This document shows, in pieces, positions 1-64,000 of a stretch of DNA of 64,000 nucleotides. Where the stretch lies: positions 971,686-1,035,685 of the forward strand of contig CP129478.1 of the NCBI GenBank assembly GCA_030583845.1. The letters run 5' to 3'. The notes under the pieces were generated by a model that saw only the letters and a list, made by a program, of their open reading frames with translations, had not been told where the DNA came from and ran no database searches. Both the position numbers and the translations under genes were made by a program. Each line of letters opens with the position of its first letter. The first letter of the stretch is position 1. This DNA comes from Candidatus Dojkabacteria bacterium. GTDB taxonomy: Bacteria > Patescibacteriota > Dojkabacteria > SC72 > JAHDCA01.

Positions 1-733
1 GAAAAATGAGGGCTCGGAAGTAATCATCGAACGGGTCGCCAAATTTCAAGAGAAAGATTTTCATGTAAATATCTCGATAGCAAAGACAAACTGCAAAGAA
101 ACAAGCACACTCAAGGGTGGGATTGAGGACTACTATCAGTGCTATAAATTGTTTGCCGACCGTAAAGTCGGGTCAGCATATGAAATAAATATCTCATGCC
201 CAAATACTTTTGGCGGTGAGCCATTTACAACTCCTGACAAGCTTGATCCACTGCTCGCAAAACTACGAACAGTGAAAACCGATAAGCCGCTTTATATTAA
301 GATGCCTATCAATCTGGACTGGGGTGATTTTGATGCATTGCTTCAAGTAGCGGTTAAGTACAAGGTGAATGGGGTCGTGATAGGGAATCTGACAAAGGTG
401 CGCGATGCCAGGCTTATCAAAGATGAGATTCCGGAGAACATTAAAGGCGGGATTAGCGGAAAACCAACGCAGGAGCTAAGTGACAAGCTTATATACGATA
501 CTTATGCAAAATATGGAAAGGATCTTACAATAGTTGGTGTTGGCGGGATCTTTTCCGCTGAAGATGCATATAGGAAGATCAGGCATGGGGCAAGCCTGGT
601 ACAGCTGATTACAGGGATGATCTATCAGGGTCCGCAGCTGATTGGGAAGATAAACAAAGGGCTTGTTGGTCTTATGCAGGAGGATGGCTACGCTACAATT
701 TCCGAAGCAGTCGGAGCCGATCATCGGCATTAG
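1..733 (+). CDS. pyrD: Dihydroorotate dehydrogenase (class 2-like), 3' portion; the gene starts upstream of the window
   Basis: The frame stays open to the window edge. It carries the 'VNISIAKTN', 'NISCPNT', 'GISGKP', 'GVGGI' and 'GASLVQL' motifs typical of DHODH. Confidence 0.8.
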   Translation, partial: KNEGSEVIIERVAKFQEKDFHVNISIAKTNCKETSTLKGGIEDYYQCYKLFADRKVGSAYEINISCPNTFGGEPFTTPDKLDPLLAKLRTVKTDKPLYIKMPINLDWGDFDALLQVAVKYKVNGVVIGNLTKVRDARLIKDEIPENIKGGISGKPTQELSDKLIYDTYAKYGKDLTIVGVGGIFSAEDAYRKIRHGASLVQLITGMIYQGPQLIGKINKGLVGLMQEDGYATISEAVGADHRH

Positions 734-869
734 GCAAGTTGCACTTTGCAAGTGCGACTTCGCGAAGGCGGAGTTTGTTTGACATTCGACTGTTTCATGC
801 ACAGAGTTGTTCTCACAATATGCAAATGCTATCTTAAATAACTGCTTAAAATCTTGTGGATCGACCTAA

Positions 870-1532
870 ATGAAACTAATGCCTAAACGAATTGCTACGC
901 TTCAGTTTAACAAAATCATCCTTTACCTCACCTACTCAGACATTGTAATCCTCTCCGCATGGGGGCTTATCAATCCATTTATCCAGCTCTACATGGCAGA
1001 GGAGATTAATGGCGGTACTATAGCTGCTGCAGGGTTCGCTACAACAATATTTCTTGTATTTAAAAGTGTTTTTCAGATGCCGGTCGCAAAGAGGCTTGAT
1101 GCCAATGGTGGAGAGTATGATGATTATAAATACCTTGTAGGAGGCTCATTATTAGTTGCATGGACTGCATTCCTTTTTGCTTTTGCCACAGAAGTATGGC
1201 ATGTCTATGTGATACAGGCGCTTTCAGGCTTCGCATTAGCCCTCACATTTCCGTCTTTCAACGCCATATTTACACGTCACCTCGGTAAGAATCAGGAAGC
1301 GATGGGGTGGGGGTTCTACGATACGATTGTTGGCTTGGGAACCGCATTAACCGCAGCTCTCGGTGGCTTAATGATTCAATATTTCAACTATCGAGCGATA
1401 TTTATGCTCGTGGCTATTGCTTCTGTGCTTGGAACGCTATACATCGTCGCGATCAAGGACAGCCTCTATGACTTTGAGGTCAAGAAAGGATTTAAAGGGC
1501 AAGCGAATTCCCTAAAAGGTGACAAAGCTTAG
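870..1532 (+). CDS. Integral membrane protein of about 6 TM, possibly a half-size MFS-like transporter
   Basis: Hydrophobic 220-aa ORF with several predicted TM helices; no catalytic motif recognised. Confidence 0.45.
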   Translation: MKLMPKRIATLQFNKIILYLTYSDIVILSAWGLINPFIQLYMAEEINGGTIAAAGFATTIFLVFKSVFQMPVAKRLDANGGEYDDYKYLVGGSLLVAWTAFLFAFATEVWHVYVIQALSGFALALTFPSFNAIFTRHLGKNQEAMGWGFYDTIVGLGTALTAALGGLMIQYFNYRAIFMLVAIASVLGTLYIVAIKDSLYDFEVKKGFKGQANSLKGDKA

Positions 1533-3295
1533 GCAAGCTCAAACTTCTTAAGCAGCTTCTTATTTCCCTCGATCTGGTATTGCAGCAGATCAGCATAGAT
1601 ACCTGGCTTAGTTGATAGCTCCTGGGGATTACCGATTGCCTCGATACCCTTATTGTTTAGCACGATTACTTTGTTGGCGTTCTGGATGGTTGAGAAGCGG
1701 TGAGCAATTACGATTACCATTCTGCCCTCTACCAATCGATCTACTGCCTCGCTTACCTCACTCTCGGACTTGGCGTCGAGGCTTGAAGTTGCCTCGTCTA
1801 GGATCAATATAGGCGCATCCTTGTAGATAGCGCGTGCAACCTGGATTCGCTGCTTCTGTCCACCTGAGAGGCGGATACCGCGTTCACCAACCTCGGCGTT
1901 GATTCCGCCCTTCAGGTTGGATACAAACTCCCAAGCATTAGCTTTCTTCAGCGCATCAACCACTTTGTCGTCGTCCAGCTTAGATCCGTATGCTACATTT
2001 TCTTTTATTGTAGTTGAGAAGAGCTCGCTAGCCTGGAATACAAGCGCGATATTCTCACGGACAAACTTGTGTGAAAGCTTGCTATACTGCTGGTCGTTGA
2101 GGTAGATCTCTCCCTCTGTTGGCTCATACAGCTTGAGCAGGAGATTGGCAATCGTAGTCTTGCCAGCACCGCTTGGGCCGACTAGGGCTACCATCTCATT
2201 GTGCCCAATTGAGAATGACACTTTATCCAATACTTTCTCGGAGGTGTCGTACTTAAATGAAACTTTATCAAACCTAATTTCTGGTTTCTCCACCAATTTT
2301 ACCTTTTCGTTGCCGTCAAAGTCCTCACTTGTTGGGAGATTAATGATCTCGATAAACTCTTTTGATCCTGATTCAATTGCCTGAATCTGCTCTAATATAT
2401 ATGACATGCCGAATAGCGGATATCTAGCTCGCTCAACAAGCTGCATAAGCACGATTACAGTACCAACGGTGATTACACCGATCAGGGCGTTATAGAAGAT
2501 GATTAAGCTAGTGGCGAAAAGCACCAGATAGAGCGATGTCTCACGCACGAAGTCGATTGCGTGGTACTCGTTGCTCTGTTTCCAGATAATCTTGTTAATC
2601 CCGGCTAGATAGCCAGAAACCAAGCCGTACTCTTTCGGCTCATTAGTGTAGCTTTTAACCAGCCTAATGTTGCTGATTGACTCCTGAATTCTTGATCGTG
2701 ATTGATCCTCTATCTTATTCTTCTTCTCTTCCCGCTTGCCCCAGCGCTTAGTCGAGTAGCGGCTAATTGCAGTGTAGATAGGGATAATAGCAACCATGAG
2801 CAATCCAAGCGCCAGGTTATAGTAGATCAAGATTCCGATAACGATCACACCTTGCAAGAAAGTTGGGATAATAAAATTTGTAGATACATTAACAAAGCCC
2901 TGGATTGAGACAATTCCGCGGCTGAGCTGACTCAATATTTTGCCTGACATTTCCGAGTCGTAGTAAGACTGAGGGAGTGAGAGTGCTTTCTTGTAGAAGA
3001 TCTCGGTCAGGTGCTTGCGTAGATGGCCTCCTAGGTGGTCACCAAGTCTCTGTCCTACTGATCGGATCACTAGGTATACAAGCGTGGAGAAAAGCGAAAT
3101 CGAGATAAGCCGTATGAGCTCTGTGTAAACTTTATCTTCTGCTCCTACCTGCTGGATTACTTCGTCAAGTATCTTTCCTGAGAGTAGTGGTGTAACGAGC
3201 TCGAAGAGAGTGCCCACTACGAGGAGAAGTGTGAGGGCAATCATAAGGCCGTGGAGTGGCTTTGAGAGTCTTAGAAGTGCGAATAGGTTTTTCAT
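1529..3295 (-). CDS. ABC transporter with fused permease and ATP-binding domains (MsbA/lipid-A-exporter-like)
   Basis: N-terminal 6-TM domain. Walker A 'GPSGAGKTT', ABC signature 'LSGGQKQR' and Walker B 'ILILDEATS'. Confidence 0.9.
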   Translation of the reverse strand: MKNLFALLRLSKPLHGLMIALTLLLVVGTLFELVTPLLSGKILDEVIQQVGAEDKVYTELIRLISISLFSTLVYLVIRSVGQRLGDHLGGHLRKHLTEIFYKKALSLPQSYYDSEMSGKILSQLSRGIVSIQGFVNVSTNFIIPTFLQGVIVIGILIYYNLALGLLMVAIIPIYTAISRYSTKRWGKREEKKNKIEDQSRSRIQESISNIRLVKSYTNEPKEYGLVSGYLAGINKIIWKQSNEYHAIDFVRETSLYLVLFATSLIIFYNALIGVITVGTVIVLMQLVERARYPLFGMSYILEQIQAIESGSKEFIEIINLPTSEDFDGNEKVKLVEKPEIRFDKVSFKYDTSEKVLDKVSFSIGHNEMVALVGPSGAGKTTIANLLLKLYEPTEGEIYLNDQQYSKLSHKFVRENIALVFQASELFSTTIKENVAYGSKLDDDKVVDALKKANAWEFVSNLKGGINAEVGERGIRLSGGQKQRIQVARAIYKDAPILILDEATSSLDAKSESEVSEAVDRLVEGRMVIVIAHRFSTIQNANKVIVLNNKGIEAIGNPQELSTKPGIYADLLQYQIEGNKKLLKKFELA

Positions 3296-3314
3296 GTTGT
3301 TCTATATATTCAAT

Positions 3315-3770
3315 TTAACTAACAGATCTATGTTTGAGGGGCTCGTAATCCCTCTCAAATATCTCTCCATTAACAATCCAGAAGGCATAACCATTAAATA
3401 CCAAGTAATCGCCAAGCCTACCTATCTGTGTAGTATTTGACACTGTCACTTCAAAGTCCTCCTTCATTTTCTGCGCAGTTACTGGCTTCTTACTCTTTAC
3501 AAGTAAGTATTCATTCTCCTCTCCAATTACTTTCTTGTTCTCTTTGAACGAAATAGCTGAAATCACCCAATAGTCCACTTCATTAATATCAGTTGCAATA
3601 TACCCTCCTAGTTTAAGCTCAACTGGCCCCTCATTTGTATGGATAAGTCCGTTAAATTCTCTCAATACTTTCGGTGTAATTTCTTTAACCTTTGTGATGG
3701 ACTTCTTAATGTACTTATCACCGGACTTTTCCAAGAAAAGCTTGTATTTTTCATAGCTGTATTTTCTCAT
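3315..3770 (-). CDS. Hypothetical protein
   Basis: 151-aa ORF in a compact minus-strand arrangement; no motif recognised. Confidence 0.45.
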   Translation of the reverse strand: MRKYSYEKYKLFLEKSGDKYIKKSITKVKEITPKVLREFNGLIHTNEGPVELKLGGYIATDINEVDYWVISAISFKENKKVIGEENEYLLVKSKKPVTAQKMKEDFEVTVSNTTQIGRLGDYLVFNGYAFWIVNGEIFERDYEPLKHRSVS

Positions 3771-4026
3771 TCTCTTGTGTCACTAGGCTTAAGTTCTAAC
3801 CCTTTTCCTTATTCGCTTACAGCTGGTGTGACACTTCTCTTGGTGTCGGGGAAGGCGTGCATGCTGTTCACTTCGTTCACAGTGCACGACATCACTACTT
3901 CAAGCTGCTCATTTCATTCGCAGTGAAGTAAGTGACACGACTTGTCACTGCCTCCTTTGGAGTGCAGCTTCAACACTAGTCTCCATGGTCTAGAAACGAG
4001 CACCTTCGGTGTTCATTTCTAGACCA

Positions 4027-4044
4027 TCGGGGAAACAGGACTTG
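4027..4044. repeat. Exact 18-nt duplicate of the tRNA-Pro(CGG) 3' end (T-arm/acceptor), 155 bp beyond the gene
   Basis: 'tcggggaaacaggacttg' occurs at 4027-4044 and within the tRNA at 4182-4199. Confidence 0.8.
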
Positions 4045-4178
4045 GCTCTGCATCCCCCGGCTTAAGCTCATTTCGTCGCTTAGCTCCTCATTCGCTAACA
4101 GCCGACGTAAACCTGCTCCGCAGTTTCCGCGCATGTCTCCACCCATTTACCAAAATAGTGCAACACTATTTTGGTAAA

Positions 4179-4255
4179 TGGTCGGGGAAACAGGACTTGA
4201 ACCTGCGACCTCAGCTACCCGAAAGCTGCGCTCTAGCCATCTGAGCTACTCCCGA
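4179..4255 (-). tRNA. tRNA-Pro (anticodon CGG) with an acceptor-stem irregularity; possibly degenerate or a homopolymer error
   Basis: Hand-folded cloverleaf. D-arm TAGCTCAGATGGCTAGAGC, anticodon stem/loop CAGCT-TTCGGGT-AGCTG and T-arm GCAGGTTCAAGTCCTGT. The 5' acceptor is TCGGGAG versus 3' TTCCCCG, giving a C:C mismatch at 2:71, probably one G missing relative to its paralog at 11471-11547. Confidence 0.6.
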
Positions 4256-4407
4256 GTATTCAACATTAAGCAACTGAGTTCTACTACAGTTGCGCGATCT
4301 TGGCTTACGAGGCAATCCTCGTAGAGGACTCCCGAGTGCACCCAAAAACACTCCCAAAAGACCTCACCACTAGAGATTTTAGCATAAAGACGGGCTAAAT
4401 GTCGCTT

Positions 4408-5505
4408 CTATCCAATCAAGATGCTGTGTAGCTGCTTGATAAATTCAACAACCACAGCCGAAGGAAGTAGGCTCACTGACTCGATACCATTGTCGTCGAT
4501 CATGATCCACTCCTTCTGCTCGACGGTTATATCTTTGCCCTTGCCAGAATAAACATACTCTTTTGTTATCTCAAAATCGTCAACCATCTCACCTACAATA
4601 TCAAGCGGTACAGCGTTGCGAAGCAGGACTTTTGGCACGCCGTGTAGCCCAAATGCCTTGCGAATTAGCTCATCATCCATAACCAACCGATCCTTGATTA
4701 CCTCTATTCCCTTGTCATCTCCCTCTTTGCCAACCATTCTGTGTGGCTCGCACTCAGGGTTGTCACATTTAATGAAATACTCATTGTTTTCCTCGTCATA
4801 CTCAATCAGACTAGTTGGAAAAAGAGTCAGGTGCCTTGAGCTGTTGCATACCGGACAGATTCTCCTGAATTTTATTCTTTCATTAATAACTGCTTCAGGC
4901 AGGTCAATCAGCACAAAGATGTCAGGGTCGTTTCTATAGTTAATCAGATCCCTAAAATATAATGAATATGAGATCTGATCCATATTTCTAGGGAATCCAT
5001 CGATAAAGAGGTTTACACGACCAGCAAGCTCGATCTCGCGCTTCACCAGTGCGAGGATAAACTCTGTAGGGAGAAGTGTTGATGTATCGCGGTTAATAAA
5101 CGCTTCAAATGCCTCCTCAAGCGGGATGAAGCCACGGTAGTTTTTCTCAAGATAGTTAAATAGCTCATCCTTAGCCTTCTGATCATCTTTTACCTGGTCA
5201 GTAGCTCTTACAAGGTCACCAACAGAGAGGTGCTTGATAAGATCCGAGCCAAAAATTTCGGCTAGCAGCTTTGTATATGTACCTTTGCCTGCCATCTTCT
5301 TACCAAGTAGGTAGGCGACGAAAGTATTGTCGCGGAAATAATCCTTTAACTCGGCAATCTCTTTCGGAACTTTTTCTTGGAAATACACCTTGCGCTCGGC
5401 GGGATCAGTGAGATCAAACTCTCTTGATGATTTAGGTGGCTTAGTCTTGACGATTGGAAAATCGATACCTTTCATGTCGTGTAAAGTTGAGAACTTACTG
5501 CGCAC
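4408..5505 (-). CDS. Adenylate kinase-family protein (NMP kinase), unusually long at 365 aa with N- and C-terminal extensions
   Basis: P-loop 'GKKMAGKGT', NMP-binding 'IDGFPRN', a LID-like Cys cluster 'CPVC...CDNPEC' and 'DRLVMDD'. Normal Adk is about 215 aa. Confidence 0.65.
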   Translation of the reverse strand: MRSKFSTLHDMKGIDFPIVKTKPPKSSREFDLTDPAERKVYFQEKVPKEIAELKDYFRDNTFVAYLLGKKMAGKGTYTKLLAEIFGSDLIKHLSVGDLVRATDQVKDDQKAKDELFNYLEKNYRGFIPLEEAFEAFINRDTSTLLPTEFILALVKREIELAGRVNLFIDGFPRNMDQISYSLYFRDLINYRNDPDIFVLIDLPEAVINERIKFRRICPVCNSSRHLTLFPTSLIEYDEENNEYFIKCDNPECEPHRMVGKEGDDKGIEVIKDRLVMDDELIRKAFGLHGVPKVLLRNAVPLDIVGEMVDDFEITKEYVYSGKGKDITVEQKEWIMIDDNGIESVSLLPSAVVVEFIKQLHSILIG

Positions 5506-5598
5506 ATTATATTTGTAATTGTAGCTTTGTCAAAATCATATATCATTCCCCTTATCTATGCTAAAATCCTGCTTTCGGTAATAATTGATACACTTTTA

Positions 5599-6186
5599 AT
5601 GAAAATAGGAATACAGGGTGGTGAAGGAAGCTTCAACCACTCAGCAGCATTAAAATATATATCGGAAAACGGCATCAAAAATGCTAAGATTGAATATCTG
5701 TATACATCGGAGCGAGTCTTGGCTGCCCTGGAGGCGGGGGAGGTTGATTTAGGATTGTTTGCGATATTTAATACTCTCGGTGGTGTCGTTGAGGAAAGTG
5801 CAGAGGCGATCGGCAAGCACGATTTTCAGTATGTCGATACGCTTTCCCTTCAGATCAGGCATTTCTTGATGTGCTCGCACGAGTGCTCAGCAGCAGACCT
5901 CAAGACGATCTATGCCCATCCACAGGTGTTTATCCAGTGCGCGCTGACACTGGGGAAACGGTATGCATCGGTTGAGCTCCGTTCGGGCGATGGCGAGATG
6001 ATTGATACCGCAAGAGCAGCCCAGGCCTTGGCATCTGGAGAGCTTGATAAGCATTGCGCGATCTTAGGAAACAAAGATATGGCAGAGATTTACGGCTTGA
6101 AAATTGTGGACGAGGATCTTCAGGACAGAGAAGATAACAATACACATTTTCTTATTGTCCGACCCCTTAAGCAGCTAAAAGCATAG
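5599..6186 (+). CDS. pheA: Prephenate dehydratase catalytic (PDT) domain protein lacking an ACT domain. The start is moved to the internal ATG at 5599.
   Basis: 'MKIGIQGGEGSFNHSAA' resembles the PDT N-terminus 'IAYQGxxGAYSHxAA'. The 24 aa upstream in the ORF-track model are hydrophobic and unlikely to be coding. Confidence 0.65.
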   Translation: MKIGIQGGEGSFNHSAALKYISENGIKNAKIEYLYTSERVLAALEAGEVDLGLFAIFNTLGGVVEESAEAIGKHDFQYVDTLSLQIRHFLMCSHECSAADLKTIYAHPQVFIQCALTLGKRYASVELRSGDGEMIDTARAAQALASGELDKHCAILGNKDMAEIYGLKIVDEDLQDREDNNTHFLIVRPLKQLKA

Positions 6187-6223
6187 CCCAAGCCATTGGA
6201 CTTTGTTACAATGATGCGAAGAG

Positions 6224-7180
6224 ATGGATCTACTGCTTAAACTCACAGGGATAGTAATACTGCTCTTGCTCATGATAAAGAGCGCAGGGGTAATTCGTTC
6301 GTCACTAGTCTCACTTTCTTACCGTACACGGATCAACTATTTCATAAGTGGGTTTGTATTACTGTCATTTGCATCAAGTCTCCCCGAATTTTCAATCGCC
6401 ATAAGCTCAGCCAGCCAGGATGTACCACAGCTTTCAGTGGGGAATCTATTCGGTGCAACATTGTTTTTGATGACTGTAACTGTTGGCGCGCTGGCAATAA
6501 AGCACCGCTCAATACCCTTTAAGACTATGTTTGGCAGGCGGGAAGTGATTATGTCTCTTCTCCTCATCTTTATGATGGCTGTTGTGGTTATCGACAAAAA
6601 TCTTAGCAAAGCCGACGGAGTAATCTTAATCTCAGCCTATGTGGGACTGATACTGTACCTATTATTTAAGACTAAGCGGGCAAATGACCTAAACCCGCAG
6701 CACACGAAAATAGCAAATAGTAAGTTAATACTTCTCACCATAAAGATGGTTATAGGTGTAACGGTCTTAATTGTGGCATCAAACTTCCTCGTGAATCAGG
6801 TCGTTGATGTAGCTTCAATTCTGAAAATACCAGAGGTGTTGGTTGGTATCCTTATTCTTGGTATTGGCACAAACACTCCTGAGCTAGTTGTAGCACTAAC
6901 AAGCAGCGCCACCAATGAGAATAAAATTGCAGCTGGAAACGTCCTTGGTAGTGCAACTACTAATGTAGCGATATTGGGTCTTGTAGCGATTTTAAGTCCT
7001 TATCAGCTCAATGGTTCAAGCACAATTCTTGTCGTGTCGATTATCCTGACAGTAACATGCCTAATACTAGGCTATTTCGCTTGGACCGATAAGCGTATTG
7101 TGCGCTGGGAGGGTATTGCACTTGTTTTTCTCTATCTCATTATGTTTGTTTACAGCTTGAATAAAGTGATACATTTTTGA
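6224..7180 (+). CDS. CaCA-family Na+/Ca2+ exchanger-like membrane protein (YrbG-like)
   Basis: Two internal repeat motifs, 'SLPEFSIAISSA' and 'GTNTPELVVALTS' (alpha-repeats of the CaCA family), in about 10 TM. Confidence 0.7.
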   Translation: MDLLLKLTGIVILLLLMIKSAGVIRSSLVSLSYRTRINYFISGFVLLSFASSLPEFSIAISSASQDVPQLSVGNLFGATLFLMTVTVGALAIKHRSIPFKTMFGRREVIMSLLLIFMMAVVVIDKNLSKADGVILISAYVGLILYLLFKTKRANDLNPQHTKIANSKLILLTIKMVIGVTVLIVASNFLVNQVVDVASILKIPEVLVGILILGIGTNTPELVVALTSSATNENKIAAGNVLGSATTNVAILGLVAILSPYQLNGSSTILVVSIILTVTCLILGYFAWTDKRIVRWEGIALVFLYLIMFVYSLNKVIHF

Positions 7181-7181
7181 T

Positions 7182-8678
7182 ATGGATCAGTCACAAAAGA
7201 ATGTGTTAGTCCAGGAGAGAGTTGTGTCGCCTCTATCATTGTTGGTGAATCAGCTTAAATCACCGCTGGTTTTTGTGCTCATATTTGCCGCACTGATAAC
7301 CACGGCTCTTGCTGAATATGTCGACACACTATTTATCTTGGTAGCGATTGCGATAAACAGTGCACTCGGTTTCTATCAAGAATACAAGGCTGAAAATACT
7401 TTGCAACAGCTTAAAAAACTGATCAATCCTAAAGCAGTTATTGTGCGCAACGGTAAGAAGTTCACGATAGAGTTGGCCGAGGTGATGGTAGGTGATATAG
7501 CTGAGCTTACCATAGAGCATCAGATTCCTGCCGATGGCGAGTTAGTAGAAGCGATGGGACTGACCGTGAATGAGGCTATATTGACCGGTGAATCCGTGCC
7601 AGTGCACAAATCACACGGCGATATGATCTATGCAGGGACAAGACTGCTGACTGGGCATGGATATATGAAAGTGAAATCGATTGGAGGCAATACTAGCATC
7701 GGGAAAATCGGAGCCAGTGTATCGTCAATTAGCGATACAAAGACACCTTTGCAGCATCAGCTCGGGAAGCTTGCGAGATATCTCTCGATTATTGCCGCAC
7801 TTTGTGCCGCACTGCTTTTCCTTGTCGGCTTGCTATATGGGTATGAGCTCAGCGAGATATCGACTACTGCCGTAGCCGTAGCTGTAGCATCAATCCCGGA
7901 GGGACTAGTTGTCACGCTAACAGTAATTTTAGCGGTTGGGATGCAGAAGGTGTCCAAGCAGCAGGCTATCGTGAGAAAGCTTCTCGCAGCCGAGACGTTA
8001 GGCTCTGTTACAACAGTATGCGTAGATAAGACCGGTACAGTAACAGAGGGGGTCTTAAACGTGGTACAAGAGGATTTTATAGACAATGATCTTGCGTACA
8101 GAAGCATTAGATTGTCAGAGAATGGCTCTGATCCTCTTGAAATTGCCATGAGGCAGTGGTTGGAAAAGAAACATAGCTCACAGGTTGTATCGGGGTCATG
8201 GGAAGTGAGCGAGAAAGTGGTCGATGGCATACCATTTAACAGCAAGCAAAAGTACACTGCACTACTTGGTGAGTCGTCTGGAGGGAAAATTCTATATCTA
8301 TTTGGAGCTCCCGAGGTGCTATTGGATAAATCTACTATCGATAAAAATAGCCGTGAGTTGTGGGAGGCACGTATTGCTGAGTATGCCTCCAAAGGGAAGA
8401 AAGTTATTGGTTTCGCCCACAAAGAGTACAAAGAGAATAAAAAGTTGAGCAAGAAAGATATAAGTCAGCTTGAGTGGAACGGTCTGCTCGCCCTTGATGA
8501 CCCGATCAGGCAAGGAGTGATTGAGTCTATAAGGGAGTGTCAGTCTGCTGGGATTAATTTCAAGATGATTACTGGAGATTATCTTGAGACTGGAATCGCG
8601 GTTATGAAACAGCTTGGCTTGCTTGATGAGAGCGATCATGCTCGCAGATGGCACCGCGATAACAGGTGTAGAGCTTAA
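7182..8678 (+). CDS. P-type cation-transporting ATPase, N-terminal fragment (phosphorylation domain); interrupted gene
   Basis: Phosphorylation motif 'CVDKTGTVTEG' and TM segments. It ends in out-of-frame residues after 'LGLLDESDHA'. Confidence 0.7.
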   Translation: MDQSQKNVLVQERVVSPLSLLVNQLKSPLVFVLIFAALITTALAEYVDTLFILVAIAINSALGFYQEYKAENTLQQLKKLINPKAVIVRNGKKFTIELAEVMVGDIAELTIEHQIPADGELVEAMGLTVNEAILTGESVPVHKSHGDMIYAGTRLLTGHGYMKVKSIGGNTSIGKIGASVSSISDTKTPLQHQLGKLARYLSIIAALCAALLFLVGLLYGYELSEISTTAVAVAVASIPEGLVVTLTVILAVGMQKVSKQQAIVRKLLAAETLGSVTTVCVDKTGTVTEGVLNVVQEDFIDNDLAYRSIRLSENGSDPLEIAMRQWLEKKHSSQVVSGSWEVSEKVVDGIPFNSKQKYTALLGESSGGKILYLFGAPEVLLDKSTIDKNSRELWEARIAEYASKGKKVIGFAHKEYKENKKLSKKDISQLEWNGLLALDDPIRQGVIESIRECQSAGINFKMITGDYLETGIAVMKQLGLLDESDHARRWHRDNRCRA

Positions 8679-9612
8679 AAAGCTCTCCGATGATGAGCTC
8701 CGGTCTCGTGTGGGGAAGATCATACTTTTTGCTAGAACTGACCCGATACAGAAATTGCGAATAGTAGAAGCTCTACGAGCGAATGGTGAGGTAATAGCTA
8801 TGACAGGCGATGGGGTAAACGACTCCCCAGCACTTAAATCTGCGGATATTGGGATCGTCGTGAAAGATGCGTCAGATATATCAAAAGAGGTGGCAGATAT
8901 GGTGCTCCTGGATTCAAACTTTGGGACAATCGTCAGGGCGGTCGAGGAGGGTCGTGCCATGTTCGATAATATTAAGAAAACCGTCATGTATCTGCTTATA
9001 GGAAGCTTTAGTGAGCTGATTCTTGTCATGGGAGCTATATTGCTACAGCTACCACTTCCGATTACTGCTCTGCAGATATTGTGGGTGAACCTAGTCGAAG
9101 ACGCACTGCCTGCATTATCTTTGGCATTTGAGCCAAAGGAGGGCGATCTATTAAAACAGCCACCGAGGAGCAAGAATGAGCATATCTTGGATCGCCAGAT
9201 GTTAAAGATTATTGCACTATTTGTATTAATCGCGGATGCTATGATCTTTTTAATTTTCTACTACCTACATAGAGAAAGTGTGAGCGTTGAGCTAATGCGA
9301 ACGGTAGTATTTGTAGGTGTAGGAATCAACTCTCTTTTCTATATTTTCGCCTGCAAATCCTTGCGTCACACAATTTTCAGCTACAATCCTTTCTCAAACA
9401 GGTTTATGGTTTTGTCAGTGTTAATTGGGATTGGCGCATTGATTGTAGGTGTACAGATGCCGATATTTAATTTGGTATTAGGCACAGTGCCGCTTTCGTT
9501 GGGTTATTGGACTTCCCTGTTTGGCCTTGGGCTGCTTAACTTGCTTTTGTTCGAGGTGATAAAGGTTTGGGTAAATCGTGGGAACCGTTCGACAGAAATG
9601 CAGTTGAGATAA
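8614..9612 (+). CDS. P-type cation-transporting ATPase, C-terminal fragment after a +1 frameshift
   Basis: 'MTGDGVNDSPALKSADIGI' (hinge motif GDGxNDxPAL) and C-terminal TM helices. It overlaps the upstream fragment over 8614-8678 in a different frame. Confidence 0.7.
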   Translation: MACLMRAIMLADGTAITGVELKKLSDDELRSRVGKIILFARTDPIQKLRIVEALRANGEVIAMTGDGVNDSPALKSADIGIVVKDASDISKEVADMVLLDSNFGTIVRAVEEGRAMFDNIKKTVMYLLIGSFSELILVMGAILLQLPLPITALQILWVNLVEDALPALSLAFEPKEGDLLKQPPRSKNEHILDRQMLKIIALFVLIADAMIFLIFYYLHRESVSVELMRTVVFVGVGINSLFYIFACKSLRHTIFSYNPFSNRFMVLSVLIGIGALIVGVQMPIFNLVLGTVPLSLGYWTSLFGLGLLNLLLFEVIKVWVNRGNRSTEMQLR

Positions 9613-9686
9613 AGCTATATAGACGCTTTCTTAATTAACCGAAGTTCTTAAGGAGTCAAAATTACCGATCTCAGTTCGTAAGTTAA

Positions 9687-9947
9687 TCAAAGCAAGTCTA
9701 AGATATCCTCATGCTCATTAAAAGAAACATCATCAACAATGTTATACATACACCAGAGCTTGCTTGAATAATCGTAGCCAAGATAATCGTTGTCACTGCA
9801 ATCAAATATAGGTAATACATGATTGCCAATGAAATCGCTATTCATTTCTTCTGTCGCTTTCAGTATCATATCACTCGACAGCTTACGGAGGATTATTGGT
9901 TCATCGTAGTCTGAGACATTTTCAGGGATACTCAATATCTGTTTCAC
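9687..9947 (-). CDS. Hypothetical small acidic protein (GTG start)
   Basis: 86-aa ORF with no motif. It is preceded by a separate 28-aa ORF at 9962-10048. Confidence 0.35.
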   Translation of the reverse strand: MKQILSIPENVSDYDEPIILRKLSSDMILKATEEMNSDFIGNHVLPIFDCSDNDYLGYDYSSKLWCMYNIVDDVSFNEHEDILDLL

Positions 9948-10202
9948 TAACCTGGGTAACTTTCAGGAGTAAACAATCTCAACTTTACCCACAAATGAGC
10001 TGTCTATTACTATATTGTCAGGATTACGGATCAGATCAGCAAGTTTCATGATATTTACATATTAGATTTACTAGTAATACTACCATATCGAAGTGTCATA
10101 AAAATTCCGAATCGATGAACTCTGCTGATTATCACTCGCAGTGTAGCAAGTGACAGTACTTAAACCCGTGATCTCTACTTGCCATCCACCTGCTTGCGTT
10201 AG

Positions 10203-10240
10203 TGTCAGAGTCAGAGTCAGAGTCAGAGTCAGAGTCAGTC
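10203..10240. repeat. Hexanucleotide microsatellite (GTCAGA), about 6 copies
   Basis: Direct reading of 'gtcagagtcagagtcagagtcagagtcagagtcag'. Confidence 0.9.
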
Positions 10241-10330
10241 GGGAGATCCTAAAGGATGCCTCTCGCAACGACTCCCTCAAGTTCGTCGTGCTCGAAAGCA
10301 CAGACTTATCACCTGCTTTGTAGCCTCATT

Positions 10331-10390
10331 GGTCACACTAATAAAGAAAACGACCACCTCTCGGTGGTCGTTTTCTTTATTAGTGTGACC
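10331..10390. repeat. Perfect 28-bp inverted repeat with a 4-nt loop (long hairpin), 3' of minus-strand gene 10493-11374
   Basis: ggtcacactaataaagaaaacgaccacc-tctc-ggtggtcgttttctttattagtgtgacc. It shares the 'aaaacgaccaccTYYcggtg' core with the hairpin beside tRNA-Pro at 11430-11470. Confidence 0.85.
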
Positions 10391-10492
10391 TCGCATCGTT
10401 TCGCTTTTAGGTCGGGATTCATAGGAGGAAACAAATTAACTCTACTTCACACTAAATTTTTGGTAAATATCTAGCCAAGGGAATCTTGGGAG

Positions 10493-11374
10493 CTACTCTT
10501 GACAATCAAGATCATTCGTCTTTAGTGTGGACAGTATCTCCTCAATTTTGTTATCAGATATTGATATATGTGAGATGAACAAATAAATATCATCTAACTC
10601 TATTTCATAAATATACTCTTCACCAACTAATTCAAATTGTACAGGAGTAACTATCTCATAGGAGTTGTATTTATACTTCGTAAATACGTGTCCGTTAAGA
10701 TCAACACTCCCAACCTTTTCAAATTCACCGGCAGATTGTGGCAGAAACACACGGACAAATTCTTGAAACTCGCTGTTGGATTGTACATATTCTTTTTCCT
10801 CTATGCTGATTCTAAATGAGGCAGTATCTTGCAGATACCTATCCTCTAGATAAACGTCAACCCCTGATGCTGAAATAGTATTGCATATATCGACCTTAAC
10901 CGGGGCTCCGCTCGAGAGCATTACATATGGTTCTGGTAGAGTTATCCCAAAGCCTTTAACCAAAAAATTTGAATTGCTCAAGTCTTGAGCCGAATATGAC
11001 GTCTCATTGTCATTTGCCCAAAACATTGTTTCAACACTCTCAAACCTACTTGGCATTCCACGAGTTAGCCACTCATTATAATTGATCATTACGTTATATT
11101 GCTTATACGTAAATAGTAGCGCAACTCCCAGTAAACTAACCATTACTCCCAGCAGAGTGACGTTTAGTTCTTTGCTAAAGGGCGATGACAAAAGAAGCAA
11201 TAATGCTACGATGAAAAAAGGCACTATAAAGTAGTAAGCTTCAAGTCCTGTGTGGTTTGTACGATTAAGTATGGGCCAACAAATCACTCCAATAAGAAGT
11301 AGTGAATTCAGAATCACTAAGAGTATCTGAGTGAATTTTACAAGGCGTGGTTTTGCGTTTAAATCTGTTTTCAT
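10493..11374 (-). CDS. Membrane-anchored hypothetical protein (2 N-terminal TM helices, extracytoplasmic domain)
   Basis: 293-aa ORF with N-terminal hydrophobic helices; no motif. Confidence 0.55.
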   Translation of the reverse strand: MKTDLNAKPRLVKFTQILLVILNSLLLIGVICWPILNRTNHTGLEAYYFIVPFFIVALLLLLSSPFSKELNVTLLGVMVSLLGVALLFTYKQYNVMINYNEWLTRGMPSRFESVETMFWANDNETSYSAQDLSNSNFLVKGFGITLPEPYVMLSSGAPVKVDICNTISASGVDVYLEDRYLQDTASFRISIEEKEYVQSNSEFQEFVRVFLPQSAGEFEKVGSVDLNGHVFTKYKYNSYEIVTPVQFELVGEEYIYEIELDDIYLFISHISISDNKIEEILSTLKTNDLDCQE

Positions 11375-11470
11375 GTTAGTCTTCTGATTTGATCTGCTAT
11401 TTCTATATAAATCCTGCTGCTATGACTCCACCATCACCAAAACGACCACCTTCGGTGCTCATTTTGGAGA

Positions 11471-11547
11471 TGGTCGGGGAGACAGGACTCGAACCTGCGA
11501 CCTCTACTTCCCAAAAGTAGCGTTCTAGCCATCTGAACTACTCCCCG
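11471..11547 (-). tRNA. tRNA-Pro (anticodon TGG)
   Basis: Perfect 7-bp acceptor CGGGGAG/CTCCCCG, D-arm TAGTTCAGATGGCTAGAAC, anticodon loop TTTGGGA, T-arm GCAGGTTCGAGTCCTGT, discriminator A and CCA. Confidence 0.85.
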
Positions 11548-11672
11548 AGTATTCAAGATTAAGCAACTGTGTATACAGTTGCGTGATCTTGATTTACGAG
11601 GCAGTCCTCTTGAGGACTCCCCGAGTACTTCTTGTGAGTCAAATTCTAGCTTAAAAAGCTCATTTTATCAAT

Positions 11673-12563
11673 CTATGGAACCAAGATCTTTACTACCTGC
11701 GGCATAACTTCCGCTACAATCTCATTGCCGCTAATTAATTCTCCGTCTACCTGGATATCGCTTTGGTGCTCTACAGTCAACCTTATCTTCTTTCCTCTTC
11801 TATGTGTCACGGTGTCGCTAAAGTCATCGAGATCCTTCTTGCTCACGAAGCGCTGCTCCAACAGCTTCGCGAAGTTTCGTGTCTTAAAAATTACAAGATC
11901 GAGATAGCCATCACTCGGGCTAATCATATTGGAAAGATTTAGTTGCCCAATCCCCATATTGCCCGAGTTAAGTATAGAGCATGAGTATCCTTTCTCAACA
12001 AACTTTTCTCCATCAACCTCGACATTGTACTCTATCTCTTTGCCAGCCTTGAATGCCTGCACCCCGGCTACCGAGTAGGCCAGCATTCCGAAGCGCTCCT
12101 TCATCTCGCGGCTAGCCATTTTCACCTTATCTGCGGCAAATCCCATTCCTACTCGCAAGATAAACTTGCTGCCATCTCCAAGCCTGCCCATGTCGACCTT
12201 CGTGTATCTCCACTCGCTTTTTGGCCTCGACAGTAGTGCTAAAGCTGCTTGACTATCTTGAGGTATCATAAGATCTTTTGAGAGTAAGTTTGCCGAGCCG
12301 CCTGGGATAATCGCTAGCGGGATAGGGGAGTCGATAAGGTATTGTGCTGCTGACATGACTGTACCATCGCCACCATATACAGCTATTGCGTCGGGCTTTG
12401 TTGGCAACAACTTCTTTACAAAGCTCTCAACATCTCCGCTCTTCTTCGTGATATGCAAATTCCACTCTGTCCCGTCTTCGTTCAGTGCCTTGTTGATATA
12501 GTACAAAATCGGCTCAGGCTTGCCGGATATCGGATTTACGATCAGCTCTATTCTTTTGCTCAT
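11673..12563 (-). CDS. Diacylglycerol-kinase-family lipid kinase (YegS/BmrU-like)
   Basis: 'AVYGGDGTVMSAA' (GGDGT catalytic motif of the DAGK_cat fold) and matching length. Confidence 0.75.
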   Translation of the reverse strand: MSKRIELIVNPISGKPEPILYYINKALNEDGTEWNLHITKKSGDVESFVKKLLPTKPDAIAVYGGDGTVMSAAQYLIDSPIPLAIIPGGSANLLSKDLMIPQDSQAALALLSRPKSEWRYTKVDMGRLGDGSKFILRVGMGFAADKVKMASREMKERFGMLAYSVAGVQAFKAGKEIEYNVEVDGEKFVEKGYSCSILNSGNMGIGQLNLSNMISPSDGYLDLVIFKTRNFAKLLEQRFVSKKDLDDFSDTVTHRRGKKIRLTVEHQSDIQVDGELISGNEIVAEVMPQVVKILVP

Positions 12564-12567
12564 GGCT

Positions 12568-13059
12568 CTACGGTTTAGAATTTAACTGCTCATAACGATT
12601 AATTCTCCTGCGGATATATTCTACGTCAGGATCAGCTATCATGCGCTGTCGTTTTATTAGCTCAACCGCCTCTTTTGCGCTAAATCCTTGGTTTATAAGT
12701 ATCGCTGCTGTCATAGCTACGCTTCTATGGCGTCCTTCCTTGCAATACACAAGTACATTTTTTCCTTCATCCAAGAACTCTTTCGCAATACCGGCGCCTC
12801 GTTTTAGCATCTTCATCGGTATTGGCAAGAACTTGTGGTCAAATGAAGGAAGCCAGACAACCTCAATGCTGTGGTTTGCTAGATGACGGGGAAGGTAGAA
12901 AATAGTAGAAATAATCAGATCTACGCCAAGCCTGTCGATTTCCGTTTCATCTATGCCTGAATTCCAAGCACCAATATAAAGCTGGTCTGTGATCCTAGAG
13001 ATATCTTTCATGTTTCTATTATACCTTAGCGAGAGCATAAATTGATCTAGTGACTGCAA
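12568..13059 (-). CDS. Dual-specificity / protein-tyrosine phosphatase
   Basis: CX5R active-site loop 'VYCKEGRHRS'. Confidence 0.8.
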   Translation of the reverse strand: MQSLDQFMLSLRYNRNMKDISRITDQLYIGAWNSGIDETEIDRLGVDLIISTIFYLPRHLANHSIEVVWLPSFDHKFLPIPMKMLKRGAGIAKEFLDEGKNVLVYCKEGRHRSVAMTAAILINQGFSAKEAVELIKRQRMIADPDVEYIRRRINRYEQLNSKP

Positions 13060-13088
13060 TCAGTAATTGATCGTATAATGGCAACAGT

Positions 13089-14063
13089 ATGCAAAACCAT
13101 AAGCGTTTATTGAAACTTGTTCAAAATATTCTAGTGGTAGCTCTCTTTGTCGGATCGATTTATCTTATAGCTATCAACCTAAATCTGCAGACGCTCATAG
13201 AGAAATCAGGTGAGATAAAGTTTTGGCCTACACTAGCGGTAATTTTGCTCTCAATCTTAGGGTCAGTTGTTAGAGGCTTAAGGCTGAGAGACCTTACCCT
13301 TATCCAGCTTCCACTAGGTAGCATGACTAATATCTCAATTGTTCATTCATATCTTGCCACAATGCTTCCGTTTAGACTTGGTGAGCTAGCTTTGCCTGCT
13401 CTGCTCAAGAAATTTGCAAATTACAGCCTTAGCAAGGCTTTTGGAAAGCTCGTATTCATAAGGATAATAGACACAGGTGTAATACTGATTGTTGGCGTTC
13501 TGCTTACCTTAGTGATATCTGGGCTTGGGTATATGAAAGTGGCATCAATGGTTACTTTTCTAGGGATTTTATTCTTTCTAGCAATTCTCAAGAGTGATTT
13601 TGCACTTAATATTATGCGGAAAATTCCAGGAATACGTAAAGGGAGCGGCATACTTGAGGCTGTAAACGAGGTCACTCACAAGCAGTACTTCCAAACATTG
13701 ATAACAACAGCGGCTGGGTGGGTAATCACGTATGCGGCTACATATTATGCTTTTCAGGCAGTTGGGCTTGATATATCACTTACCGTGCTTTTGGTTGCGG
13801 CAACGGTACTTACTCTTTCAGCAGTTATCCCGATCCAGACCCCGGGAATGGTAGGAACATACGAGGCGATTATGCTATTTGTATTCTCTCTCTTTGCAAT
13901 CAAAGGTGAAGGGATACTTGAAGCCATCGTGCTATCGCACATACTATCTATATCGATAAACACAGTCATAGCTGCGGTTTCTGGAGGGATACTCTTCGTC
14001 CAAGGGAAGAAGCTGGATAGAACGGCCGTTAGCCCAATAACACTCGAAGGTCTACAAGAATAG
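13089..14063 (+). CDS. Polytopic membrane protein (UPF0104 / flippase-like, tentative)
   Basis: 324 aa, about 8 TM; family assignment from general shape only. Confidence 0.5.
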   Translation: MQNHKRLLKLVQNILVVALFVGSIYLIAINLNLQTLIEKSGEIKFWPTLAVILLSILGSVVRGLRLRDLTLIQLPLGSMTNISIVHSYLATMLPFRLGELALPALLKKFANYSLSKAFGKLVFIRIIDTGVILIVGVLLTLVISGLGYMKVASMVTFLGILFFLAILKSDFALNIMRKIPGIRKGSGILEAVNEVTHKQYFQTLITTAAGWVITYAATYYAFQAVGLDISLTVLLVAATVLTLSAVIPIQTPGMVGTYEAIMLFVFSLFAIKGEGILEAIVLSHILSISINTVIAAVSGGILFVQGKKLDRTAVSPITLEGLQE

Positions 14064-14362
14064 GCTCATCAGCATTTTTGAAGCTTTCGCTACTTGCTGA
14101 GTTAGGTTTGATAAAACCTCGTGGTAATGATACTCCTCCAATAAAGGAGGCTCGAAATCCAAAGTAAGCTGATCCTTACTCATCTGGTTTTCATTTACAT
14201 TTTATTGCATTCAGACAGAAAGACTGACTAGCAGTGAAATTGAATTTCTATCTAGGGCAGGAAAGTGAGGCTGTAAGCCTCACAAAATTGAATGCGGGGA
14301 TATTATACCATAATCTTCGTGGTTTTTCACCTATCGCTGTAATTTTAGAATCTAACTGTAAG

Positions 14363-14638
14363 TTACAGAGGAAGATTCCCTAGAAAATATGCTTTAGCAC
14401 CGAATGTCTTAACCCCCGTAAATTCCTTGGGGTCGATCTCGCCAACAGCATGTTTCCACTCATAACCACTCAGTATCCAAATTACCTGAGTCGAGGTAAT
14501 GCCTAGTTTCTCACAAGCAGCCTGAATAACTTGTGAGTAGGTCGGTACAGGTCTGTAGCTTGAAAAAAGTTTATCTGGTGTGGTCGGTGTAGAGGAACTA
14601 ACTGTCTCACTATAATCCTGATCATACTCACCTACCAA
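14363..14638 (-). CDS. Hypothetical protein (weak ORF inside an 880-bp low-coding region)
   Basis: 91-aa ORF, no motif. Confidence 0.25.
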   Translation of the reverse strand: MVGEYDQDYSETVSSSTPTTPDKLFSSYRPVPTYSQVIQAACEKLGITSTQVIWILSGYEWKHAVGEIDPKEFTGVKTFGAKAYFLGNLPL

Positions 14639-14943
14639 ATCATTTTCTCGTCACAAATCAGGTTAACCCAAACAGCCATCTTATTTTGATTTTCATTTAG
14701 CGGATATCTACTTTCACTACTCATTTATTGCGGTCTTAAAAACTTAATCGTTAGCAACTCATGACTTACTTTACACCAACCTGCCCTTGATTAGCTACCT
14801 CCACGTTGCGATAGGTGAAAGGTTTCATACATTTAAAATCTAATGGAGGTTAAATACGCGGTTACGTCTCCCTCGTTGAGGCCAATTTTCAAATATTGCA
14901 ATGATCCAATATAATATAGCACGCTTAATATGATCATACTGAC

Positions 14944-15696
14944 ATGTTTGTTGTTAAAAATCTAACAGTTGCGCTCGACGAGAACGAGAAAAAGGTACTT
15001 GAATCAGTTAATATTTCAATAAACCCAGGCGAGATTCATCTGGTAATGGGTCCAAATGGCGCAGGAAAAAGCACATTGGCGAAGGCTCTAATCGGGTGGG
15101 ACGGTCTTAACTGTACTGGAGTGATCAAGCTGGATTCAACCGATATTTCTGATATGGAGATAGACACTCGAGCGCGGGAAGGGCTTTTCTATGCAGCACA
15201 GAACCCTGTTGAGGTTCCCGGAGTTCACCTGGTTGAATTTCTCAGAAATGCCTACAATTCAAGAAAATATGAGAATGAGAAAATTGACCCATGGAGCTTT
15301 ACTGAGATGTTTGAGGCGGTTGCGGATGAGCTGGGATTTGACCCTGACTTTTCAGAGCGAAACCTAAATGAAGGTTTCTCGGGCGGCGAGAAAAAAAAGT
15401 GCGAAATTTTGCAGATGATACTTTTGCGCCCAAGGTATGCAGTGCTTGATGAGATCGACTCTGGGTTGGATATTGATTCGCTAAAGAGAATATTTAGCTC
15501 CATCAACAAATTTGTGAAGGATAATGGCGTCGGGATCATCGTAATCTCGCACAATCCAAAAATTTTAGACTATATTCAGCCGGACAAAGTGCATCTCTTA
15601 AAGGGTGGAACAATTGTTGAAAGCGGAGACGGTACATTAGCTGAAAAAATCATCTCAAAAGGATATGCCGAAGAAAGCAAAGAGAAAACAGAATAA
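14944..15696 (+). CDS. sufC: Fe-S cluster assembly ATPase SufC
   Basis: 'GPNGAGKST' Walker A, 'FSGGEKKK' signature and N-terminal SufC-like 'VKNLTVALDE'. Confidence 0.9.
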   Translation: MFVVKNLTVALDENEKKVLESVNISINPGEIHLVMGPNGAGKSTLAKALIGWDGLNCTGVIKLDSTDISDMEIDTRAREGLFYAAQNPVEVPGVHLVEFLRNAYNSRKYENEKIDPWSFTEMFEAVADELGFDPDFSERNLNEGFSGGEKKKCEILQMILLRPRYAVLDEIDSGLDIDSLKRIFSSINKFVKDNGVGIIVISHNPKILDYIQPDKVHLLKGGTIVESGDGTLAEKIISKGYAEESKEKTE

Positions 15697-17053
15697 AGGG
15701 TTTGAGTTTCCAAAAGGCCTAAGTGAGGATGTAATTCGCAAGATCTCGCAGATCAAAGAAGAGCCCGATTGGATGCTTGAAATGCGTCTGGAAGCGTATA
15801 AGGTATTTCTGGAAAAGCCGATGCCTACTTGGGGGCCAGATCTTAGCGATATTGATTTTAATGATATCAAGTATTATGCAACAGCTGGCGATCGCACCCA
15901 CACATGGGATGAGGTTCCGGGGGATATTCGCCAGACATTTGATGATTTAGGAATACCCGAGCACGAGAAGAAGTTTCTAGCAGGTGTCTCTACACAGTAT
16001 GAGTCCGAGATAATCTACCACAATCTTCAGGAGCGGTATCAGGATAGCGGATTGGTCTTTGAAAGTATCGATGAAGGGCTCCATAAGTATCCGACGCTAT
16101 ATAAAGAGTATTTTGGCAAGCTGATCCCACACGATGACAATAAGTTTGCAGCACTTAATAGTGCAGTATGGAGCGGGGGGAGCTTCATATATGTGCCCAA
16201 AGGTGTGAAAATAGCTATCCCAGTGGAGACATATTTTAGAATTAACACAGAAAATATGGGGCAATTCGAGCGTACCCTCATAATCGCCGATGAAGACTCA
16301 GAGGTACACTATATCGAGGGATGCACAGCGCCACAATACAGCACCAACTCGCTGCACGCAGCTGTAGTGGAGCTTTTCGCAGCCAAAAATGCCCATATCA
16401 AGTACACTACGATCCAGAACTGGTCGAAGAATGTCTACAACTTGGTCACCAAGCGTGGCAAGGCTCAAGAAGGCGCTAGAATTGAATGGCTTGATGTGAA
16501 TATCGGCTCGAAGGTAACCATGAAGTATCCATCGGTAATCTTGGAGGGTGACAACTCGCGTGGAGAAGTACTATCTATGGCGCTCGCTGACAGTGGTCAG
16601 GATCTTGATACAGGAGCCAAAATGATCCACCTTGGTAAAAACACCTCCAGCATAATTGATTCACGCACGGTAAGCGTGGGTAGCGGAAAAGCCACATATA
16701 GAGGAATCTCGAGAATTACTTCAAGAGCAGCAAGTGCACGTGCGGTGGTTAATTGCGATGGGCTTCTGATAGACGAAGAGTCGAAATCTTATGCATACCC
16801 CCACAATATAGTTTCAAATGATAGCTCTACGCTTGAGCATGAAGCAAGCGTATCTAAGGTGAATCAAGAGCAGGTAAATTATCTAATGTCGCGAGGAATA
16901 CCGGCCGAAGAGGCACAGCAGCTGATAGTCACAGGATATGTAGACCCTGTAATCGATGAGTTGCCGCTAGAATACTCGGTAGAGCTAGAACGATTACTTC
17001 AAATTATTCTTAACCGTGAAGGAAAAGGACACCAAAAAACAGCAGCAAATTGA
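15665..17053 (+). CDS. sufB: Fe-S cluster assembly protein SufB
   Basis: 'YIEGCTAPQ', 'HLGKNTSSIIDSRTVS' and 'YLMSRGI'; overlaps sufC by 32 nt. Confidence 0.9.
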   Translation: MPKKAKRKQNKGFEFPKGLSEDVIRKISQIKEEPDWMLEMRLEAYKVFLEKPMPTWGPDLSDIDFNDIKYYATAGDRTHTWDEVPGDIRQTFDDLGIPEHEKKFLAGVSTQYESEIIYHNLQERYQDSGLVFESIDEGLHKYPTLYKEYFGKLIPHDDNKFAALNSAVWSGGSFIYVPKGVKIAIPVETYFRINTENMGQFERTLIIADEDSEVHYIEGCTAPQYSTNSLHAAVVELFAAKNAHIKYTTIQNWSKNVYNLVTKRGKAQEGARIEWLDVNIGSKVTMKYPSVILEGDNSRGEVLSMALADSGQDLDTGAKMIHLGKNTSSIIDSRTVSVGSGKATYRGISRITSRAASARAVVNCDGLLIDEESKSYAYPHNIVSNDSSTLEHEASVSKVNQEQVNYLMSRGIPAEEAQQLIVTGYVDPVIDELPLEYSVELERLLQIILNREGKGHQKTAAN

Positions 17054-17501
17054 TTTCGATAAGCTTCTTCAGGAGAAAAGCATCGAAATCGAGGTAAAGG
17101 AGAGCACAGATTTCCTAATTATGCAGAAGCTAGATCTTAACAATGAGCAGCCTGAGCTACTTCAGTTACGGTTTCTATTCGCTAAGCAGAATGTCAGCTC
17201 AGATATATTTATTAGGCTTGTGCTTGTCGGTATGACCAAGATCGACCTGCGGGTAGTTATATTTGCCCCAAATGCAATAAGCGGCATCTCCTCGAAGCTT
17301 GATATGAGGGCACTTATGCTGAGTGAGGATTCTTCAATACAGTTTGTGCCTACGCTTGAAATAGATGAAAAAGAGGTGTCGGTGGATCATAAATCAGCGA
17401 TTGGTCGTCCGGATAGGGCGATGCTGCAATATATGCTATCCAGAGGTGTAAATGAGAAGGCGGCAATAGGCTTAATTGCTGATGCTTACCTACGTTTGTA
17501 G
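17016..17501 (+). CDS. sufD: Truncated SufD-like protein (C-terminal SufBD domain only, 161 aa)
   Basis: 'DHKSAIGRPDRAMLQYMLSRGV' parallels the SufB/SufD C-terminal motif; overlaps sufB. Confidence 0.55.
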   Translation: MKEKDTKKQQQIDFDKLLQEKSIEIEVKESTDFLIMQKLDLNNEQPELLQLRFLFAKQNVSSDIFIRLVLVGMTKIDLRVVIFAPNAISGISSKLDMRALMLSEDSSIQFVPTLEIDEKEVSVDHKSAIGRPDRAMLQYMLSRGVNEKAAIGLIADAYLRL

Positions 17502-17603
17502 CTTATCACCCCGCTATAGGACTTCAAAAAAAGTAAATATAAGTTGTGCAATATTGTAATCCCCCCTATACTTAAAACGACTAAATTGTGAGCGTAAATA
17601 AGT

Positions 17604-17753
17604 ATGGACTGGCTATCAATCGGTTTGGGAATTTTACTGGGAGCAGTCGTTTTCATCGTAATCGCCAAGCTGTTTAAATTTGCTTTGAAGACAGCGATAT
17701 TTATCACAGTAGTCGTGCTCGGATTATACTTTTTAGCAAATTACATTTTTTAG
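17604..17753 (+). CDS. Possible small two-TM membrane protein (49 aa), not in the ORF track
   Basis: ATG...TAG reading 'MDWLSIGLGILLGAVVFIVIAKLFKFALKTAIFITVVVLGLYFLANYIF'. Confidence 0.3.
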   Translation: MDWLSIGLGILLGAVVFIVIAKLFKFALKTAIFITVVVLGLYFLANYIF

Positions 17754-17838
17754 ATATTACAGGATAAAAGGGGAATGTTTGGTAATGGGGATGAAGATAG
17801 TAATTCCGGTGGCACAGTAATTTAGAACATTCTTAGGG

Positions 17839-18408
17839 ATGACGAAAGAGCGTGAGATTGAATTAATACTTAAATCAAAAGAAAATATAGAGTACTTCCG
17901 TGAGGTATATGAATTCTACTTGCCTAAAATATTTGGCTATTGTATCAACCGACTTCCGAATAGAAACATTGCAGAAGATATCACCAGCAAGGTGTTCCAT
18001 GATGCTGTTAAGCAGATAGATAATTACCATCCAAGAGATGGCATCCGTTTTGGGGCATGGTTGTATAGGATTGCGCACAATAAGATTGTTGACCATATCC
18101 GCAAAGAGTCGAAGCGGAATCATACTGAGCTTAATGAGCTAATTGGTTCAGAAGAGCCGAACCATGAGAGAGAGGTAGTAGTATCTGAAGCTCAGATACG
18201 TGTTGCGAATGTTATGGCTAAGCTTGCTCCTCGCTATCAGCAAGTCTTGTCCTTACGATTTTACTCGGAACTAGATATTTCAGAGATAGCGGAAGTTATG
18301 AAACTCAAAGAGAATAATGTCTCAGTGCTACTTCATAGGGCGTCAAAGGCCTTTAAGCAGCAATTTGAGAAGGAATACTCAGAGAGTGAAATATCTGAAT
18401 TATTATAA
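17839..18408 (+). CDS. ECF-type sigma-70 family RNA polymerase sigma factor
   Basis: Region 2 'LYRIAHNKIVDHIRK' and region 4 HTH 'LDISEIAEVMKLKENNVSVLLHRASKAF'. Confidence 0.85.
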   Translation: MTKEREIELILKSKENIEYFREVYEFYLPKIFGYCINRLPNRNIAEDITSKVFHDAVKQIDNYHPRDGIRFGAWLYRIAHNKIVDHIRKESKRNHTELNELIGSEEPNHEREVVVSEAQIRVANVMAKLAPRYQQVLSLRFYSELDISEIAEVMKLKENNVSVLLHRASKAFKQQFEKEYSESEISELL

Positions 18409-18424
18409 CGATATATAACAAAGT

Positions 18425-20161
18425 ATGAAAAATCGCAACAGCAAAACGAAATTTTCAGTAGAGAGCTTTATCCTTCAGGCCAGAATTAGCCCCTCAAAAT
18501 ATGACCAGATAACCGATCAGAAATTCTCAGACATGCTTTGGGCGAAGATTTCCCAAAAAGCAGCGAAGCTTCTAGATGGCATTTCAGTAATGTCATCCTT
18601 TCTTCCTTCGATATACCCGGCTAACAGCCGGTTATTCTATTCTGGTATTGTTATTGCAGTAGCGCTGGTAGGATTGACAATATTTGCTGTAAGCAAGCCA
18701 GGAATGATTATGACACAAAGCGTGAAGAAACAGTCATACACAGGCACGATCTCATACTTATATGGTCAAACTGGGACAGAAGCTGACAGTAAACTGCTCT
18801 ATTCTATCTCTGATGGAGCAACAATAAAGGATGGCGACTCAATTCAGACCGAAGCAAATAGCAGAGCTTCGATACTATTTGAAAGTGGAGACATTGTGCG
18901 GCTCGACAACAATACTTCGTTAAAAATTAACAAGGCAAATAGCGATACAATAAGTCTAGACCTTTCGCACGGTCAGCTATATGTAAGGGCAGCGGATGAC
19001 AGAACATATATTGAAGTAAATACTGAGTATGGCAAGTATAAGAGTGAAAAGGCAGTTTATACAGTGGTGTCTAATGAGAATGAAGACGGAGTATTAGTGC
19101 TTAAGGACGAAGTAGAGGCAGAAACAAAGGCGAATAAAGTAAAAGTTGAAGAAGTAGATGAGGGTTACACATATTTCATTATGAATAGTCCAAGCTCAAG
19201 ATATTCTCTTGGACTTGGTATCCTTGAACAGTCTTTCATAACTGGGTCTGACTTTATTTCATGGAATGCCTCACAAGATAGCAAAGTCTTGGGTGGAAGC
19301 ACAAAGATTAGTGAGATCGCTTATCTAGAGAGCCCTCAGATCGCCATGAAGACACCTTATAACAGCACTGTTGAAGGCGGTACAGCTGTAATTGAAGGAC
19401 AAACCTCACCAAAAAGCACTGTAGTTATTAATGGAGAAGAGAGCAAGGTGCAGCAGAATGGAGAATTCGAGAAGAAGGTGCAGGTCGAGAATGGTAGTAA
19501 TGTGATCGAAATTGTAGCAACAGACAGCGAAGGCAATAGCGCTATCGAGACAGTTGAGGTAGTTAGTGTTGTGCCACAGGTGCCAGCGATTAAGACTAAT
19601 GCATGGGCCGAGGGTGAAGGTATGAGAGTTGCCTGGAGCATTATAGAAGGTAGCGGAGATGGTTTTGATTTCTGGAAGCTACTTTATTCTAGAGGCTCGA
19701 ATCTAGTTTTGGGTAGTGCAATTACCAGAGATGTACAGAAGACTAAAGGTGAGTATTTCATACCAATTGCAGACGGGCAGACATACAATGTAAGACTTTG
19801 CGCCTATATTAAGGCTGAAAATAGATGCTTTGCATACAGCAATATTGTGTCTGTGGCATCTCCGACCCCAATGTTTACTTCGTCACCATTTAGTGTCGAG
19901 GTCGAGGCAAACAAAGTACTTTGGGAGTATGACGGTGTTACAGAAGAAGGCTTCTTAGTCGCCTGGAGCACAGAAGAGATATCTGATAAGCTTCCTCGAT
20001 CACAGTTTAGAGTAAAGCATGTAAAGTCTAAATCAGAAGGTAAGGCCAGGCTTGAGGCTTTCCAAGGAGATGGTAGCTACAATGTGAGCATATGTGTAAA
20101 GGATGGGAAAACTTGTAGTGGTGTCCCTGAGAAGATTGATGTGGTACTTCGTGATTATTGA
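18425..20161 (+). CDS. Putative anti-sigma factor: single TM, FecR-like domain, then Ig/FN3-like beta-rich ectodomain
   Basis: It lies immediately downstream of the ECF sigma gene. It has one TM at about aa 75-95, and 'DGDSIQTEANSRASILFESGDIVRLDNNTSLKIN' is FecR-like. Confidence 0.55.
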   Translation: MKNRNSKTKFSVESFILQARISPSKYDQITDQKFSDMLWAKISQKAAKLLDGISVMSSFLPSIYPANSRLFYSGIVIAVALVGLTIFAVSKPGMIMTQSVKKQSYTGTISYLYGQTGTEADSKLLYSISDGATIKDGDSIQTEANSRASILFESGDIVRLDNNTSLKINKANSDTISLDLSHGQLYVRAADDRTYIEVNTEYGKYKSEKAVYTVVSNENEDGVLVLKDEVEAETKANKVKVEEVDEGYTYFIMNSPSSRYSLGLGILEQSFITGSDFISWNASQDSKVLGGSTKISEIAYLESPQIAMKTPYNSTVEGGTAVIEGQTSPKSTVVINGEESKVQQNGEFEKKVQVENGSNVIEIVATDSEGNSAIETVEVVSVVPQVPAIKTNAWAEGEGMRVAWSIIEGSGDGFDFWKLLYSRGSNLVLGSAITRDVQKTKGEYFIPIADGQTYNVRLCAYIKAENRCFAYSNIVSVASPTPMFTSSPFSVEVEANKVLWEYDGVTEEGFLVAWSTEEISDKLPRSQFRVKHVKSKSEGKARLEAFQGDGSYNVSICVKDGKTCSGVPEKIDVVLRDY

Positions 20162-20178
20162 GCATAAAACTCATTTTC

Positions 20179-20209
20179 TCGACAGGGTGCAGGTTTGTAG
20201 GCTATAATC
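20179..20209 (+). promoter_or_regulatory. Sigma-70-like promoter (TCGACA-N18-TATAAT) driving the lysS leader
   Basis: Seen directly: tcgaca...ggctataat. Confidence 0.35.
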
Positions 20210-20214
20210 GATCA

Positions 20215-20514
20215 GCATTGACGAGGAACTTCTGGTTGTACGATGCTTACAGTGACTCCGGTAAAGTGCGAACGGAGAACATCAAACCCGAAGCAAGACC
20301 TCCGAGCTTAGGAAGAAATCTATCTTATGATCGCAGTCAGCGATTATAGCGAATAAATAGAGAGTAGAACCTGCAGTAGAGCAAGCTGTGAATTGCTAGG
20401 CTAGCAATAGCCAACAAGGCTTAGGTAGAGATATCTGGGCAAAGCAAAGTGGTACCGCGGTTGAACGCCTTTGCAACAAGTTAATTTTGACTTGTTGCAA
20501 AGGCGTTTTGTTTT
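20215..20514 (+). promoter_or_regulatory. Probable T-box riboswitch leader (tRNA-Lys responsive) upstream of lysS
   Basis: T-box core 'AAAGUGGUACCGCGG' lies immediately 5' of an intrinsic terminator. An antiterminator can be drawn as gcaaag-[UGGUACC bulge]-gcgGUUGAAcgc-ctttgc, which competes with the terminator 5' arm. A candidate specifier hairpin, ccgGUAAAGUGCGAAcgg, contains AAA/AAG. The UGGU bulge matches discriminator A73 of tRNA-Lys. Confidence 0.6.
20464..20514 (+). terminator. Rho-independent terminator (18-bp stem, 8-nt loop, T-tract); the T-box expression-platform terminator
   Basis: aacgcctttgcaacaagt-taattttg-acttgttgcaaaggcgtt followed by ttgtttt. Confidence 0.7.
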
Positions 20515-20556
20515 AATAACTCCTGTGAGTTATACATAAATTCAGTAAAAAATAGC

Positions 20557-22548
20557 ATGAACGAAACAAAATTTGGAAGCGACCTTATAGGTCAAAGAGC
20601 TCAAAGAATAGCAAAGGTTAAGGAGCTGACGCAGCTGGGCATCAACCCCTACCCTGGGAAGGGAGAGCGTACAAAATACGCAAGTGAGATTATTGTGCAG
20701 TATGCACAGCTAGAAGGCAAAAAGGTTGTGGTAAATGGTCGTGTAATGACATGGAGGCAGCATGGGGATATCCAATTTATTGATCTACAAGATCAAACAG
20801 GGCGTATACAGCTTTACATTCGTAATGAGGAGCTAGGCGCAACCAATACGGCTGAGGGAATACTTGGCTTAGATAAGCTTCATCTACTTGATATCGGTGA
20901 CCATATCGAGGCACGTGGTACCGTAACTAAGACCAAAACTGGTCAGGAATCAGTACTTGTAACCAGTATCAAGCTTCTATCAAAGAGCATACGACCGCTT
21001 CCAAATAAGTGGCAAGGAGTTACCGACAAAGAGACTAGGTATCGAAGAAGATATCTTGATATGACGATGAATCCAGAGGTTCGCGAGATGTTTGTACGAA
21101 GAGGTGTATTCTGGAACGCTGTGCGAGACTTTATGGAGTCTACAGGCTTCACGGAGGTTAATATTCCAGTGCTGGAGCATACCACAGGAGGTGCAGATGC
21201 AAGGCCATTTGAGACATATTACGATGCGCTTGCCGAGAATTTCTACCTCAGGATATCCCACGAGCTCCCGCTTAAGCGGCTTCTAGGTGGCGGGTTTGAA
21301 AAAGTGTATGACCTCGGACCAAGATTTAGAAATGAAGGTTTTAGCGAAGAGCACCTGCCGGAGCATGTAGCCATGGAGTGGTACTGGGCTTATGCTGACT
21401 CACGCGATGGGATGAAGCTTACAGAAGAGATGTTCAAATATGTACTTGAAAAAGTTTATGGCACATTGCAGTTTGAGATCCGTGGTAACGCAGTCGATCT
21501 TAGCGGTCAATGGGAAGAGATAGACTTCTCGACAGTTGTTTGGGATAAGTTTGGTGTCAGCGTATTTGATGACACAGTTGAAAAGCTTGTAGATGTATAC
21601 GTGAAAAATGGAGGTGAGGCAGATCTCAACATGAATCGAAGCAGGGTGGCAGACGGGTTGTGGAAGCTGATTCGGAAAGATATTGTCGGGCCGGTCTTTT
21701 TGACTGGAGTTCCGAAATTCCTATCTCCGCTATCAAAAGCCAATGTGGATGATCCACGCAAGGCTGACAGATTCCATCCTATAATCCTTGGCAGTGAGAT
21801 GGCGAATGCATTTTCTGAGCTAAATGACCCGCAAGAGCAGCTTGATAGGTTCCTTGAGCAGCAAGATATGAGAGATTCTGGCGACGAAGAGGCACATATG
21901 CTTGATATAGATTTCGTAGAGATGCTCGAATATGGTATGCCGCCTGCAGTAGGGTTTGGGATGTCTGAGCGTGTATTCTGGGCATTTGAGGCTGTTACAG
22001 CCCGTGAAGGAGTGCCATTCCCGCCGATGAAGAGATTCTTTGACAATTTCTCGAAAGAGATTTATGGCGATCGAGTAGACTTTAGTAAGCTTACTTCACA
22101 TAAGAAGCCTGCATATGCAGCATCAAGCACGCCTGCATCGAACTCTAAATTTGTCATCGTGCTCAACAAAGATGTTGAAGGCTGGAGGCTTACAAATACT
22201 GTAGGACATCTGACAGCCTATCTTGGCGGCAAAGTTGGCGAGGCAGTGGTAGGTCGGGAGAGCTTCACGCTGGCAGATGGAGATAAAATATCTGCAAATT
22301 CACAGTTTCCTGTGATTACACTCGCAGCAAATCCAGGCCAGATGGTTAATTTCGCTCGGAAAGTACAAGAAACTGGATTACCATACCTTATATATGTTGA
22401 CGAGATGATTCAGTTTAACCTAGATGATCCTCTCCAAGAGGATCTCAAGGATAAAAAGCTGGATGATCTACTGATTTGGGGTATTGGTGTCTTTGGGGCA
22501 GCAGATATAATCGACCCGCTTACAAAGAAATTCAGTATGTGGGGCTAA
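20557..22548 (+). CDS. lysS: Lysyl-tRNA synthetase (class II) with an extra C-terminal domain of about 150 aa (Pth2/DUF2000-like, tentative)
   Basis: N-terminal OB anticodon-binding domain plus class II motifs ('FRNEG', 'GLGIDR'-like 'GFGMSERV'). Length 663 aa versus about 500 typical; the tail 'FVIVLNKDVEGWRLTNTVGHLTAYLGG' resembles the Pth2 fold signature. Confidence 0.85.
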   Translation: MNETKFGSDLIGQRAQRIAKVKELTQLGINPYPGKGERTKYASEIIVQYAQLEGKKVVVNGRVMTWRQHGDIQFIDLQDQTGRIQLYIRNEELGATNTAEGILGLDKLHLLDIGDHIEARGTVTKTKTGQESVLVTSIKLLSKSIRPLPNKWQGVTDKETRYRRRYLDMTMNPEVREMFVRRGVFWNAVRDFMESTGFTEVNIPVLEHTTGGADARPFETYYDALAENFYLRISHELPLKRLLGGGFEKVYDLGPRFRNEGFSEEHLPEHVAMEWYWAYADSRDGMKLTEEMFKYVLEKVYGTLQFEIRGNAVDLSGQWEEIDFSTVVWDKFGVSVFDDTVEKLVDVYVKNGGEADLNMNRSRVADGLWKLIRKDIVGPVFLTGVPKFLSPLSKANVDDPRKADRFHPIILGSEMANAFSELNDPQEQLDRFLEQQDMRDSGDEEAHMLDIDFVEMLEYGMPPAVGFGMSERVFWAFEAVTAREGVPFPPMKRFFDNFSKEIYGDRVDFSKLTSHKKPAYAASSTPASNSKFVIVLNKDVEGWRLTNTVGHLTAYLGGKVGEAVVGRESFTLADGDKISANSQFPVITLAANPGQMVNFARKVQETGLPYLIYVDEMIQFNLDDPLQEDLKDKKLDDLLIWGIGVFGAADIIDPLTKKFSMWG

Positions 22549-23738
22549 GCCATCGGTGCAGCTTGGATTGGCATTGCATCTGTTTGAGCGGCGTCCGGTA
22601 CAGAGTTTGAGGTTGCATCTGGGGCTGTAGTTGGTGCAGCTGTGAAGTCTTTGTTGCGGACCTCTTCGACACTCGGCAATACCAGCCGTGCATACTGATC
22701 AACGTTGCTTTCATCGATTGTAACAGATGTAGTCTTGCCCAACACGATCTGCTTTGTTACATAACGCGCCAATTTTTTCATGCTCTGTTCAATTCGTCTC
22801 ACACCTTGGTCGGTACCAAATGTGCTGATAAGCTTTGGCCAAGCGGTTTGTGAGATCTGTAGCTCCTCGGGCTTTAGCTCTGCATACTCCAAGACCTTAG
22901 GGAATAAATATTTCTGAGCGATGACGACTTTCTCATCGACTGTATAGTCTGGAAACTCTATAAACTCTATCCTATCTAGCAATTCGCGAGAGATAGTCTT
23001 AAAACGGTTTGCAGTCGCTATAAACAGTATCTTTGAAAGGTCTACTGGATAATCAATATAAATATCTCGAAAAGACTTGTTTTGTTGCGGATCCATTATC
23101 TCGAGCATTATCGCCATAAAGTCTTGTCTACTGCTCTCGCTTCCGCTTACCTTATCGAACTCATCAAGGAGGATCACTGGATTCATGCAGCCCGACTTCA
23201 CCATTGAGCGCACAATTTGGCCAGGAGTCCCTGTCAGGTCAGCAGCAGGCGAGCCGCGTAATTCAGTTGGAGAGCCCAATCCACCAAGTGAAATCCTGTA
23301 AAATGGTCGTCCTAGAGCAGCAGCTATAGCTTTGGCGAGGCTTGTCTTGCCCGCACCCTGCACTCCAACAAATGCTAGAACTGGCGCTGAATACTCTCTG
23401 TCTGCTGCAGCATTTTTGCGATTCAATACCGCAAGATACTCAAGCACTACCTCTTTAACGTTCTCGCTACCGTAATGCATGCTATCAATTACCTGCTTGG
23501 CCTTTACGAGGTCAAGATTGTCTTGAACATATCTGCCCCAAGGCACGCTCATGCACCAGTCAATATATTTGGCGATAGCTTCATACTCTCCAGCTGACTG
23601 ACCCTGCCTAGCCATTCGTCTGAGGCGTTTCAGCTTCATCTCAATCTGTTCTCTAAGTCCTTGAGGAAGTGTGGCTTGCTCTAGCTTACTTATTAGGTAA
23701 AGCACTTCGGCCAATTGTGTTGTCGACTCTTCTTGCAT
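22545..23738 (-). CDS. Lon-like AAA+ ATPase lacking the Lon protease (S16) domain
   Basis: The 'YIDWCMSVPWG', 'GVQGAGKTSLAKAIAAALGRPFYRISLGG', Walker B 'LLDEFDK' and 'LLDRIEFIEFPDYTVDEKVVIAQKYL' motifs track Lon residues closely. The protein ends in an Ala/Pro/Thr-rich tail with no Ser-Lys dyad domain. Confidence 0.7.
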   Translation of the reverse strand: MQEESTTQLAEVLYLISKLEQATLPQGLREQIEMKLKRLRRMARQGQSAGEYEAIAKYIDWCMSVPWGRYVQDNLDLVKAKQVIDSMHYGSENVKEVVLEYLAVLNRKNAAADREYSAPVLAFVGVQGAGKTSLAKAIAAALGRPFYRISLGGLGSPTELRGSPAADLTGTPGQIVRSMVKSGCMNPVILLDEFDKVSGSESSRQDFMAIMLEIMDPQQNKSFRDIYIDYPVDLSKILFIATANRFKTISRELLDRIEFIEFPDYTVDEKVVIAQKYLFPKVLEYAELKPEELQISQTAWPKLISTFGTDQGVRRIEQSMKKLARYVTKQIVLGKTTSVTIDESNVDQYARLVLPSVEEVRNKDFTAAPTTAPDATSNSVPDAAQTDAMPIQAAPMA

Positions 23739-23844
23739 CTTGGGCAGATAAGTAAGTTTCTTTATCTAGTTTACCACAGAGAAACTGCTACTCGACAAAC
23801 TTATAGTGCGACCACTTGTTGCCAAGTGGTCGCACTACTTTACT

Positions 23845-25905
23845 TTAACGCACCACCAATGCTGTGTAGTTTAGGTATGCCCAGTTCGAGTAGAAGGTCG
23901 CTGGGTCATAGGTAAGATAACCTCTCCATGGATCCATGACGTAGATAGCTGTCGGGTTCTCCGGTGTACCAGCAAAACCATATACTATCTCAGAATGCAT
24001 ACCCATATAGCCTGTAACCCCGGAAGGCAATGTGTAGGCACCTCTAGGCTGGCTATAACGGTTATACCACCACAGAATCACTGGATCGCCATTCTGAACA
24101 TTTCGAAGAAGATCTGTCGTATTCCAGCCTGTGTGCGTTTCAACTTGTCGGTATCCGCTAACAAAATTTGATACTGGGCCTATATGAACTCCATACCCTG
24201 ATACCCAACCGACATTCGGGTTATCGCTAGTACCAACTCCACTGCGGATCTGGTTCTCAGTCATATTTATGCCGTAATATCCCAAAACCATCCGTGTAGC
24301 AGCAATATTGCAGGTAAAGGTTTCCTGCTGGCGATAGTAAGGGATGCCACTGATTGTAAATACATTCGCGCGTGTAGTGAACCCAGTCGAGAATGCTTGA
24401 TCAGAGTCAATTCCGTAAACTGTTTTAACGCCAGCACTTACAGTTGCAGTATATCTTGTTGCATATGCTGCAGATGTAGAGAGGGTGTATCTCATCAGAT
24501 CTCCTTCCCAGCTGAATGTACCCGCGACAGACGGTGAAAGCGAGAAGTGTGATTGTGCCGACTCTTTGTCAACTGGTTGGTTAAATTGTGCGCTGATAAC
24601 AAGCCCTGCTGGCTCAATGCCTGTCGCACCGTTCGTAGGACTAAATGATGAAACAACTACTTTACCAGCCACGCCAAATGTAAAGATAATGTCTTCCTGA
24701 GTTACGCCGCTGCTACCGCTCATCAACCCTTTATTAAATTTAACAGTATACGACTGGCCTTTTGTTAGATCTGCGTTTGGAATAAATACAAATGTATAAT
24801 CATCGCGCCACTCTATTCGCCCTTCGGTTGCAGGCTCAATGCTGAAGTTATTCTCAACTTCAGCTTTATCCATTTTTTGATCGAACACGGCGATTATCTC
24901 AGAATCTGCAGGTGCGGCATTTCCTTTTGGAGACTGAGACTTAAGATATGGAGTCGTAACTGTCTTAAACTTCATATCCAAGATAGTCTCTGTGTCGCTT
25001 CGCTCGATATCTTCACCGTTCTCTACATTGTATGAGCGCAAGTTTCTGTAAATCTTTAATGTATACTCACTATCCTGTTTCAATTCTTCCTCTAGATTAA
25101 GCATATGAACATAATCACCGGATAGATCGACTGTGAACTTCACCTCAGGAGAGATCTCATACTTAAGCTCAACGAAGCTGCCTAATGGAGAATCATATTC
25201 AACATAGAGTGGTTTGTTAACAGGCACATCTGCGCTGTCAGCGTCAGGTATTGTCTGGTATATTTGTGGTACTTTGGGGCCATAGAATTCAACAGCCTGC
25301 TCATGCTGCTTCCCATCGCTCCATGGAAGTCTGATACCTGTAATATAGATTACGACTACCGAACCAGGGTAGATAGACTCTTTAGGAGTAAATTTAACCT
25401 TTCGTTTTAAGGAGTCGCTTCCCCAGATGCCTTCCCATTCCCATTTACCCTCAACTTCTGGTGACATATTAAACTTTACAGTCTCCTGATCTATCGGCAA
25501 ATCAAACTCTATTTCAATTGGCTGCTCACCCGAGACCATATATGCATTAACATCGGGTGTGGAGCCAATGACATTTGGTCTAATGATAAATGCCATGTAG
25601 AAGACCACCCACATCAATATAAGCAGCAGAATATCGAAAATTACTAGCAATATGTGATATTTCTTATCCCAAAGCCAAAGGCCAATCTTCTTATACCAGA
25701 CAGAAGTCACCTTAGCAGCTGATGCATCACCTGCCTTTTTCTTATATTTTCGGCGAATAATAAAGAATCCTACATTTATAGCTATAAGCAGTAGTAGGAA
25801 AATTATTAATACAACTACTCTTGATTCGAATGATGGGAGATACTCCTTAACATACTCTTCAAGTGCTCGAATTCTGAAATCGTTAAAGTCCATATCACTT
25901 GGCAA
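23845..25905 (-). CDS. Membrane-anchored protein with Ig-like repeats and a C-terminal C39-like (papain-fold) cysteine peptidase domain
   Basis: N-terminal TM helices and beta-rich repeats. The C-terminal 'YYRQQETFTCNIAATRMVLGYYG' is typical of the Peptidase_C39_2 family. Confidence 0.5.
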   Translation of the reverse strand: MPSDMDFNDFRIRALEEYVKEYLPSFESRVVVLIIFLLLLIAINVGFFIIRRKYKKKAGDASAAKVTSVWYKKIGLWLWDKKYHILLVIFDILLLILMWVVFYMAFIIRPNVIGSTPDVNAYMVSGEQPIEIEFDLPIDQETVKFNMSPEVEGKWEWEGIWGSDSLKRKVKFTPKESIYPGSVVVIYITGIRLPWSDGKQHEQAVEFYGPKVPQIYQTIPDADSADVPVNKPLYVEYDSPLGSFVELKYEISPEVKFTVDLSGDYVHMLNLEEELKQDSEYTLKIYRNLRSYNVENGEDIERSDTETILDMKFKTVTTPYLKSQSPKGNAAPADSEIIAVFDQKMDKAEVENNFSIEPATEGRIEWRDDYTFVFIPNADLTKGQSYTVKFNKGLMSGSSGVTQEDIIFTFGVAGKVVVSSFSPTNGATGIEPAGLVISAQFNQPVDKESAQSHFSLSPSVAGTFSWEGDLMRYTLSTSAAYATRYTATVSAGVKTVYGIDSDQAFSTGFTTRANVFTISGIPYYRQQETFTCNIAATRMVLGYYGINMTENQIRSGVGTSDNPNVGWVSGYGVHIGPVSNFVSGYRQVETHTGWNTTDLLRNVQNGDPVILWWYNRYSQPRGAYTLPSGVTGYMGMHSEIVYGFAGTPENPTAIYVMDPWRGYLTYDPATFYSNWAYLNYTALVVR

Positions 25906-27385
25906 CTAAATTATGTACATTGTTAATAGTCTCAAATATAACAGGTCCCTGGTCGTTTTCATAGCTATGTTTGCTTATCCCTTCCAAAGTGCCGCTTACA
26001 CACGGCTCATCTTTGTAGAAGTAATCTGGATGTGACAGAAAGTTGAATACTTTTGCTTCATCAACCGGTCTGCCATTGTAAATTTGACCAAACCTTCCTA
26101 GCACTTCATACGAAGAAAGTGCCGTGCAGTCACCACCATTGTTGGGATACTCCCAAATTCGCAAAATGTCGGCGGGCGATCCAGAGCCCAGATTCTGATC
26201 ATACCTGTTTGGCCTATATGGTTGCGTCTCAACCTTCAGATCCCATGGAACTGGTATGCCATTGGTGCCAAGTGTAAAGCGTGTCCTACCAGAAGAGTCG
26301 GCATAGAAGCCCTTCTGTTGCAATACTATAAGTGTATCTTCATCTGCCTGCCATCCTCCGGCTCGGAAGACTTTTGGATCTGGAAGACCACGTTCGTCAA
26401 ACTGCTTCCTCGACCAATCGATTATTTTGCCTAACTCCTGCTGAGAATAGCCATAAACCATTACATCGTATCCATCATGAGTATTCCATCCCCAAGCAGG
26501 AGTCTGCCTCACTGTTACACCGGTACTTTCGACCATGTCAAAAAACATATGAAGATGTAGGCCAATTTCATCACCTGCTGTAGCTCTTTGCTTAACCCAA
26601 TCTGTAGCTCGTGCCCGATATGCCTCTGAATATTGCTTAGAAACATAAAGCCTTGGGTTCCAGAAGTGAGTAATTGGCGCATTGTACTGATCGGATAAAT
26701 CAGCAAGCTTAGTGAAGGTCTCATCCTTGACAAGATTGCCGTCCCAGTCAAGCGTGAAATTGACATACACTGGATATGAAAGATTATATTCGAATGCCTC
26801 AGTTTCAAATTTCCCACAATCGCTGCGTATTATCGCCTTAACTTCGTATATACCAGGATTATATCTAGCCAACGGAATATCAAGCTCAAAGCTCTCTTCT
26901 TCGACGAGTGGAAGATCCGCTAAGTCATCTGTGCCAACGATAGAGTATTGAACCTGAAGATTTAGCTGATCCTTGTATGCATTAAAAAATTTCACAAACT
27001 CATTTGATGGGATGGTCGTAAATCTTAAAGTCGAGTCTGAGGGATTGTTAGTAATTAGATACCACTTACGATCGGTATAAGCCGAGTGAAAAGCCTCTCC
27101 ACCCACCTCCTCAAAGCGATTACACAGCGCCTTATCAAGCGAGACTCCCTCTACCTCACCTTCTGCTGTTGCAGAATATGCTAGGTCGACGGTGGAAATA
27201 CCAGTATTTCCCACCTCCTTCTTGTCATACATAAAGTCTGTAACGGAATATGAGAGGAATCCAACCCCTAAGAGCATGATGCCTAAAAATAGAACTTGGA
27301 AAACCAGCTTGTTCTTTTTCTTCTTTCTTCTGTAATTGTAATTTTGCGCTTTATATCTCATTTCCCGAATATTTCCTCGAGCCAT
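25895..27385 (-). CDS. Membrane-anchored secreted protein, paralog of 32420-34060 (carbohydrate esterase/deacetylase-like, tentative)
   Basis: It shares long blocks with 32420-34060 ('LHLHMFFDMV', 'PAWGWN..DGYDV', 'FRAGGW', 'FLSHPDYF'). It has an N-terminal TM. Confidence 0.45.
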   Translation of the reverse strand: MARGNIREMRYKAQNYNYRRKKKKNKLVFQVLFLGIMLLGVGFLSYSVTDFMYDKKEVGNTGISTVDLAYSATAEGEVEGVSLDKALCNRFEEVGGEAFHSAYTDRKWYLITNNPSDSTLRFTTIPSNEFVKFFNAYKDQLNLQVQYSIVGTDDLADLPLVEEESFELDIPLARYNPGIYEVKAIIRSDCGKFETEAFEYNLSYPVYVNFTLDWDGNLVKDETFTKLADLSDQYNAPITHFWNPRLYVSKQYSEAYRARATDWVKQRATAGDEIGLHLHMFFDMVESTGVTVRQTPAWGWNTHDGYDVMVYGYSQQELGKIIDWSRKQFDERGLPDPKVFRAGGWQADEDTLIVLQQKGFYADSSGRTRFTLGTNGIPVPWDLKVETQPYRPNRYDQNLGSGSPADILRIWEYPNNGGDCTALSSYEVLGRFGQIYNGRPVDEAKVFNFLSHPDYFYKDEPCVSGTLEGISKHSYENDQGPVIFETINNVHNLVAK

Positions 27386-27408
27386 TCTCTATATTGAAGC
27401 CATTTCTT

Positions 27409-28452
27409 TCAAGTAAGCTTCTTGGATCTTCTTAATTCGATTAACCGAACCAGTAGCGAGACTACAAGTATAACGAAAATCGCTGCAGCGGCAGCTCCGA
27501 TGGCGCCAAAACGCTGTCCTGCAACAAGTATACTTACAGTGTACATGACTATAACGTGAAGCTGGTAATACTCAAAGGTATAGCGGCTCATATATTTTAA
27601 TGAGCTCGCAAGCGGTTTTAATCTGGTGATTAGCTCTGAAAGTAGCAAGAAAAGGGCAGCATATGCCACCCCGTAAGCCAAGAAAAGCAGAGAAGGTGGG
27701 AACCGATCTTGCCCAAATCCTAGTCGATGCTCAGCGATATAGATCCCCGCAGCCATGATTGCAAAAGCGATCCCAAGAAACACCCGCCTATCCTTTATGT
27801 TATGGCTCCAGTAGCCCCAAGCCAGACCTATCGCCAGCACTGGGAAATAGGAAAGTAATCCAAACCTGTGAAGTTCTTCGTGGCCCACAAACAGCGCTTT
27901 GTAAGCGTTTAGCAGCTCTATTTTAAGGTCTACCTTATATAAGTATGCTGCGGCAACATAAACTACTACAGCCACAATTAGTAAAATATATGGCTTACTC
28001 AAGGATATTCTCAGATATTTCTGGAATGCGAATATAAGTATGTCCACAAGAGCAAAAGTGAGTATGAATTCTGTGAAAATTGGTACCTCTACGAAGAATA
28101 GCACGCGCATAATTTCATTAAATGAAGGAAGTGACTGATTGCTCAATATCACAACTGCAAATGCTGCCACATAGTAGCCTGACAATATATATGCAACACG
28201 TTGCCACAATTTTTCAAATGGTATCCTGTCGCCGCGATCCTTAAACTTGATTCCATATACAGAACCTGAGCAAAACAGGAAAGTGGTAAAGCAGACAGTG
28301 GCCCCTAGCCATGTAAAGAACCCAAGCCACCCTTGGTTGTCAAACTTGTAAAAAATCGCGTTGGTATGGGTAATAATCATCCACAGGACTACCGAGCCGC
28401 GTAGAAGATCTATTGAATTGTCGCGCTCGCTGTTTGGCTTTTGGGTCGACAT
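27409..28452 (-). CDS. Acyltransferase family 3 (OafA-like) membrane O-acyltransferase
   Basis: N-terminus 'IDLLRGSVVLWMIITH' and 10 TM typical of Acyl_transf_3. Confidence 0.75.
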   Translation of the reverse strand: MSTQKPNSERDNSIDLLRGSVVLWMIITHTNAIFYKFDNQGWLGFFTWLGATVCFTTFLFCSGSVYGIKFKDRGDRIPFEKLWQRVAYILSGYYVAAFAVVILSNQSLPSFNEIMRVLFFVEVPIFTEFILTFALVDILIFAFQKYLRISLSKPYILLIVAVVVYVAAAYLYKVDLKIELLNAYKALFVGHEELHRFGLLSYFPVLAIGLAWGYWSHNIKDRRVFLGIAFAIMAAGIYIAEHRLGFGQDRFPPSLLFLAYGVAYAALFLLLSELITRLKPLASSLKYMSRYTFEYYQLHVIVMYTVSILVAGQRFGAIGAAAAAIFVILVVSLLVRLIELRRSKKLT

Positions 28453-28546
28453 ATGCAGTATGATAATATGAAATGGATCGCTTGGAAATATAGCTTTTCA
28501 CGAAATCCAGCGTATTGATTGTTGAAATAAGTTAAGAACTCTAGAA

Positions 28547-30334
28547 ATGCCTACATATAACTATTCTGACAGGCGAAGCGTTGTATACAACCCGAACCGC
28601 CGAGCAAGAGAGCAACAGCAACGCAGCAAGTCTCAGAGCAAGCCACAGGGCAAGCCCCAGAGTAAGCATAGTGGTGGAAGCTTGAAGAGGATTTTAGGCT
28701 ATACATTGGTAGGATTTGTGGCCCTCAATATCATAGGGGCAGTTTTTTTCAATAATACATATCGCTCATACATTAATGCTGTTACCTATAAGGCTAAGGA
28801 GTTCCAGATAAACTACCGAACCTACAAGGTACAAATTAGCGAGGATCTTCCAGAAGATTTTGCAGCTGATTTACAAGATGCACTTGATGAAGTCGAATAT
28901 AAGGGGAAGAAGAGATATGAATTTGTCGACGGGAATGCCGATCTGCAGATTGGATACGGCTCGATTGAAGATGAGATGCTCGTTTTGAGCAACCAGGTCT
29001 TACTTCCGGTCGTCAACCTATACTCGTTAAAAGACTCAACAGACGCAAATGAGCTAAATTCTTCCTCAGTCGCACTCGTAACATTATCCAGTTATGAGAG
29101 CATTGTTACTGCACTTTTTCCAGACCAGCAGATCATAGTTGTCGAAAATACGGCAGACATTGAATGGCTAGATAGCACAATTGCAATTGTGATGATGTCT
29201 GACCTTACAGCTGATCTGAAGCTGCTAAGCTACGAGGGAGTTTACTATCTAGATAGTTTTGATAGCGGATCGCTGCCAGCAAGCCTTGGGGTCATTGAAA
29301 GCAGTGCCGACGACTCTGTTGGTAGGACATTAATCGGGCTTGCCAAGCAGGAGGTGGATGTTGAACAGGAGCTGACAGACGAGCGGGTGCTGAAGCTAAA
29401 TATGACCGGCGTGACAGCGCTTAGCCGAAATTTAGCCTTTAAGATAGATGCATCAGGTGATCCTGCATATGCAGCGACCAAGATCAGTGATTTTCTAGCC
29501 GATGCTGACCTTACCCACACATCAAATGAGGTCTCGTTCATTGATGACTGCGTGCCGGTAAGAAGCATGAGCTTCTGCTCAAACAGTGATTATTTAGCCG
29601 CTCTTGATGCTATTGGGCTAGACATAATCGAGCTTACAGGCAACCATAACAACGATTACGGCGCAGTACACAACACAAACTCAATCGGCATGTATAAGGA
29701 GAGAGGCTGGAGCTACTTCGGAGGTGGTCTGGATAGCACAGATGCAGCCAAGATCCTCTATAAAGAGGTTGATGGTACAAAGCTAGCCTTCATTGGATAT
29801 AACTATTACGACACGATGAACGGCTCAGGTGCCTTGGCTTCGGCATCTAGAGCAGGAGCAAATTCGTTCTCATTCGAGAAGATGGAAGCTGATATCAAGG
29901 CCGCAAAAGAAGCCGGCGCCGTGGTAATAGTAGACTTCCAGTTTCAGGAGTGTTACTCATATCCAGCCAGCGACGTGATTTTTCCTCCATGCTACAAAGC
30001 TTTGACGAGCCCTGACCAGGTAGGCGTATTTCGACAGGCGGTAGAGGATGGGGCAGACATCGTTGTTGGAACACAGGCGCACCAGCCACAGACATTTGAA
30101 GTGTACAATGGCAAGACAATCTTCTACGGCCTCGGAAATCTTTTTTTTGACCAGATCCCGTGGATTGGGACGCGCCAAGGGCTTGTGTTAACGCACTATT
30201 TCGTCGACGGTAAGCATGTGCAGACAAAGGTAAGCACGACTATTTATGATAATGATATGAGGCCGTATGTGACTGAGGGAGAGGATAGGGAGCTGCTGCT
30301 GGGGCTGTTGGAGGATGCGAGAGCGAGCCTTTAG
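28547..30334 (+). CDS. CapA/PGA_cap-family metallophosphatase-like capsule (poly-gamma-glutamate) biosynthesis protein, membrane-anchored
   Basis: 'IELTGNHNNDYG', 'VVGTQAHQPQ' and 'YGLGNLFFDQ' motifs of the CapA family; N-terminal TM after a basic low-complexity region. Confidence 0.7.
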   Translation: MPTYNYSDRRSVVYNPNRRAREQQQRSKSQSKPQGKPQSKHSGGSLKRILGYTLVGFVALNIIGAVFFNNTYRSYINAVTYKAKEFQINYRTYKVQISEDLPEDFAADLQDALDEVEYKGKKRYEFVDGNADLQIGYGSIEDEMLVLSNQVLLPVVNLYSLKDSTDANELNSSSVALVTLSSYESIVTALFPDQQIIVVENTADIEWLDSTIAIVMMSDLTADLKLLSYEGVYYLDSFDSGSLPASLGVIESSADDSVGRTLIGLAKQEVDVEQELTDERVLKLNMTGVTALSRNLAFKIDASGDPAYAATKISDFLADADLTHTSNEVSFIDDCVPVRSMSFCSNSDYLAALDAIGLDIIELTGNHNNDYGAVHNTNSIGMYKERGWSYFGGGLDSTDAAKILYKEVDGTKLAFIGYNYYDTMNGSGALASASRAGANSFSFEKMEADIKAAKEAGAVVIVDFQFQECYSYPASDVIFPPCYKALTSPDQVGVFRQAVEDGADIVVGTQAHQPQTFEVYNGKTIFYGLGNLFFDQIPWIGTRQGLVLTHYFVDGKHVQTKVSTTIYDNDMRPYVTEGEDRELLLGLLEDARASL

Positions 30335-30388
30335 ACGAGCCTTCTGAATGCGCTATAATAAGCGACTTAAGTTGTAATAGCCAATTAG

Positions 30389-30853
30389 ATGTTAGTTCCA
30401 GATAATTTTATACCTCCTGAGCTAGTCAAAGAGGATTATATTGCGCGTAAACTTTGTGCTAGTGATGTATATCTTGATTATCTTGCTGTAATGAGCAGCA
30501 TTGATATTATCCACAAAGTTAGGAGTGAATCGTGGCCAACTACAGACCTCACTATCGAGGATGACCTAATTGACTTATCTTGGCACCAGCGAGAGTTTGA
30601 GTATAAGAATTCCTTCGCATACACTGTAATGAGTAAGGATGAAAATGAGTGTTACGGGTGTATTTACTTTTATCATCCGAGCTTTAGGTTCCCAGATGGT
30701 TTAGATAAAGAGTATGAGGTAGATGTTTCGTGGTGGTGTACTCAGAAGATGTATGAGAATGGTTTCTATGAGAGGCTTTCAGCGGATGTGAAGGAGTGGG
30801 TGGAGAAAGAATGGCCGTTTAGGCATATTTATTACTCGAACCGCGTTCAGTGA
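30389..30853 (+). CDS. Hypothetical protein
   Basis: 154-aa ORF; no motif. Confidence 0.45.
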   Translation: MLVPDNFIPPELVKEDYIARKLCASDVYLDYLAVMSSIDIIHKVRSESWPTTDLTIEDDLIDLSWHQREFEYKNSFAYTVMSKDENECYGCIYFYHPSFRFPDGLDKEYEVDVSWWCTQKMYENGFYERLSADVKEWVEKEWPFRHIYYSNRVQ

Positions 30854-31310
30854 GGTCTTCATTTTCTGCCTTGATCTCTTCAATAAATTGACTTATTATG
30901 TCTTTGTACATTGCCTCAATCTCCTCACGTTCTCCCTTACAAGCGACATAAACACCTTCTGGGAACTCTTGCTCTATAGCCCTTCTGTACCTTTCAGATT
31001 GGTTACCAGTCACAATTGTGCATGCTGTCTGATGCTCCCTAGCTATATGTGCAATTTCTCTCCATCTTCCGTTGTATGGCCTGGTAATTATATGAAAGAC
31101 GTTGCCGGTAGAAATTATTTCTATCGCCTCTGGAATGTTACTTGCAGTGACTATCTCGGCGCCATACTGAGCAAGTGTCTTTAACCTTTCGTTATGGATA
31201 CTTCCCCAGCTTGTATCGTCTAGAATTAACAATATATTTTTTTTCTCAAGCTCTGACATTTGTGTTAAGCAACGTAACTTAGCCCCGCAACCTATAGTCA
31301 AATTATCCAT
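30819..31310 (-). CDS. Receiver (REC)-like domain protein lacking the phospho-acceptor Asp (pseudo-receiver)
   Basis: 'ILLILDD' beta1 acidic pair plus conserved T and K positions, but 'FHIITRP' where the acceptor Asp is expected. Confidence 0.45.
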   Translation of the reverse strand: MDNLTIGCGAKLRCLTQMSELEKKNILLILDDTSWGSIHNERLKTLAQYGAEIVTASNIPEAIEIISTGNVFHIITRPYNGRWREIAHIAREHQTACTIVTGNQSERYRRAIEQEFPEGVYVACKGEREEIEAMYKDIISQFIEEIKAENEDLTERGSSNKYA

Positions 31311-31353
31311 CTAAATAGACCATATGTAAAGAGTGCTCTCCGGAGGCTGTAGG

Positions 31354-31752
31354 CTATAAGGACTTTTTTAATGCACTCCAAGGGAATGGAACTCCTGTTT
31401 TGTGAAACTTCAGATGGACTAAAGGTCCAATCGTTTCAGAGGCGTTGTAGACATGCTTAGTAGCAGAACCAATATCGTCTGGATGAAGGATGACATGCGC
31501 AGGTATTCCATATTCTTGGCAGCTTAGTGCAGCCCCAAGCCACGCCCCCCCCGACAGTGCTATTACTGCGAAATCAAACCTGACTCCCTCTACAAGTGTG
31601 GCATATAGTCTTGAGGCAGAGTTAACACTATGGAATTGCGTAGATCCGTTGAGGGATTTCTTAGCTTCGCGGACAAAAGGTCTAGATCTATCATCCTCCA
31701 CGATTAATATCGATAAAGGAGGCTCTCCCTCCAGTGAACTAATTCCTTCCAT
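31354..31752 (-). CDS. Second receiver-like single-domain protein (divergent)
   Basis: 'ILIVEDD' and 'FDFAVIALSGG'; no output domain. Confidence 0.4.
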   Translation of the reverse strand: MEGISSLEGEPPLSILIVEDDRSRPFVREAKKSLNGSTQFHSVNSASRLYATLVEGVRFDFAVIALSGGAWLGAALSCQEYGIPAHVILHPDDIGSATKHVYNASETIGPLVHLKFHKTGVPFPWSALKKSL

Positions 31753-31793
31753 GAGTCTGGTACAAATAAATTCAATTTGGGCATTTAATAACT

Positions 31794-31881
31794 GGTGCTG
31801 AGGAGAGGACTCGAACCTCCACAGGATTTAACTCCCACTAGTACCTGAAACTAGCGCGTCTGCCAATTCCGCCACCCCAGC
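31794..31881 (-). tRNA. tRNA-Leu (anticodon CAG), class II with long variable arm
   Basis: Acceptor GCTGGGG/CCTCAGC, anticodon loop TTCAGGT, long variable arm TGGGAGTTAAATCCTGTG, T-arm GGAGGTTCGAGTCCTCT and CCA. Confidence 0.85.
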
Positions 31882-31916
31882 ACGATAAACATGCGAATCT
31901 TACCACAAAATTGCGA

Positions 31917-32231
31917 TTATCTCATCAATGCTCGCTCGAGCAGCTTGATCACTTCAAGCACTACAAGATAGATAAGCAGATACACAAACCATGCAATAAG
32001 TGCGTTGATATCGATCACATATCTTCCATCAATCACAATATCATTAAAGATCCCTTCAAACGGGCCGACAAATATCTGGCTTTTATCGTATACCCAAGCG
32101 ACGATCGCATTTGAGGCATTAGCATCAAATAGCAGGAATACCATTCGAAGACAGATAAGGATCTCAATTATGGTCATAATAAAGCTTACAATCCCTCTCA
32201 TCACGCTGGTTATTAATGGTCGCTGTCTCAT
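31917..32231 (-). CDS. Small membrane protein (YggT-like, tentative)
   Basis: 104 aa, 2-3 TM; weak resemblance only. Confidence 0.4.
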   Translation of the reverse strand: MRQRPLITSVMRGIVSFIMTIIEILICLRMVFLLFDANASNAIVAWVYDKSQIFVGPFEGIFNDIVIDGRYVIDINALIAWFVYLLIYLVVLEVIKLLERALMR

Positions 32232-32419
32232 AGAAATTTTGCTTAATTAAGTGTGCCACGCCGGATTGGGCATTGCTATAGCAATTTTATAACGGAAGCG
32301 GCGAGAGAGCAACATTAAAATTTAATGAAATAAGGCGTATGGCTCTGTTACAGAAGCCACCAAATTCCGTATAAACTTATAGCTTGAAATTAATGAATAA
32401 TTAATATTTTTTGATATAA

Positions 32420-34060
32420 TTGGCAATGGCACAAAACCAGCAAGGGGCTCCAGGTGGCCAGCCTTACGACAACAACCAAATTCAACAGCCGAAACAGCAA
32501 TTTACAGACCAGTCTCCCTATCTTCAGCCACGCTATGCCGACGAGCCAGAGTACCAATTTCAACCTCAAGGTAGTAAAAAGAAGGCAAAGTCGAGCAAGC
32601 TGTCAGCGATTCTTCCACTCTTTATCACAGTAGTGCTATTTGGTGCGCTTGGCTATCTAGGCTATAGAATTCTTTTCTATACACCATCAGCACCACCGGT
32701 AGAGGATAAAAAAAGCGGTGATGAGCTTAATGAAGATGATATCGCAAATGAAGCCAGCATCGTTGATCGAAGTGATGGTAGCAACTGTTCAAACTTTGAC
32801 TCATATAAAGACAGTATTTTCAGCTCAGTAAGTACGCCAAGAAAATGGATGTTAATAGGAAAAGAGTTTAGTGACGACCAAAAATCAATGGTCGTAAGTG
32901 GGGCGATGACACAGGAATATGCTGCAGCATCTGATGGTATTAAGAATTTCCATATCCGCGCGGAAGTGGTTGACCAAGGCGTCAAAGTAGAGCTAGCCCA
33001 AAAAGAGGGTGATACGAAGGCGTATCAGGGTAAGATAAACTTTGACACTGTTACACCTGGCATCCAAAAAGCAAGGATCTATATTGTGAGCTCATGCGGC
33101 TATGCATACTCTGAGACCAAAGATGTGTATGTGTCATATCCTGTATATGTTGCCTGGACATTGGACCACGAAGGTAAAAATTTCCCGTACGCATACCTCC
33201 AAAGCATCGACAATATCGCCAAGAAGCATAACAACATGCCTATTACCCATTTCTACAACCCGAGGACATTTGTATCTAGTGCTGTAAACCAGCAGTTTGC
33301 AGCCCAAAATCTGGCGTGGGTGAAGGCAAGGCAGCAGAATCATGGCGATACAATCGGGCTCCATTTGCATATGTTTTTTGATATGGTGCGCGCAGCTGGT
33401 GTAGAGCCAAAGACAGCTCCTGCATGGGGTTGGAACTCTAACGATGGCTATGATGTTCTCGTTTCAGGATATAACCATGATGAGCTCACACAGATCATTA
33501 CCTGGTCGAAGCAGTTGTTTGCTGAGAAAGGGCTTCCAGAGCCAAAGATCTTTAGAGCTGGTGGTTGGCATGCGACAACTGATACATTGATAATCCTTGA
33601 GGATAATGGTTTCGTGGCTGATTCTTCGGGAAGAAGCAGGTTTACTTCCAGCGATCCTGAACAGGGCCTTGGCCGTCACAATATCCCATTCCCTTGGATA
33701 TTAAGCACAACGACTCAACCTTACCGTCCAACCTACTACAGCCAGAATGACTCGAGCGGCTTCGGCGATGAGTTGATGACTCTTTGGGAATTTCCAAATA
33801 ACGGTCTAGACTCGACTGACAGCAATGGTACCGCACCAATACTGTTCTCATATTTTAAGGAAAACTACCCAAACCTGGGCCAGCCAATAGATAAGCGTAC
33901 AACTGTAAACTTCTTGAGCCACCCAGACTATTTCAATATAGACGCTCCTAAGATTGATGGGTTATTTACTCAGATTGATCCATATCTGTACGATAGAGAT
34001 GCAGGCCCAGTCATGTATGTGCAGTTGGACTATCTTTACGATGTATACGAGAATCACTAA
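32420..34060 (+). CDS. Membrane-anchored secreted protein, paralog of 25895-27385, with a Q/P-rich cytoplasmic N-terminus
   Basis: Shares the conserved blocks listed for its paralog; TM at about aa 60-85. Confidence 0.5.
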   Translation: MAMAQNQQGAPGGQPYDNNQIQQPKQQFTDQSPYLQPRYADEPEYQFQPQGSKKKAKSSKLSAILPLFITVVLFGALGYLGYRILFYTPSAPPVEDKKSGDELNEDDIANEASIVDRSDGSNCSNFDSYKDSIFSSVSTPRKWMLIGKEFSDDQKSMVVSGAMTQEYAAASDGIKNFHIRAEVVDQGVKVELAQKEGDTKAYQGKINFDTVTPGIQKARIYIVSSCGYAYSETKDVYVSYPVYVAWTLDHEGKNFPYAYLQSIDNIAKKHNNMPITHFYNPRTFVSSAVNQQFAAQNLAWVKARQQNHGDTIGLHLHMFFDMVRAAGVEPKTAPAWGWNSNDGYDVLVSGYNHDELTQIITWSKQLFAEKGLPEPKIFRAGGWHATTDTLIILEDNGFVADSSGRSRFTSSDPEQGLGRHNIPFPWILSTTTQPYRPTYYSQNDSSGFGDELMTLWEFPNNGLDSTDSNGTAPILFSYFKENYPNLGQPIDKRTTVNFLSHPDYFNIDAPKIDGLFTQIDPYLYDRDAGPVMYVQLDYLYDVYENH

Positions 34061-34061
34061 T

Positions 34062-35291
34062 CTATTTTCTGGTTATTACCACTACACAGCTGTTCGGATT
34101 ACCGTTGATTAGCTTCACATCTTCAATTTTGTACTCCCCCTCCCATCCTTTCAGCAAGTATTTATCAGCTAGCTTGTCGAAGGTCATGATATCAACGGCA
34201 TATCCGAGCGCCTCAAGGATGGCTTTGGCGAGGACATAATCCTCAACCTGGAATCTGGCAATAAGTCCGGTCTTTTCGCATGGTCGCATGACGATATCCT
34301 GATTCTCGGCATGGGCAGCGATCTCGCCAAGGATAAAGCAGCCACCTGGCTTAAGATATTTAGTCAGATACTGGATCGATTCAATCAGTCCGCCAGGAAA
34401 GTTTAAGCTAAAACCGGGCTTTTTGTCTTCATGCACTTCTTTAATTTGCTTGCCATGTTCGAAAGCTGCAATATCAAAAGGCACTGTTATATGCTCTATC
34501 ATGATTGCCTCGAAATCATGTCGGTCAAGTAGAGTAGGTGAGTGAGCATTTTTAAGTTGTTGTACGAATCTATCGCGATGTGGAGCTAGCTCAGTCACTT
34601 TCACCCTGAACAGCTGCTGAAACCATTGCCCATCTTCGCCTTTAATCAGGTGAAGATCGTTGCGCATCCAGATAGTGTCGAATAAATATGTGCAGTAGAT
34701 AATATCTTGGTTAGCGGGTAATTTTACGCTGCTCAGATTGAGCATGTTGGCTATCTGGTATTTGATCGTAAGATTTTGTGGGATGAAATCCAGTTTGTCA
34801 AAGTGGTATTTCGGGTCTTTTATATCTGTCGCAGTGAGATGAATCTCTAGATCGCTAAGATGGTTGGCAGTCTCAACCCATGCGTGGGCCTTGGCACCAA
34901 TTGAGAGCTCTGTAATGTCTAACTTACCCTGCGAGGTGGCTTTGGATTTCATTAAGTATGCAATCGCCCGAGTAAGCGGAGGGCAATCGTCGAAGGCTCT
35001 AGCGAGCCCCAGGCGGTTATAGAAGGCAAAATCTTGCTGTGAGTAGTATAGAGCATTGATCTGATTAAAAGCATCTGGAGTAAAGTTTGCTGTAGGCGAG
35101 AAGTGTGCTTCTTTAATTGCAATCTGGGTAGCTATTTGGCTATCTAGCTGCTGACCACTATTCTCCCGATGCGCTGACATTAGCCTCTTCAATTCAGGGG
35201 TAAAAAGGAAAATGTCGTCAACATGAGGCATATGTGAAATGAGGAGCGCTTCGATATTTGGATTGTTCTCCCAATGTATTTTTTGCAACAT
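34062..35291 (-). CDS. Hypothetical protein with a possible class-I SAM-methyltransferase-like C-terminus. The start is trimmed to the internal ATG.
   Basis: 'YLKPGGCFILGE' resembles the post-motif-II 'LKPGG' of SAM MTases. The ORF-track N-terminal 58 aa are encoded by a GC-rich hairpin region and look non-coding. Confidence 0.4.
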   Translation of the reverse strand: MLQKIHWENNPNIEALLISHMPHVDDIFLFTPELKRLMSAHRENSGQQLDSQIATQIAIKEAHFSPTANFTPDAFNQINALYYSQQDFAFYNRLGLARAFDDCPPLTRAIAYLMKSKATSQGKLDITELSIGAKAHAWVETANHLSDLEIHLTATDIKDPKYHFDKLDFIPQNLTIKYQIANMLNLSSVKLPANQDIIYCTYLFDTIWMRNDLHLIKGEDGQWFQQLFRVKVTELAPHRDRFVQQLKNAHSPTLLDRHDFEAIMIEHITVPFDIAAFEHGKQIKEVHEDKKPGFSLNFPGGLIESIQYLTKYLKPGGCFILGEIAAHAENQDIVMRPCEKTGLIARFQVEDYVLAKAILEALGYAVDIMTFDKLADKYLLKGWEGEYKIEDVKLINGNPNSCVVVITRK

Positions 35292-35427
35292 TTGCGGTTT
35301 TGCTTGTACGGGCAGCCCGGTTTGGGGCTGTATGAACCAGGGCGTCCCGGGCCCGGAACGCCCTCTGTCGGGCTGACCCTTGAATAACCCTCTCCAATAA
35401 GTATAATTATATATAGCAGCTGATTTA

Positions 35428-36057
35428 ATGTACATTAAAACCGTGTTACACGAGGCAACAGTCACAATTATTCACGACAAAATTGAGGATTTGCTGAAGC
35501 AGTACAATCCAGATAATTATGACAGGATTACACTGACGCTTGGCAAATTCTACAAATATGGCAATGGTCTAAGATTTAACCCCAATCTGAAGAAGACCAA
35601 ATTCAACAAGGTAATCGACATACTTGAGTCTGAGCCAGGCTTCTGGGATCAGATGAATAGCGAAAGTTTTACAGAGAGAAGCTATAAGAATTATTATGAG
35701 CGCAAAAGCAAGATCGGCAGCATTATTGAGCGCAACAAGATAATTAACAGCGAGCATAAGACAATTCGAGTCCCAGAAAGTCCTATAGACATACGGCTTA
35801 GCTCGTACAAGGAGAAGATCTATACAAAGGAGGTCAAATCAGCCAAAGCGCTAGTAAGCAACAAGGTGCAAAGCATTTTCATTAAAGAGTTTGTGAAAAT
35901 TATCTGCACAACAAACTCACGCCCAAATAAAAACAACCGCGAATATGTTAATTACAGTATAGAAATTGAGCTAATACCAGGACTGATAGGTCGCTACCCT
36001 CTTAATTATGTGATACATGCGATTGTTGCGCATGTTGAACTTCTGTTAGGCGAATAG
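35428..36057 (+). CDS. Hypothetical protein
   Basis: 209-aa Lys-rich ORF, no motif. Confidence 0.45.
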   Translation: MYIKTVLHEATVTIIHDKIEDLLKQYNPDNYDRITLTLGKFYKYGNGLRFNPNLKKTKFNKVIDILESEPGFWDQMNSESFTERSYKNYYERKSKIGSIIERNKIINSEHKTIRVPESPIDIRLSSYKEKIYTKEVKSAKALVSNKVQSIFIKEFVKIICTTNSRPNKNNREYVNYSIEIELIPGLIGRYPLNYVIHAIVAHVELLLGE

Positions 36058-36082
36058 CTTGTTAGGTCAATAGCTGCGATAA

Positions 36083-37003
36083 CTATCCGTAGTATTCAAT
36101 CATCTTCCGTGTCACTTCCGAGACATCCTCTTCGAGCGAGGTATGCGATTTAGAACTGAATCGCATAATCTTGTAGTTTGGCACCTTTTCATACAGTTCA
36201 AGCCTTGCTTTAACCTTTGTGTCGAAGTCGTTAATCATAAATAGCCCATCGGCTTTGTTATCGCGAAGCTCTTTGAGCAGGTCAAGCCTTTGCAGATATA
36301 CCATACTTATACGCGCTAGCTCTATCGATACATTCTTCTCAAAGCAGTCAAACATCACCTCGAGCACCTTGTCTCTAACATCCAACTTATCCTCCCAGTA
36401 ATCCCATTCAAGAACATCTAGTGATCTACGCTCGTGGTGCCACATCTTACGAAAAATATAGCGAAACTGTGAGCTGTGGATCACTGGCTTCATTTTTAGA
36501 AATAGCCTTGCTGGCAACATAGTAAAGTAGATGGGGAACTGCGAATAGTGCACTGGCGTCGCTCTGGCGACAACTTTAATCGTTTTATCCGGGTATTTTG
36601 CAGCAAATTTAGCAGCCAATACACCACCAAGCGAGCCGCCATACAGATTCACCTTACCTAGATTCAGAAGCTCTATGAAATCGGATGTAAAATCGCTGAA
36701 TTCATCTAATTCAGAGCCAACCTGGATCGCCTCAGACCAGCCAAAGCCAGGATAATCGGGGGCAATAACCCTGTATTTATGGCTTAGCTCATGAATAAAC
36801 GTAACAAATATCTCCTTCACGCTGATCCAGCCGTGTATCAAAAGCAACGGTGGCTTCTGTGATAGGTAATTTGGGTTATTGGCTGCCAATTCACCCTCCG
36901 TATCGAAATATGACACCTTCCTACCATTCAGTATCGTATTGTAGCTCGTAGGAAATTGAATTTTACTCTTCGCGTTGCGTGTATCGGGATTTTTGACCAT
37001 CAC
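36083..37003 (-). CDS. Alpha/beta-hydrolase fold protein
   Basis: 'LLLIHGW' and nucleophile elbow 'GGSLGG'. Confidence 0.75.
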   Translation of the reverse strand: MMVKNPDTRNAKSKIQFPTSYNTILNGRKVSYFDTEGELAANNPNYLSQKPPLLLIHGWISVKEIFVTFIHELSHKYRVIAPDYPGFGWSEAIQVGSELDEFSDFTSDFIELLNLGKVNLYGGSLGGVLAAKFAAKYPDKTIKVVARATPVHYSQFPIYFTMLPARLFLKMKPVIHSSQFRYIFRKMWHHERRSLDVLEWDYWEDKLDVRDKVLEVMFDCFEKNVSIELARISMVYLQRLDLLKELRDNKADGLFMINDFDTKVKARLELYEKVPNYKIMRFSSKSHTSLEEDVSEVTRKMIEYYG

Positions 37004-37106
37004 ACTCGGTAAACTTGCACTCGTTAACTATATACGGGCAATATTAGATGATTAATAGATAGTTGTATAGTGTAAATGACTCAGCAGAAAAATTGGCAAG
37101 ATACTC

Positions 37107-39059
37107 CTAACTGTTTTTCCATTTAGCACGTCTAGCCGATTTAATGAAGGTAATTATCATTATAGTCGTAATCAAAGCCGCGTAGATTGCAAGCAGCTGT
37201 CTAAGGTCACTCCCGGTGGCTACGAGCTCGCCGCTAGTCCCACCACTAGCGTTTCCACTACCGCTGCTGCCGCTGTTTGCACCTCCACTATCGCCGCTAC
37301 CGCTATCCCCGCCGCCACTATCTCCACCACCGTCATCTCCTCCGCCAGTTGATGCAGAGAGGGCAGGCAATGATACGCCTCCGGTGCCTGTTAATCCTGT
37401 TACTCGCCAATACTGATTAGAGTTAATAGTCACAATGTCTGTATCTGAATCAACCTCAAATTTCTCTATTCCACCTGAGCAATCAGGCTCGACATCCTCA
37501 AGCGACATAGCATTTGGGCAGATCATTACGGAGGTTTGCTCAGCTGTTTTGGGTACATACAGATCAAATGTACCGTAGCTGCCTGGTGCAGCAGCTAAGT
37601 TGTGCACAAATGACTTATTTAATTCTATATCGACTGCGCCGGACACAGTAGCCCAATCTCTGCTTGCGACTAGATCTATGACTAGATCTGCAAGCGGTAT
37701 GTCAGCGTTAGTTAGGAGGCGACTTACTCTATAATATCCTGTGTGCTGATGGCTCGGGTTTTCAAGATTGCTGCTATTAGCCAGATCAATCGCGTTGAGA
37801 TCGCTAGCGAGGTTCAAAATCTGCACAACATCCCCATTATCAATATCAATCATCCACACACTACCCGCTGTACCTCGCTCACCAAGTACAATAGCGTTCT
37901 GTGCAGCCCAGTATCCGATAGAGATGAAGCTTCTGTCAGCATCGTAAAGCTCATCCCAATGCTCGAGGTCACTGCTACGCATCACCCTTCCTCCGCGCTC
38001 AATGGTGTAAAGAAATCCATCGTTAGCTACCACGAACTGATTGTAATTCCTAAATGTAGGAACAGCCACATCCGCATAGCCAATATCAAAATCAAGCGTG
38101 TAAGTATCATAGCTGTTATCAGGATTAATGCCGTAAATCGTGCTGTCGTCATAGCCAAGAATAAGCAGCTGTCCGTTAAACTCGACAAAGTGGGTGCGAT
38201 GAATCTCGGTAGGAAGGGTAATTGTAGTCCAATTAGCACCATTATTATTACTGTACTGAAGGTATGGCTGGTATAAAGTAGAGTCACTACTTGAAAGAGT
38301 GTAAAGTCTGCCAGCAAATTCAGCGACGTCAAAGTTTCTATACGGCCCAGCCGGTCCAAGCGTTTCCCATACAGATCCGCCATTTGTGCTTCTAAAGATC
38401 TCGCCGTAACATGTCGTGCCAAGTACACATGTGCCAGTTTGATTATTATGTGTCCCGTCCTGCGAGCCGGTTGCTGAATAGAGCGTCCCATCGGCAGCAC
38501 GACTTATTGAGAATGTATGAATTACACCATCAAGTCCGCTAGTCTCACGATATTTAGTGAGGCTGTCACCATCAGTTATATATACATTTCCCCATTCCCA
38601 TAGCTGTGGAGGCGTACCTGTAGGCCATGGGGCAGGATCTGAACCCGCTATAACCACACTACTCCCAGTACTCACCATGTCGACAAAGCCCTGCTCGTTT
38701 AATAAGCCAATATTTGTGACTGTAGATCCATCGTACTTCACTAGCATTGAGCCGCTGGACTCAGCTGGTCTGGCGCGTCCAATACCTATAAGCAACTCGC
38801 CGTTTAGCTCTTCAAAGGCGTATGCACCAAAATGGTTAGCATTTCCGGCAGTGCCGCTTTCAGTTAGGAAAAAATTTGCCCAGTTAAAGCTTGGGGAGAG
38901 CTCCTCGAAGTTCTCATTAATGCCAGCCTCTGCAGATTTGGTTAGCTTCGACGAACTATTTACAAATAACATGCCAAACGAAGTAAGCAGAAGGAGTAGG
39001 GCGGCAGCAAGTTTTAGCTTATTTTGCATGTTGTAGCAGTGTATATTTACTTTGATCAT
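37107..39059 (-). CDS. Secreted BNR/Asp-box repeat surface protein with a Gly/Ser/Asp-rich linker and a C-terminal sorting-signal-like tail
   Basis: Signal peptide, Asp-boxes 'STNGGSVWE' and 'SNNNGANWT', a low-complexity (GGDSGG)n region, and C-terminal 'ELVATGS'+TM+'RRAKWK'. Confidence 0.6.
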   Translation of the reverse strand: MIKVNIHCYNMQNKLKLAAALLLLLTSFGMLFVNSSSKLTKSAEAGINENFEELSPSFNWANFFLTESGTAGNANHFGAYAFEELNGELLIGIGRARPAESSGSMLVKYDGSTVTNIGLLNEQGFVDMVSTGSSVVIAGSDPAPWPTGTPPQLWEWGNVYITDGDSLTKYRETSGLDGVIHTFSISRAADGTLYSATGSQDGTHNNQTGTCVLGTTCYGEIFRSTNGGSVWETLGPAGPYRNFDVAEFAGRLYTLSSSDSTLYQPYLQYSNNNGANWTTITLPTEIHRTHFVEFNGQLLILGYDDSTIYGINPDNSYDTYTLDFDIGYADVAVPTFRNYNQFVVANDGFLYTIERGGRVMRSSDLEHWDELYDADRSFISIGYWAAQNAIVLGERGTAGSVWMIDIDNGDVVQILNLASDLNAIDLANSSNLENPSHQHTGYYRVSRLLTNADIPLADLVIDLVASRDWATVSGAVDIELNKSFVHNLAAAPGSYGTFDLYVPKTAEQTSVMICPNAMSLEDVEPDCSGGIEKFEVDSDTDIVTINSNQYWRVTGLTGTGGVSLPALSASTGGGDDGGGDSGGGDSGSGDSGGANSGSSGSGNASGGTSGELVATGSDLRQLLAIYAALITTIMIITFIKSARRAKWKNS

Positions 39060-39122
39060 ACTACCCTTTGATTTGATGCTGGGTCAAGTTGGCTTGAGCT
39101 ACAAGTATGGTGTTTGCAGTAG

Positions 39123-39665
39123 TTAGTCTAGAATCGGATGGTAGCTATGCTGACGATGCGATAGATTATCAGCTCCGTATACAATTACATTGTATGGACC
39201 TGGTTTACTTAACCCCCAAGAGATAGTTATGGTAGAGCCAGCAAGGTTAAGATCAATATCAGGTGGAGGGTTTATGCAAACAAGCCCACCACCTTCAGGC
39301 GGATTGATGAAGGCGACAGGCTCAAGATTGCCCTGCTGGCCTACTATATACTCAGTACCATCTGGCAAAGAAACAACAATTTCCTCAATCCAGAGTGAAG
39401 CGCGATTTGTTCCTACTATGGCAAGCTTAAACGGGTAATTGTTATTTATTTCGACCTCTACTCCCCAAGGATGTGTCTCGATCTCGGGTAACGGCTGATC
39501 GAGCTCATACTCATGTCCTATTCCCGCACCGAAACTTCTCGCACAGTAGCCAGTATCATAGGGTGGGGGAGTGACAGTACTTTTTGCGGGCTCGGATCTG
39601 CAGCTAGCTAGAAACATAGTTGTGGCTAGTAGTGCACTCAAGCCAAAATTACCCTTTTTCATCAC
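39123..39665 (-). CDS. Putative lipoprotein
   Basis: Lipobox 'FLASC' after the signal peptide. Confidence 0.5.
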   Translation of the reverse strand: MMKKGNFGLSALLATTMFLASCRSEPAKSTVTPPPYDTGYCARSFGAGIGHEYELDQPLPEIETHPWGVEVEINNNYPFKLAIVGTNRASLWIEEIVVSLPDGTEYIVGQQGNLEPVAFINPPEGGGLVCINPPPDIDLNLAGSTITISWGLSKPGPYNVIVYGADNLSHRQHSYHPILD

Positions 39666-39747
39666 CCATTATACTATAAGGTATCCGCCGAGCCAGAATA
39701 GCTAATCGTAACCGCCCTTACATAAATGCGACTGCTATAATTGAGCC

Positions 39748-40065
39748 ATGAAATACTTCGAGCAGGTATATGAGGTAGTAAACAGAATCCCAGAGGGCAA
39801 AGTGGCCACATATGGTCAGGTTGCCTCAATCTTGGGCAATCCTAGAGCCGCACGAGTGGTTGGTTACGCGCTTAGACTGCTCACAGATGAGGAGAGACAG
39901 ATACCGTGGTGGCGAGTAGTAAATGCGAAGGGATTTCTCTCGATCGATCATGGGCATGGTGGGTTTGAGAAGGTGCTTCAGGCAGATCTATTGAGGGATG
40001 AGGGGGTCAAGGTGGATGATCAGTTTATTCTGGAGCTAGAGAGCTATCTGTGGGATGGGAGGTAG
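39748..40065 (+). CDS. Alkyltransferase-like protein (ATL; O6-alkylguanine-DNA alkyltransferase DNA-binding domain with Cys replaced by Trp)
   Basis: 'YGQVASILGNPRAARVVGYAL' HTH and 'IPWWRVVN' in place of the 'PCHRV' active site. Confidence 0.7.
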   Translation: MKYFEQVYEVVNRIPEGKVATYGQVASILGNPRAARVVGYALRLLTDEERQIPWWRVVNAKGFLSIDHGHGGFEKVLQADLLRDEGVKVDDQFILELESYLWDGR

Positions 40066-40083
40066 CTATTTCCGCTAGGGTGG

Positions 40084-40677
40084 GTGTATACTGGCCGCGT
40101 GAACCTTCCGTTTTTGAGCAGTGCTGGACATGGTGGAAGTGGGGTTCCAGAACATGGAGTAGACACAAGAGAACAACTGAAAATAGATCTTATGTCGGCC
40201 ATTCAGGAGATAATTGCTCGTAGCCATCAGAAAGGTAACTATTATGATGGTGAAGTAGATGATCAATGCTTCTTGCAATGGGCGATTGCAGAAAATCCAT
40301 TTATGGATCAGGATTCTTATTGCCGGTACGAAGCTAGAGCCAAATGGAAAGGATATGCTCAACAGCTTCGTAATGGTGAGCTGCGTACCAGAGATGAGCT
40401 TCTTGATTTTGTTAAGCTTACCTTTCAGAGAGAGGTAAGATGTCTTTTACTGACTTCAAGCCATGTGGATATAGTGAATGGAGAGTCAACCAACTTTGAG
40501 GGTAATCCAGCGCTTCAGGATGGTGGAAGCATAGAATGGTTGATCGGTATTTATTGTGCGGTGCACAGGAGGGATTTTTGTGAATTGCTTTACGCTATGG
40601 ATAATCCACCGATGGCACTTTTTAGAACGAATGGGGCTCACTCAGCTTTTATAATGCTATACAGTGGACTTAGGTAG
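40084..40677 (+). CDS. Hypothetical protein
   Basis: 197-aa ORF; preferred over the overlapping minus ORF 40075-40362 by length and composition. Confidence 0.4.
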   Translation: MYTGRVNLPFLSSAGHGGSGVPEHGVDTREQLKIDLMSAIQEIIARSHQKGNYYDGEVDDQCFLQWAIAENPFMDQDSYCRYEARAKWKGYAQQLRNGELRTRDELLDFVKLTFQREVRCLLLTSSHVDIVNGESTNFEGNPALQDGGSIEWLIGIYCAVHRRDFCELLYAMDNPPMALFRTNGAHSAFIMLYSGLR

Positions 40678-41241
40678 AAGATTGTTCTGTAAAGCAATCT
40701 TGTCTGAATAGAGATCCCGCAGTCTGTTAGTAGCTTTTGACAGAGTTGAGCTAACCGATTTCTCCCGTATACTCAAAGCCTCAGAAATCTCTTTATTTGA
40801 GAGCTCCATTCCGTAACGCATAAAGAAAATCTCTCTCTCCCTATAAGACAGCACCTCAGCCAGCTTGCGTACTTCGCGAACAAATTCCTCTATCTCAACC
40901 TGAGCCTCCACTTCGTCACCTTCAAGTGCCAGTTCAGCCTCACTCATATCAATACTCTCAATCTCCTTCATTCTGTATCTATCCGTAAGCCGATTTGCAG
41001 CAATCTTATACAACCATGTCACGAATGAAGCTCGACGATAGTCGTACTCATGAATCTTCTCAAGAAGCGTTACGTACACTTCTGAAAGAAGATCCTCACA
41101 GGTATCCCTATCTCCGCATTTCCAATAGAGATACCTAAATAGCTTGTCGTAAGTCTCTTCGTAAAGGCGTCCAAACGACTCTTTATCATTAGCAGCTTCG
41201 ACAGCAAGCTTATCAAGCTCAGTTACAGTTCGTCTGTTCAT
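40657..41241 (-). CDS. Sigma-70 family (ECF-like) sigma factor
   Basis: Region 2 'LLSEVYVTLLEKIHEYD' and region 4 'LSYREREIFFMRYGMELSNKEISEALSIREKSVSSTLSKATNRL'. Confidence 0.8.
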   Translation of the reverse strand: MNRRTVTELDKLAVEAANDKESFGRLYEETYDKLFRYLYWKCGDRDTCEDLLSEVYVTLLEKIHEYDYRRASFVTWLYKIAANRLTDRYRMKEIESIDMSEAELALEGDEVEAQVEIEEFVREVRKLAEVLSYREREIFFMRYGMELSNKEISEALSIREKSVSSTLSKATNRLRDLYSDKIALQNNLLPKSTV

Positions 41242-41249
41242 GATTCTAT

Positions 41250-42197
41250 CTAGTTTTGTTCAAGATAAGTTATCAGGTCGGACATCGGTTTGTCGGTTTT
41301 CTGCACGAGTGTTCCATCTTCTAGTCTTCTAAGAGTTAAGAAGTTGCCTTGCGTCCAACTGAGCTCAAGAAAATACCAAACACCGTCAATTTCTATATCA
41401 TACATATATATATCTTCATAAAAACTATCTGGTACTGGTCTGTCTAGATATGCATTCCACCCTTCGTGATTCCTCACATATCCACCCTGATTAATTAGTG
41501 AGTCGAGCTCCGCTACTGTGTGGGCTGTGTCTCTGTACACAGAGTTGGACAAAGTGCCACCTCTTGAATCCATATTATCTTTGACAAATTCTTCACCAAA
41601 ATACAGATCTAGAAATATCCCCGATTCCAACCAATCCATATTAACTGTAGATACAGCCCAATATTCTGCGCCATTCTCATCGTACTCTCTGGTAATATCG
41701 ACAAGATGGCCGGTATCTGGCAATGAGTATATGTATCTATCATCTGAACTCGATATAAGCTCTCCACCCATGTCTTTGATAATTTCCTGCGCACTTTCTT
41801 CATCAAAGTTACTACCAGAGAATCCAGGTCCGTCTGTGCCTTCATAATAAAGTAGCTTCACCTCCATGCCATATTTGTTGGTAGTCTTACTGCTGCCTAT
41901 ATAACAGTCGATGTTGATACCACACTCTGCAACTGCTTCAATCACTCCTTTATTGTTGAGGAAAAACATAAGGATTGAGGCGACTAGAACGAAAACGAGC
42001 ACTGTTACCGTCTTGAAACTCGCCAATTTGAGGAAGAGATGCCGAGGTTCATGCACTTGGGACGCATTAGTTCTAATTAAGTCGTCATAGCTAGCGAGAA
42101 GCTGATTCTTAAGCCTCTCTTTCAGGCCTTCATTAGTAAGGCTATCAAGAGAGTTTAATTTGTTTAGAAAATCATTCTGCTCCATATTTTTCCGCAT
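41250..42197 (-). CDS. Putative membrane anti-sigma factor (single TM, extracytoplasmic domain)
   Basis: Immediately downstream of the sigma gene; TM at about aa 62-82. Confidence 0.45.
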   Translation of the reverse strand: MRKNMEQNDFLNKLNSLDSLTNEGLKERLKNQLLASYDDLIRTNASQVHEPRHLFLKLASFKTVTVLVFVLVASILMFFLNNKGVIEAVAECGINIDCYIGSSKTTNKYGMEVKLLYYEGTDGPGFSGSNFDEESAQEIIKDMGGELISSSDDRYIYSLPDTGHLVDITREYDENGAEYWAVSTVNMDWLESGIFLDLYFGEEFVKDNMDSRGGTLSNSVYRDTAHTVAELDSLINQGGYVRNHEGWNAYLDRPVPDSFYEDIYMYDIEIDGVWYFLELSWTQGNFLTLRRLEDGTLVQKTDKPMSDLITYLEQN

Positions 42198-42325
42198 TTA
42201 TAAGCTTAGTTACTATTATATACGGATTTAGGTCATAAAATACGGCAAAAGAGGTTTAAATCTCTAGCAGAGTCAGCTTCATATAATGTATAATCCGACC
42301 GACTAAATTCTTTATAACCTTACAA

Positions 42326-42871
42326 ATGTTTCACCAAGTTCCTGTACTAAAACACGACCAGCTTATGGAAAGCTTCGAAACAGGCTCTGCCCGCCAATAT
42401 TTAGCAAAATATTTCTTAAAACTTCCCCTCGAATCTCTTGAGACGACAGGACAATATCTGTATGAAGTAGCGCTGAGGCTTCCTGATGCTGTTCACGCTC
42501 TATCCCTACAGCCATATGACAAGAGGACAGGTATTGGAGTAATGGGTGGAAAGGAGACTGATCTGCGGTCGCTACTTTATGATCATTATTGTAGCAACCA
42601 TCTATCGAGATCGCTAATTGTAACGATGCAGCAGGCACACGAGGCAGGGTTGAATATGTATGCACCAATATTTCCCATTAATGGCCAAGATTCTGCGGGA
42701 CTTTGCCGCATAGATACATATAATGAATGGGATTTCGCATTTTTAAACCCATTTTCGCCTGTGGTGATGAACCGACCACAGTTAGGTGAGGGGATGAGGT
42801 GGGAGCGACAAGAGGGGGTTGAGCTGTTCCCGATAGCCTATCCATTCAATGATCTGGCAATGACGAGGTAA
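42326..42871 (+). CDS. Hypothetical protein
   Basis: 181-aa ORF, no motif. Confidence 0.45.
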   Translation: MFHQVPVLKHDQLMESFETGSARQYLAKYFLKLPLESLETTGQYLYEVALRLPDAVHALSLQPYDKRTGIGVMGGKETDLRSLLYDHYCSNHLSRSLIVTMQQAHEAGLNMYAPIFPINGQDSAGLCRIDTYNEWDFAFLNPFSPVVMNRPQLGEGMRWERQEGVELFPIAYPFNDLAMTR

Positions 42872-42944
42872 TGGTGTAGAGTTGGAGTTTGCGCGGTGAG
42901 ATAGTATAATTGTGTGCCGCTTATGTTGTGTAAGTGTTGTTTGT

Positions 42945-43022
42945 GGTGGATGTAGCTCAATTGGTTAGAGCATCGGTTTGTGGAACCGAGGGTTGTGGGT
43001 TCAAGCCCCATCTTCCACCCCA
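42945..43022 (+). tRNA. tRNA-His (anticodon GTG) with genomically encoded G-1
   Basis: G-1 + GTGGATG acceptor, anticodon loop TTGTGGA, T-arm GTGGGTTCAAGCCCCAT, discriminator C73 pairing with G-1, and CCA. Confidence 0.85.
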
Positions 43023-43050
43023 TTCGTGACTCTTGGCAGAATTGAAGATA
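43015..43050. repeat. Direct repeat copy 1, overlapping the last 8 nt of tRNA-His; putative attL-like islet boundary
   Basis: 'ccaccccattcgtgactcttggcagaattgaagata' versus 47671-47702 'ccacattcgtgactcttagcgaattcgaatat' (13-mer exact core, about 26/32 overall). Confidence 0.5.
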
Positions 43051-43295
43051 GAATCAAACGGTTTTATCCAGTCATAACGCAGTTTTCCATCCTTGATAGA
43101 TAGGTTCTGAAGTGTAAGTGTGATAAGTTGTCGTTTCTGATCAGGTTCAGAACCCATAAATAGCTCATGACTTCTTGAAGCTAGGTTTAATAGCATTGCA
43201 GAGGTAATATAGTACTCTTCGTCTGCTTGGCTTATTAAGTTAAGCCTGTCTTCATTGTTTTTTCTGTTTAGTCCATTTAGCTCGTAAATTGTCAT
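43023..43295 (-). CDS. Hypothetical protein (islet-internal). The ORF-track model runs 66 nt into tRNA-His, so the true C-terminus is uncertain.
   Basis: 112-aa ORF whose last 22 codons are the tRNA-His complement. Confidence 0.25.
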
Positions 43296-43386
43296 ATTGG
43301 TCTGGAGTAGTACCCTTCACCCATTAACTTTTCTAATTCTTCTTTAATAGTTGATATGTTCATAGAATAAAATTTACCCCAAAATA

Positions 43387-45678
43387 CTAAAGTGATACCT
43401 CAACTTCTTGTCGGATAATCTGTTCAAGTTGAGCTGAGTTTTCTAAAATTGATTGTACATCAATATTCTCACTTGGGTCACTGACTGATAATATCCAACA
43501 ATAATTTTGCTCTATCGTTGTATCGTCATCTTCTGTTGTTAACTGAGTTATAACCTCAATCTTGCCTGCTGGAAATTTATTTCTAAAAGTCTCTGAATGT
43601 ATTAAGGAGAATTTCTTCCCATTTACTTTCTTTCTCCCTTTTAATTTGGATAAGTAAGATATTTTTTCTTCACCTGACGGTAAGACCTTAATTAAACGAA
43701 CATTCGCTTCAAGGCTGTGGCGATTATAACTATCTACATAAGCATTATTCACTGGTGGGTTGTAAACGCATGTAAATGTTATTTGAAGTTTTTTATCAAT
43801 TAATTCATTCGGGATATCTACTAAAACTCTATGCTTTTTGAAAGAACCTTTAATTGTGTCTGCATAGAGAATATTTACGTTTGATGAATTTGAAGATAAT
43901 AGCTTTGCAATATTGGGTGTACCCATACCTAAGAATTTTTGCATATTCCCCGTAGGCTGTTGTATAGGCATCTCAGCAGAGTGTATAAGCATCGCTTTTA
44001 TTGTATTAGCATAGTTATTTGTTAATTCTAGGTGCTCGTTGATGTCTGAATTATGTAAATAATCTAATGCAAATATGGCTTCTCTAGTGACTAAAGGTGT
44101 GCTGAAGCTTGTTCCGTTGTCTTTTTCAATTTTGTCCCCTACAATGCCCTCAACACCGTAGTTTCTCTTTGACTGTTCAAGATTATTATCCATACAAATC
44201 TCACCACCATGTGCGACTAACTCTGGCTTAATAATGTAATCTCTATTATGCCCTCCTCGACTGAATGGTGAAGGGGCACCATTCACTGGGCTCCACGTTG
44301 TATCATCAGTAATTTCAGCTACGGAACCGACTGTTAGCATATTAATTGCATCACTTGGGGATGCTATTTCAATACCATTTGAGCTGATAATTTCATCATA
44401 AGTCGAATATCCCAAATAGGAATCGTGGTTTCCTGAGCTTCCTATAAATAAGACATCATATTTTCTCGAATAATAATCTATTAATACAGTTATTGGATGT
44501 ATTTTCCTGCTCTCAATGGGTAATTTATTATTAATGGATAAATTATAGATTTTAACTTTTGGATATTTACCTAATGACTTTTCTATAACATCGGCTAAAG
44601 AAAATAAATCTTCTATTTCTGGTGCACCGTCAGCTCCTTGGTATAAAACCTGTAAGTTCAGAATTTGAGCAATTGGAGTTAGAGTTGAACTAGTTAATAG
44701 CGAAGTAATATTTCCCCCATATAATATTCTGCTTGCAACAAAAGTGCCGTGCGATGTATCTTCCAATTTGTGACTGGGAATATATTTCTCAGTATGAAAT
44801 ACTGATGAACTGATAGCTTTAGAATTAATACCACTATCTATCAAGCCGATTATTTCATCTGTTTGAGGGGGAGTTATGCTTATTGAGTTAATATCGATTG
44901 AAGGTAAGCTTCTACTTGCCGTCATGGCTCCAAGAGGGTATATGTATGCTATATCATCCAATTTTGCGTCAGAAAGCATAGCCTCGACTTGAGACTTCGT
45001 AATTGATGCTAAAAAGTACATTTGATTATTTATAAAAAATTTCGCATCTACTTTCTGCAAGTCGTCACTATCTAATTTTTGTGCAATTGCATTAAAAAGC
45101 ACATCGTATTGTTCAAAGGGTATATATGAAGCCATCTCAATAATACATTCGATTTTTTGATTAGGAATTTGGGATAATTTCTGAAACAAGTGCGTATCAA
45201 TTCTTTCTGTTATTTTCCTGGAATAAACGCTTGCACCTGTGAATGCATATACTTCTCTGAATGCATTTCTATCAATTGTTCTAACATCATCTAATTTCTC
45301 TTTCGCTTTAATGTATGATGCTTCCTCTAGTGATTTTTTCAGAGTTGTTAAGGACGGCAATTCAGCACTTATTATGATTTTATTATCGGTGGACGACGAT
45401 ACTATCCGAATATTATTCATATCCCACAGTCTATGAGGTTTGCTTGTTTTCGATGCTGCTTTTTCATCAAGATTAACTTCAATATACCTTCGACTGGTAA
45501 TGGATGGTTCAGATTCGATACTACTATTAACAGCACTTGTTATTGTGTTCAAACGGTTTATATATCCTTCCTCTGTTATATAGTCATCGTTTTCCCAATG
45601 AGTTTCCCAGAAATCGCTCCCGTGCGCTTGTTTCGCTTCTTTAGTTGCTTTGTTTTTTAAGGTGTAAAGAATTTCCAT
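43387..45678 (-). CDS. Cytoplasmic subtilisin-like (S8) serine peptidase; IetS-like candidate
   Basis: Catalytic triad motifs 'IGLIDSGIN' (Asp), 'HGTFVASRI' (His) and 'GTSFSTPLV' (Ser). No signal peptide, and a large N-terminal non-protease region of about 270 aa. Confidence 0.8.
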   Translation of the reverse strand: MEILYTLKNKATKEAKQAHGSDFWETHWENDDYITEEGYINRLNTITSAVNSSIESEPSITSRRYIEVNLDEKAASKTSKPHRLWDMNNIRIVSSSTDNKIIISAELPSLTTLKKSLEEASYIKAKEKLDDVRTIDRNAFREVYAFTGASVYSRKITERIDTHLFQKLSQIPNQKIECIIEMASYIPFEQYDVLFNAIAQKLDSDDLQKVDAKFFINNQMYFLASITKSQVEAMLSDAKLDDIAYIYPLGAMTASRSLPSIDINSISITPPQTDEIIGLIDSGINSKAISSSVFHTEKYIPSHKLEDTSHGTFVASRILYGGNITSLLTSSTLTPIAQILNLQVLYQGADGAPEIEDLFSLADVIEKSLGKYPKVKIYNLSINNKLPIESRKIHPITVLIDYYSRKYDVLFIGSSGNHDSYLGYSTYDEIISSNGIEIASPSDAINMLTVGSVAEITDDTTWSPVNGAPSPFSRGGHNRDYIIKPELVAHGGEICMDNNLEQSKRNYGVEGIVGDKIEKDNGTSFSTPLVTREAIFALDYLHNSDINEHLELTNNYANTIKAMLIHSAEMPIQQPTGNMQKFLGMGTPNIAKLLSSNSSNVNILYADTIKGSFKKHRVLVDIPNELIDKKLQITFTCVYNPPVNNAYVDSYNRHSLEANVRLIKVLPSGEEKISYLSKLKGRKKVNGKKFSLIHSETFRNKFPAGKIEVITQLTTEDDDTTIEQNYCWILSVSDPSENIDVQSILENSAQLEQIIRQEVEVSL

Positions 45679-45684
45679 GTTATC

Positions 45685-46800
45685 TTATGATTTTATATTA
45701 TCAATGAGAGTTGTGTATGGAATACCTGTGCTTTCGGATATTTGTTGTTTTGTAAATCCTAAATTTGTTAATTCTTGAGCTATTTTGTAAGCATCATTTT
45801 TGTTCAGTATATTTTCCATCTGCAATACTAAAAAGAGTTCTTTTAGCGAGATTATTGTAATATTTTCACTATTTTCTGCTAGTGCTAGTTTTCGTTTAAT
45901 TCTTAAAGAGATTTGTTGTATTGCTGAGCCACTTAGCCCATCGCTATATTTAACGAGTAGTTTAAGAGGTAAGTCGTTAGTACTATTCGATAAGTATGTT
46001 TGAAATAACTGTCGTCTCTCTGATATAAGTGGTAATTTTAACTCTAACCGTGTTTCAAATCTTCTCCAGAGTGCTTTATCTAAGAGTGAGTCGTGGTTTG
46101 TCGCTCCAATTAATATCGAGGATTTAGGGAAGTTGTCTATATTTTGTAGAAGTACTGTCACGACTCTTTTTAATTCTCCAAGCTCTGATGAATCATCTCT
46201 GTGTTTAGCTATTGTATCAATTTCATCCAGAAAGATTATAACATTCTCGTTTTTCGCTATTTCAAATATGGAACGAATATTCTTACCTGTTTTACCTAAG
46301 TACGAGGAAACTATTTCGTCTAATCTTACTAATATTAAAGGAAGATTTAACTCGTTAGCTATTGCATTCGCAAGAATTGTCTTTCCTGTGCCTGGTGCTC
46401 CATAAAGTAATATTGAATTAGAAGGGTAAATGTTCTCTTTTTCAAGCTTGTCACGTGCTTTCCACTCTTGAAGCCAGCTATTAATAACTTTGTGAGTAAA
46501 CTTGTCTAAAGTTACATTTGAAATAGAGATTTTTGGTGTGTTACGTTCATATAGATTCTCGTTTTTATCAATTATAATGTTGGCTCTTGTTTTTTGTCCT
46601 GAGAAACTATCTAGGAGCATCATTTCTGAGCGTATCTTTTCCAAACGTTTAACTATTTTATAATGGCCCTTTGCTTTCGCTTCTTCAATTTCCTGAATTA
46701 TCATTTTATTGACAATATTAATATTGTTCTCGGAAGCTGCTTTAATAAATTTTTCTACGAAATCAACTTTAAAGGACATTTCCGTATTTGCATAATACAT
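45685..46800 (-). CDS. AAA+ ATPase (classic AAA clade); IetA-like candidate
   Basis: 'LLYGAPGTGKT', 'IIFLDEIDTI' and 'ILIGATNHDSLLDKALWRRFE'. It is 7 nt upstream of, and co-oriented with, the S8 peptidase. Confidence 0.8.
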   Translation of the reverse strand: MYYANTEMSFKVDFVEKFIKAASENNINIVNKMIIQEIEEAKAKGHYKIVKRLEKIRSEMMLLDSFSGQKTRANIIIDKNENLYERNTPKISISNVTLDKFTHKVINSWLQEWKARDKLEKENIYPSNSILLYGAPGTGKTILANAIANELNLPLILVRLDEIVSSYLGKTGKNIRSIFEIAKNENVIIFLDEIDTIAKHRDDSSELGELKRVVTVLLQNIDNFPKSSILIGATNHDSLLDKALWRRFETRLELKLPLISERRQLFQTYLSNSTNDLPLKLLVKYSDGLSGSAIQQISLRIKRKLALAENSENITIISLKELFLVLQMENILNKNDAYKIAQELTNLGFTKQQISESTGIPYTTLIDNIKS

Positions 46801-46972
46801 TACTATATAAGTATAGGTTACAACTATAATTACGAATATGCAAGTATATATAATTCCGTAATAAGTCGTTAGCTGGCAAATTGTCGAAAATTGTTCGCGC
46901 TGAGATTGAAGCTTATCTTCAGGTTTAAGAATGCGTCACACAAAGCACCCCAATAAATACTCCATACTCACC

Positions 46973-47617
46973 TTAGCTGATAAATTCGACAATAACCTTA
47001 TTAACCTCTTCTAGAACTTTTGGTTGATACTGGTACTTATGCTCCATTTCAGGAATCTGACACCATTCTTTTGGCGCATTTGCTTTATCAAAGATCTTTC
47101 TGGTTACCGACATTGGAACCTTCTCATCTTCTTCACCAACAACAAATAAAACTGGGCAGGTAACATTCTGAATATAATCAATTGCATTATATTCTTGGGC
47201 ATCCTCAATAAACGAAAAGGGAATACTGAGCTCACCAAACTTTGAAGAAGTAACTTTGCGATAACCTGTTTCTTTCCACTCCTTATACTTTCCAGCTAGG
47301 TCATACTCACTTCCAACCTGATAAGGACTTACAATTAAGCCAAGTTTCTTCGGAGGGAATTCAGTTGCTAGGAGAGTTGCAATTATTCCTCCCATAGAGA
47401 ACCCTAGAATTATGAGTTCTTTGCTTTCTATCGCATTGAGAGTTGCTCTTGCAGTTGCGATGGTTTCTGAAAAACTATACTTGCTCATTTTATCAGGGAT
47501 GTGAGGCCATGCAATCTTAGTCACTATGTGACCAGTGGCTTGAAGCTCTTCTCCCAATTCTTTGAAAGTGACTTCTTCTGGATAACCGGTGAACCCCGGT
47601 ATAATTAATATGTCCAT
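46973..47617 (-). CDS. Alpha/beta-hydrolase (esterase) family protein
   Basis: Nucleophile elbow 'GFSMGG'. Confidence 0.65.
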   Translation of the reverse strand: MDILIIPGFTGYPEEVTFKELGEELQATGHIVTKIAWPHIPDKMSKYSFSETIATARATLNAIESKELIILGFSMGGIIATLLATEFPPKKLGLIVSPYQVGSEYDLAGKYKEWKETGYRKVTSSKFGELSIPFSFIEDAQEYNAIDYIQNVTCPVLFVVGEEDEKVPMSVTRKIFDKANAPKEWCQIPEMEHKYQYQPKVLEEVNKVIVEFIS

Positions 47618-47670
47618 AAACCAATTATAACTTCTAAAAGAAAATAGTTCCTAATCTCGTCAACTAACTG

Positions 47671-47702
47671 ACCACATTCGTGACTCTTAGCGAATTCGAA
47701 TA
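47671..47702. repeat. Direct repeat copy 2; putative attR-like islet boundary
   Basis: See copy 1. Confidence 0.5.
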
Positions 47703-47812
47703 TGGACGATAAATCTGCAGGTCAGAGTCTTGACCCTATGTGAGTCATAATTTCATCTAGCCTTGCTATCAAATCCTCCAATATCTATTCTAGCTTAGCT
47801 ATCTTCCAATCA

Positions 47813-48013
47813 CTACACACCCTCAAAAAGCGTCTCAACAAAGTTAAGAATCAAACCCATCGTTTTATCGGTAAGTGATCGCCTCTCGAGGATTTTGGGA
47901 GGGGTATTTAATGACTTAACAACCTCATCTCCAATATGCTTTCTCTCTGTAAATAGATATTCATCAATAATTTCTTGAACTTTAGATTCGTTAAGATCAT
48001 TTTCTGCACACAT
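47813..48013 (-). CDS. Small hypothetical protein
   Basis: 66-aa ORF; no motif. Confidence 0.3.
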   Translation of the reverse strand: MCAENDLNESKVQEIIDEYLFTERKHIGDEVVKSLNTPPKILERRSLTDKTMGLILNFVETLFEGV

Positions 48014-48230
48014 TTTCTTGAACTACCTGGAATTTCCGGGTAGTTGAGTTTCTATCTAACTCGCCTACTTTATATATGTTTTGAGAAGGCTCATAACTGT
48101 GTTAGTGTCTTTATCAAACAGTTTCTCTATATGTTTTTGGGTTAACCAAACGGTCTCATTTTCGAGATTAACCTCAACTGTTATTACACGGTCTGATCTT
48201 TGTAAAAGATGAGCTCTTTTTTTAAGAAAT

Positions 48231-49802
48231 TTATAAAAAGTACTGACTCATATATTGCCTCAATGAATCATCAACTATATATACATATGTTCCGTTAATA
48301 CCACGAGTGAGTAGAGTTGTATATATGTTCTTTATGTATGCTTCTAATTCTGCTGGATCAGAAATTGCTCTCTTTCCATTGAAGTCGAGGTATTTTGATT
48401 TATCAACAACCACTTTATGTTTGTTTTTGTCGTAAGAAATCTCGGGTCCAATTATTACACCTGCATAATTCAGATCATAGCCCTGAATCGTGTGAATACA
48501 CCCAATTTCATTTACTGCATTAGGTGAATTAACCCAATCTTCTGTGACACTATTCCACTTAAGCCGTGTGCCGTCAATTTCAATATCATAATCGATCTCA
48601 TTGTTTCCTTTGGTCTTCCATTCCCAGGCATATCCTGCGAGTATCCTTGAAAGACTGTAATCATAATCCTTTTCTTTGATTGCCAAGACCATATCTTTTA
48701 TATTATTAAAGAGTTTGAATTCATAGGTATAGAATTTATTTGGATACGGATTGGAGCAGTTTAAAATATCCCTTATATATTCTATATAGTCCATTCCTCC
48801 ATTGACTCTCATCTGAGAAGTTAATTTGTGGTTTACAAAGGAAATATTGTCTAATGCGTTATATTTAATGTCAGCTGGCTTTACTGACTGATACTTGTCA
48901 TAAAATAGCACTTGATGCTTTGATGATTGCAGGATCCAGTCTAATTGTGTAGCAGAGTCTTTCTCAAGTCCTAAAGATGCAGAGATCTTATCGAAATCTC
49001 TATAGTTTGTTAGGTTTACCCGTCTTTGTAGCCGATGGGCTTCGTCAACAATCAAGATATCGTACTTTTTCCTTACTACATCATTAGGACCAATTACCAT
49101 ACCTGGCGTTAGACCCTTAATATTTCTAAAGACGCGCTTAAGTGTTTTACGAAGCGATGTCATTGGAATAACAAGACCTATCTCTAAGTCTTTAGACCAT
49201 TTCTTCATGCTTAATGCTTTTACTAGATAGGTGGCTACAATTGTCTTCCCCGTTCCTGGCTCACCGGATACAAGATGGGGAATTCTTTCCCCAAATTTAA
49301 TACTGGACATTATCTTATCAACGACGTCTAGCTGATCTTGCGAGAGGGCTTTGTACGGAGAATATTTAAACAAATCACTATTTTGAATTTGAACAAGATC
49401 ATTATCGACTACTTTTAACTTTTGAAGTTCTTTCCAAATAGTCTCAAATTTAGCTTGATAACGCTCTCTATCGTAATAATTTGACTCCTGTATTCCAAAA
49501 TTAGCATTTTGTAATAGGTATTTACCATCGCCGGACATATATCTAATCAAGGAGGATTCTATGTCAAGCGTAGCAGACTTGTTATATTCATCATCTGCAA
49601 TTATATACATTGAGTTTAGCTTAGCCCTGTCTGCCTTCTCGAAATGCTGGCTAGCCCGTCTATATGCTGCTGTAGTTTCTCCAATATAGGCTTCCTTACC
49701 GTCTTCAAGAATATACACTATTGGCCAATTCTCACCGTATCGATAATCCCTTACATTTGTAAATTGATCCTTCCTGTAATTAAATTTCTTGATCTCGTAC
49801 AT
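48231..49802 (-). CDS. GIY-YIG nuclease domain fused to a DUF2075-type P-loop ATPase/helicase-like domain
   Basis: N-terminal 'PIVYILEDGKEAYIGETT...YRRASQH' (GIY-YIG). Walker A 'GEPGTGKT' and Walker B 'ILIVDEAHRLQ', with overall shape like DUF2075 proteins. Confidence 0.65.
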   Translation of the reverse strand: MYEIKKFNYRKDQFTNVRDYRYGENWPIVYILEDGKEAYIGETTAAYRRASQHFEKADRAKLNSMYIIADDEYNKSATLDIESSLIRYMSGDGKYLLQNANFGIQESNYYDRERYQAKFETIWKELQKLKVVDNDLVQIQNSDLFKYSPYKALSQDQLDVVDKIMSSIKFGERIPHLVSGEPGTGKTIVATYLVKALSMKKWSKDLEIGLVIPMTSLRKTLKRVFRNIKGLTPGMVIGPNDVVRKKYDILIVDEAHRLQRRVNLTNYRDFDKISASLGLEKDSATQLDWILQSSKHQVLFYDKYQSVKPADIKYNALDNISFVNHKLTSQMRVNGGMDYIEYIRDILNCSNPYPNKFYTYEFKLFNNIKDMVLAIKEKDYDYSLSRILAGYAWEWKTKGNNEIDYDIEIDGTRLKWNSVTEDWVNSPNAVNEIGCIHTIQGYDLNYAGVIIGPEISYDKNKHKVVVDKSKYLDFNGKRAISDPAELEAYIKNIYTTLLTRGINGTYVYIVDDSLRQYMSQYFL

Positions 49803-49804
49803 AG

Positions 49805-50131
49805 CTATTTCTTGAATTTGGTATATTTGGTGGCATTACCTTTAGCTTTCTCAACAGGATATTTTTCTTCACTTATTGCTAATTTATCTGAAGCTACTTT
49901 TTCAAGGTCAATATCTAGTGAATTTGCAAACAGAAGAAGATAGGTATAGAGGTCTGCTACTTCTGATTTAACATCCTCTAGGTCATATTTATCCGTCCAC
50001 TGGAAGCATTCTAATAACTCTCCTGCTTCGATAGATAATGATTTGGCAAGATTTTGCGGGGTATGGAACTGTTTCCAATCTCTTGCATCCCGAAAATTTA
50101 TGAGTCTTTCTAGTAATTTTGAGTGTTTCAT
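49805..50131 (-). CDS. MazG-like nucleoside triphosphate pyrophosphohydrolase (small, YpjD-like)
   Basis: 'LSIEAGELLECFQW' and 'EVADLYTYLLLFANSLDIDLE' (EExxE / ExxD helices of the MazG fold). Its stop is 3 nt from the next gene's start. Confidence 0.7.
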   Translation of the reverse strand: MKHSKLLERLINFRDARDWKQFHTPQNLAKSLSIEAGELLECFQWTDKYDLEDVKSEVADLYTYLLLFANSLDIDLEKVASDKLAISEEKYPVEKAKGNATKYTKFKK

Positions 50132-50266
50132 AAACTTAATCTTTTAATTATACTTTAACATTCTATCACTTGATGTTTAGGGGATACAGATACCCTCACA
50201 ACAATAGTTCAAACTCCAAGTTCAATTTTACTATTCTGTGTAGTTGTATTTCTGCCTGCCAGTTTA

Positions 50267-50770
50267 GTGGTCTTTTCACTCATAGGCCTTTATACTACCC
50301 CAATGCGAATCAACCTAAAAAAATACTACATAGAAATCCAATCGCCCACACTCTGCACCCTCATAGGCAGACTAAATGGCTTTGCCAACCCAGAAAGCGT
50401 CAAAGCTGGAGCATTTTACCCTTTCCTCTACCTCCGTTTTCCAGACCATCCAAATAACCCCACATGGATAAATCACGAGAAGATTCATTTTCGCCAGCAG
50501 TTGGAGTTACTTTTCATATTCTATTTCATCTTTATCGCGGCAGAGCGAATCTATTACAGATACTTCCGAAAATTATCACCATTAGACTCATATCTTGCAT
50601 CTGCATTTGAGCAGGAGTGCTACATCAATCAGAGTGATACACTGTATCTGAGTAGGCGAAGGCCGTATGCATTTCTGAAGTATATGCGTGAGAAGAGAAC
50701 TATTAGGTTTGTTGATAGAGAGGGGAATATAACGATCACAAATGACGAGCTTATCGCAATCAATAGTTAA
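50267..50770 (+). CDS. Hypothetical protein with an HExxH motif ('HEKIH'); its 3' end is copy 1 of an 89-bp repeat
   Basis: 167-aa ORF; C-terminal 'YLSRRRPYAFLKYMREKRTIRF' recurs at 58549-58637. Confidence 0.45.
   Translation: MVFSLIGLYTTPMRINLKKYYIEIQSPTLCTLIGRLNGFANPESVKAGAFYPFLYLRFPDHPNNPTWINHEKIHFRQQLELLFIFYFIFIAAERIYYRYFRKLSPLDSYLASAFEQECYINQSDTLYLSRRRPYAFLKYMREKRTIRFVDREGNITITNDELIAINS
50642..50730. repeat. 89-bp direct repeat, copy 1 (3' end of CDS 50267-50770)
   Basis: About 90% identical to 58549-58637, including a 31-nt exact block 'tatgcatttctgaagtatatgcgtgagaaga'. Confidence 0.85.
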
Positions 50771-50799
50771 AAATAACGATTAACAAGGTATAAGAATAA

Positions 50800-51282
50800 G
50801 TGAAAAAGTTCATGTTTGAGCCACTAATATATACATTTAAGAACTTCCCTTACAAATCCTGTCTAGGGCTGTCAGTATTTGAGTTTCATAAACTAACGTC
50901 CGATTTTCAGCTTTTTCAGGATGAAATTATAAAGTTGAAACCTACAATCGTTATAGGCGTAGCCAAAAGCCCTACAAACAAATCAAATTTCGAGAGTAGA
51001 GCAGTAAATCAATACAACCATGCTAAGAAGTTGGATGTAGGGGGCATTTATGAATATACTCTTGATTACCCAGAAAATGGATTTGGCAGTATTGGCATAA
51101 GCGCTGACTTTACCGATAGCTTTTGTAATTGGACAATGTATAGGATTTCGCAAATATTAGTTGGTACTGACACTAGATTACAGTTCATTCATATAGCAGA
51201 ACCAGATCTACCAGACATGGAAAAGTATCTGATGTATATCAGAGATAATAAGGTTCAATACTTATCTGTTTCAGATTCCTAA
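50800..51282 (+). CDS. Hypothetical protein
   Basis: 160-aa ORF. Confidence 0.45.
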   Translation: MKKFMFEPLIYTFKNFPYKSCLGLSVFEFHKLTSDFQLFQDEIIKLKPTIVIGVAKSPTNKSNFESRAVNQYNHAKKLDVGGIYEYTLDYPENGFGSIGISADFTDSFCNWTMYRISQILVGTDTRLQFIHIAEPDLPDMEKYLMYIRDNKVQYLSVSDS

Positions 51283-51358
51283 AATTTCGTTTGAAATGTA
51301 TAATTCACGAAATTCCTGCCCCATTTTCTTTTTACATAGCGATGAAATGCATAATTAA

Positions 51359-52048
51359 ATGAGTAAAGCATCCTTTGTAAGTGCACATAATAAAAAGGAT
51401 TGGCCATCTACCGGGAATAGATATCAACAGATCGAAGATGCAATCAGACTCAAGACAGTGTCAATTGTTGAGCTGATAGAACACAGAAAACGGAATGGAC
51501 TTCCGTCAAATGTGCTCGATCTCTTTGGACCGGGAGGTAACACAGGAAAAGCATTCATGCGAAAAGCGGACAGTTGGACCGGCATTAGATTAAATCCAGG
51601 TATAAATACACATGCAGAAGTGCTTGTAGCTGACCTATTTGATCCTGTGGCTAGAGATTCGATATGTTTGCCCGTTCAGCCAGATATTATCCTATGTAAT
51701 CCAATCGGTGCATTTGGTTTAGAAGGGATTAGAGGCCTAGACTATAAAGATTGGAGCATTTTCATGCAAGAATTTTATAGCTGGGCATATTCACACCTCT
51801 CATCAAATTACGGATTAATGTTTTCAGAATTAATGTCGTTTGTTCCAGATGGAATCTACTATAAAGCATGGCCCGAAATGTACAGGGACATGGTGAGCCA
51901 ATATATAACTGGATTGAGATCTCAAGGAGTTAATGTCACAGTACCAGCTTTAGAAACTGACACAGATGCGATGAGATCCATATTATTTGAGAAAGGTCCT
52001 GATTCGCCACACTGTTTACAGTTTGTTGAAATTGACTTGCAGGTATAA
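51359..52048 (+). CDS. Hypothetical protein with weak SAM-methyltransferase-like motifs
   Basis: 'VLDLFGPGGNTG' (motif I-like) and 'ILCNPIGAFG' (motif IV-like); tentative. Confidence 0.35.
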   Translation: MSKASFVSAHNKKDWPSTGNRYQQIEDAIRLKTVSIVELIEHRKRNGLPSNVLDLFGPGGNTGKAFMRKADSWTGIRLNPGINTHAEVLVADLFDPVARDSICLPVQPDIILCNPIGAFGLEGIRGLDYKDWSIFMQEFYSWAYSHLSSNYGLMFSELMSFVPDGIYYKAWPEMYRDMVSQYITGLRSQGVNVTVPALETDTDAMRSILFEKGPDSPHCLQFVEIDLQV

Positions 52049-52176
52049 TTTGGGGCTCACACTAGTCAAGAACCTAGCCATCATACAAACACCATTTCCC
52101 ATCCATTGAGACCCAACAATAATGTCCGTTTTACATCTCCCTGGGAATAAGTCTACCTCTTTCTTGCATACTTCTC

Positions 52177-52701
52177 CTACTTAATCCCATACTTACCATC
52201 AACAGAATCCCTAAACAAAGGCAGCCTTAACGGTTTGAAGCTTAATATCCCAAAAATTATGCTCTGCCCAAAAATAACTAGAAGAATTACCCACATAGGT
52301 AGTTCAAAATTAGTATTAATATACAAGAAATAGGAGGTTAGCTGACCTAAAATTATCGCAATTAGAAATACAGCTAAATCTAATACTAATACGTTCTTTC
52401 CTAGAATCCTTGGATAGATCCATTCTGCAACTAAAATAAAGAGGATCATGACATAAATCCCGATAATTTCAGAACTAAAAAATTTCAACGTAGACTGGTT
52501 TAATAAAATGTATTGAAAGATTGCAAAAATTAAAGCTGGATAAAAAGCGATCTTCAAATGTTCCCAAATACTTTCATTAACAGGACTAAATATAGCCATC
52601 CAAGGCCTTTTACCTCCATATTTATAAAGAAAGTGAAAAAATGAGCCTAAGATGAATATTATTGGGATTCCTATTAATTCAACAATAGCTATTTGATTCA
52701 T
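52177..52701 (-). CDS. Polytopic small membrane protein
   Basis: 174 aa, about 5 TM. Confidence 0.5.
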   Translation of the reverse strand: MNQIAIVELIGIPIIFILGSFFHFLYKYGGKRPWMAIFSPVNESIWEHLKIAFYPALIFAIFQYILLNQSTLKFFSSEIIGIYVMILFILVAEWIYPRILGKNVLVLDLAVFLIAIILGQLTSYFLYINTNFELPMWVILLVIFGQSIIFGILSFKPLRLPLFRDSVDGKYGIK

Positions 52702-52798
52702 GTGTTGTTCGTAATAGTGGAATAGCTAATTGTACACCATAACGTGGTATAATTACCTGGTGTCAGATTAAGTCAGTTTAAATTTAGCAAAGTCAGAA

Positions 52799-53164
52799 AT
52801 GTCAGAACAAAATAGATACTCTTCGCATTTTGTATGCGGAGTCATCAAATTCGACTACAAAGTCGCAGGTTTCAGAGATCTCATCACAGTCGCCCAGGAG
52901 TGGGCTAAAGACGAAAACTTCTACGAGCTAATCGTTCGTTCAGTCTCAGACAAAAATTTTGGACTTCAATTTACATATTATGCAGAGGGAACAGTAGGAG
53001 GCTGGTTTGGTGATACATACATCAAACCGCTTTTAGCGAAGTTCCCATCATATGCGGTAGATGTAGCCTATGATGGTCGTACCCGAGAGGAAGTAAAAGC
53101 GGAGGTACTAGACGGGGTAGTGGTTAGCAAATCATTGCCTATTGGGAAGGTGGTGAAGGAGTAG
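52799..53164 (+). CDS. Hypothetical protein
   Basis: 121-aa ORF. Confidence 0.45.
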   Translation: MSEQNRYSSHFVCGVIKFDYKVAGFRDLITVAQEWAKDENFYELIVRSVSDKNFGLQFTYYAEGTVGGWFGDTYIKPLLAKFPSYAVDVAYDGRTREEVKAEVLDGVVVSKSLPIGKVVKE

Positions 53165-53418
53165 GGTAGCATTTGTTGCCTAGCCGGCATCTCTGACACC
53201 AGCTGGCTAGGGAATGCTTAACTAACACAGATCTACTCTAGGATATCACTTATAGCTATTTTTCCGTGTAAGGTAAAAAACTATATTAGAATAACACTTG
53301 AGAATCACAGTTTACGTTATGACACAGATATACTACTGAAATACATAGAGGGAGTCGTAAGTGATTCTGAAAATATGGAATGTCGCAATTTATTTTAACG
53401 AGATAAACTAAAGTATTT

Positions 53419-54447
53419 ATGAAGATTATATTTTTTGTAGTTAAAGGATTGGAAGATATTGCAGAAAACGAACTGATGCAATTTGGCGTAGAGATAGAAA
53501 AGGTTGATACGAAATAAATTGTTGGTTCTTTCGCAGGTGACTTACATGATTTGTGCAATTTAAAAACTGTTGATGATTTAGCATTACTCTTTGATTCCTT
53601 TGAGGTAGGTAAGAATACGGTGATAGAAGATATTATAGAGCACGTCAGCAAAGCAAACATCAAACAATATATTCAAGTAATTGAGCAGCTAAGAGAGCTA
53701 TCAAGTAACTTCTCAATAACGATAAGCAAATACAAATCCACTGCAGATACATATGAACTGAAAGCGCAATTAGCCAGTCAACTAAGCTCTGAGCTAGATA
53801 TGCAGTTCACAGAGAAAGAGCATGAGAATTTTGACGTGCGAATAAGCATAGGGCAACAGAGGGTAGTCTTGGCTATACGCTTGTTTGCAAAACCTTTGCA
53901 TGATCGAGAATACGTTACACATAATTATTTAGGTTCATTAAAACCGACCATATCAGCATCGCTTTATAAAATGGCTTGCTCAAAAATAAAAGATAAAGAT
54001 AAAGTACAATTAGTTGATAATTTTTGCGGTAGTGGCACGATACTATGTGAGTCATTTCTACAAGGTGCAGAGGTCTCGGGTGGTGATGTGAGCCCGGAAG
54101 CTGTGAAGATGGCAGGGGAGAATTTGAAAGCTGTTGGAGCTAAAGACTTTACTCTTAAGATAGAATCTGCCTTTTCCACAGATTGGGATGAGGCGCAGTT
54201 TAACCTAGCTATTTCAAATCCACCATGGGGTGAACAACTTGAGGTTGCAAGTATGACTGAACTTTATGAAAAATCAGTAAGAGAGTATAAAAGAATATTA
54301 ACCGATGACGCTGTACTTTGCTTTATTGTCAAGAAACCTGACCTCCTAATAAAGTTTATAAAATCTCATTTCCCTAAGCATAGAATAGAAAGCCGCACTA
54401 TTAGTTTTAACGGCCAGCAGCCAACTATTGTTATTGCTTATCTATAA
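53419..54447 (+). pseudogene. THUMP/RlmL-like SAM-dependent RNA (m2G-type) methyltransferase interrupted by a single in-frame TAA at 53515-53517. The intact downstream ORF starts at TTG 53551.
   Basis: Upstream mini-ORF 'MKIIFFVVKGLEDIAENELMQFGVEIEKVDTK*' is in the same frame and continues 'IVGSFAGDLHDL...'. Downstream are 'DNFCGSGTIL' (motif I) and 'SNPPWG' (motif IV). Confidence 0.55.
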
Positions 54448-55402
54448 TATTTGTAAACTAATCGCTATGAAATATGACAACGCTACTATACGAGATAATA
54501 TTGTCAGGAGTATCGAAACAAATTACCAAATAGTTGTCGATACTGTGAGCTTTATCCCAATTGGTGAAGAAAGTTATTCCTACAAAATTAAAGGTAAGAA
54601 TAGTCAGACGTTTTTCGCCAAGTACTGTGCCAAGAAAGAAATCATTGCAAGTATTGATATAGTAAACGAGCTATTACTAAAATTAAGCAATTTTGAATTT
54701 GTAGTTCCTCCAATTCAAATAAGAGGTAAAACCTCATGCTCAGTATTGGAAGGTAAACTCTACCTGTTTCCATTTATTAATGGCACAAATATTAGCTTAG
54801 GTAATCATGATTGGGATAAAACCCTCTATGAAAGGATTTTCGACATAATGATTAAAATTCACAATTCAACTCACATTATTAATCTTAATTTACCTAAAGA
54901 AACATTTGAGAATAACTTTATTGATAGGCTTAATCTATTAGTGTCTGTAGTAGGCAACAATCAAAATTATGACAAACAAACAAACGAATTGTTGATTATG
55001 AACGAAACACTAATTCGTAAAATTATAAATCAACACACCTTATTAGGAGCGATGTATAAGAAAAAGAATTTGAGATTTGTTCTGACTCACGGTGATATTA
55101 CGGGTTTGAATATAATTAAAACAACAAAAGGGATGAAGTTAATTGATTGGGACGGTGCAATGTTTACTCCTTCCGAAAGAGACCTTAACTTTCTTTCATC
55201 AAATAAACATTTTTCAATAAAGAAATATATTACAGAAACTAAAAGTAAACATTACCCCGACTTATTAGACTACTACGGACAGCAATGGTCACTAAATAGT
55301 ATTTTAGAGAATTTCGAAGCGTTACTTTCTTCGAATATGACTAATATAAATAAAGATGACTGTATCGATGAAATTAACGAATATTTGTCATACTATAAAT
55401 AA
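54428..55402 (+). CDS. Aminoglycoside/choline-kinase-like phosphotransferase (APH fold)
   Basis: Catalytic 'LTHGDITGLN' (HGDxxxxN) and 'LIDWDGA' (DxD metal site). Confidence 0.6.
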   Translation: MLLLIYNICKLIAMKYDNATIRDNIVRSIETNYQIVVDTVSFIPIGEESYSYKIKGKNSQTFFAKYCAKKEIIASIDIVNELLLKLSNFEFVVPPIQIRGKTSCSVLEGKLYLFPFINGTNISLGNHDWDKTLYERIFDIMIKIHNSTHIINLNLPKETFENNFIDRLNLLVSVVGNNQNYDKQTNELLIMNETLIRKIINQHTLLGAMYKKKNLRFVLTHGDITGLNIIKTTKGMKLIDWDGAMFTPSERDLNFLSSNKHFSIKKYITETKSKHYPDLLDYYGQQWSLNSILENFEALLSSNMTNINKDDCIDEINEYLSYYK

Positions 55403-55563
55403 GTTTAGAGAGGGTGCTTAAGGAGGGATATGAAAATTACTTACATTAGGGTTGTTCCAGTCATAAAGCAGAAAAGCTATTTATAAACGACCTCCATTTT
55501 ATTGCACCTATGATTCTGATACTATTAGTAGCAGATATCTAAATTAATTGCCTTCCCCACTCA

Positions 55564-56334
55564 ATGAACGACAAAACCATGAAAGGACTTAACAGATCAA
55601 ATCTCGCACTATCAGCACTTCATTTCGCACAAGCATTAGCTGTGCTCTTTCTATCGAGTGCTGACCAAGGAGTCGTCCCGATTACGACCAATTACTTAAA
55701 ATTTGATCCAGCTACAAGCGCTTTAGCACCTGCAACTACCGAGCTATTTACAGTGAATCTGGCATGGTTTGTTGTTATATTTTTCTTGATCTGCTCATTA
55801 GCACATCTGAGTATTGCAACTGTATATCGCAAGAGATATGAATCAGACTTAAAGGTAGGGATAAACAAAGCAAGATGGATAGAGTACTCATTAAGCGCAA
55901 GCGTGATGATGCTGGCAATAAGCTTCCTGACCGGAATCTACGATATTTCCAGCCTAATAATGATCTTCACCCTTGTAGCTTTAATGAACCTGCTTGGACT
56001 TGCAATGGAGCTGATCAACAAAGGGAAGGAGAAGACCGACTGGTATACATACTGGCTGGGCTGTATAGCGGGGATTGTGCCCTGGATAGTGTTTGGGGTG
56101 TATGTCTTTGGCGCTAACAAGTATGGCGGTGGCAATATTCCTGACTTTGTGTACTGGATCTATGTCTCGATATTTATTTTCTTCAATTGCTTTGCGGTGA
56201 ATATGTTCTTGCAGTACAAGAAGATAGGGCCATGGAGGGATTATCTATACGGCGAGCGTGTTTATATGATTCTGAGTTTGGTAGCTAAGTCGCTACTCGC
56301 GTGGCAGGTGTTTGCTGGAGTTCTGAGACCTTAG
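55564..56334 (+). CDS. Heliorhodopsin
   Basis: 7-TM, 256 aa, with near-identical blocks to heliorhodopsin 48C12 as I recall it: 'RWIEYSLSASVMM', 'WLGCIAGIVPWI', 'FVYWIYVSIFIFFN', 'LQYKKIGPWRDYLYGERVYMILSLVAKSLLAWQVF'. The Schiff-base Lys lies in 'SLVAKS'. Confidence 0.85.
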   Translation: MNDKTMKGLNRSNLALSALHFAQALAVLFLSSADQGVVPITTNYLKFDPATSALAPATTELFTVNLAWFVVIFFLICSLAHLSIATVYRKRYESDLKVGINKARWIEYSLSASVMMLAISFLTGIYDISSLIMIFTLVALMNLLGLAMELINKGKEKTDWYTYWLGCIAGIVPWIVFGVYVFGANKYGGGNIPDFVYWIYVSIFIFFNCFAVNMFLQYKKIGPWRDYLYGERVYMILSLVAKSLLAWQVFAGVLRP

Positions 56335-56484
56335 AATTTTACAGAGCCGAAGTTACGGGTTTAATTGAATAATGAAACCTTATACCCACGGCCGTTATTG
56401 CGTTTGTAGTAGAAGTAATACTTGCGTGAATTGTGGTAGTATAAAGAAATAAAAATCATCCCTACTAGAACCTAATCAAAACAG

Positions 56485-58539
56485 ATGAGCACACTTAGTC
56501 GGAGACAGCTATTTACCCCGAGAACTTATAGCCACGAATATTCCAGCGCACAAGATGGCATGGCACAGGTAGAAAACGAGCAACAGCAAACAGCCTTCAA
56601 GAATGCGTATTCTCTAGCTATTGAAGGAGAGCCGATGTCCCAAGAGCGCTCTAGGATGATTCAAGAAGAGGCATTGAAATTCCCACCAAATATCTCTCCA
56701 AATGCTATGACCGTGGGTAGCGGCAAACCATTTGATGTTATTACTATAATAAATTATCAGTCAGTCGATCAAATCGATCAAAAGACAGGGCAGGGTATCG
56801 CTGCCCAAGCAGACCAACGGCAAGGGACTATAACTTACTTTAAACCTGAACAAAGAGGCGTTTTTTACCACGAATTGATGCATCTTGTCGACGCATCGTA
56901 CGGCTCAATTTTCAGTGACGCTAAGTTTACCGAATGGAGTGAAGATCGTTGGCCCCAACAGAATCGCGATGGGCTACCTGTGCATATGGAAAATATATAC
57001 AGCACTAAAGATTATGCAGAGTTTTTCGCAACAGCTGCAGAGTCACTCATGAAAAACCCCTCCGACCGCCTCGGTATGTTTGGTGTAACTGGTCTGACTC
57101 GTGAAGAGAAGATCAAGAAGGTAACAACGATTGCGATGCTTGAAGCTCTTAGAACCACTACGCGGGGCTTTATGGGAAAGGATTATTGGTATCAATCTAT
57201 AGCAGGACGAATGCACTGGAGGTACTGGCTAGAAGCGAAGCAGGAAGAATTTGCTGAATTTAATGTTGCAAAATATGTTGAGCTGAATGACTCAGAGAAA
57301 ACACCAGCAATAGCATTTGTTACGCAGAATAATCAACCGATTAACGCTCCTTTGCAAGAAAGCTCCGAGTATCAGTTGCATTCAAACGTTGACCATTACA
57401 TCGTTACTCACAATGGTACAAGCATAGGAATAGAGCTAGGTGTAAATGCTACAGGTTTGCGGATAATAACTGCTGATGAGAAGGTTCTTGATTTTACTAT
57501 CACTACAGACCCTATTGCGGTTGAAAATAAACTAATGCTCGTTCAAGAGAGCTTATTATCCGACTTTTCTGGATCAAGCAGCTCGATAGTTATGCCGCCA
57601 TTGATGATAACCCAATTGTATCCGTTGATAATAGCCGCTCGCGAGCGCTCACACATTAATAATACGAATACGCCCTCAACGGTAGATTACCAACCACCTA
57701 TGTCAACGACCAACAAACTGTCGAGAAGAGACTTCCTTAGACTAGGCGCGGTTTTTGCCACAATGTTGACGGCAGCTGCACTTGCTGGTTGCTCACCCTT
57801 GCCCACACCACCCGAGCCAACAGCTATAGGCAACTCGTCAACCGCAATGCCAGATCTCCCTTCTCCTGCTGACTATTCGTTACTTGAGCAGAAGTATAGA
57901 GCCTACAAAGTCTTTGATCCATACCCACGTGTAGAAACTGTGCCAGTGCCTGGAGTGTACATGAGTGAGACAAAATACAGACCAGATATCATTAAGTACG
58001 CTGACAGCATCAAGATCGTAGACGGTCAACTAGTGGTGATAATTAATGGCATACCATTTACCCAAGAAGACACGAGATTCAAAAGCGAACTTACATTTGT
58101 AAATCGGAACGATGCTACCGTTTTTCACCCATCAGCGACTTCCGCAAATTTCATTATAAAGATGGGCGCCGCAGCTCAAACCCACGAGATAATTAATATG
58201 ATTAGTACATCAGTTGAAATTGTTAAACAACAGTATCCAGGTGCGGAAATGCTTTCAGTCGGCACATTAAGTGACACCACTGTAGGCGATGGGCTCGATT
58301 CTCTACAGTATGATAACACGATCCAAGATACTCTATGGTTATATAGAGGTTACACAATAGCTGCCCCGCGTATACAGGAGATGATTGATGATTCTGCTCT
58401 ATATTTTGTACTTCGAACCAGCGACAACCAGATAAGGTGTGTGAAATTCTTTCAGATACTGCCACCGAGAGATCTTATTGATAATAGCCAGCTGCCAAAG
58501 TCACTCATGGATCAAGCAAGGTTAGTGCTTGGAGGGTAG
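56485..58539 (+). CDS. Large hypothetical protein. It has an N-terminal HExxH (zincin-like) region and an internal Tat-signal/lipobox-like segment; possibly a fusion of two genes.
   Basis: 'FYHELMHLVD' at about aa 130. At about aa 404, 'MSTTNKLSRRDFLRLGAVFATMLTAAALAGCS' has a Tat motif plus lipobox. The N-terminus 'MSTLSRRQLF' echoes it. Confidence 0.5.
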   Translation: MSTLSRRQLFTPRTYSHEYSSAQDGMAQVENEQQQTAFKNAYSLAIEGEPMSQERSRMIQEEALKFPPNISPNAMTVGSGKPFDVITIINYQSVDQIDQKTGQGIAAQADQRQGTITYFKPEQRGVFYHELMHLVDASYGSIFSDAKFTEWSEDRWPQQNRDGLPVHMENIYSTKDYAEFFATAAESLMKNPSDRLGMFGVTGLTREEKIKKVTTIAMLEALRTTTRGFMGKDYWYQSIAGRMHWRYWLEAKQEEFAEFNVAKYVELNDSEKTPAIAFVTQNNQPINAPLQESSEYQLHSNVDHYIVTHNGTSIGIELGVNATGLRIITADEKVLDFTITTDPIAVENKLMLVQESLLSDFSGSSSSIVMPPLMITQLYPLIIAARERSHINNTNTPSTVDYQPPMSTTNKLSRRDFLRLGAVFATMLTAAALAGCSPLPTPPEPTAIGNSSTAMPDLPSPADYSLLEQKYRAYKVFDPYPRVETVPVPGVYMSETKYRPDIIKYADSIKIVDGQLVVIINGIPFTQEDTRFKSELTFVNRNDATVFHPSATSANFIIKMGAAAQTHEIINMISTSVEIVKQQYPGAEMLSVGTLSDTTVGDGLDSLQYDNTIQDTLWLYRGYTIAAPRIQEMIDDSALYFVLRTSDNQIRCVKFFQILPPRDLIDNSQLPKSLMDQARLVLGG

Positions 58540-58548
58540 GGTGACGTG

Positions 58549-58637
58549 CAGTATCTGAGTAGGCGAAAGCCCTATGCATTTCTGAAGTATATGCGTGAGA
58601 AGATTAAGATTAGGTTTATTGATAAAGTGGGGATATT
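58549..58637. repeat. 89-bp direct repeat, copy 2 (immediately after, and in frame with, the TAG stop of CDS 56485-58539)
   Basis: See copy 1. It would encode 'VQYLSRRKPYAFLKYMREKIKIRFIDKVGILM*'. Confidence 0.85.
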
Positions 58638-58655
58638 AATGTGAACCTCTCACAG

Positions 58656-59483
58656 TTACGCGACCACACCCTCATATATGCAGTATCGCAGATACCCTTT
58701 CCTAGCCAACTTGTAATATTCTACCGCAGCAGTCGCATTTATGAAGGTCTTTTGTAGACCAAACAGCCTAATAAAGAAATATGGGAATCTGGCAAACCTG
58801 TACAACCTCCTGAATGATTTCTCAGCCTCAAGACTTACGTCCGTGACTTTAACATCTCTAAAGCCTGTTTTTTCCAACAGCTCCTTAAAAGTATTTCCTG
58901 TAAATTTGTCTAGACTAGCCATTGATGACCCCTCGTTAACCAGATCGTACATTCGCTTTTCATACTCGGTTAGTTCTACATCTTCATCAATCTTATATTC
59001 GAAGAAAACTGACTTCCGACCAGGCTTGACGACCCTGAAAGCCTCTTCAACCGCCTTAGCCAAGTCAGTAGCATGAGATAGTGTCTCTACAGCATATAAT
59101 CCATCAAAGCTATCATGCTCAAATGGAAGCTCCTGATACGATCCGTTGATAAATGTCGGAGGGTTATCGAGCATTGAATTGTTTTTCTTTGCTTCTTCTA
59201 CGATATAAGGGGTAAGATCGATACCAGTTATGTCTAAGCCATACCTTTGCGATAGGTCTTTCGCAACAATCCCTCTACCGCACCCTATATCGAGTACTTT
59301 GTGACCGGCTTCTAGATCGAGCTGCGCGAAGATTCTATCGTGGTGTCGCTTCTGTGCCTCCCATTCAGAGATGTTGGAATCACCGACAAGCGGATAAAGA
59401 CCGAAATGCTGTGCATCTCTTAGGAATAGTCGATATCCGATTCTTGACTCTTTTTTCCCGTAATAATCCTCGACTGTAGCCAT
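58656..59483 (-). CDS. Class I SAM-dependent methyltransferase
   Basis: Motif I 'VLDIGCGRGIVAKDL' and 'DGLYAVETLSHA'. Confidence 0.75.
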   Translation of the reverse strand: MATVEDYYGKKESRIGYRLFLRDAQHFGLYPLVGDSNISEWEAQKRHHDRIFAQLDLEAGHKVLDIGCGRGIVAKDLSQRYGLDITGIDLTPYIVEEAKKNNSMLDNPPTFINGSYQELPFEHDSFDGLYAVETLSHATDLAKAVEEAFRVVKPGRKSVFFEYKIDEDVELTEYEKRMYDLVNEGSSMASLDKFTGNTFKELLEKTGFRDVKVTDVSLEAEKSFRRLYRFARFPYFFIRLFGLQKTFINATAAVEYYKLARKGYLRYCIYEGVVA

Positions 59484-59544
59484 ATTATTGGTATTTTAAC
59501 ACAATTAGGAATCTATCCTGCCGCTAAATATGGTATAACCGCCC

Positions 59545-60192
59545 ATGTATGAATCTATTATCGCTAAAGCACTTCAACAAAGAGCAGAATACCAACTCCG
59601 CCACCAAGCCTTTCCGTGGGGAAATATGCCGAGCGAGGGTTTTGAAGCATGCTTGACCGACCCGTATGGTGAACCGTTCGAGATCTGTACTATAACTTCT
59701 GCTGGAGTACTTGTTGTTACACACAATCTTTCAGGTGGGCTTTCTGTCTTGTTTGTCAACGAAGAGGGAAATAGATGGGATATACCTTCAGAACACGTAG
59801 AATTAACAGATAGATCGCCAGCGGATACAGCAAGGCGCGAATTTCTAGAGGAAACAAGGCTCCAACTCACAACAGAACTGTATCCATTAACCTATTCAAT
59901 TAGACACAACAGTAGTAGAAGAATTGGACTGCAGTTTGTTACAGCTGCCAGCCACTTCCCAGAGCTGAATGCCGATACTTTGATTAGAGAGGACGACTTG
60001 GGCAGATTTTACTACCAGATACCTACTGAAACTGGCTTATATAGCATGGCAGAAGAGCCAATAGAGGTTTTCTTCTCGCCTAGAGACACATTGCTAAGCC
60101 TCTACAGCCGTAACCAGTGGGCATACACAAAAACCTTGGCTGCATTGGAAGAAAAAGTCGCACTTCTGCATGAGTCAGGGCTGTTACCGTAA
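59545..60192 (+). CDS. NUDIX hydrolase
   Basis: Nudix box 'PSEHVELTDRSPADTARREFLEETRLQL' (GX5EX7REUXEEXGU-like). Confidence 0.65.
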   Translation: MYESIIAKALQQRAEYQLRHQAFPWGNMPSEGFEACLTDPYGEPFEICTITSAGVLVVTHNLSGGLSVLFVNEEGNRWDIPSEHVELTDRSPADTARREFLEETRLQLTTELYPLTYSIRHNSSRRIGLQFVTAASHFPELNADTLIREDDLGRFYYQIPTETGLYSMAEEPIEVFFSPRDTLLSLYSRNQWAYTKTLAALEEKVALLHESGLLP

Positions 60193-60333
60193 AGAATCCT
60201 CTTCTAAAGCGATTTTATAATGATGTGGTTGATGGAGTGCTGTTTAAAAAGCAGACAGATGAGTGGCAAATGCCCTCAGAACCATCCACTCTATGGAAAC
60301 ATAGAGAAGCCTAAGACCACACGGAGGTGAGGT

Positions 60334-60672
60334 ATGTCAAACACATACCTGTTGTTCGCTTCTGCAGCGTTAGTGACTTTAGGCGCCTTCTTGGGGACTA
60401 GAAACAGGCGCTGGTTGCTTGTTTCCGTCGCCGGGACAGTCAGCCTGATATTTTTATGGCTGACCAACGGAAGCGAGCAGATATGGCAAGCGAATCTCTT
60501 CATCGGTGGTCTTCTGATTCTCTCCACTGTTGGGCCAATTAGCCAAAGGGCTAAAATATTGGCACAGCAAGGCGAGAAGCAGAGATCCTCGAGATGGGGG
60601 ATAGCCGCGGGCATCATTACGCTGATAAGTTCGGCACTAATGTTGCCATGGCCAATCTCCCAGCTGGGATAG
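60334..60672 (+). CDS. Small membrane protein (3-4 TM)
   Basis: 112-aa hydrophobic ORF; the overlapping minus ORF 60291-60692 looks less protein-like. Confidence 0.35.
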   Translation: MSNTYLLFASAALVTLGAFLGTRNRRWLLVSVAGTVSLIFLWLTNGSEQIWQANLFIGGLLILSTVGPISQRAKILAQQGEKQRSSRWGIAAGIITLISSALMLPWPISQLG

Positions 60673-60773
60673 GCTTGTCCTGGAGCTACCAATAAGTCCG
60701 CTTATGGGTAGCTCCACTTCAATATATGGTTGGAACTCACGAGATTCACAACAAAATAGACTATAATAGTCAG

Positions 60774-61352
60774 ATGAAAACCCTTAGCCGCACATTCTTC
60801 AGACGACCGCCAGAGCAGGTAGCACCCGATCTACTAGGCAAGCTACTAGTGAGAGAACTAGGCGGCCAACTACTAATAGGCAGAATCGTCGAGACAGAGG
60901 CATACCTAGCAGAAGATGATGACGCAGCTCACGCATCAAGAGGCAAAACAGCTGCCAATTCATCGCTTTTTCTGGACGGAGGACACGCCTATGTCCATCG
61001 AATCCACACATATTACTGCCTTGACGCTGTATGCCAGACACAAAATGCTGGGGGAAGTGTGCTTATCAGGGCGCTAGAGCCAATCCAAGGGATTGAGGCT
61101 ATGAAGAAGCTGAGAAATAAGCAAGGGCTCATGGATCTGACTACAGGGCCAGGTAAGCTATGCATGGCATTCGGCATTGATAAGAGCCTGGATGGCATTG
61201 ATCTTACAAGAAATGATTCACCATTAAGGATATGTGACGCAAATAGTAGTGGTAAATTTGCTGTAGAGATCTCTCGAAGGATAGGTATTAGTAAATCAAC
61301 TGAGTTTGAGCTAAGGTATGCACTCTCAGAAAGCAAGTTTGTATCTAGGTAG
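60774..61352 (+). CDS. DNA-3-methyladenine glycosylase (AAG/Mpg family). Start moved to the internal ATG.
   Basis: 'FFRRPPEQVAPDLLGKLLV', 'IVETEAYLAEDDDAAHASRGKT' and 'HAYVHRIHTYYCLD' match the Mpg family. Confidence 0.8.
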   Translation: MKTLSRTFFRRPPEQVAPDLLGKLLVRELGGQLLIGRIVETEAYLAEDDDAAHASRGKTAANSSLFLDGGHAYVHRIHTYYCLDAVCQTQNAGGSVLIRALEPIQGIEAMKKLRNKQGLMDLTTGPGKLCMAFGIDKSLDGIDLTRNDSPLRICDANSSGKFAVEISRRIGISKSTEFELRYALSESKFVSR

Positions 61353-61455
61353 ATACAATTCGTTAGGCATCAAGAGTATTCTCCTGCCATTATGCGATAG
61401 ACAAGCCACATACTTGCCCCTATAATCTCCAGTATATAATCTCAATCCTAGCTCA

Positions 61456-61962
61456 ATGGAAAACTCAACCGAGACAACTACAACAAACAATACAACGACT
61501 ACACCAAGCAAGAGCAAGAAAAAGCCACTTCTAATTGTTGCTATCCTCCTAATCGTTATGCTCGCAAGCTGCGCAACATGTGGAATAGCTTTCTACGTAA
61601 TTATGCAAGCGGTTGGTGAAGGAGCAAGAGATATCAATTCTACAGTGGTGGTACCACTATGTGAGGATTCCAAAAATGGTAATGTGACAAGCTACTTTTC
61701 GCCTGAGTTCAAATTAGAAAACGACGCTGAAGCTGTAGCCGAAAAGGCCTTTGGTAGCTATGAAAATTGTGACGAGCTGAAGATAGATTCCTTTTCTGCC
61801 ATCTTTACTAAACAGCACTCGGTAATGATCCAGGCAGATCTGTCTGGTACAACGGCTGATTATTCATTTAGAAACGATGATGGAGTAAGTGTTAAGCTCT
61901 ATCTGAAGCAGGATGGAGAGGCCTGGGTGATAACAAATGTCTCGTTTATTGAGCTTTATTAG
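61456..61962 (+). CDS. Membrane-anchored hypothetical protein (Thr-rich N-terminus, 1 TM)
   Basis: 168-aa ORF. Confidence 0.45.
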   Translation: MENSTETTTTNNTTTTPSKSKKKPLLIVAILLIVMLASCATCGIAFYVIMQAVGEGARDINSTVVVPLCEDSKNGNVTSYFSPEFKLENDAEAVAEKAFGSYENCDELKIDSFSAIFTKQHSVMIQADLSGTTADYSFRNDDGVSVKLYLKQDGEAWVITNVSFIELY

Positions 61963-62376
61963 GCTAACGAGATTCTCAAGATACAAATTCAAAGCCCATA
62001 GTGGTATAATCCCAGGCATTTACATTGTACTTACAAACCTAAAGACGTTATGTACGCGTTCGATCCGTATAACAACGAAGGTCGTTCATTTCCAGATGAC
62101 CCACAAAACTGCTTCCAATCAGCAATTAGGATAGTTGAAGCCCATGGCGCAGGGGATGTGTATTGGCTGCCTGAACAAGAACACTTTTATATGTTGTAGT
62201 ACCTGGGCAAGAATACGCTTTCGGCGAAAGAAACGATAAACCCAAGTTGAGTGCCTCTTATGTAGTGCAACACGGTCAACTCCAATGCATTACAGATGGT
62301 GATATTGCTCTTTGGAGCTAGTCATGTCTACCAATAAACCGTCAATAGTAGTGGCCTTATCGATAACTTTCTTTGG

Positions 62377-62700
62377 CTACTTATACCAAGGAACCATCTT
62401 CGCAGCATCAAACCCCTCAAAATTCTCAAGCCTTCCTACAACAGTTCCTATCAAGCCGTAATCCTCACCCTTCTCCCACGCCGCTTTCGAGCCATTTACA
62501 AAATCGACCAAAGCATCTCGTAGCTCAGAGTTAGAAAAAACATCAGTGACAGGCGCGCTATCGGCAGACCCACTAGGCACTTTAATAGGCGCTTTTGGCA
62601 GCTTAAATACCATCTGCTCAGCCTTTTGGAGCGTCTCTGAGTTTATACCTGGGATTGACTTAACCTCTGCGATAAGGGCTTTTACTGCTGCCTCGTCCAT
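62377..62700 (-). CDS. Hypothetical protein
   Basis: 107-aa ORF. Confidence 0.4.
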   Translation of the reverse strand: MDEAAVKALIAEVKSIPGINSETLQKAEQMVFKLPKAPIKVPSGSADSAPVTDVFSNSELRDALVDFVNGSKAAWEKGEDYGLIGTVVGRLENFEGFDAAKMVPWYK

Positions 62701-62809
62701 AATGTGAATGATGAAATATTATCTTATTAACCATTGTAGCAACCACTATTCAATTCCACAAACCTGCCAACAGATGGAGAGCCTAAGCCCCCCATCTGAA
62801 TAAACTATG

Positions 62810-63787
62810 CTACAACGTGCAGTTTGTACTGTTATGGTAGTATCGAACAGACGAGATGGTTGAAAGACCATTCTGAACTATCGGCACACCATTAGAATAG
62901 GTATCGATACCGAGATCCCACATAGAGCCGGTAATACACCGTGTCGAGCCTCCACCGTTAGCATGCTGATATATTCGCGCTGATTTGAAAGGGGGCACAT
63001 ACATAGAACGTGTAAGGTCATTAAATGTTGTTAGGTTGTATAGCCCTGGATTGACATACTGCTGCCTTGGTCCATTGCAGTTTGCGTTCTCAAAGAGATT
63101 TAGTTGAGATGCGCTAAAGGTATTGCAGTGTGAGCCATCGTGCTCAAAAGGTGCGGCGAAGATGTTTGGACCACCTGTATTGAAAAGAGCCTTACCTTGG
63201 CCCAATAGAACTCTACCTTGCTGTCCATTTAAGTATGAATAGATATTCTTATACAGCACTGAATGCAAGTGACAGTACTGCGTTCCTGTATTACCAACAA
63301 GACCTAGAAATTGTCCCGCTTGCACTGTTGTACCCACTGGAGGAGAGACCGAGCCAGAAACCAGATGAGCGCCCCTCCATGCGAAGTTGCTGTTTTGATT
63401 GGACTGAATAACTACCTGATATCCATAACCTGGATCAGGGTTCGCAACGCCTTTAAAGATAATTGTACCTGAGATAGGAACCACTACATGCTTATAGCAA
63501 TCCTCATTATAGGATCTCCAGTTCCAATCATCTGCATAGTAGTCACCACCATAATGGTAAGGACTGCCTGTCACTACCTGCCAGTTACCCGTAACACCAC
63601 CATAATTGCCCAATCGATTATCCCAGCTAGCACCTCTCTGCGCCCAGATAATATGTGAAGTCCCTGAAGAATTGAGCGCAAATGGAACCATCGCCCAAGC
63701 GCTACTTGGGACCGCCAAGATTAAGAGCGCTATTGCGATCGTCAACACACCACTCTTTACCCTCCTGAAACAACGGCGAATTGCCAT
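62810..63787 (-). CDS. Secreted M23-family (LytM-like) metallopeptidase
   Basis: Signal peptide; 'YHYGGDYYADDW' (HxxxD) and 'GNTGTQYCHLHSVLY' (HxH). Confidence 0.8.
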   Translation of the reverse strand: MAIRRCFRRVKSGVLTIAIALLILAVPSSAWAMVPFALNSSGTSHIIWAQRGASWDNRLGNYGGVTGNWQVVTGSPYHYGGDYYADDWNWRSYNEDCYKHVVVPISGTIIFKGVANPDPGYGYQVVIQSNQNSNFAWRGAHLVSGSVSPPVGTTVQAGQFLGLVGNTGTQYCHLHSVLYKNIYSYLNGQQGRVLLGQGKALFNTGGPNIFAAPFEHDGSHCNTFSASQLNLFENANCNGPRQQYVNPGLYNLTTFNDLTRSMYVPPFKSARIYQHANGGGSTRCITGSMWDLGIDTYSNGVPIVQNGLSTISSVRYYHNSTNCTL

Positions 63788-64000
63788 TCTGATATGTCTA
63801 AAAAATTATATATGCTGTACCCAAACTTATATAACTCTACTTTTAGTATCTCAAAATTTGGTAGCGAAAAGTAGTAGCGGAGCTAACCTGTAGTGCAGTA
63901 CCCATACATGTAAGTGTGGTAGTATAGATCAATGAGAATTTTGACTATCCAAAATGCATTGAGACTCGAAGAGATAGCGATGTTTGCGCTGAGTGTTATA

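Follow-up and report, generated by a model that had tools for sequence, protein, structure and literature searches.

A canonical, probably chromosomally resident heliorhodopsin gene at the edge of a variable low-GC region in a Candidatus Dojkabacteria genome

A seven-helix membrane protein encoded in the genome of a Candidatus Dojkabacteria bacterium raises two questions: is it a heliorhodopsin (HeR), and is its gene a resident of the chromosome or the cargo of a mobile element? The original prediction, made for the 64,000-nucleotide stretch of DNA analysed here (the window), proposed a HeR that lies between direct repeats and may be mobile or recently acquired. Our analysis supports the first of these proposals and argues against the second. 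The reading to which we assign a probability of roughly 0.85 is that of a canonical heliorhodopsin gene resident in the chromosome of its host, a Candidatus Dojkabacteria (CPR/Patescibacteria) bacterium. The gene is located as follows:

55564–56334, plus strand: heliorhodopsin (HeR) gene, 256 aa, ATG to TAG

The assignment to the HeR family rests on full-length profile matches and on the predicted fold, with HeR structures at the top of the fold search. The open reading frame matches the Pfam Heliorhodopsin family PF18761 with 313.5 bits (cutoff 26.7) over profile positions 1–242 of 242, and the NCBIfam HeR equivalog NF038020 with 316.5 bits (cutoff 100) over positions 1–244 of 244. A phmmer search against solved structures recovered TaHeR (6is6) at E=5e-71, covering residues 15–256, and 48C12 (6su3) at E=3e-51. 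The sequence blocks from which the protein had been recognized are present as quoted, with RWIEYSLS at residue 104, WLGCIAGIVPW at residue 164 and ERVYMILSLVAKSLLAWQVF at residue 231. The Schiff-base lysine is retained as K242, within the SxxxK motif of helix 7, and aligns with K241 of 48C12. The definition of this motif is taken from PMC9166423 and PMC8612252; in the window HeR it reads S238-L-V-A-K242 (SLVAK).

A type-1 microbial rhodopsin is ruled out by the Pfam and fold searches. No match of the open reading frame to the bacteriorhodopsin-like family PF01036 was found in Pfam at E<=0.01, and type-1 structures aligned to the predicted model in Foldseek at E values of at least 1e-3, with TM-scores of 0.53–0.64 and 10–18% identity. 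The residue four positions ahead of the lysine in helix 7 is Ser, not the Asp of type-1 rhodopsins. Neither placement among type-1 rhodopsins nor loss of the Schiff-base lysine was found, and HeR structures occupy all of the first ten places in the Foldseek ranking (TM 0.83–0.87, E 4e-20 to 1e-13).

The AlphaFold2 model, built with 35 homologs, has a pLDDT of 78.9 and is composed of seven transmembrane helices and a β-hairpin between TM1 and TM2. The helices span residues 3–30, 66–85, 102–122, 128–152, 160–187, 194–218 and 227–254, the strands of the hairpin span residues 37–48 and 53–65, and a short additional helix follows TM2. Values of pLDDT fall to 53–62 across residues ~190–230. A long β-hairpin connecting TM1 and TM2 is a hallmark of the published HeR structures. 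The distribution of charge favours an N-terminus inside the cell, with 18 Lys and Arg residues on the N-terminal side of the membrane and 2 on the other side, as counted on a crude hydropathy segmentation in which TM3 and TM4 are merged and TM7 is missed. Such a bias would be expected from the inverted topology of HeRs, in which the N-terminus is cytoplasmic and the C-terminus lies outside.

All residues known to be required for the HeR photocycle are present. His20, His81, Glu107, Ser238 and Lys242 are invariant across the 35 homologs and correspond to H23, H80, E107, S237 and K241 of 48C12. From this alignment, Glu107 in helix 3 is the predicted counterion and His20 and His81 the predicted histidine pair. 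Roles for the counterion glutamate and the histidine pair are known from published work on 48C12 and TaHeR. A second group of residues would line the lateral fenestration and the carotenoid site: Y163, C167, G170, F207, N208 and A211, equivalent to F162, C166, G169, F206, N207 and A210 of 48C12. A 2025 preprint proposes a carotenoid-site motif that, in 48C12 numbering, consists of G169, N207, an aromatic residue at each of positions 162 and 206 and a small one at each of 166 and 210 (bioRxiv 10.1101/2025.11.27.691015). Every position of this motif is matched in the window HeR, and with the motif intact a role for a carotenoid as second antenna is possible.

Among solved structures the best match is TaHeR, from the Thermoplasmatales archaeon SG8-52-1 (PDB 6IS6, 7U55 and 7CLJ), with TM-scores of 0.85–0.87 and 48% identity in Foldseek. 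TaHeR and the window HeR share the counterion glutamate, the histidine pair and SxxxK. Both carry Met (M214 in the window HeR) in place of Q213 of 48C12, and in both the first aromatic position of the fenestration is Tyr (Y163 in the window HeR, Y164 in TaHeR). They differ in about half of their residues and in the domain of the host, which is archaeal for TaHeR and bacterial (CPR) for the window HeR. The TM5–TM6 loop of the window HeR is also 5 residues longer, with a KYGGG insertion. The founding actinobacterial HeR, 48C12 (PDB 6SU3 and 6UH3), aligns over its full length with TM-scores of 0.83–0.85 and 40% identity, and is less similar to the window HeR than TaHeR is.

The window protein is an ordinary HeR of a known kind, already annotated and belonging to a published group. 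More than 7,700 HeR homologs were scored. Relatives at 65–75% identity come from Dojkabacteria metagenome-assembled genomes, the nearest, at 72–75% identity, include several named Dojkabacteria, and all 80 genome loci recovered with a related HeR are from Patescibacteria. CPR bacteria are treated as monoderm. HeRs have been reported only from monoderms (PMC8612252). The NCBI nr database already contains the identical protein, entitled 'MAG: heliorhodopsin HeR [Candidatus Dojkabacteria bacterium]', and the neighbouring genes carry NCBI locus tags of the QY318_ series. Chiriac et al. described HeRs of CPR bacteria in 2022; seven belong to Dojkabacteria, and SLVAK is one of the most frequent motifs in helix 7 (PMC9166423). 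Given the identical, named NCBI entry and the publication of Dojkabacteria HeRs in 2022, the window HeR is not novel. Compared with the Dojkabacteria and Patescibacteria HeRs in that study and in NCBI, among which SLVAK is common, the window HeR is set apart only by its gene neighbourhood, which is itself different at every locus examined.

The neighbourhood of the window HeR is accessory-like in composition and content, as had been proposed. GC content falls from ~0.44 to 0.32–0.38 between 43 and 56 kb. Third-position GC (GC3) has a background of 0.44±0.05, and between 43.4 and 55.4 kb the majority of genes depart from it with z scores of -2 to -3.7. This low-GC3 stretch contains a defence system, an APH-like kinase gene and an interrupted methyltransferase gene. 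Its left part begins directly after a tRNA gene and contains a defence island:

42946–43022: tRNA-His, with the low-GC stretch starting directly after it
43387–50131, minus strand: low-GC defence island encoding IetS, IetA, an alpha/beta hydrolase, a Schlafen-group-3 helicase with GIY-YIG, and a MazG-like protein

The genes of the defence island have GC3 values at z=-2.1 to -3.7, and PADLOC assigned two of them to an IetAS defence system, with 313 bits for IetA and 256 bits for IetS. We considered tRNA-His as the attachment site of an island extending to the HeR gene; the 3' end of the tRNA has no copy downstream, and this candidate was rejected. The HeR gene has a GC3 of 0.488 (z=+1.0), and the 684-aa gene that follows it and all genes further to the right are also at background. 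Because the atypical composition stops at 55.4 kb, right before the HeR gene, HeR lies just outside the acquired DNA. The variable low-GC region, made up of acquired genes, thus has HeR at its right-hand edge.

The genes between the defence island and the end of the 684-aa open reading frame are arranged as follows:

50267–50770, plus strand: small HExxH membrane protease-like gene, 167 aa, with HEKIH at residue 70 (phrog_15610 'protease', E=7.6e-16)
50800–53164: four small genes that separate the HExxH and methyltransferase genes and encode a 160-aa protein, a 229-aa protein, a DUF6512 protein and a 121-aa protein
52177–52701, minus strand: the DUF6512 gene (Pfam, 115.9 bits)
53419–54447, plus strand: interrupted gene for an RNA methyltransferase resembling RlmK/L, Trm14 and EmtA (PF01170, 61.6 bits)
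54428–55402, plus strand: gene for an APH-family (aminoglycoside/choline-kinase-like) phosphotransferase (PF01636, 30.9 bits, cutoff 23.2)
56485–58539, plus strand: orphan open reading frame of 684 aa (659 aa in the NCBI model), with HELMH at residue 129

The kinase and methyltransferase that had been noted upstream of HeR are both borne out. The APH-like protein matches PF01636 and retains both catalytic motifs (HGDITGLN and DWD), with a weak match to the NCBIfam APH(9)-like model (48.7 bits, cutoff 680); its gene is strongly atypical in composition (GC 0.30; GC3 0.30, z=-2.9). The methyltransferase gene is split by an in-frame TAA at 53515–53517 into a 32-codon piece (53419–53514) and a 298-aa open reading frame (53551–54447); what is left is a pseudogene or else a gene truncated at its N-terminal end. 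The TIGR01177, RlmKL, Trm14 and EmtA models all match it below their cutoffs, and its GC3 lies at z=-2.5. Recoding of this stop codon was rejected, as all three stop codons are in normal use across the window, where TAG terminates 29 ordinary genes, TAA 23 and TGA 7, and the methyltransferase stop is a TAA. No match to the 160-aa, 229-aa and 121-aa proteins was found in Pfam, NCBIfam, PADLOC or PHROGs.

The gene downstream of HeR had been described as encoding a large HExxH protein with a Tat signal and lipobox. Both elements are present, with the qualification that the Tat/lipobox-like hydrophobic segment (SRRDFL...LAGC) is internal, at residues 413–436, and not N-terminal. The GC3 of the gene (0.409) corresponds to native composition. 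A search of 5.8 billion proteins returned no match to the 684-aa protein but itself, a search of 1.84 billion representatives returned a single weak and partial match (E=5e-6), and Pfam, NCBIfam and PHROGs gave no match. An internal duplication, suggested by two 'MST..SRR' segments in this open reading frame, was discarded when no repeat was found in the DNA. Homology between the 167-aa and 684-aa HExxH proteins was also considered, and none was detected.

Several characterized HeRs act together with a protein encoded nearby, and one could suppose that the window HeR forms a light-regulated pair with the upstream APH-like kinase or the downstream 684-aa membrane protein. AbHeR is partnered with glutamine synthetase, TfHeR with photolyase and OcHeR with the OmrDE ABC transporter. 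These HeRs belong to the same family as the window HeR, and by analogy its expected mode of action would be light-dependent binding and modulation of another protein. None of glutamine synthetase, photolyase or an ABC transporter adjoins the window HeR. An ABC transporter pair lies downstream of HeR at the locus of the best genome relative, designated L001, and the window is without it; the HeR at L001 is 74% identical to the window HeR, and its flanking genes are unrelated to those of the window.

A pairing like that of AbHeR or OcHeR would be consistent with the arrangement of the APH-like, HeR and 684-aa genes, which lie on the same strand with short gaps between them, with the intact catalytic motifs of the kinase, and with the published HeR functions, all of which involve binding of a protein encoded by a neighbouring gene. 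It would also be consistent with L001, where an APH-family gene is again found directly upstream of HeR on the same strand. This last coincidence failed as evidence for a conserved APH–HeR pair, however, since the window and L001 APH proteins share no more than family membership (E=0.029). No homolog of the window APH protein is found near HeR in 85 loci. In 69 loci the immediate upstream neighbours are diverse, and the families that recur there (sortase in 8, NmrA-like in 5, CMAS in 4 and VKOR in 4) do not include APH. APH proteins and kinases are also absent from the ten published groups of HeR neighbours. The APH gene is compositionally foreign, whereas HeR is native, and the intergenic gaps of 161 and 150 nt on the two sides of HeR would suggest separate transcription. 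The 684-aa protein cannot be a conserved partner, because it has no homologs among 5.8 billion proteins. We therefore regard a light-regulated pair at this locus as very improbable.

Comparison of neighbourhoods gave the same picture for the remaining genes. When 22 window proteins (from 40–64 kb) were compared with the 85 HeR loci, none recurred as a partner apart from scattered weak cases, among them DUF6512 homologs 4.2–4.7 kb upstream of HeR in three of the 85 loci and a CMAS-like methyltransferase fragment near HeR in three loci. One linkage is recurrent: a gene for a class-II aminoacyl-tRNA synthetase lies <=10 kb from HeR in 16 of 82 loci. In the window, such a gene lies 33 kb upstream of HeR, and an old synteny may have been broken here by the variable region. 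A generic scan for promoters and terminators around HeR found nothing above chance. HeR is probably transcribed alone, with no conserved operon partner.

The proposal of a mobile cassette originated in a pair of direct repeats on either side of this group of genes:

50631–50726, plus strand: direct-repeat copy 1, within the 3' part of the small HExxH coding sequence
58538–58633, plus strand: direct-repeat copy 2, the non-coding, decayed 3' remnant of an HExxH paralog, starting exactly at the TAG of the 684-aa open reading frame

The repeats exist, although they are not the 89-bp repeats described: they extend over about 96–100 nt and are imperfect (identity 84% when 96 nt are aligned, 81% when 102 nt are), and their homology edges are sharp. 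They contain a core of 31 identical nucleotides (58573–58603 in copy 2), which occurs exactly twice in the window compared with an expectation of 0 in shuffled sequences. The repeat encodes YLxRRxPYA, the conserved C-terminal motif of the small HExxH family. This family comprises nine proteins with invariant HEKIHFRQQLELL and YLxRRxPYA motifs, and its other members are found in unrelated, larger genomes and are uninformative about synteny. Relative to copy 1, copy 2 has 12 non-synonymous and 2 synonymous differences, distributed evenly (5/8/6) over the three codon positions, and lacks the first ~120 codons of the gene. The coding-like sequence after the 684-aa open reading frame might be taken to indicate a recoded TAG; the excess of non-synonymous differences (12, against 2 synonymous) marks this sequence as a fragment in decay, and recoding was rejected. 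The best explanation of the repeats is that they represent the 3' end of a small protease-like gene and the decayed remnant of a paralog, and that they are the scar of a past rearrangement in this region and not evidence of HeR mobility.

The competing interpretation is that HeR is the cargo of a 7.9-kb integrative cassette (50.7–58.5 kb) that used the small HExxH gene as its target and inserted site-specifically at the 3' end. In that case attL and attR would be represented by the repeats, and the element would supply a replacement 3' end for its target gene. Such an element would account for a segment bounded by direct repeats with sharp homology edges, in which copy 1 completes an intact open reading frame and copy 2 is left as a stranded 3' fragment. 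The 31-nt perfect core within diverged homology resembles an att core and by a rough estimate (p ~0.03) would be longer than expected from a uniform identity of 81%. HeR genes with ~47% identity are also found on plasmids elsewhere, one in Lactococcus and one in Chloroflexota.

The content of the interval argues against a cassette. Pfam, NCBIfam, PADLOC and PHROGs revealed no integrase, recombinase or transposase among the open reading frames between 50.2 and 58.6 kb, and the whole interval had no match in collections of phage and plasmid DNA. Its composition is a mosaic: GC3 is 0.30–0.35 for most genes up to 55.4 kb, so that the left 4.6 kb is atypical, whereas HeR (0.49) and the 684-aa gene (0.41) are native-like. 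Because the atypical DNA ends at 55.4 kb, the repeat-bounded interval (50.7–58.5 kb) straddles a compositional boundary. The nearest relatives of the window HeR are Dojkabacteria HeRs, and the genes of the interval never accompany HeR in the 85 other loci beyond the weak cases given above. The search for an empty site in relatives covered a lookup of the exact HeR protein in a contig index, which returned no contig, and a metagenome scan with the methyltransferase flanking the interval at 58.6 kb, which returned a single match at 36% identity.

Taken with the origin of copy 2 as a paralog remnant, the native GC3 of HeR, the lack of mobility genes in the interval and the Dojkabacteria relatives speak against the suggestion that HeR is mobile or recently acquired. 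Native composition is compatible with an old acquisition or with acquisition from a genome of similar composition. The 31-nt perfect core leaves room for a past site-specific event, and for this reason we retain the cassette interpretation as an unlikely alternative. More improbable still is an elaborated form of it, in which the core is an att site and a recombinase-less, trans-mobilized 7.9-kb cassette carries HeR between CPR genomes, perhaps with the APH-like protein as a light-regulated partner, as might be suggested by the APH-family gene that precedes HeR at L001. A cassette, if true, would be a mildly interesting vehicle by which HeR spreads within the CPR, although the evidence points the other way.

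For the resident, canonical HeR that we favour, the source of the chromophore has to be considered. No genes for retinal or carotenoid synthesis were found among the ~59 open reading frames scanned in the window, which represents 64 kb of a genome of ~1.04 Mb. Genomes of Saccharibacteria (CPR) that encode rhodopsins are described without blh, and uptake of external retinal by HeR, via its fenestration, is fast (PMC9296517). Published work assigns HeRs a sensory or regulatory role (PMC8612252, PMC9529153, PMC9769723, PMC11109279).

By analogy with these systems, the window HeR would reside in the membrane with its N-terminus inside, and scavenged all-trans retinal would enter from outside through the fenestration and become bound at Lys242. 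Light would trigger photoisomerization, with transfer of the Schiff-base proton to the cluster formed by Glu107 and the histidines and without net transport. The resulting photocycle would be slow and non-pumping, with a long-lived intermediate that may modulate another protein or a stress response, and the protein would not serve as an energy-conserving pump. Characterized HeRs absorb at roughly 540–550 nm, and a pigment of this kind with a photocycle on the scale of seconds would be expected here.

One might instead suppose that a host unable to make retinal carries the gene as a non-functional relic or as a chromophore-free opsin. This would fit the lack of retinal and carotenoid genes in the window and the decay seen nearby, which includes the in-frame stop in the methyltransferase gene, a split P-type ATPase and the paralog remnant. 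The HeR open reading frame is intact, however, and its functional residues are invariant in comparison with homologs at 66–75% identity. HeRs are also widespread in Patescibacteria (PMC9166423), and both TaHeR and type-1 rhodopsins of CPR bacteria are documented to acquire retinal from outside (PMC9296517). A relic is thus the least probable of the alternatives considered, and we give it hardly any weight.

Overall, the protein had been identified correctly, its neighbourhood is variable, the gene itself looks resident and the case for a cassette is weak. The value of the locus is mainly confirmatory, and it offers no new handle on the question of HeR function. It adds one more case to the CPR HeRs that have no fixed gene partner and occur in genomes without known retinal synthesis genes. 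This pattern fits a generic light sensor or regulator that relies on the chromophore of neighbouring organisms.

The low-GC island that ends just upstream of the heliorhodopsin gene (HeR) begins with an IetAS anti-phage defence pair, positioned directly after tRNA-His (42946-43022). The genes considered here, within and outside this island, are as follows (window coordinates):

7182-8678 and 8614-9612 (overall 7182-9612), plus strand: P-type cation ATPase in two overlapping ORFs
20557-22548, plus strand: class-II aminoacyl-tRNA synthetase fused to DUF2000
43387-46800, minus strand: IetAS pair (PADLOC; IetS S8 protease, 256 bits; IetA AAA ATPase, 313 bits)
48231-50131, minus strand: Schlafen-group-3 helicase (PF09848, 209 bits), then a MazG-like pyrophosphohydrolase
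50267-50770, plus strand: small HExxH membrane protein, matching the phage 'protease' phrog_15610
53419-54447, plus strand: RlmK/L / Trm14 / EmtA-like methyltransferase, interrupted by an in-frame TAA (53515-53517)
56485-58539, plus strand: orphan 684-aa ORF of native composition, with HELMH at residue 129

According to PADLOC the IetAS pair is complete, here in a CPR genome. A repeat derived from tRNA-His was sought downstream of the tRNA in the window and none was found. The Schlafen-group-3 helicase, which carries a GIY-YIG-like segment at its N-terminus, probably forms a second defence module together with the MazG-like gene; weak PADLOC matches to Nhi and AbiO fall in the same interval. 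The small HExxH protein belongs to a family of nine members in which HEKIHFRQQLELL is invariant. Its other members are found in unrelated, larger genomes, beside Phenol_MetA_deg genes (loci L086-L089). Both the methyltransferase and the adjoining APH(9)-like kinase gene are foreign in composition. Together they look like a pair of the antibiotic-resistance type, but the scores of both fall a long way short of the curated cutoffs.

The 684-aa ORF directly downstream of HeR has no homologs among 5.8 billion proteins, and a search of 1.84 billion representatives returned a single weak and partial match. A classic Tat signal plus lipobox (SRRDFLRLGAVFATMLTAAALAGC) lies mid-protein, at residues 413-436; the ORF could be a fusion of two genes, have a wrongly placed start, or encode a membrane protein that spans the bilayer once. 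Approximately 30-55 nt upstream of its start is a 28-nt motif (56429-56456) that includes GTGGTAGTATA and recurs near the window end (63912-63939) with 79% identity between copies. TAGTATAAT is also present upstream of tRNA-His (42902). The shared motif may be a local -10 promoter element, so that the 684-aa gene would have its own promoter. Elsewhere in the window, a frameshift has split the P-type ATPase, or else the split is an error of the assembly.

Of 82 Patescibacteria loci, 16 (L014, L016, L050, L051 and L076 among them) carry a homolog of the class-II synthetase (51-55% identity) no more than 10 kb from HeR, often as its immediate upstream neighbour; in the window the two genes are 33 kb apart. 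This linkage may be an ancestral synteny that is disrupted here by the variable region. Annotated heR genes, ~47% identical to the window HeR, are located on plasmids of Lactococcus petauri (NZ_CP141705.1, 10.5 kb) and a Chloroflexota member (CP069395.1, 180 kb). One of these two plasmids has a prediction of mobilizability. Plasmids can thus carry HeR in other phyla. Directly upstream of HeR are a homolog of the PF04240 'carotenoid biosynthesis protein' in one Patescibacteria locus (L014:9313-9936) and a HisKA/HATPase_c histidine kinase in another (L075:8446-9456). These two genes could provide more informative leads to HeR function than the window itself.
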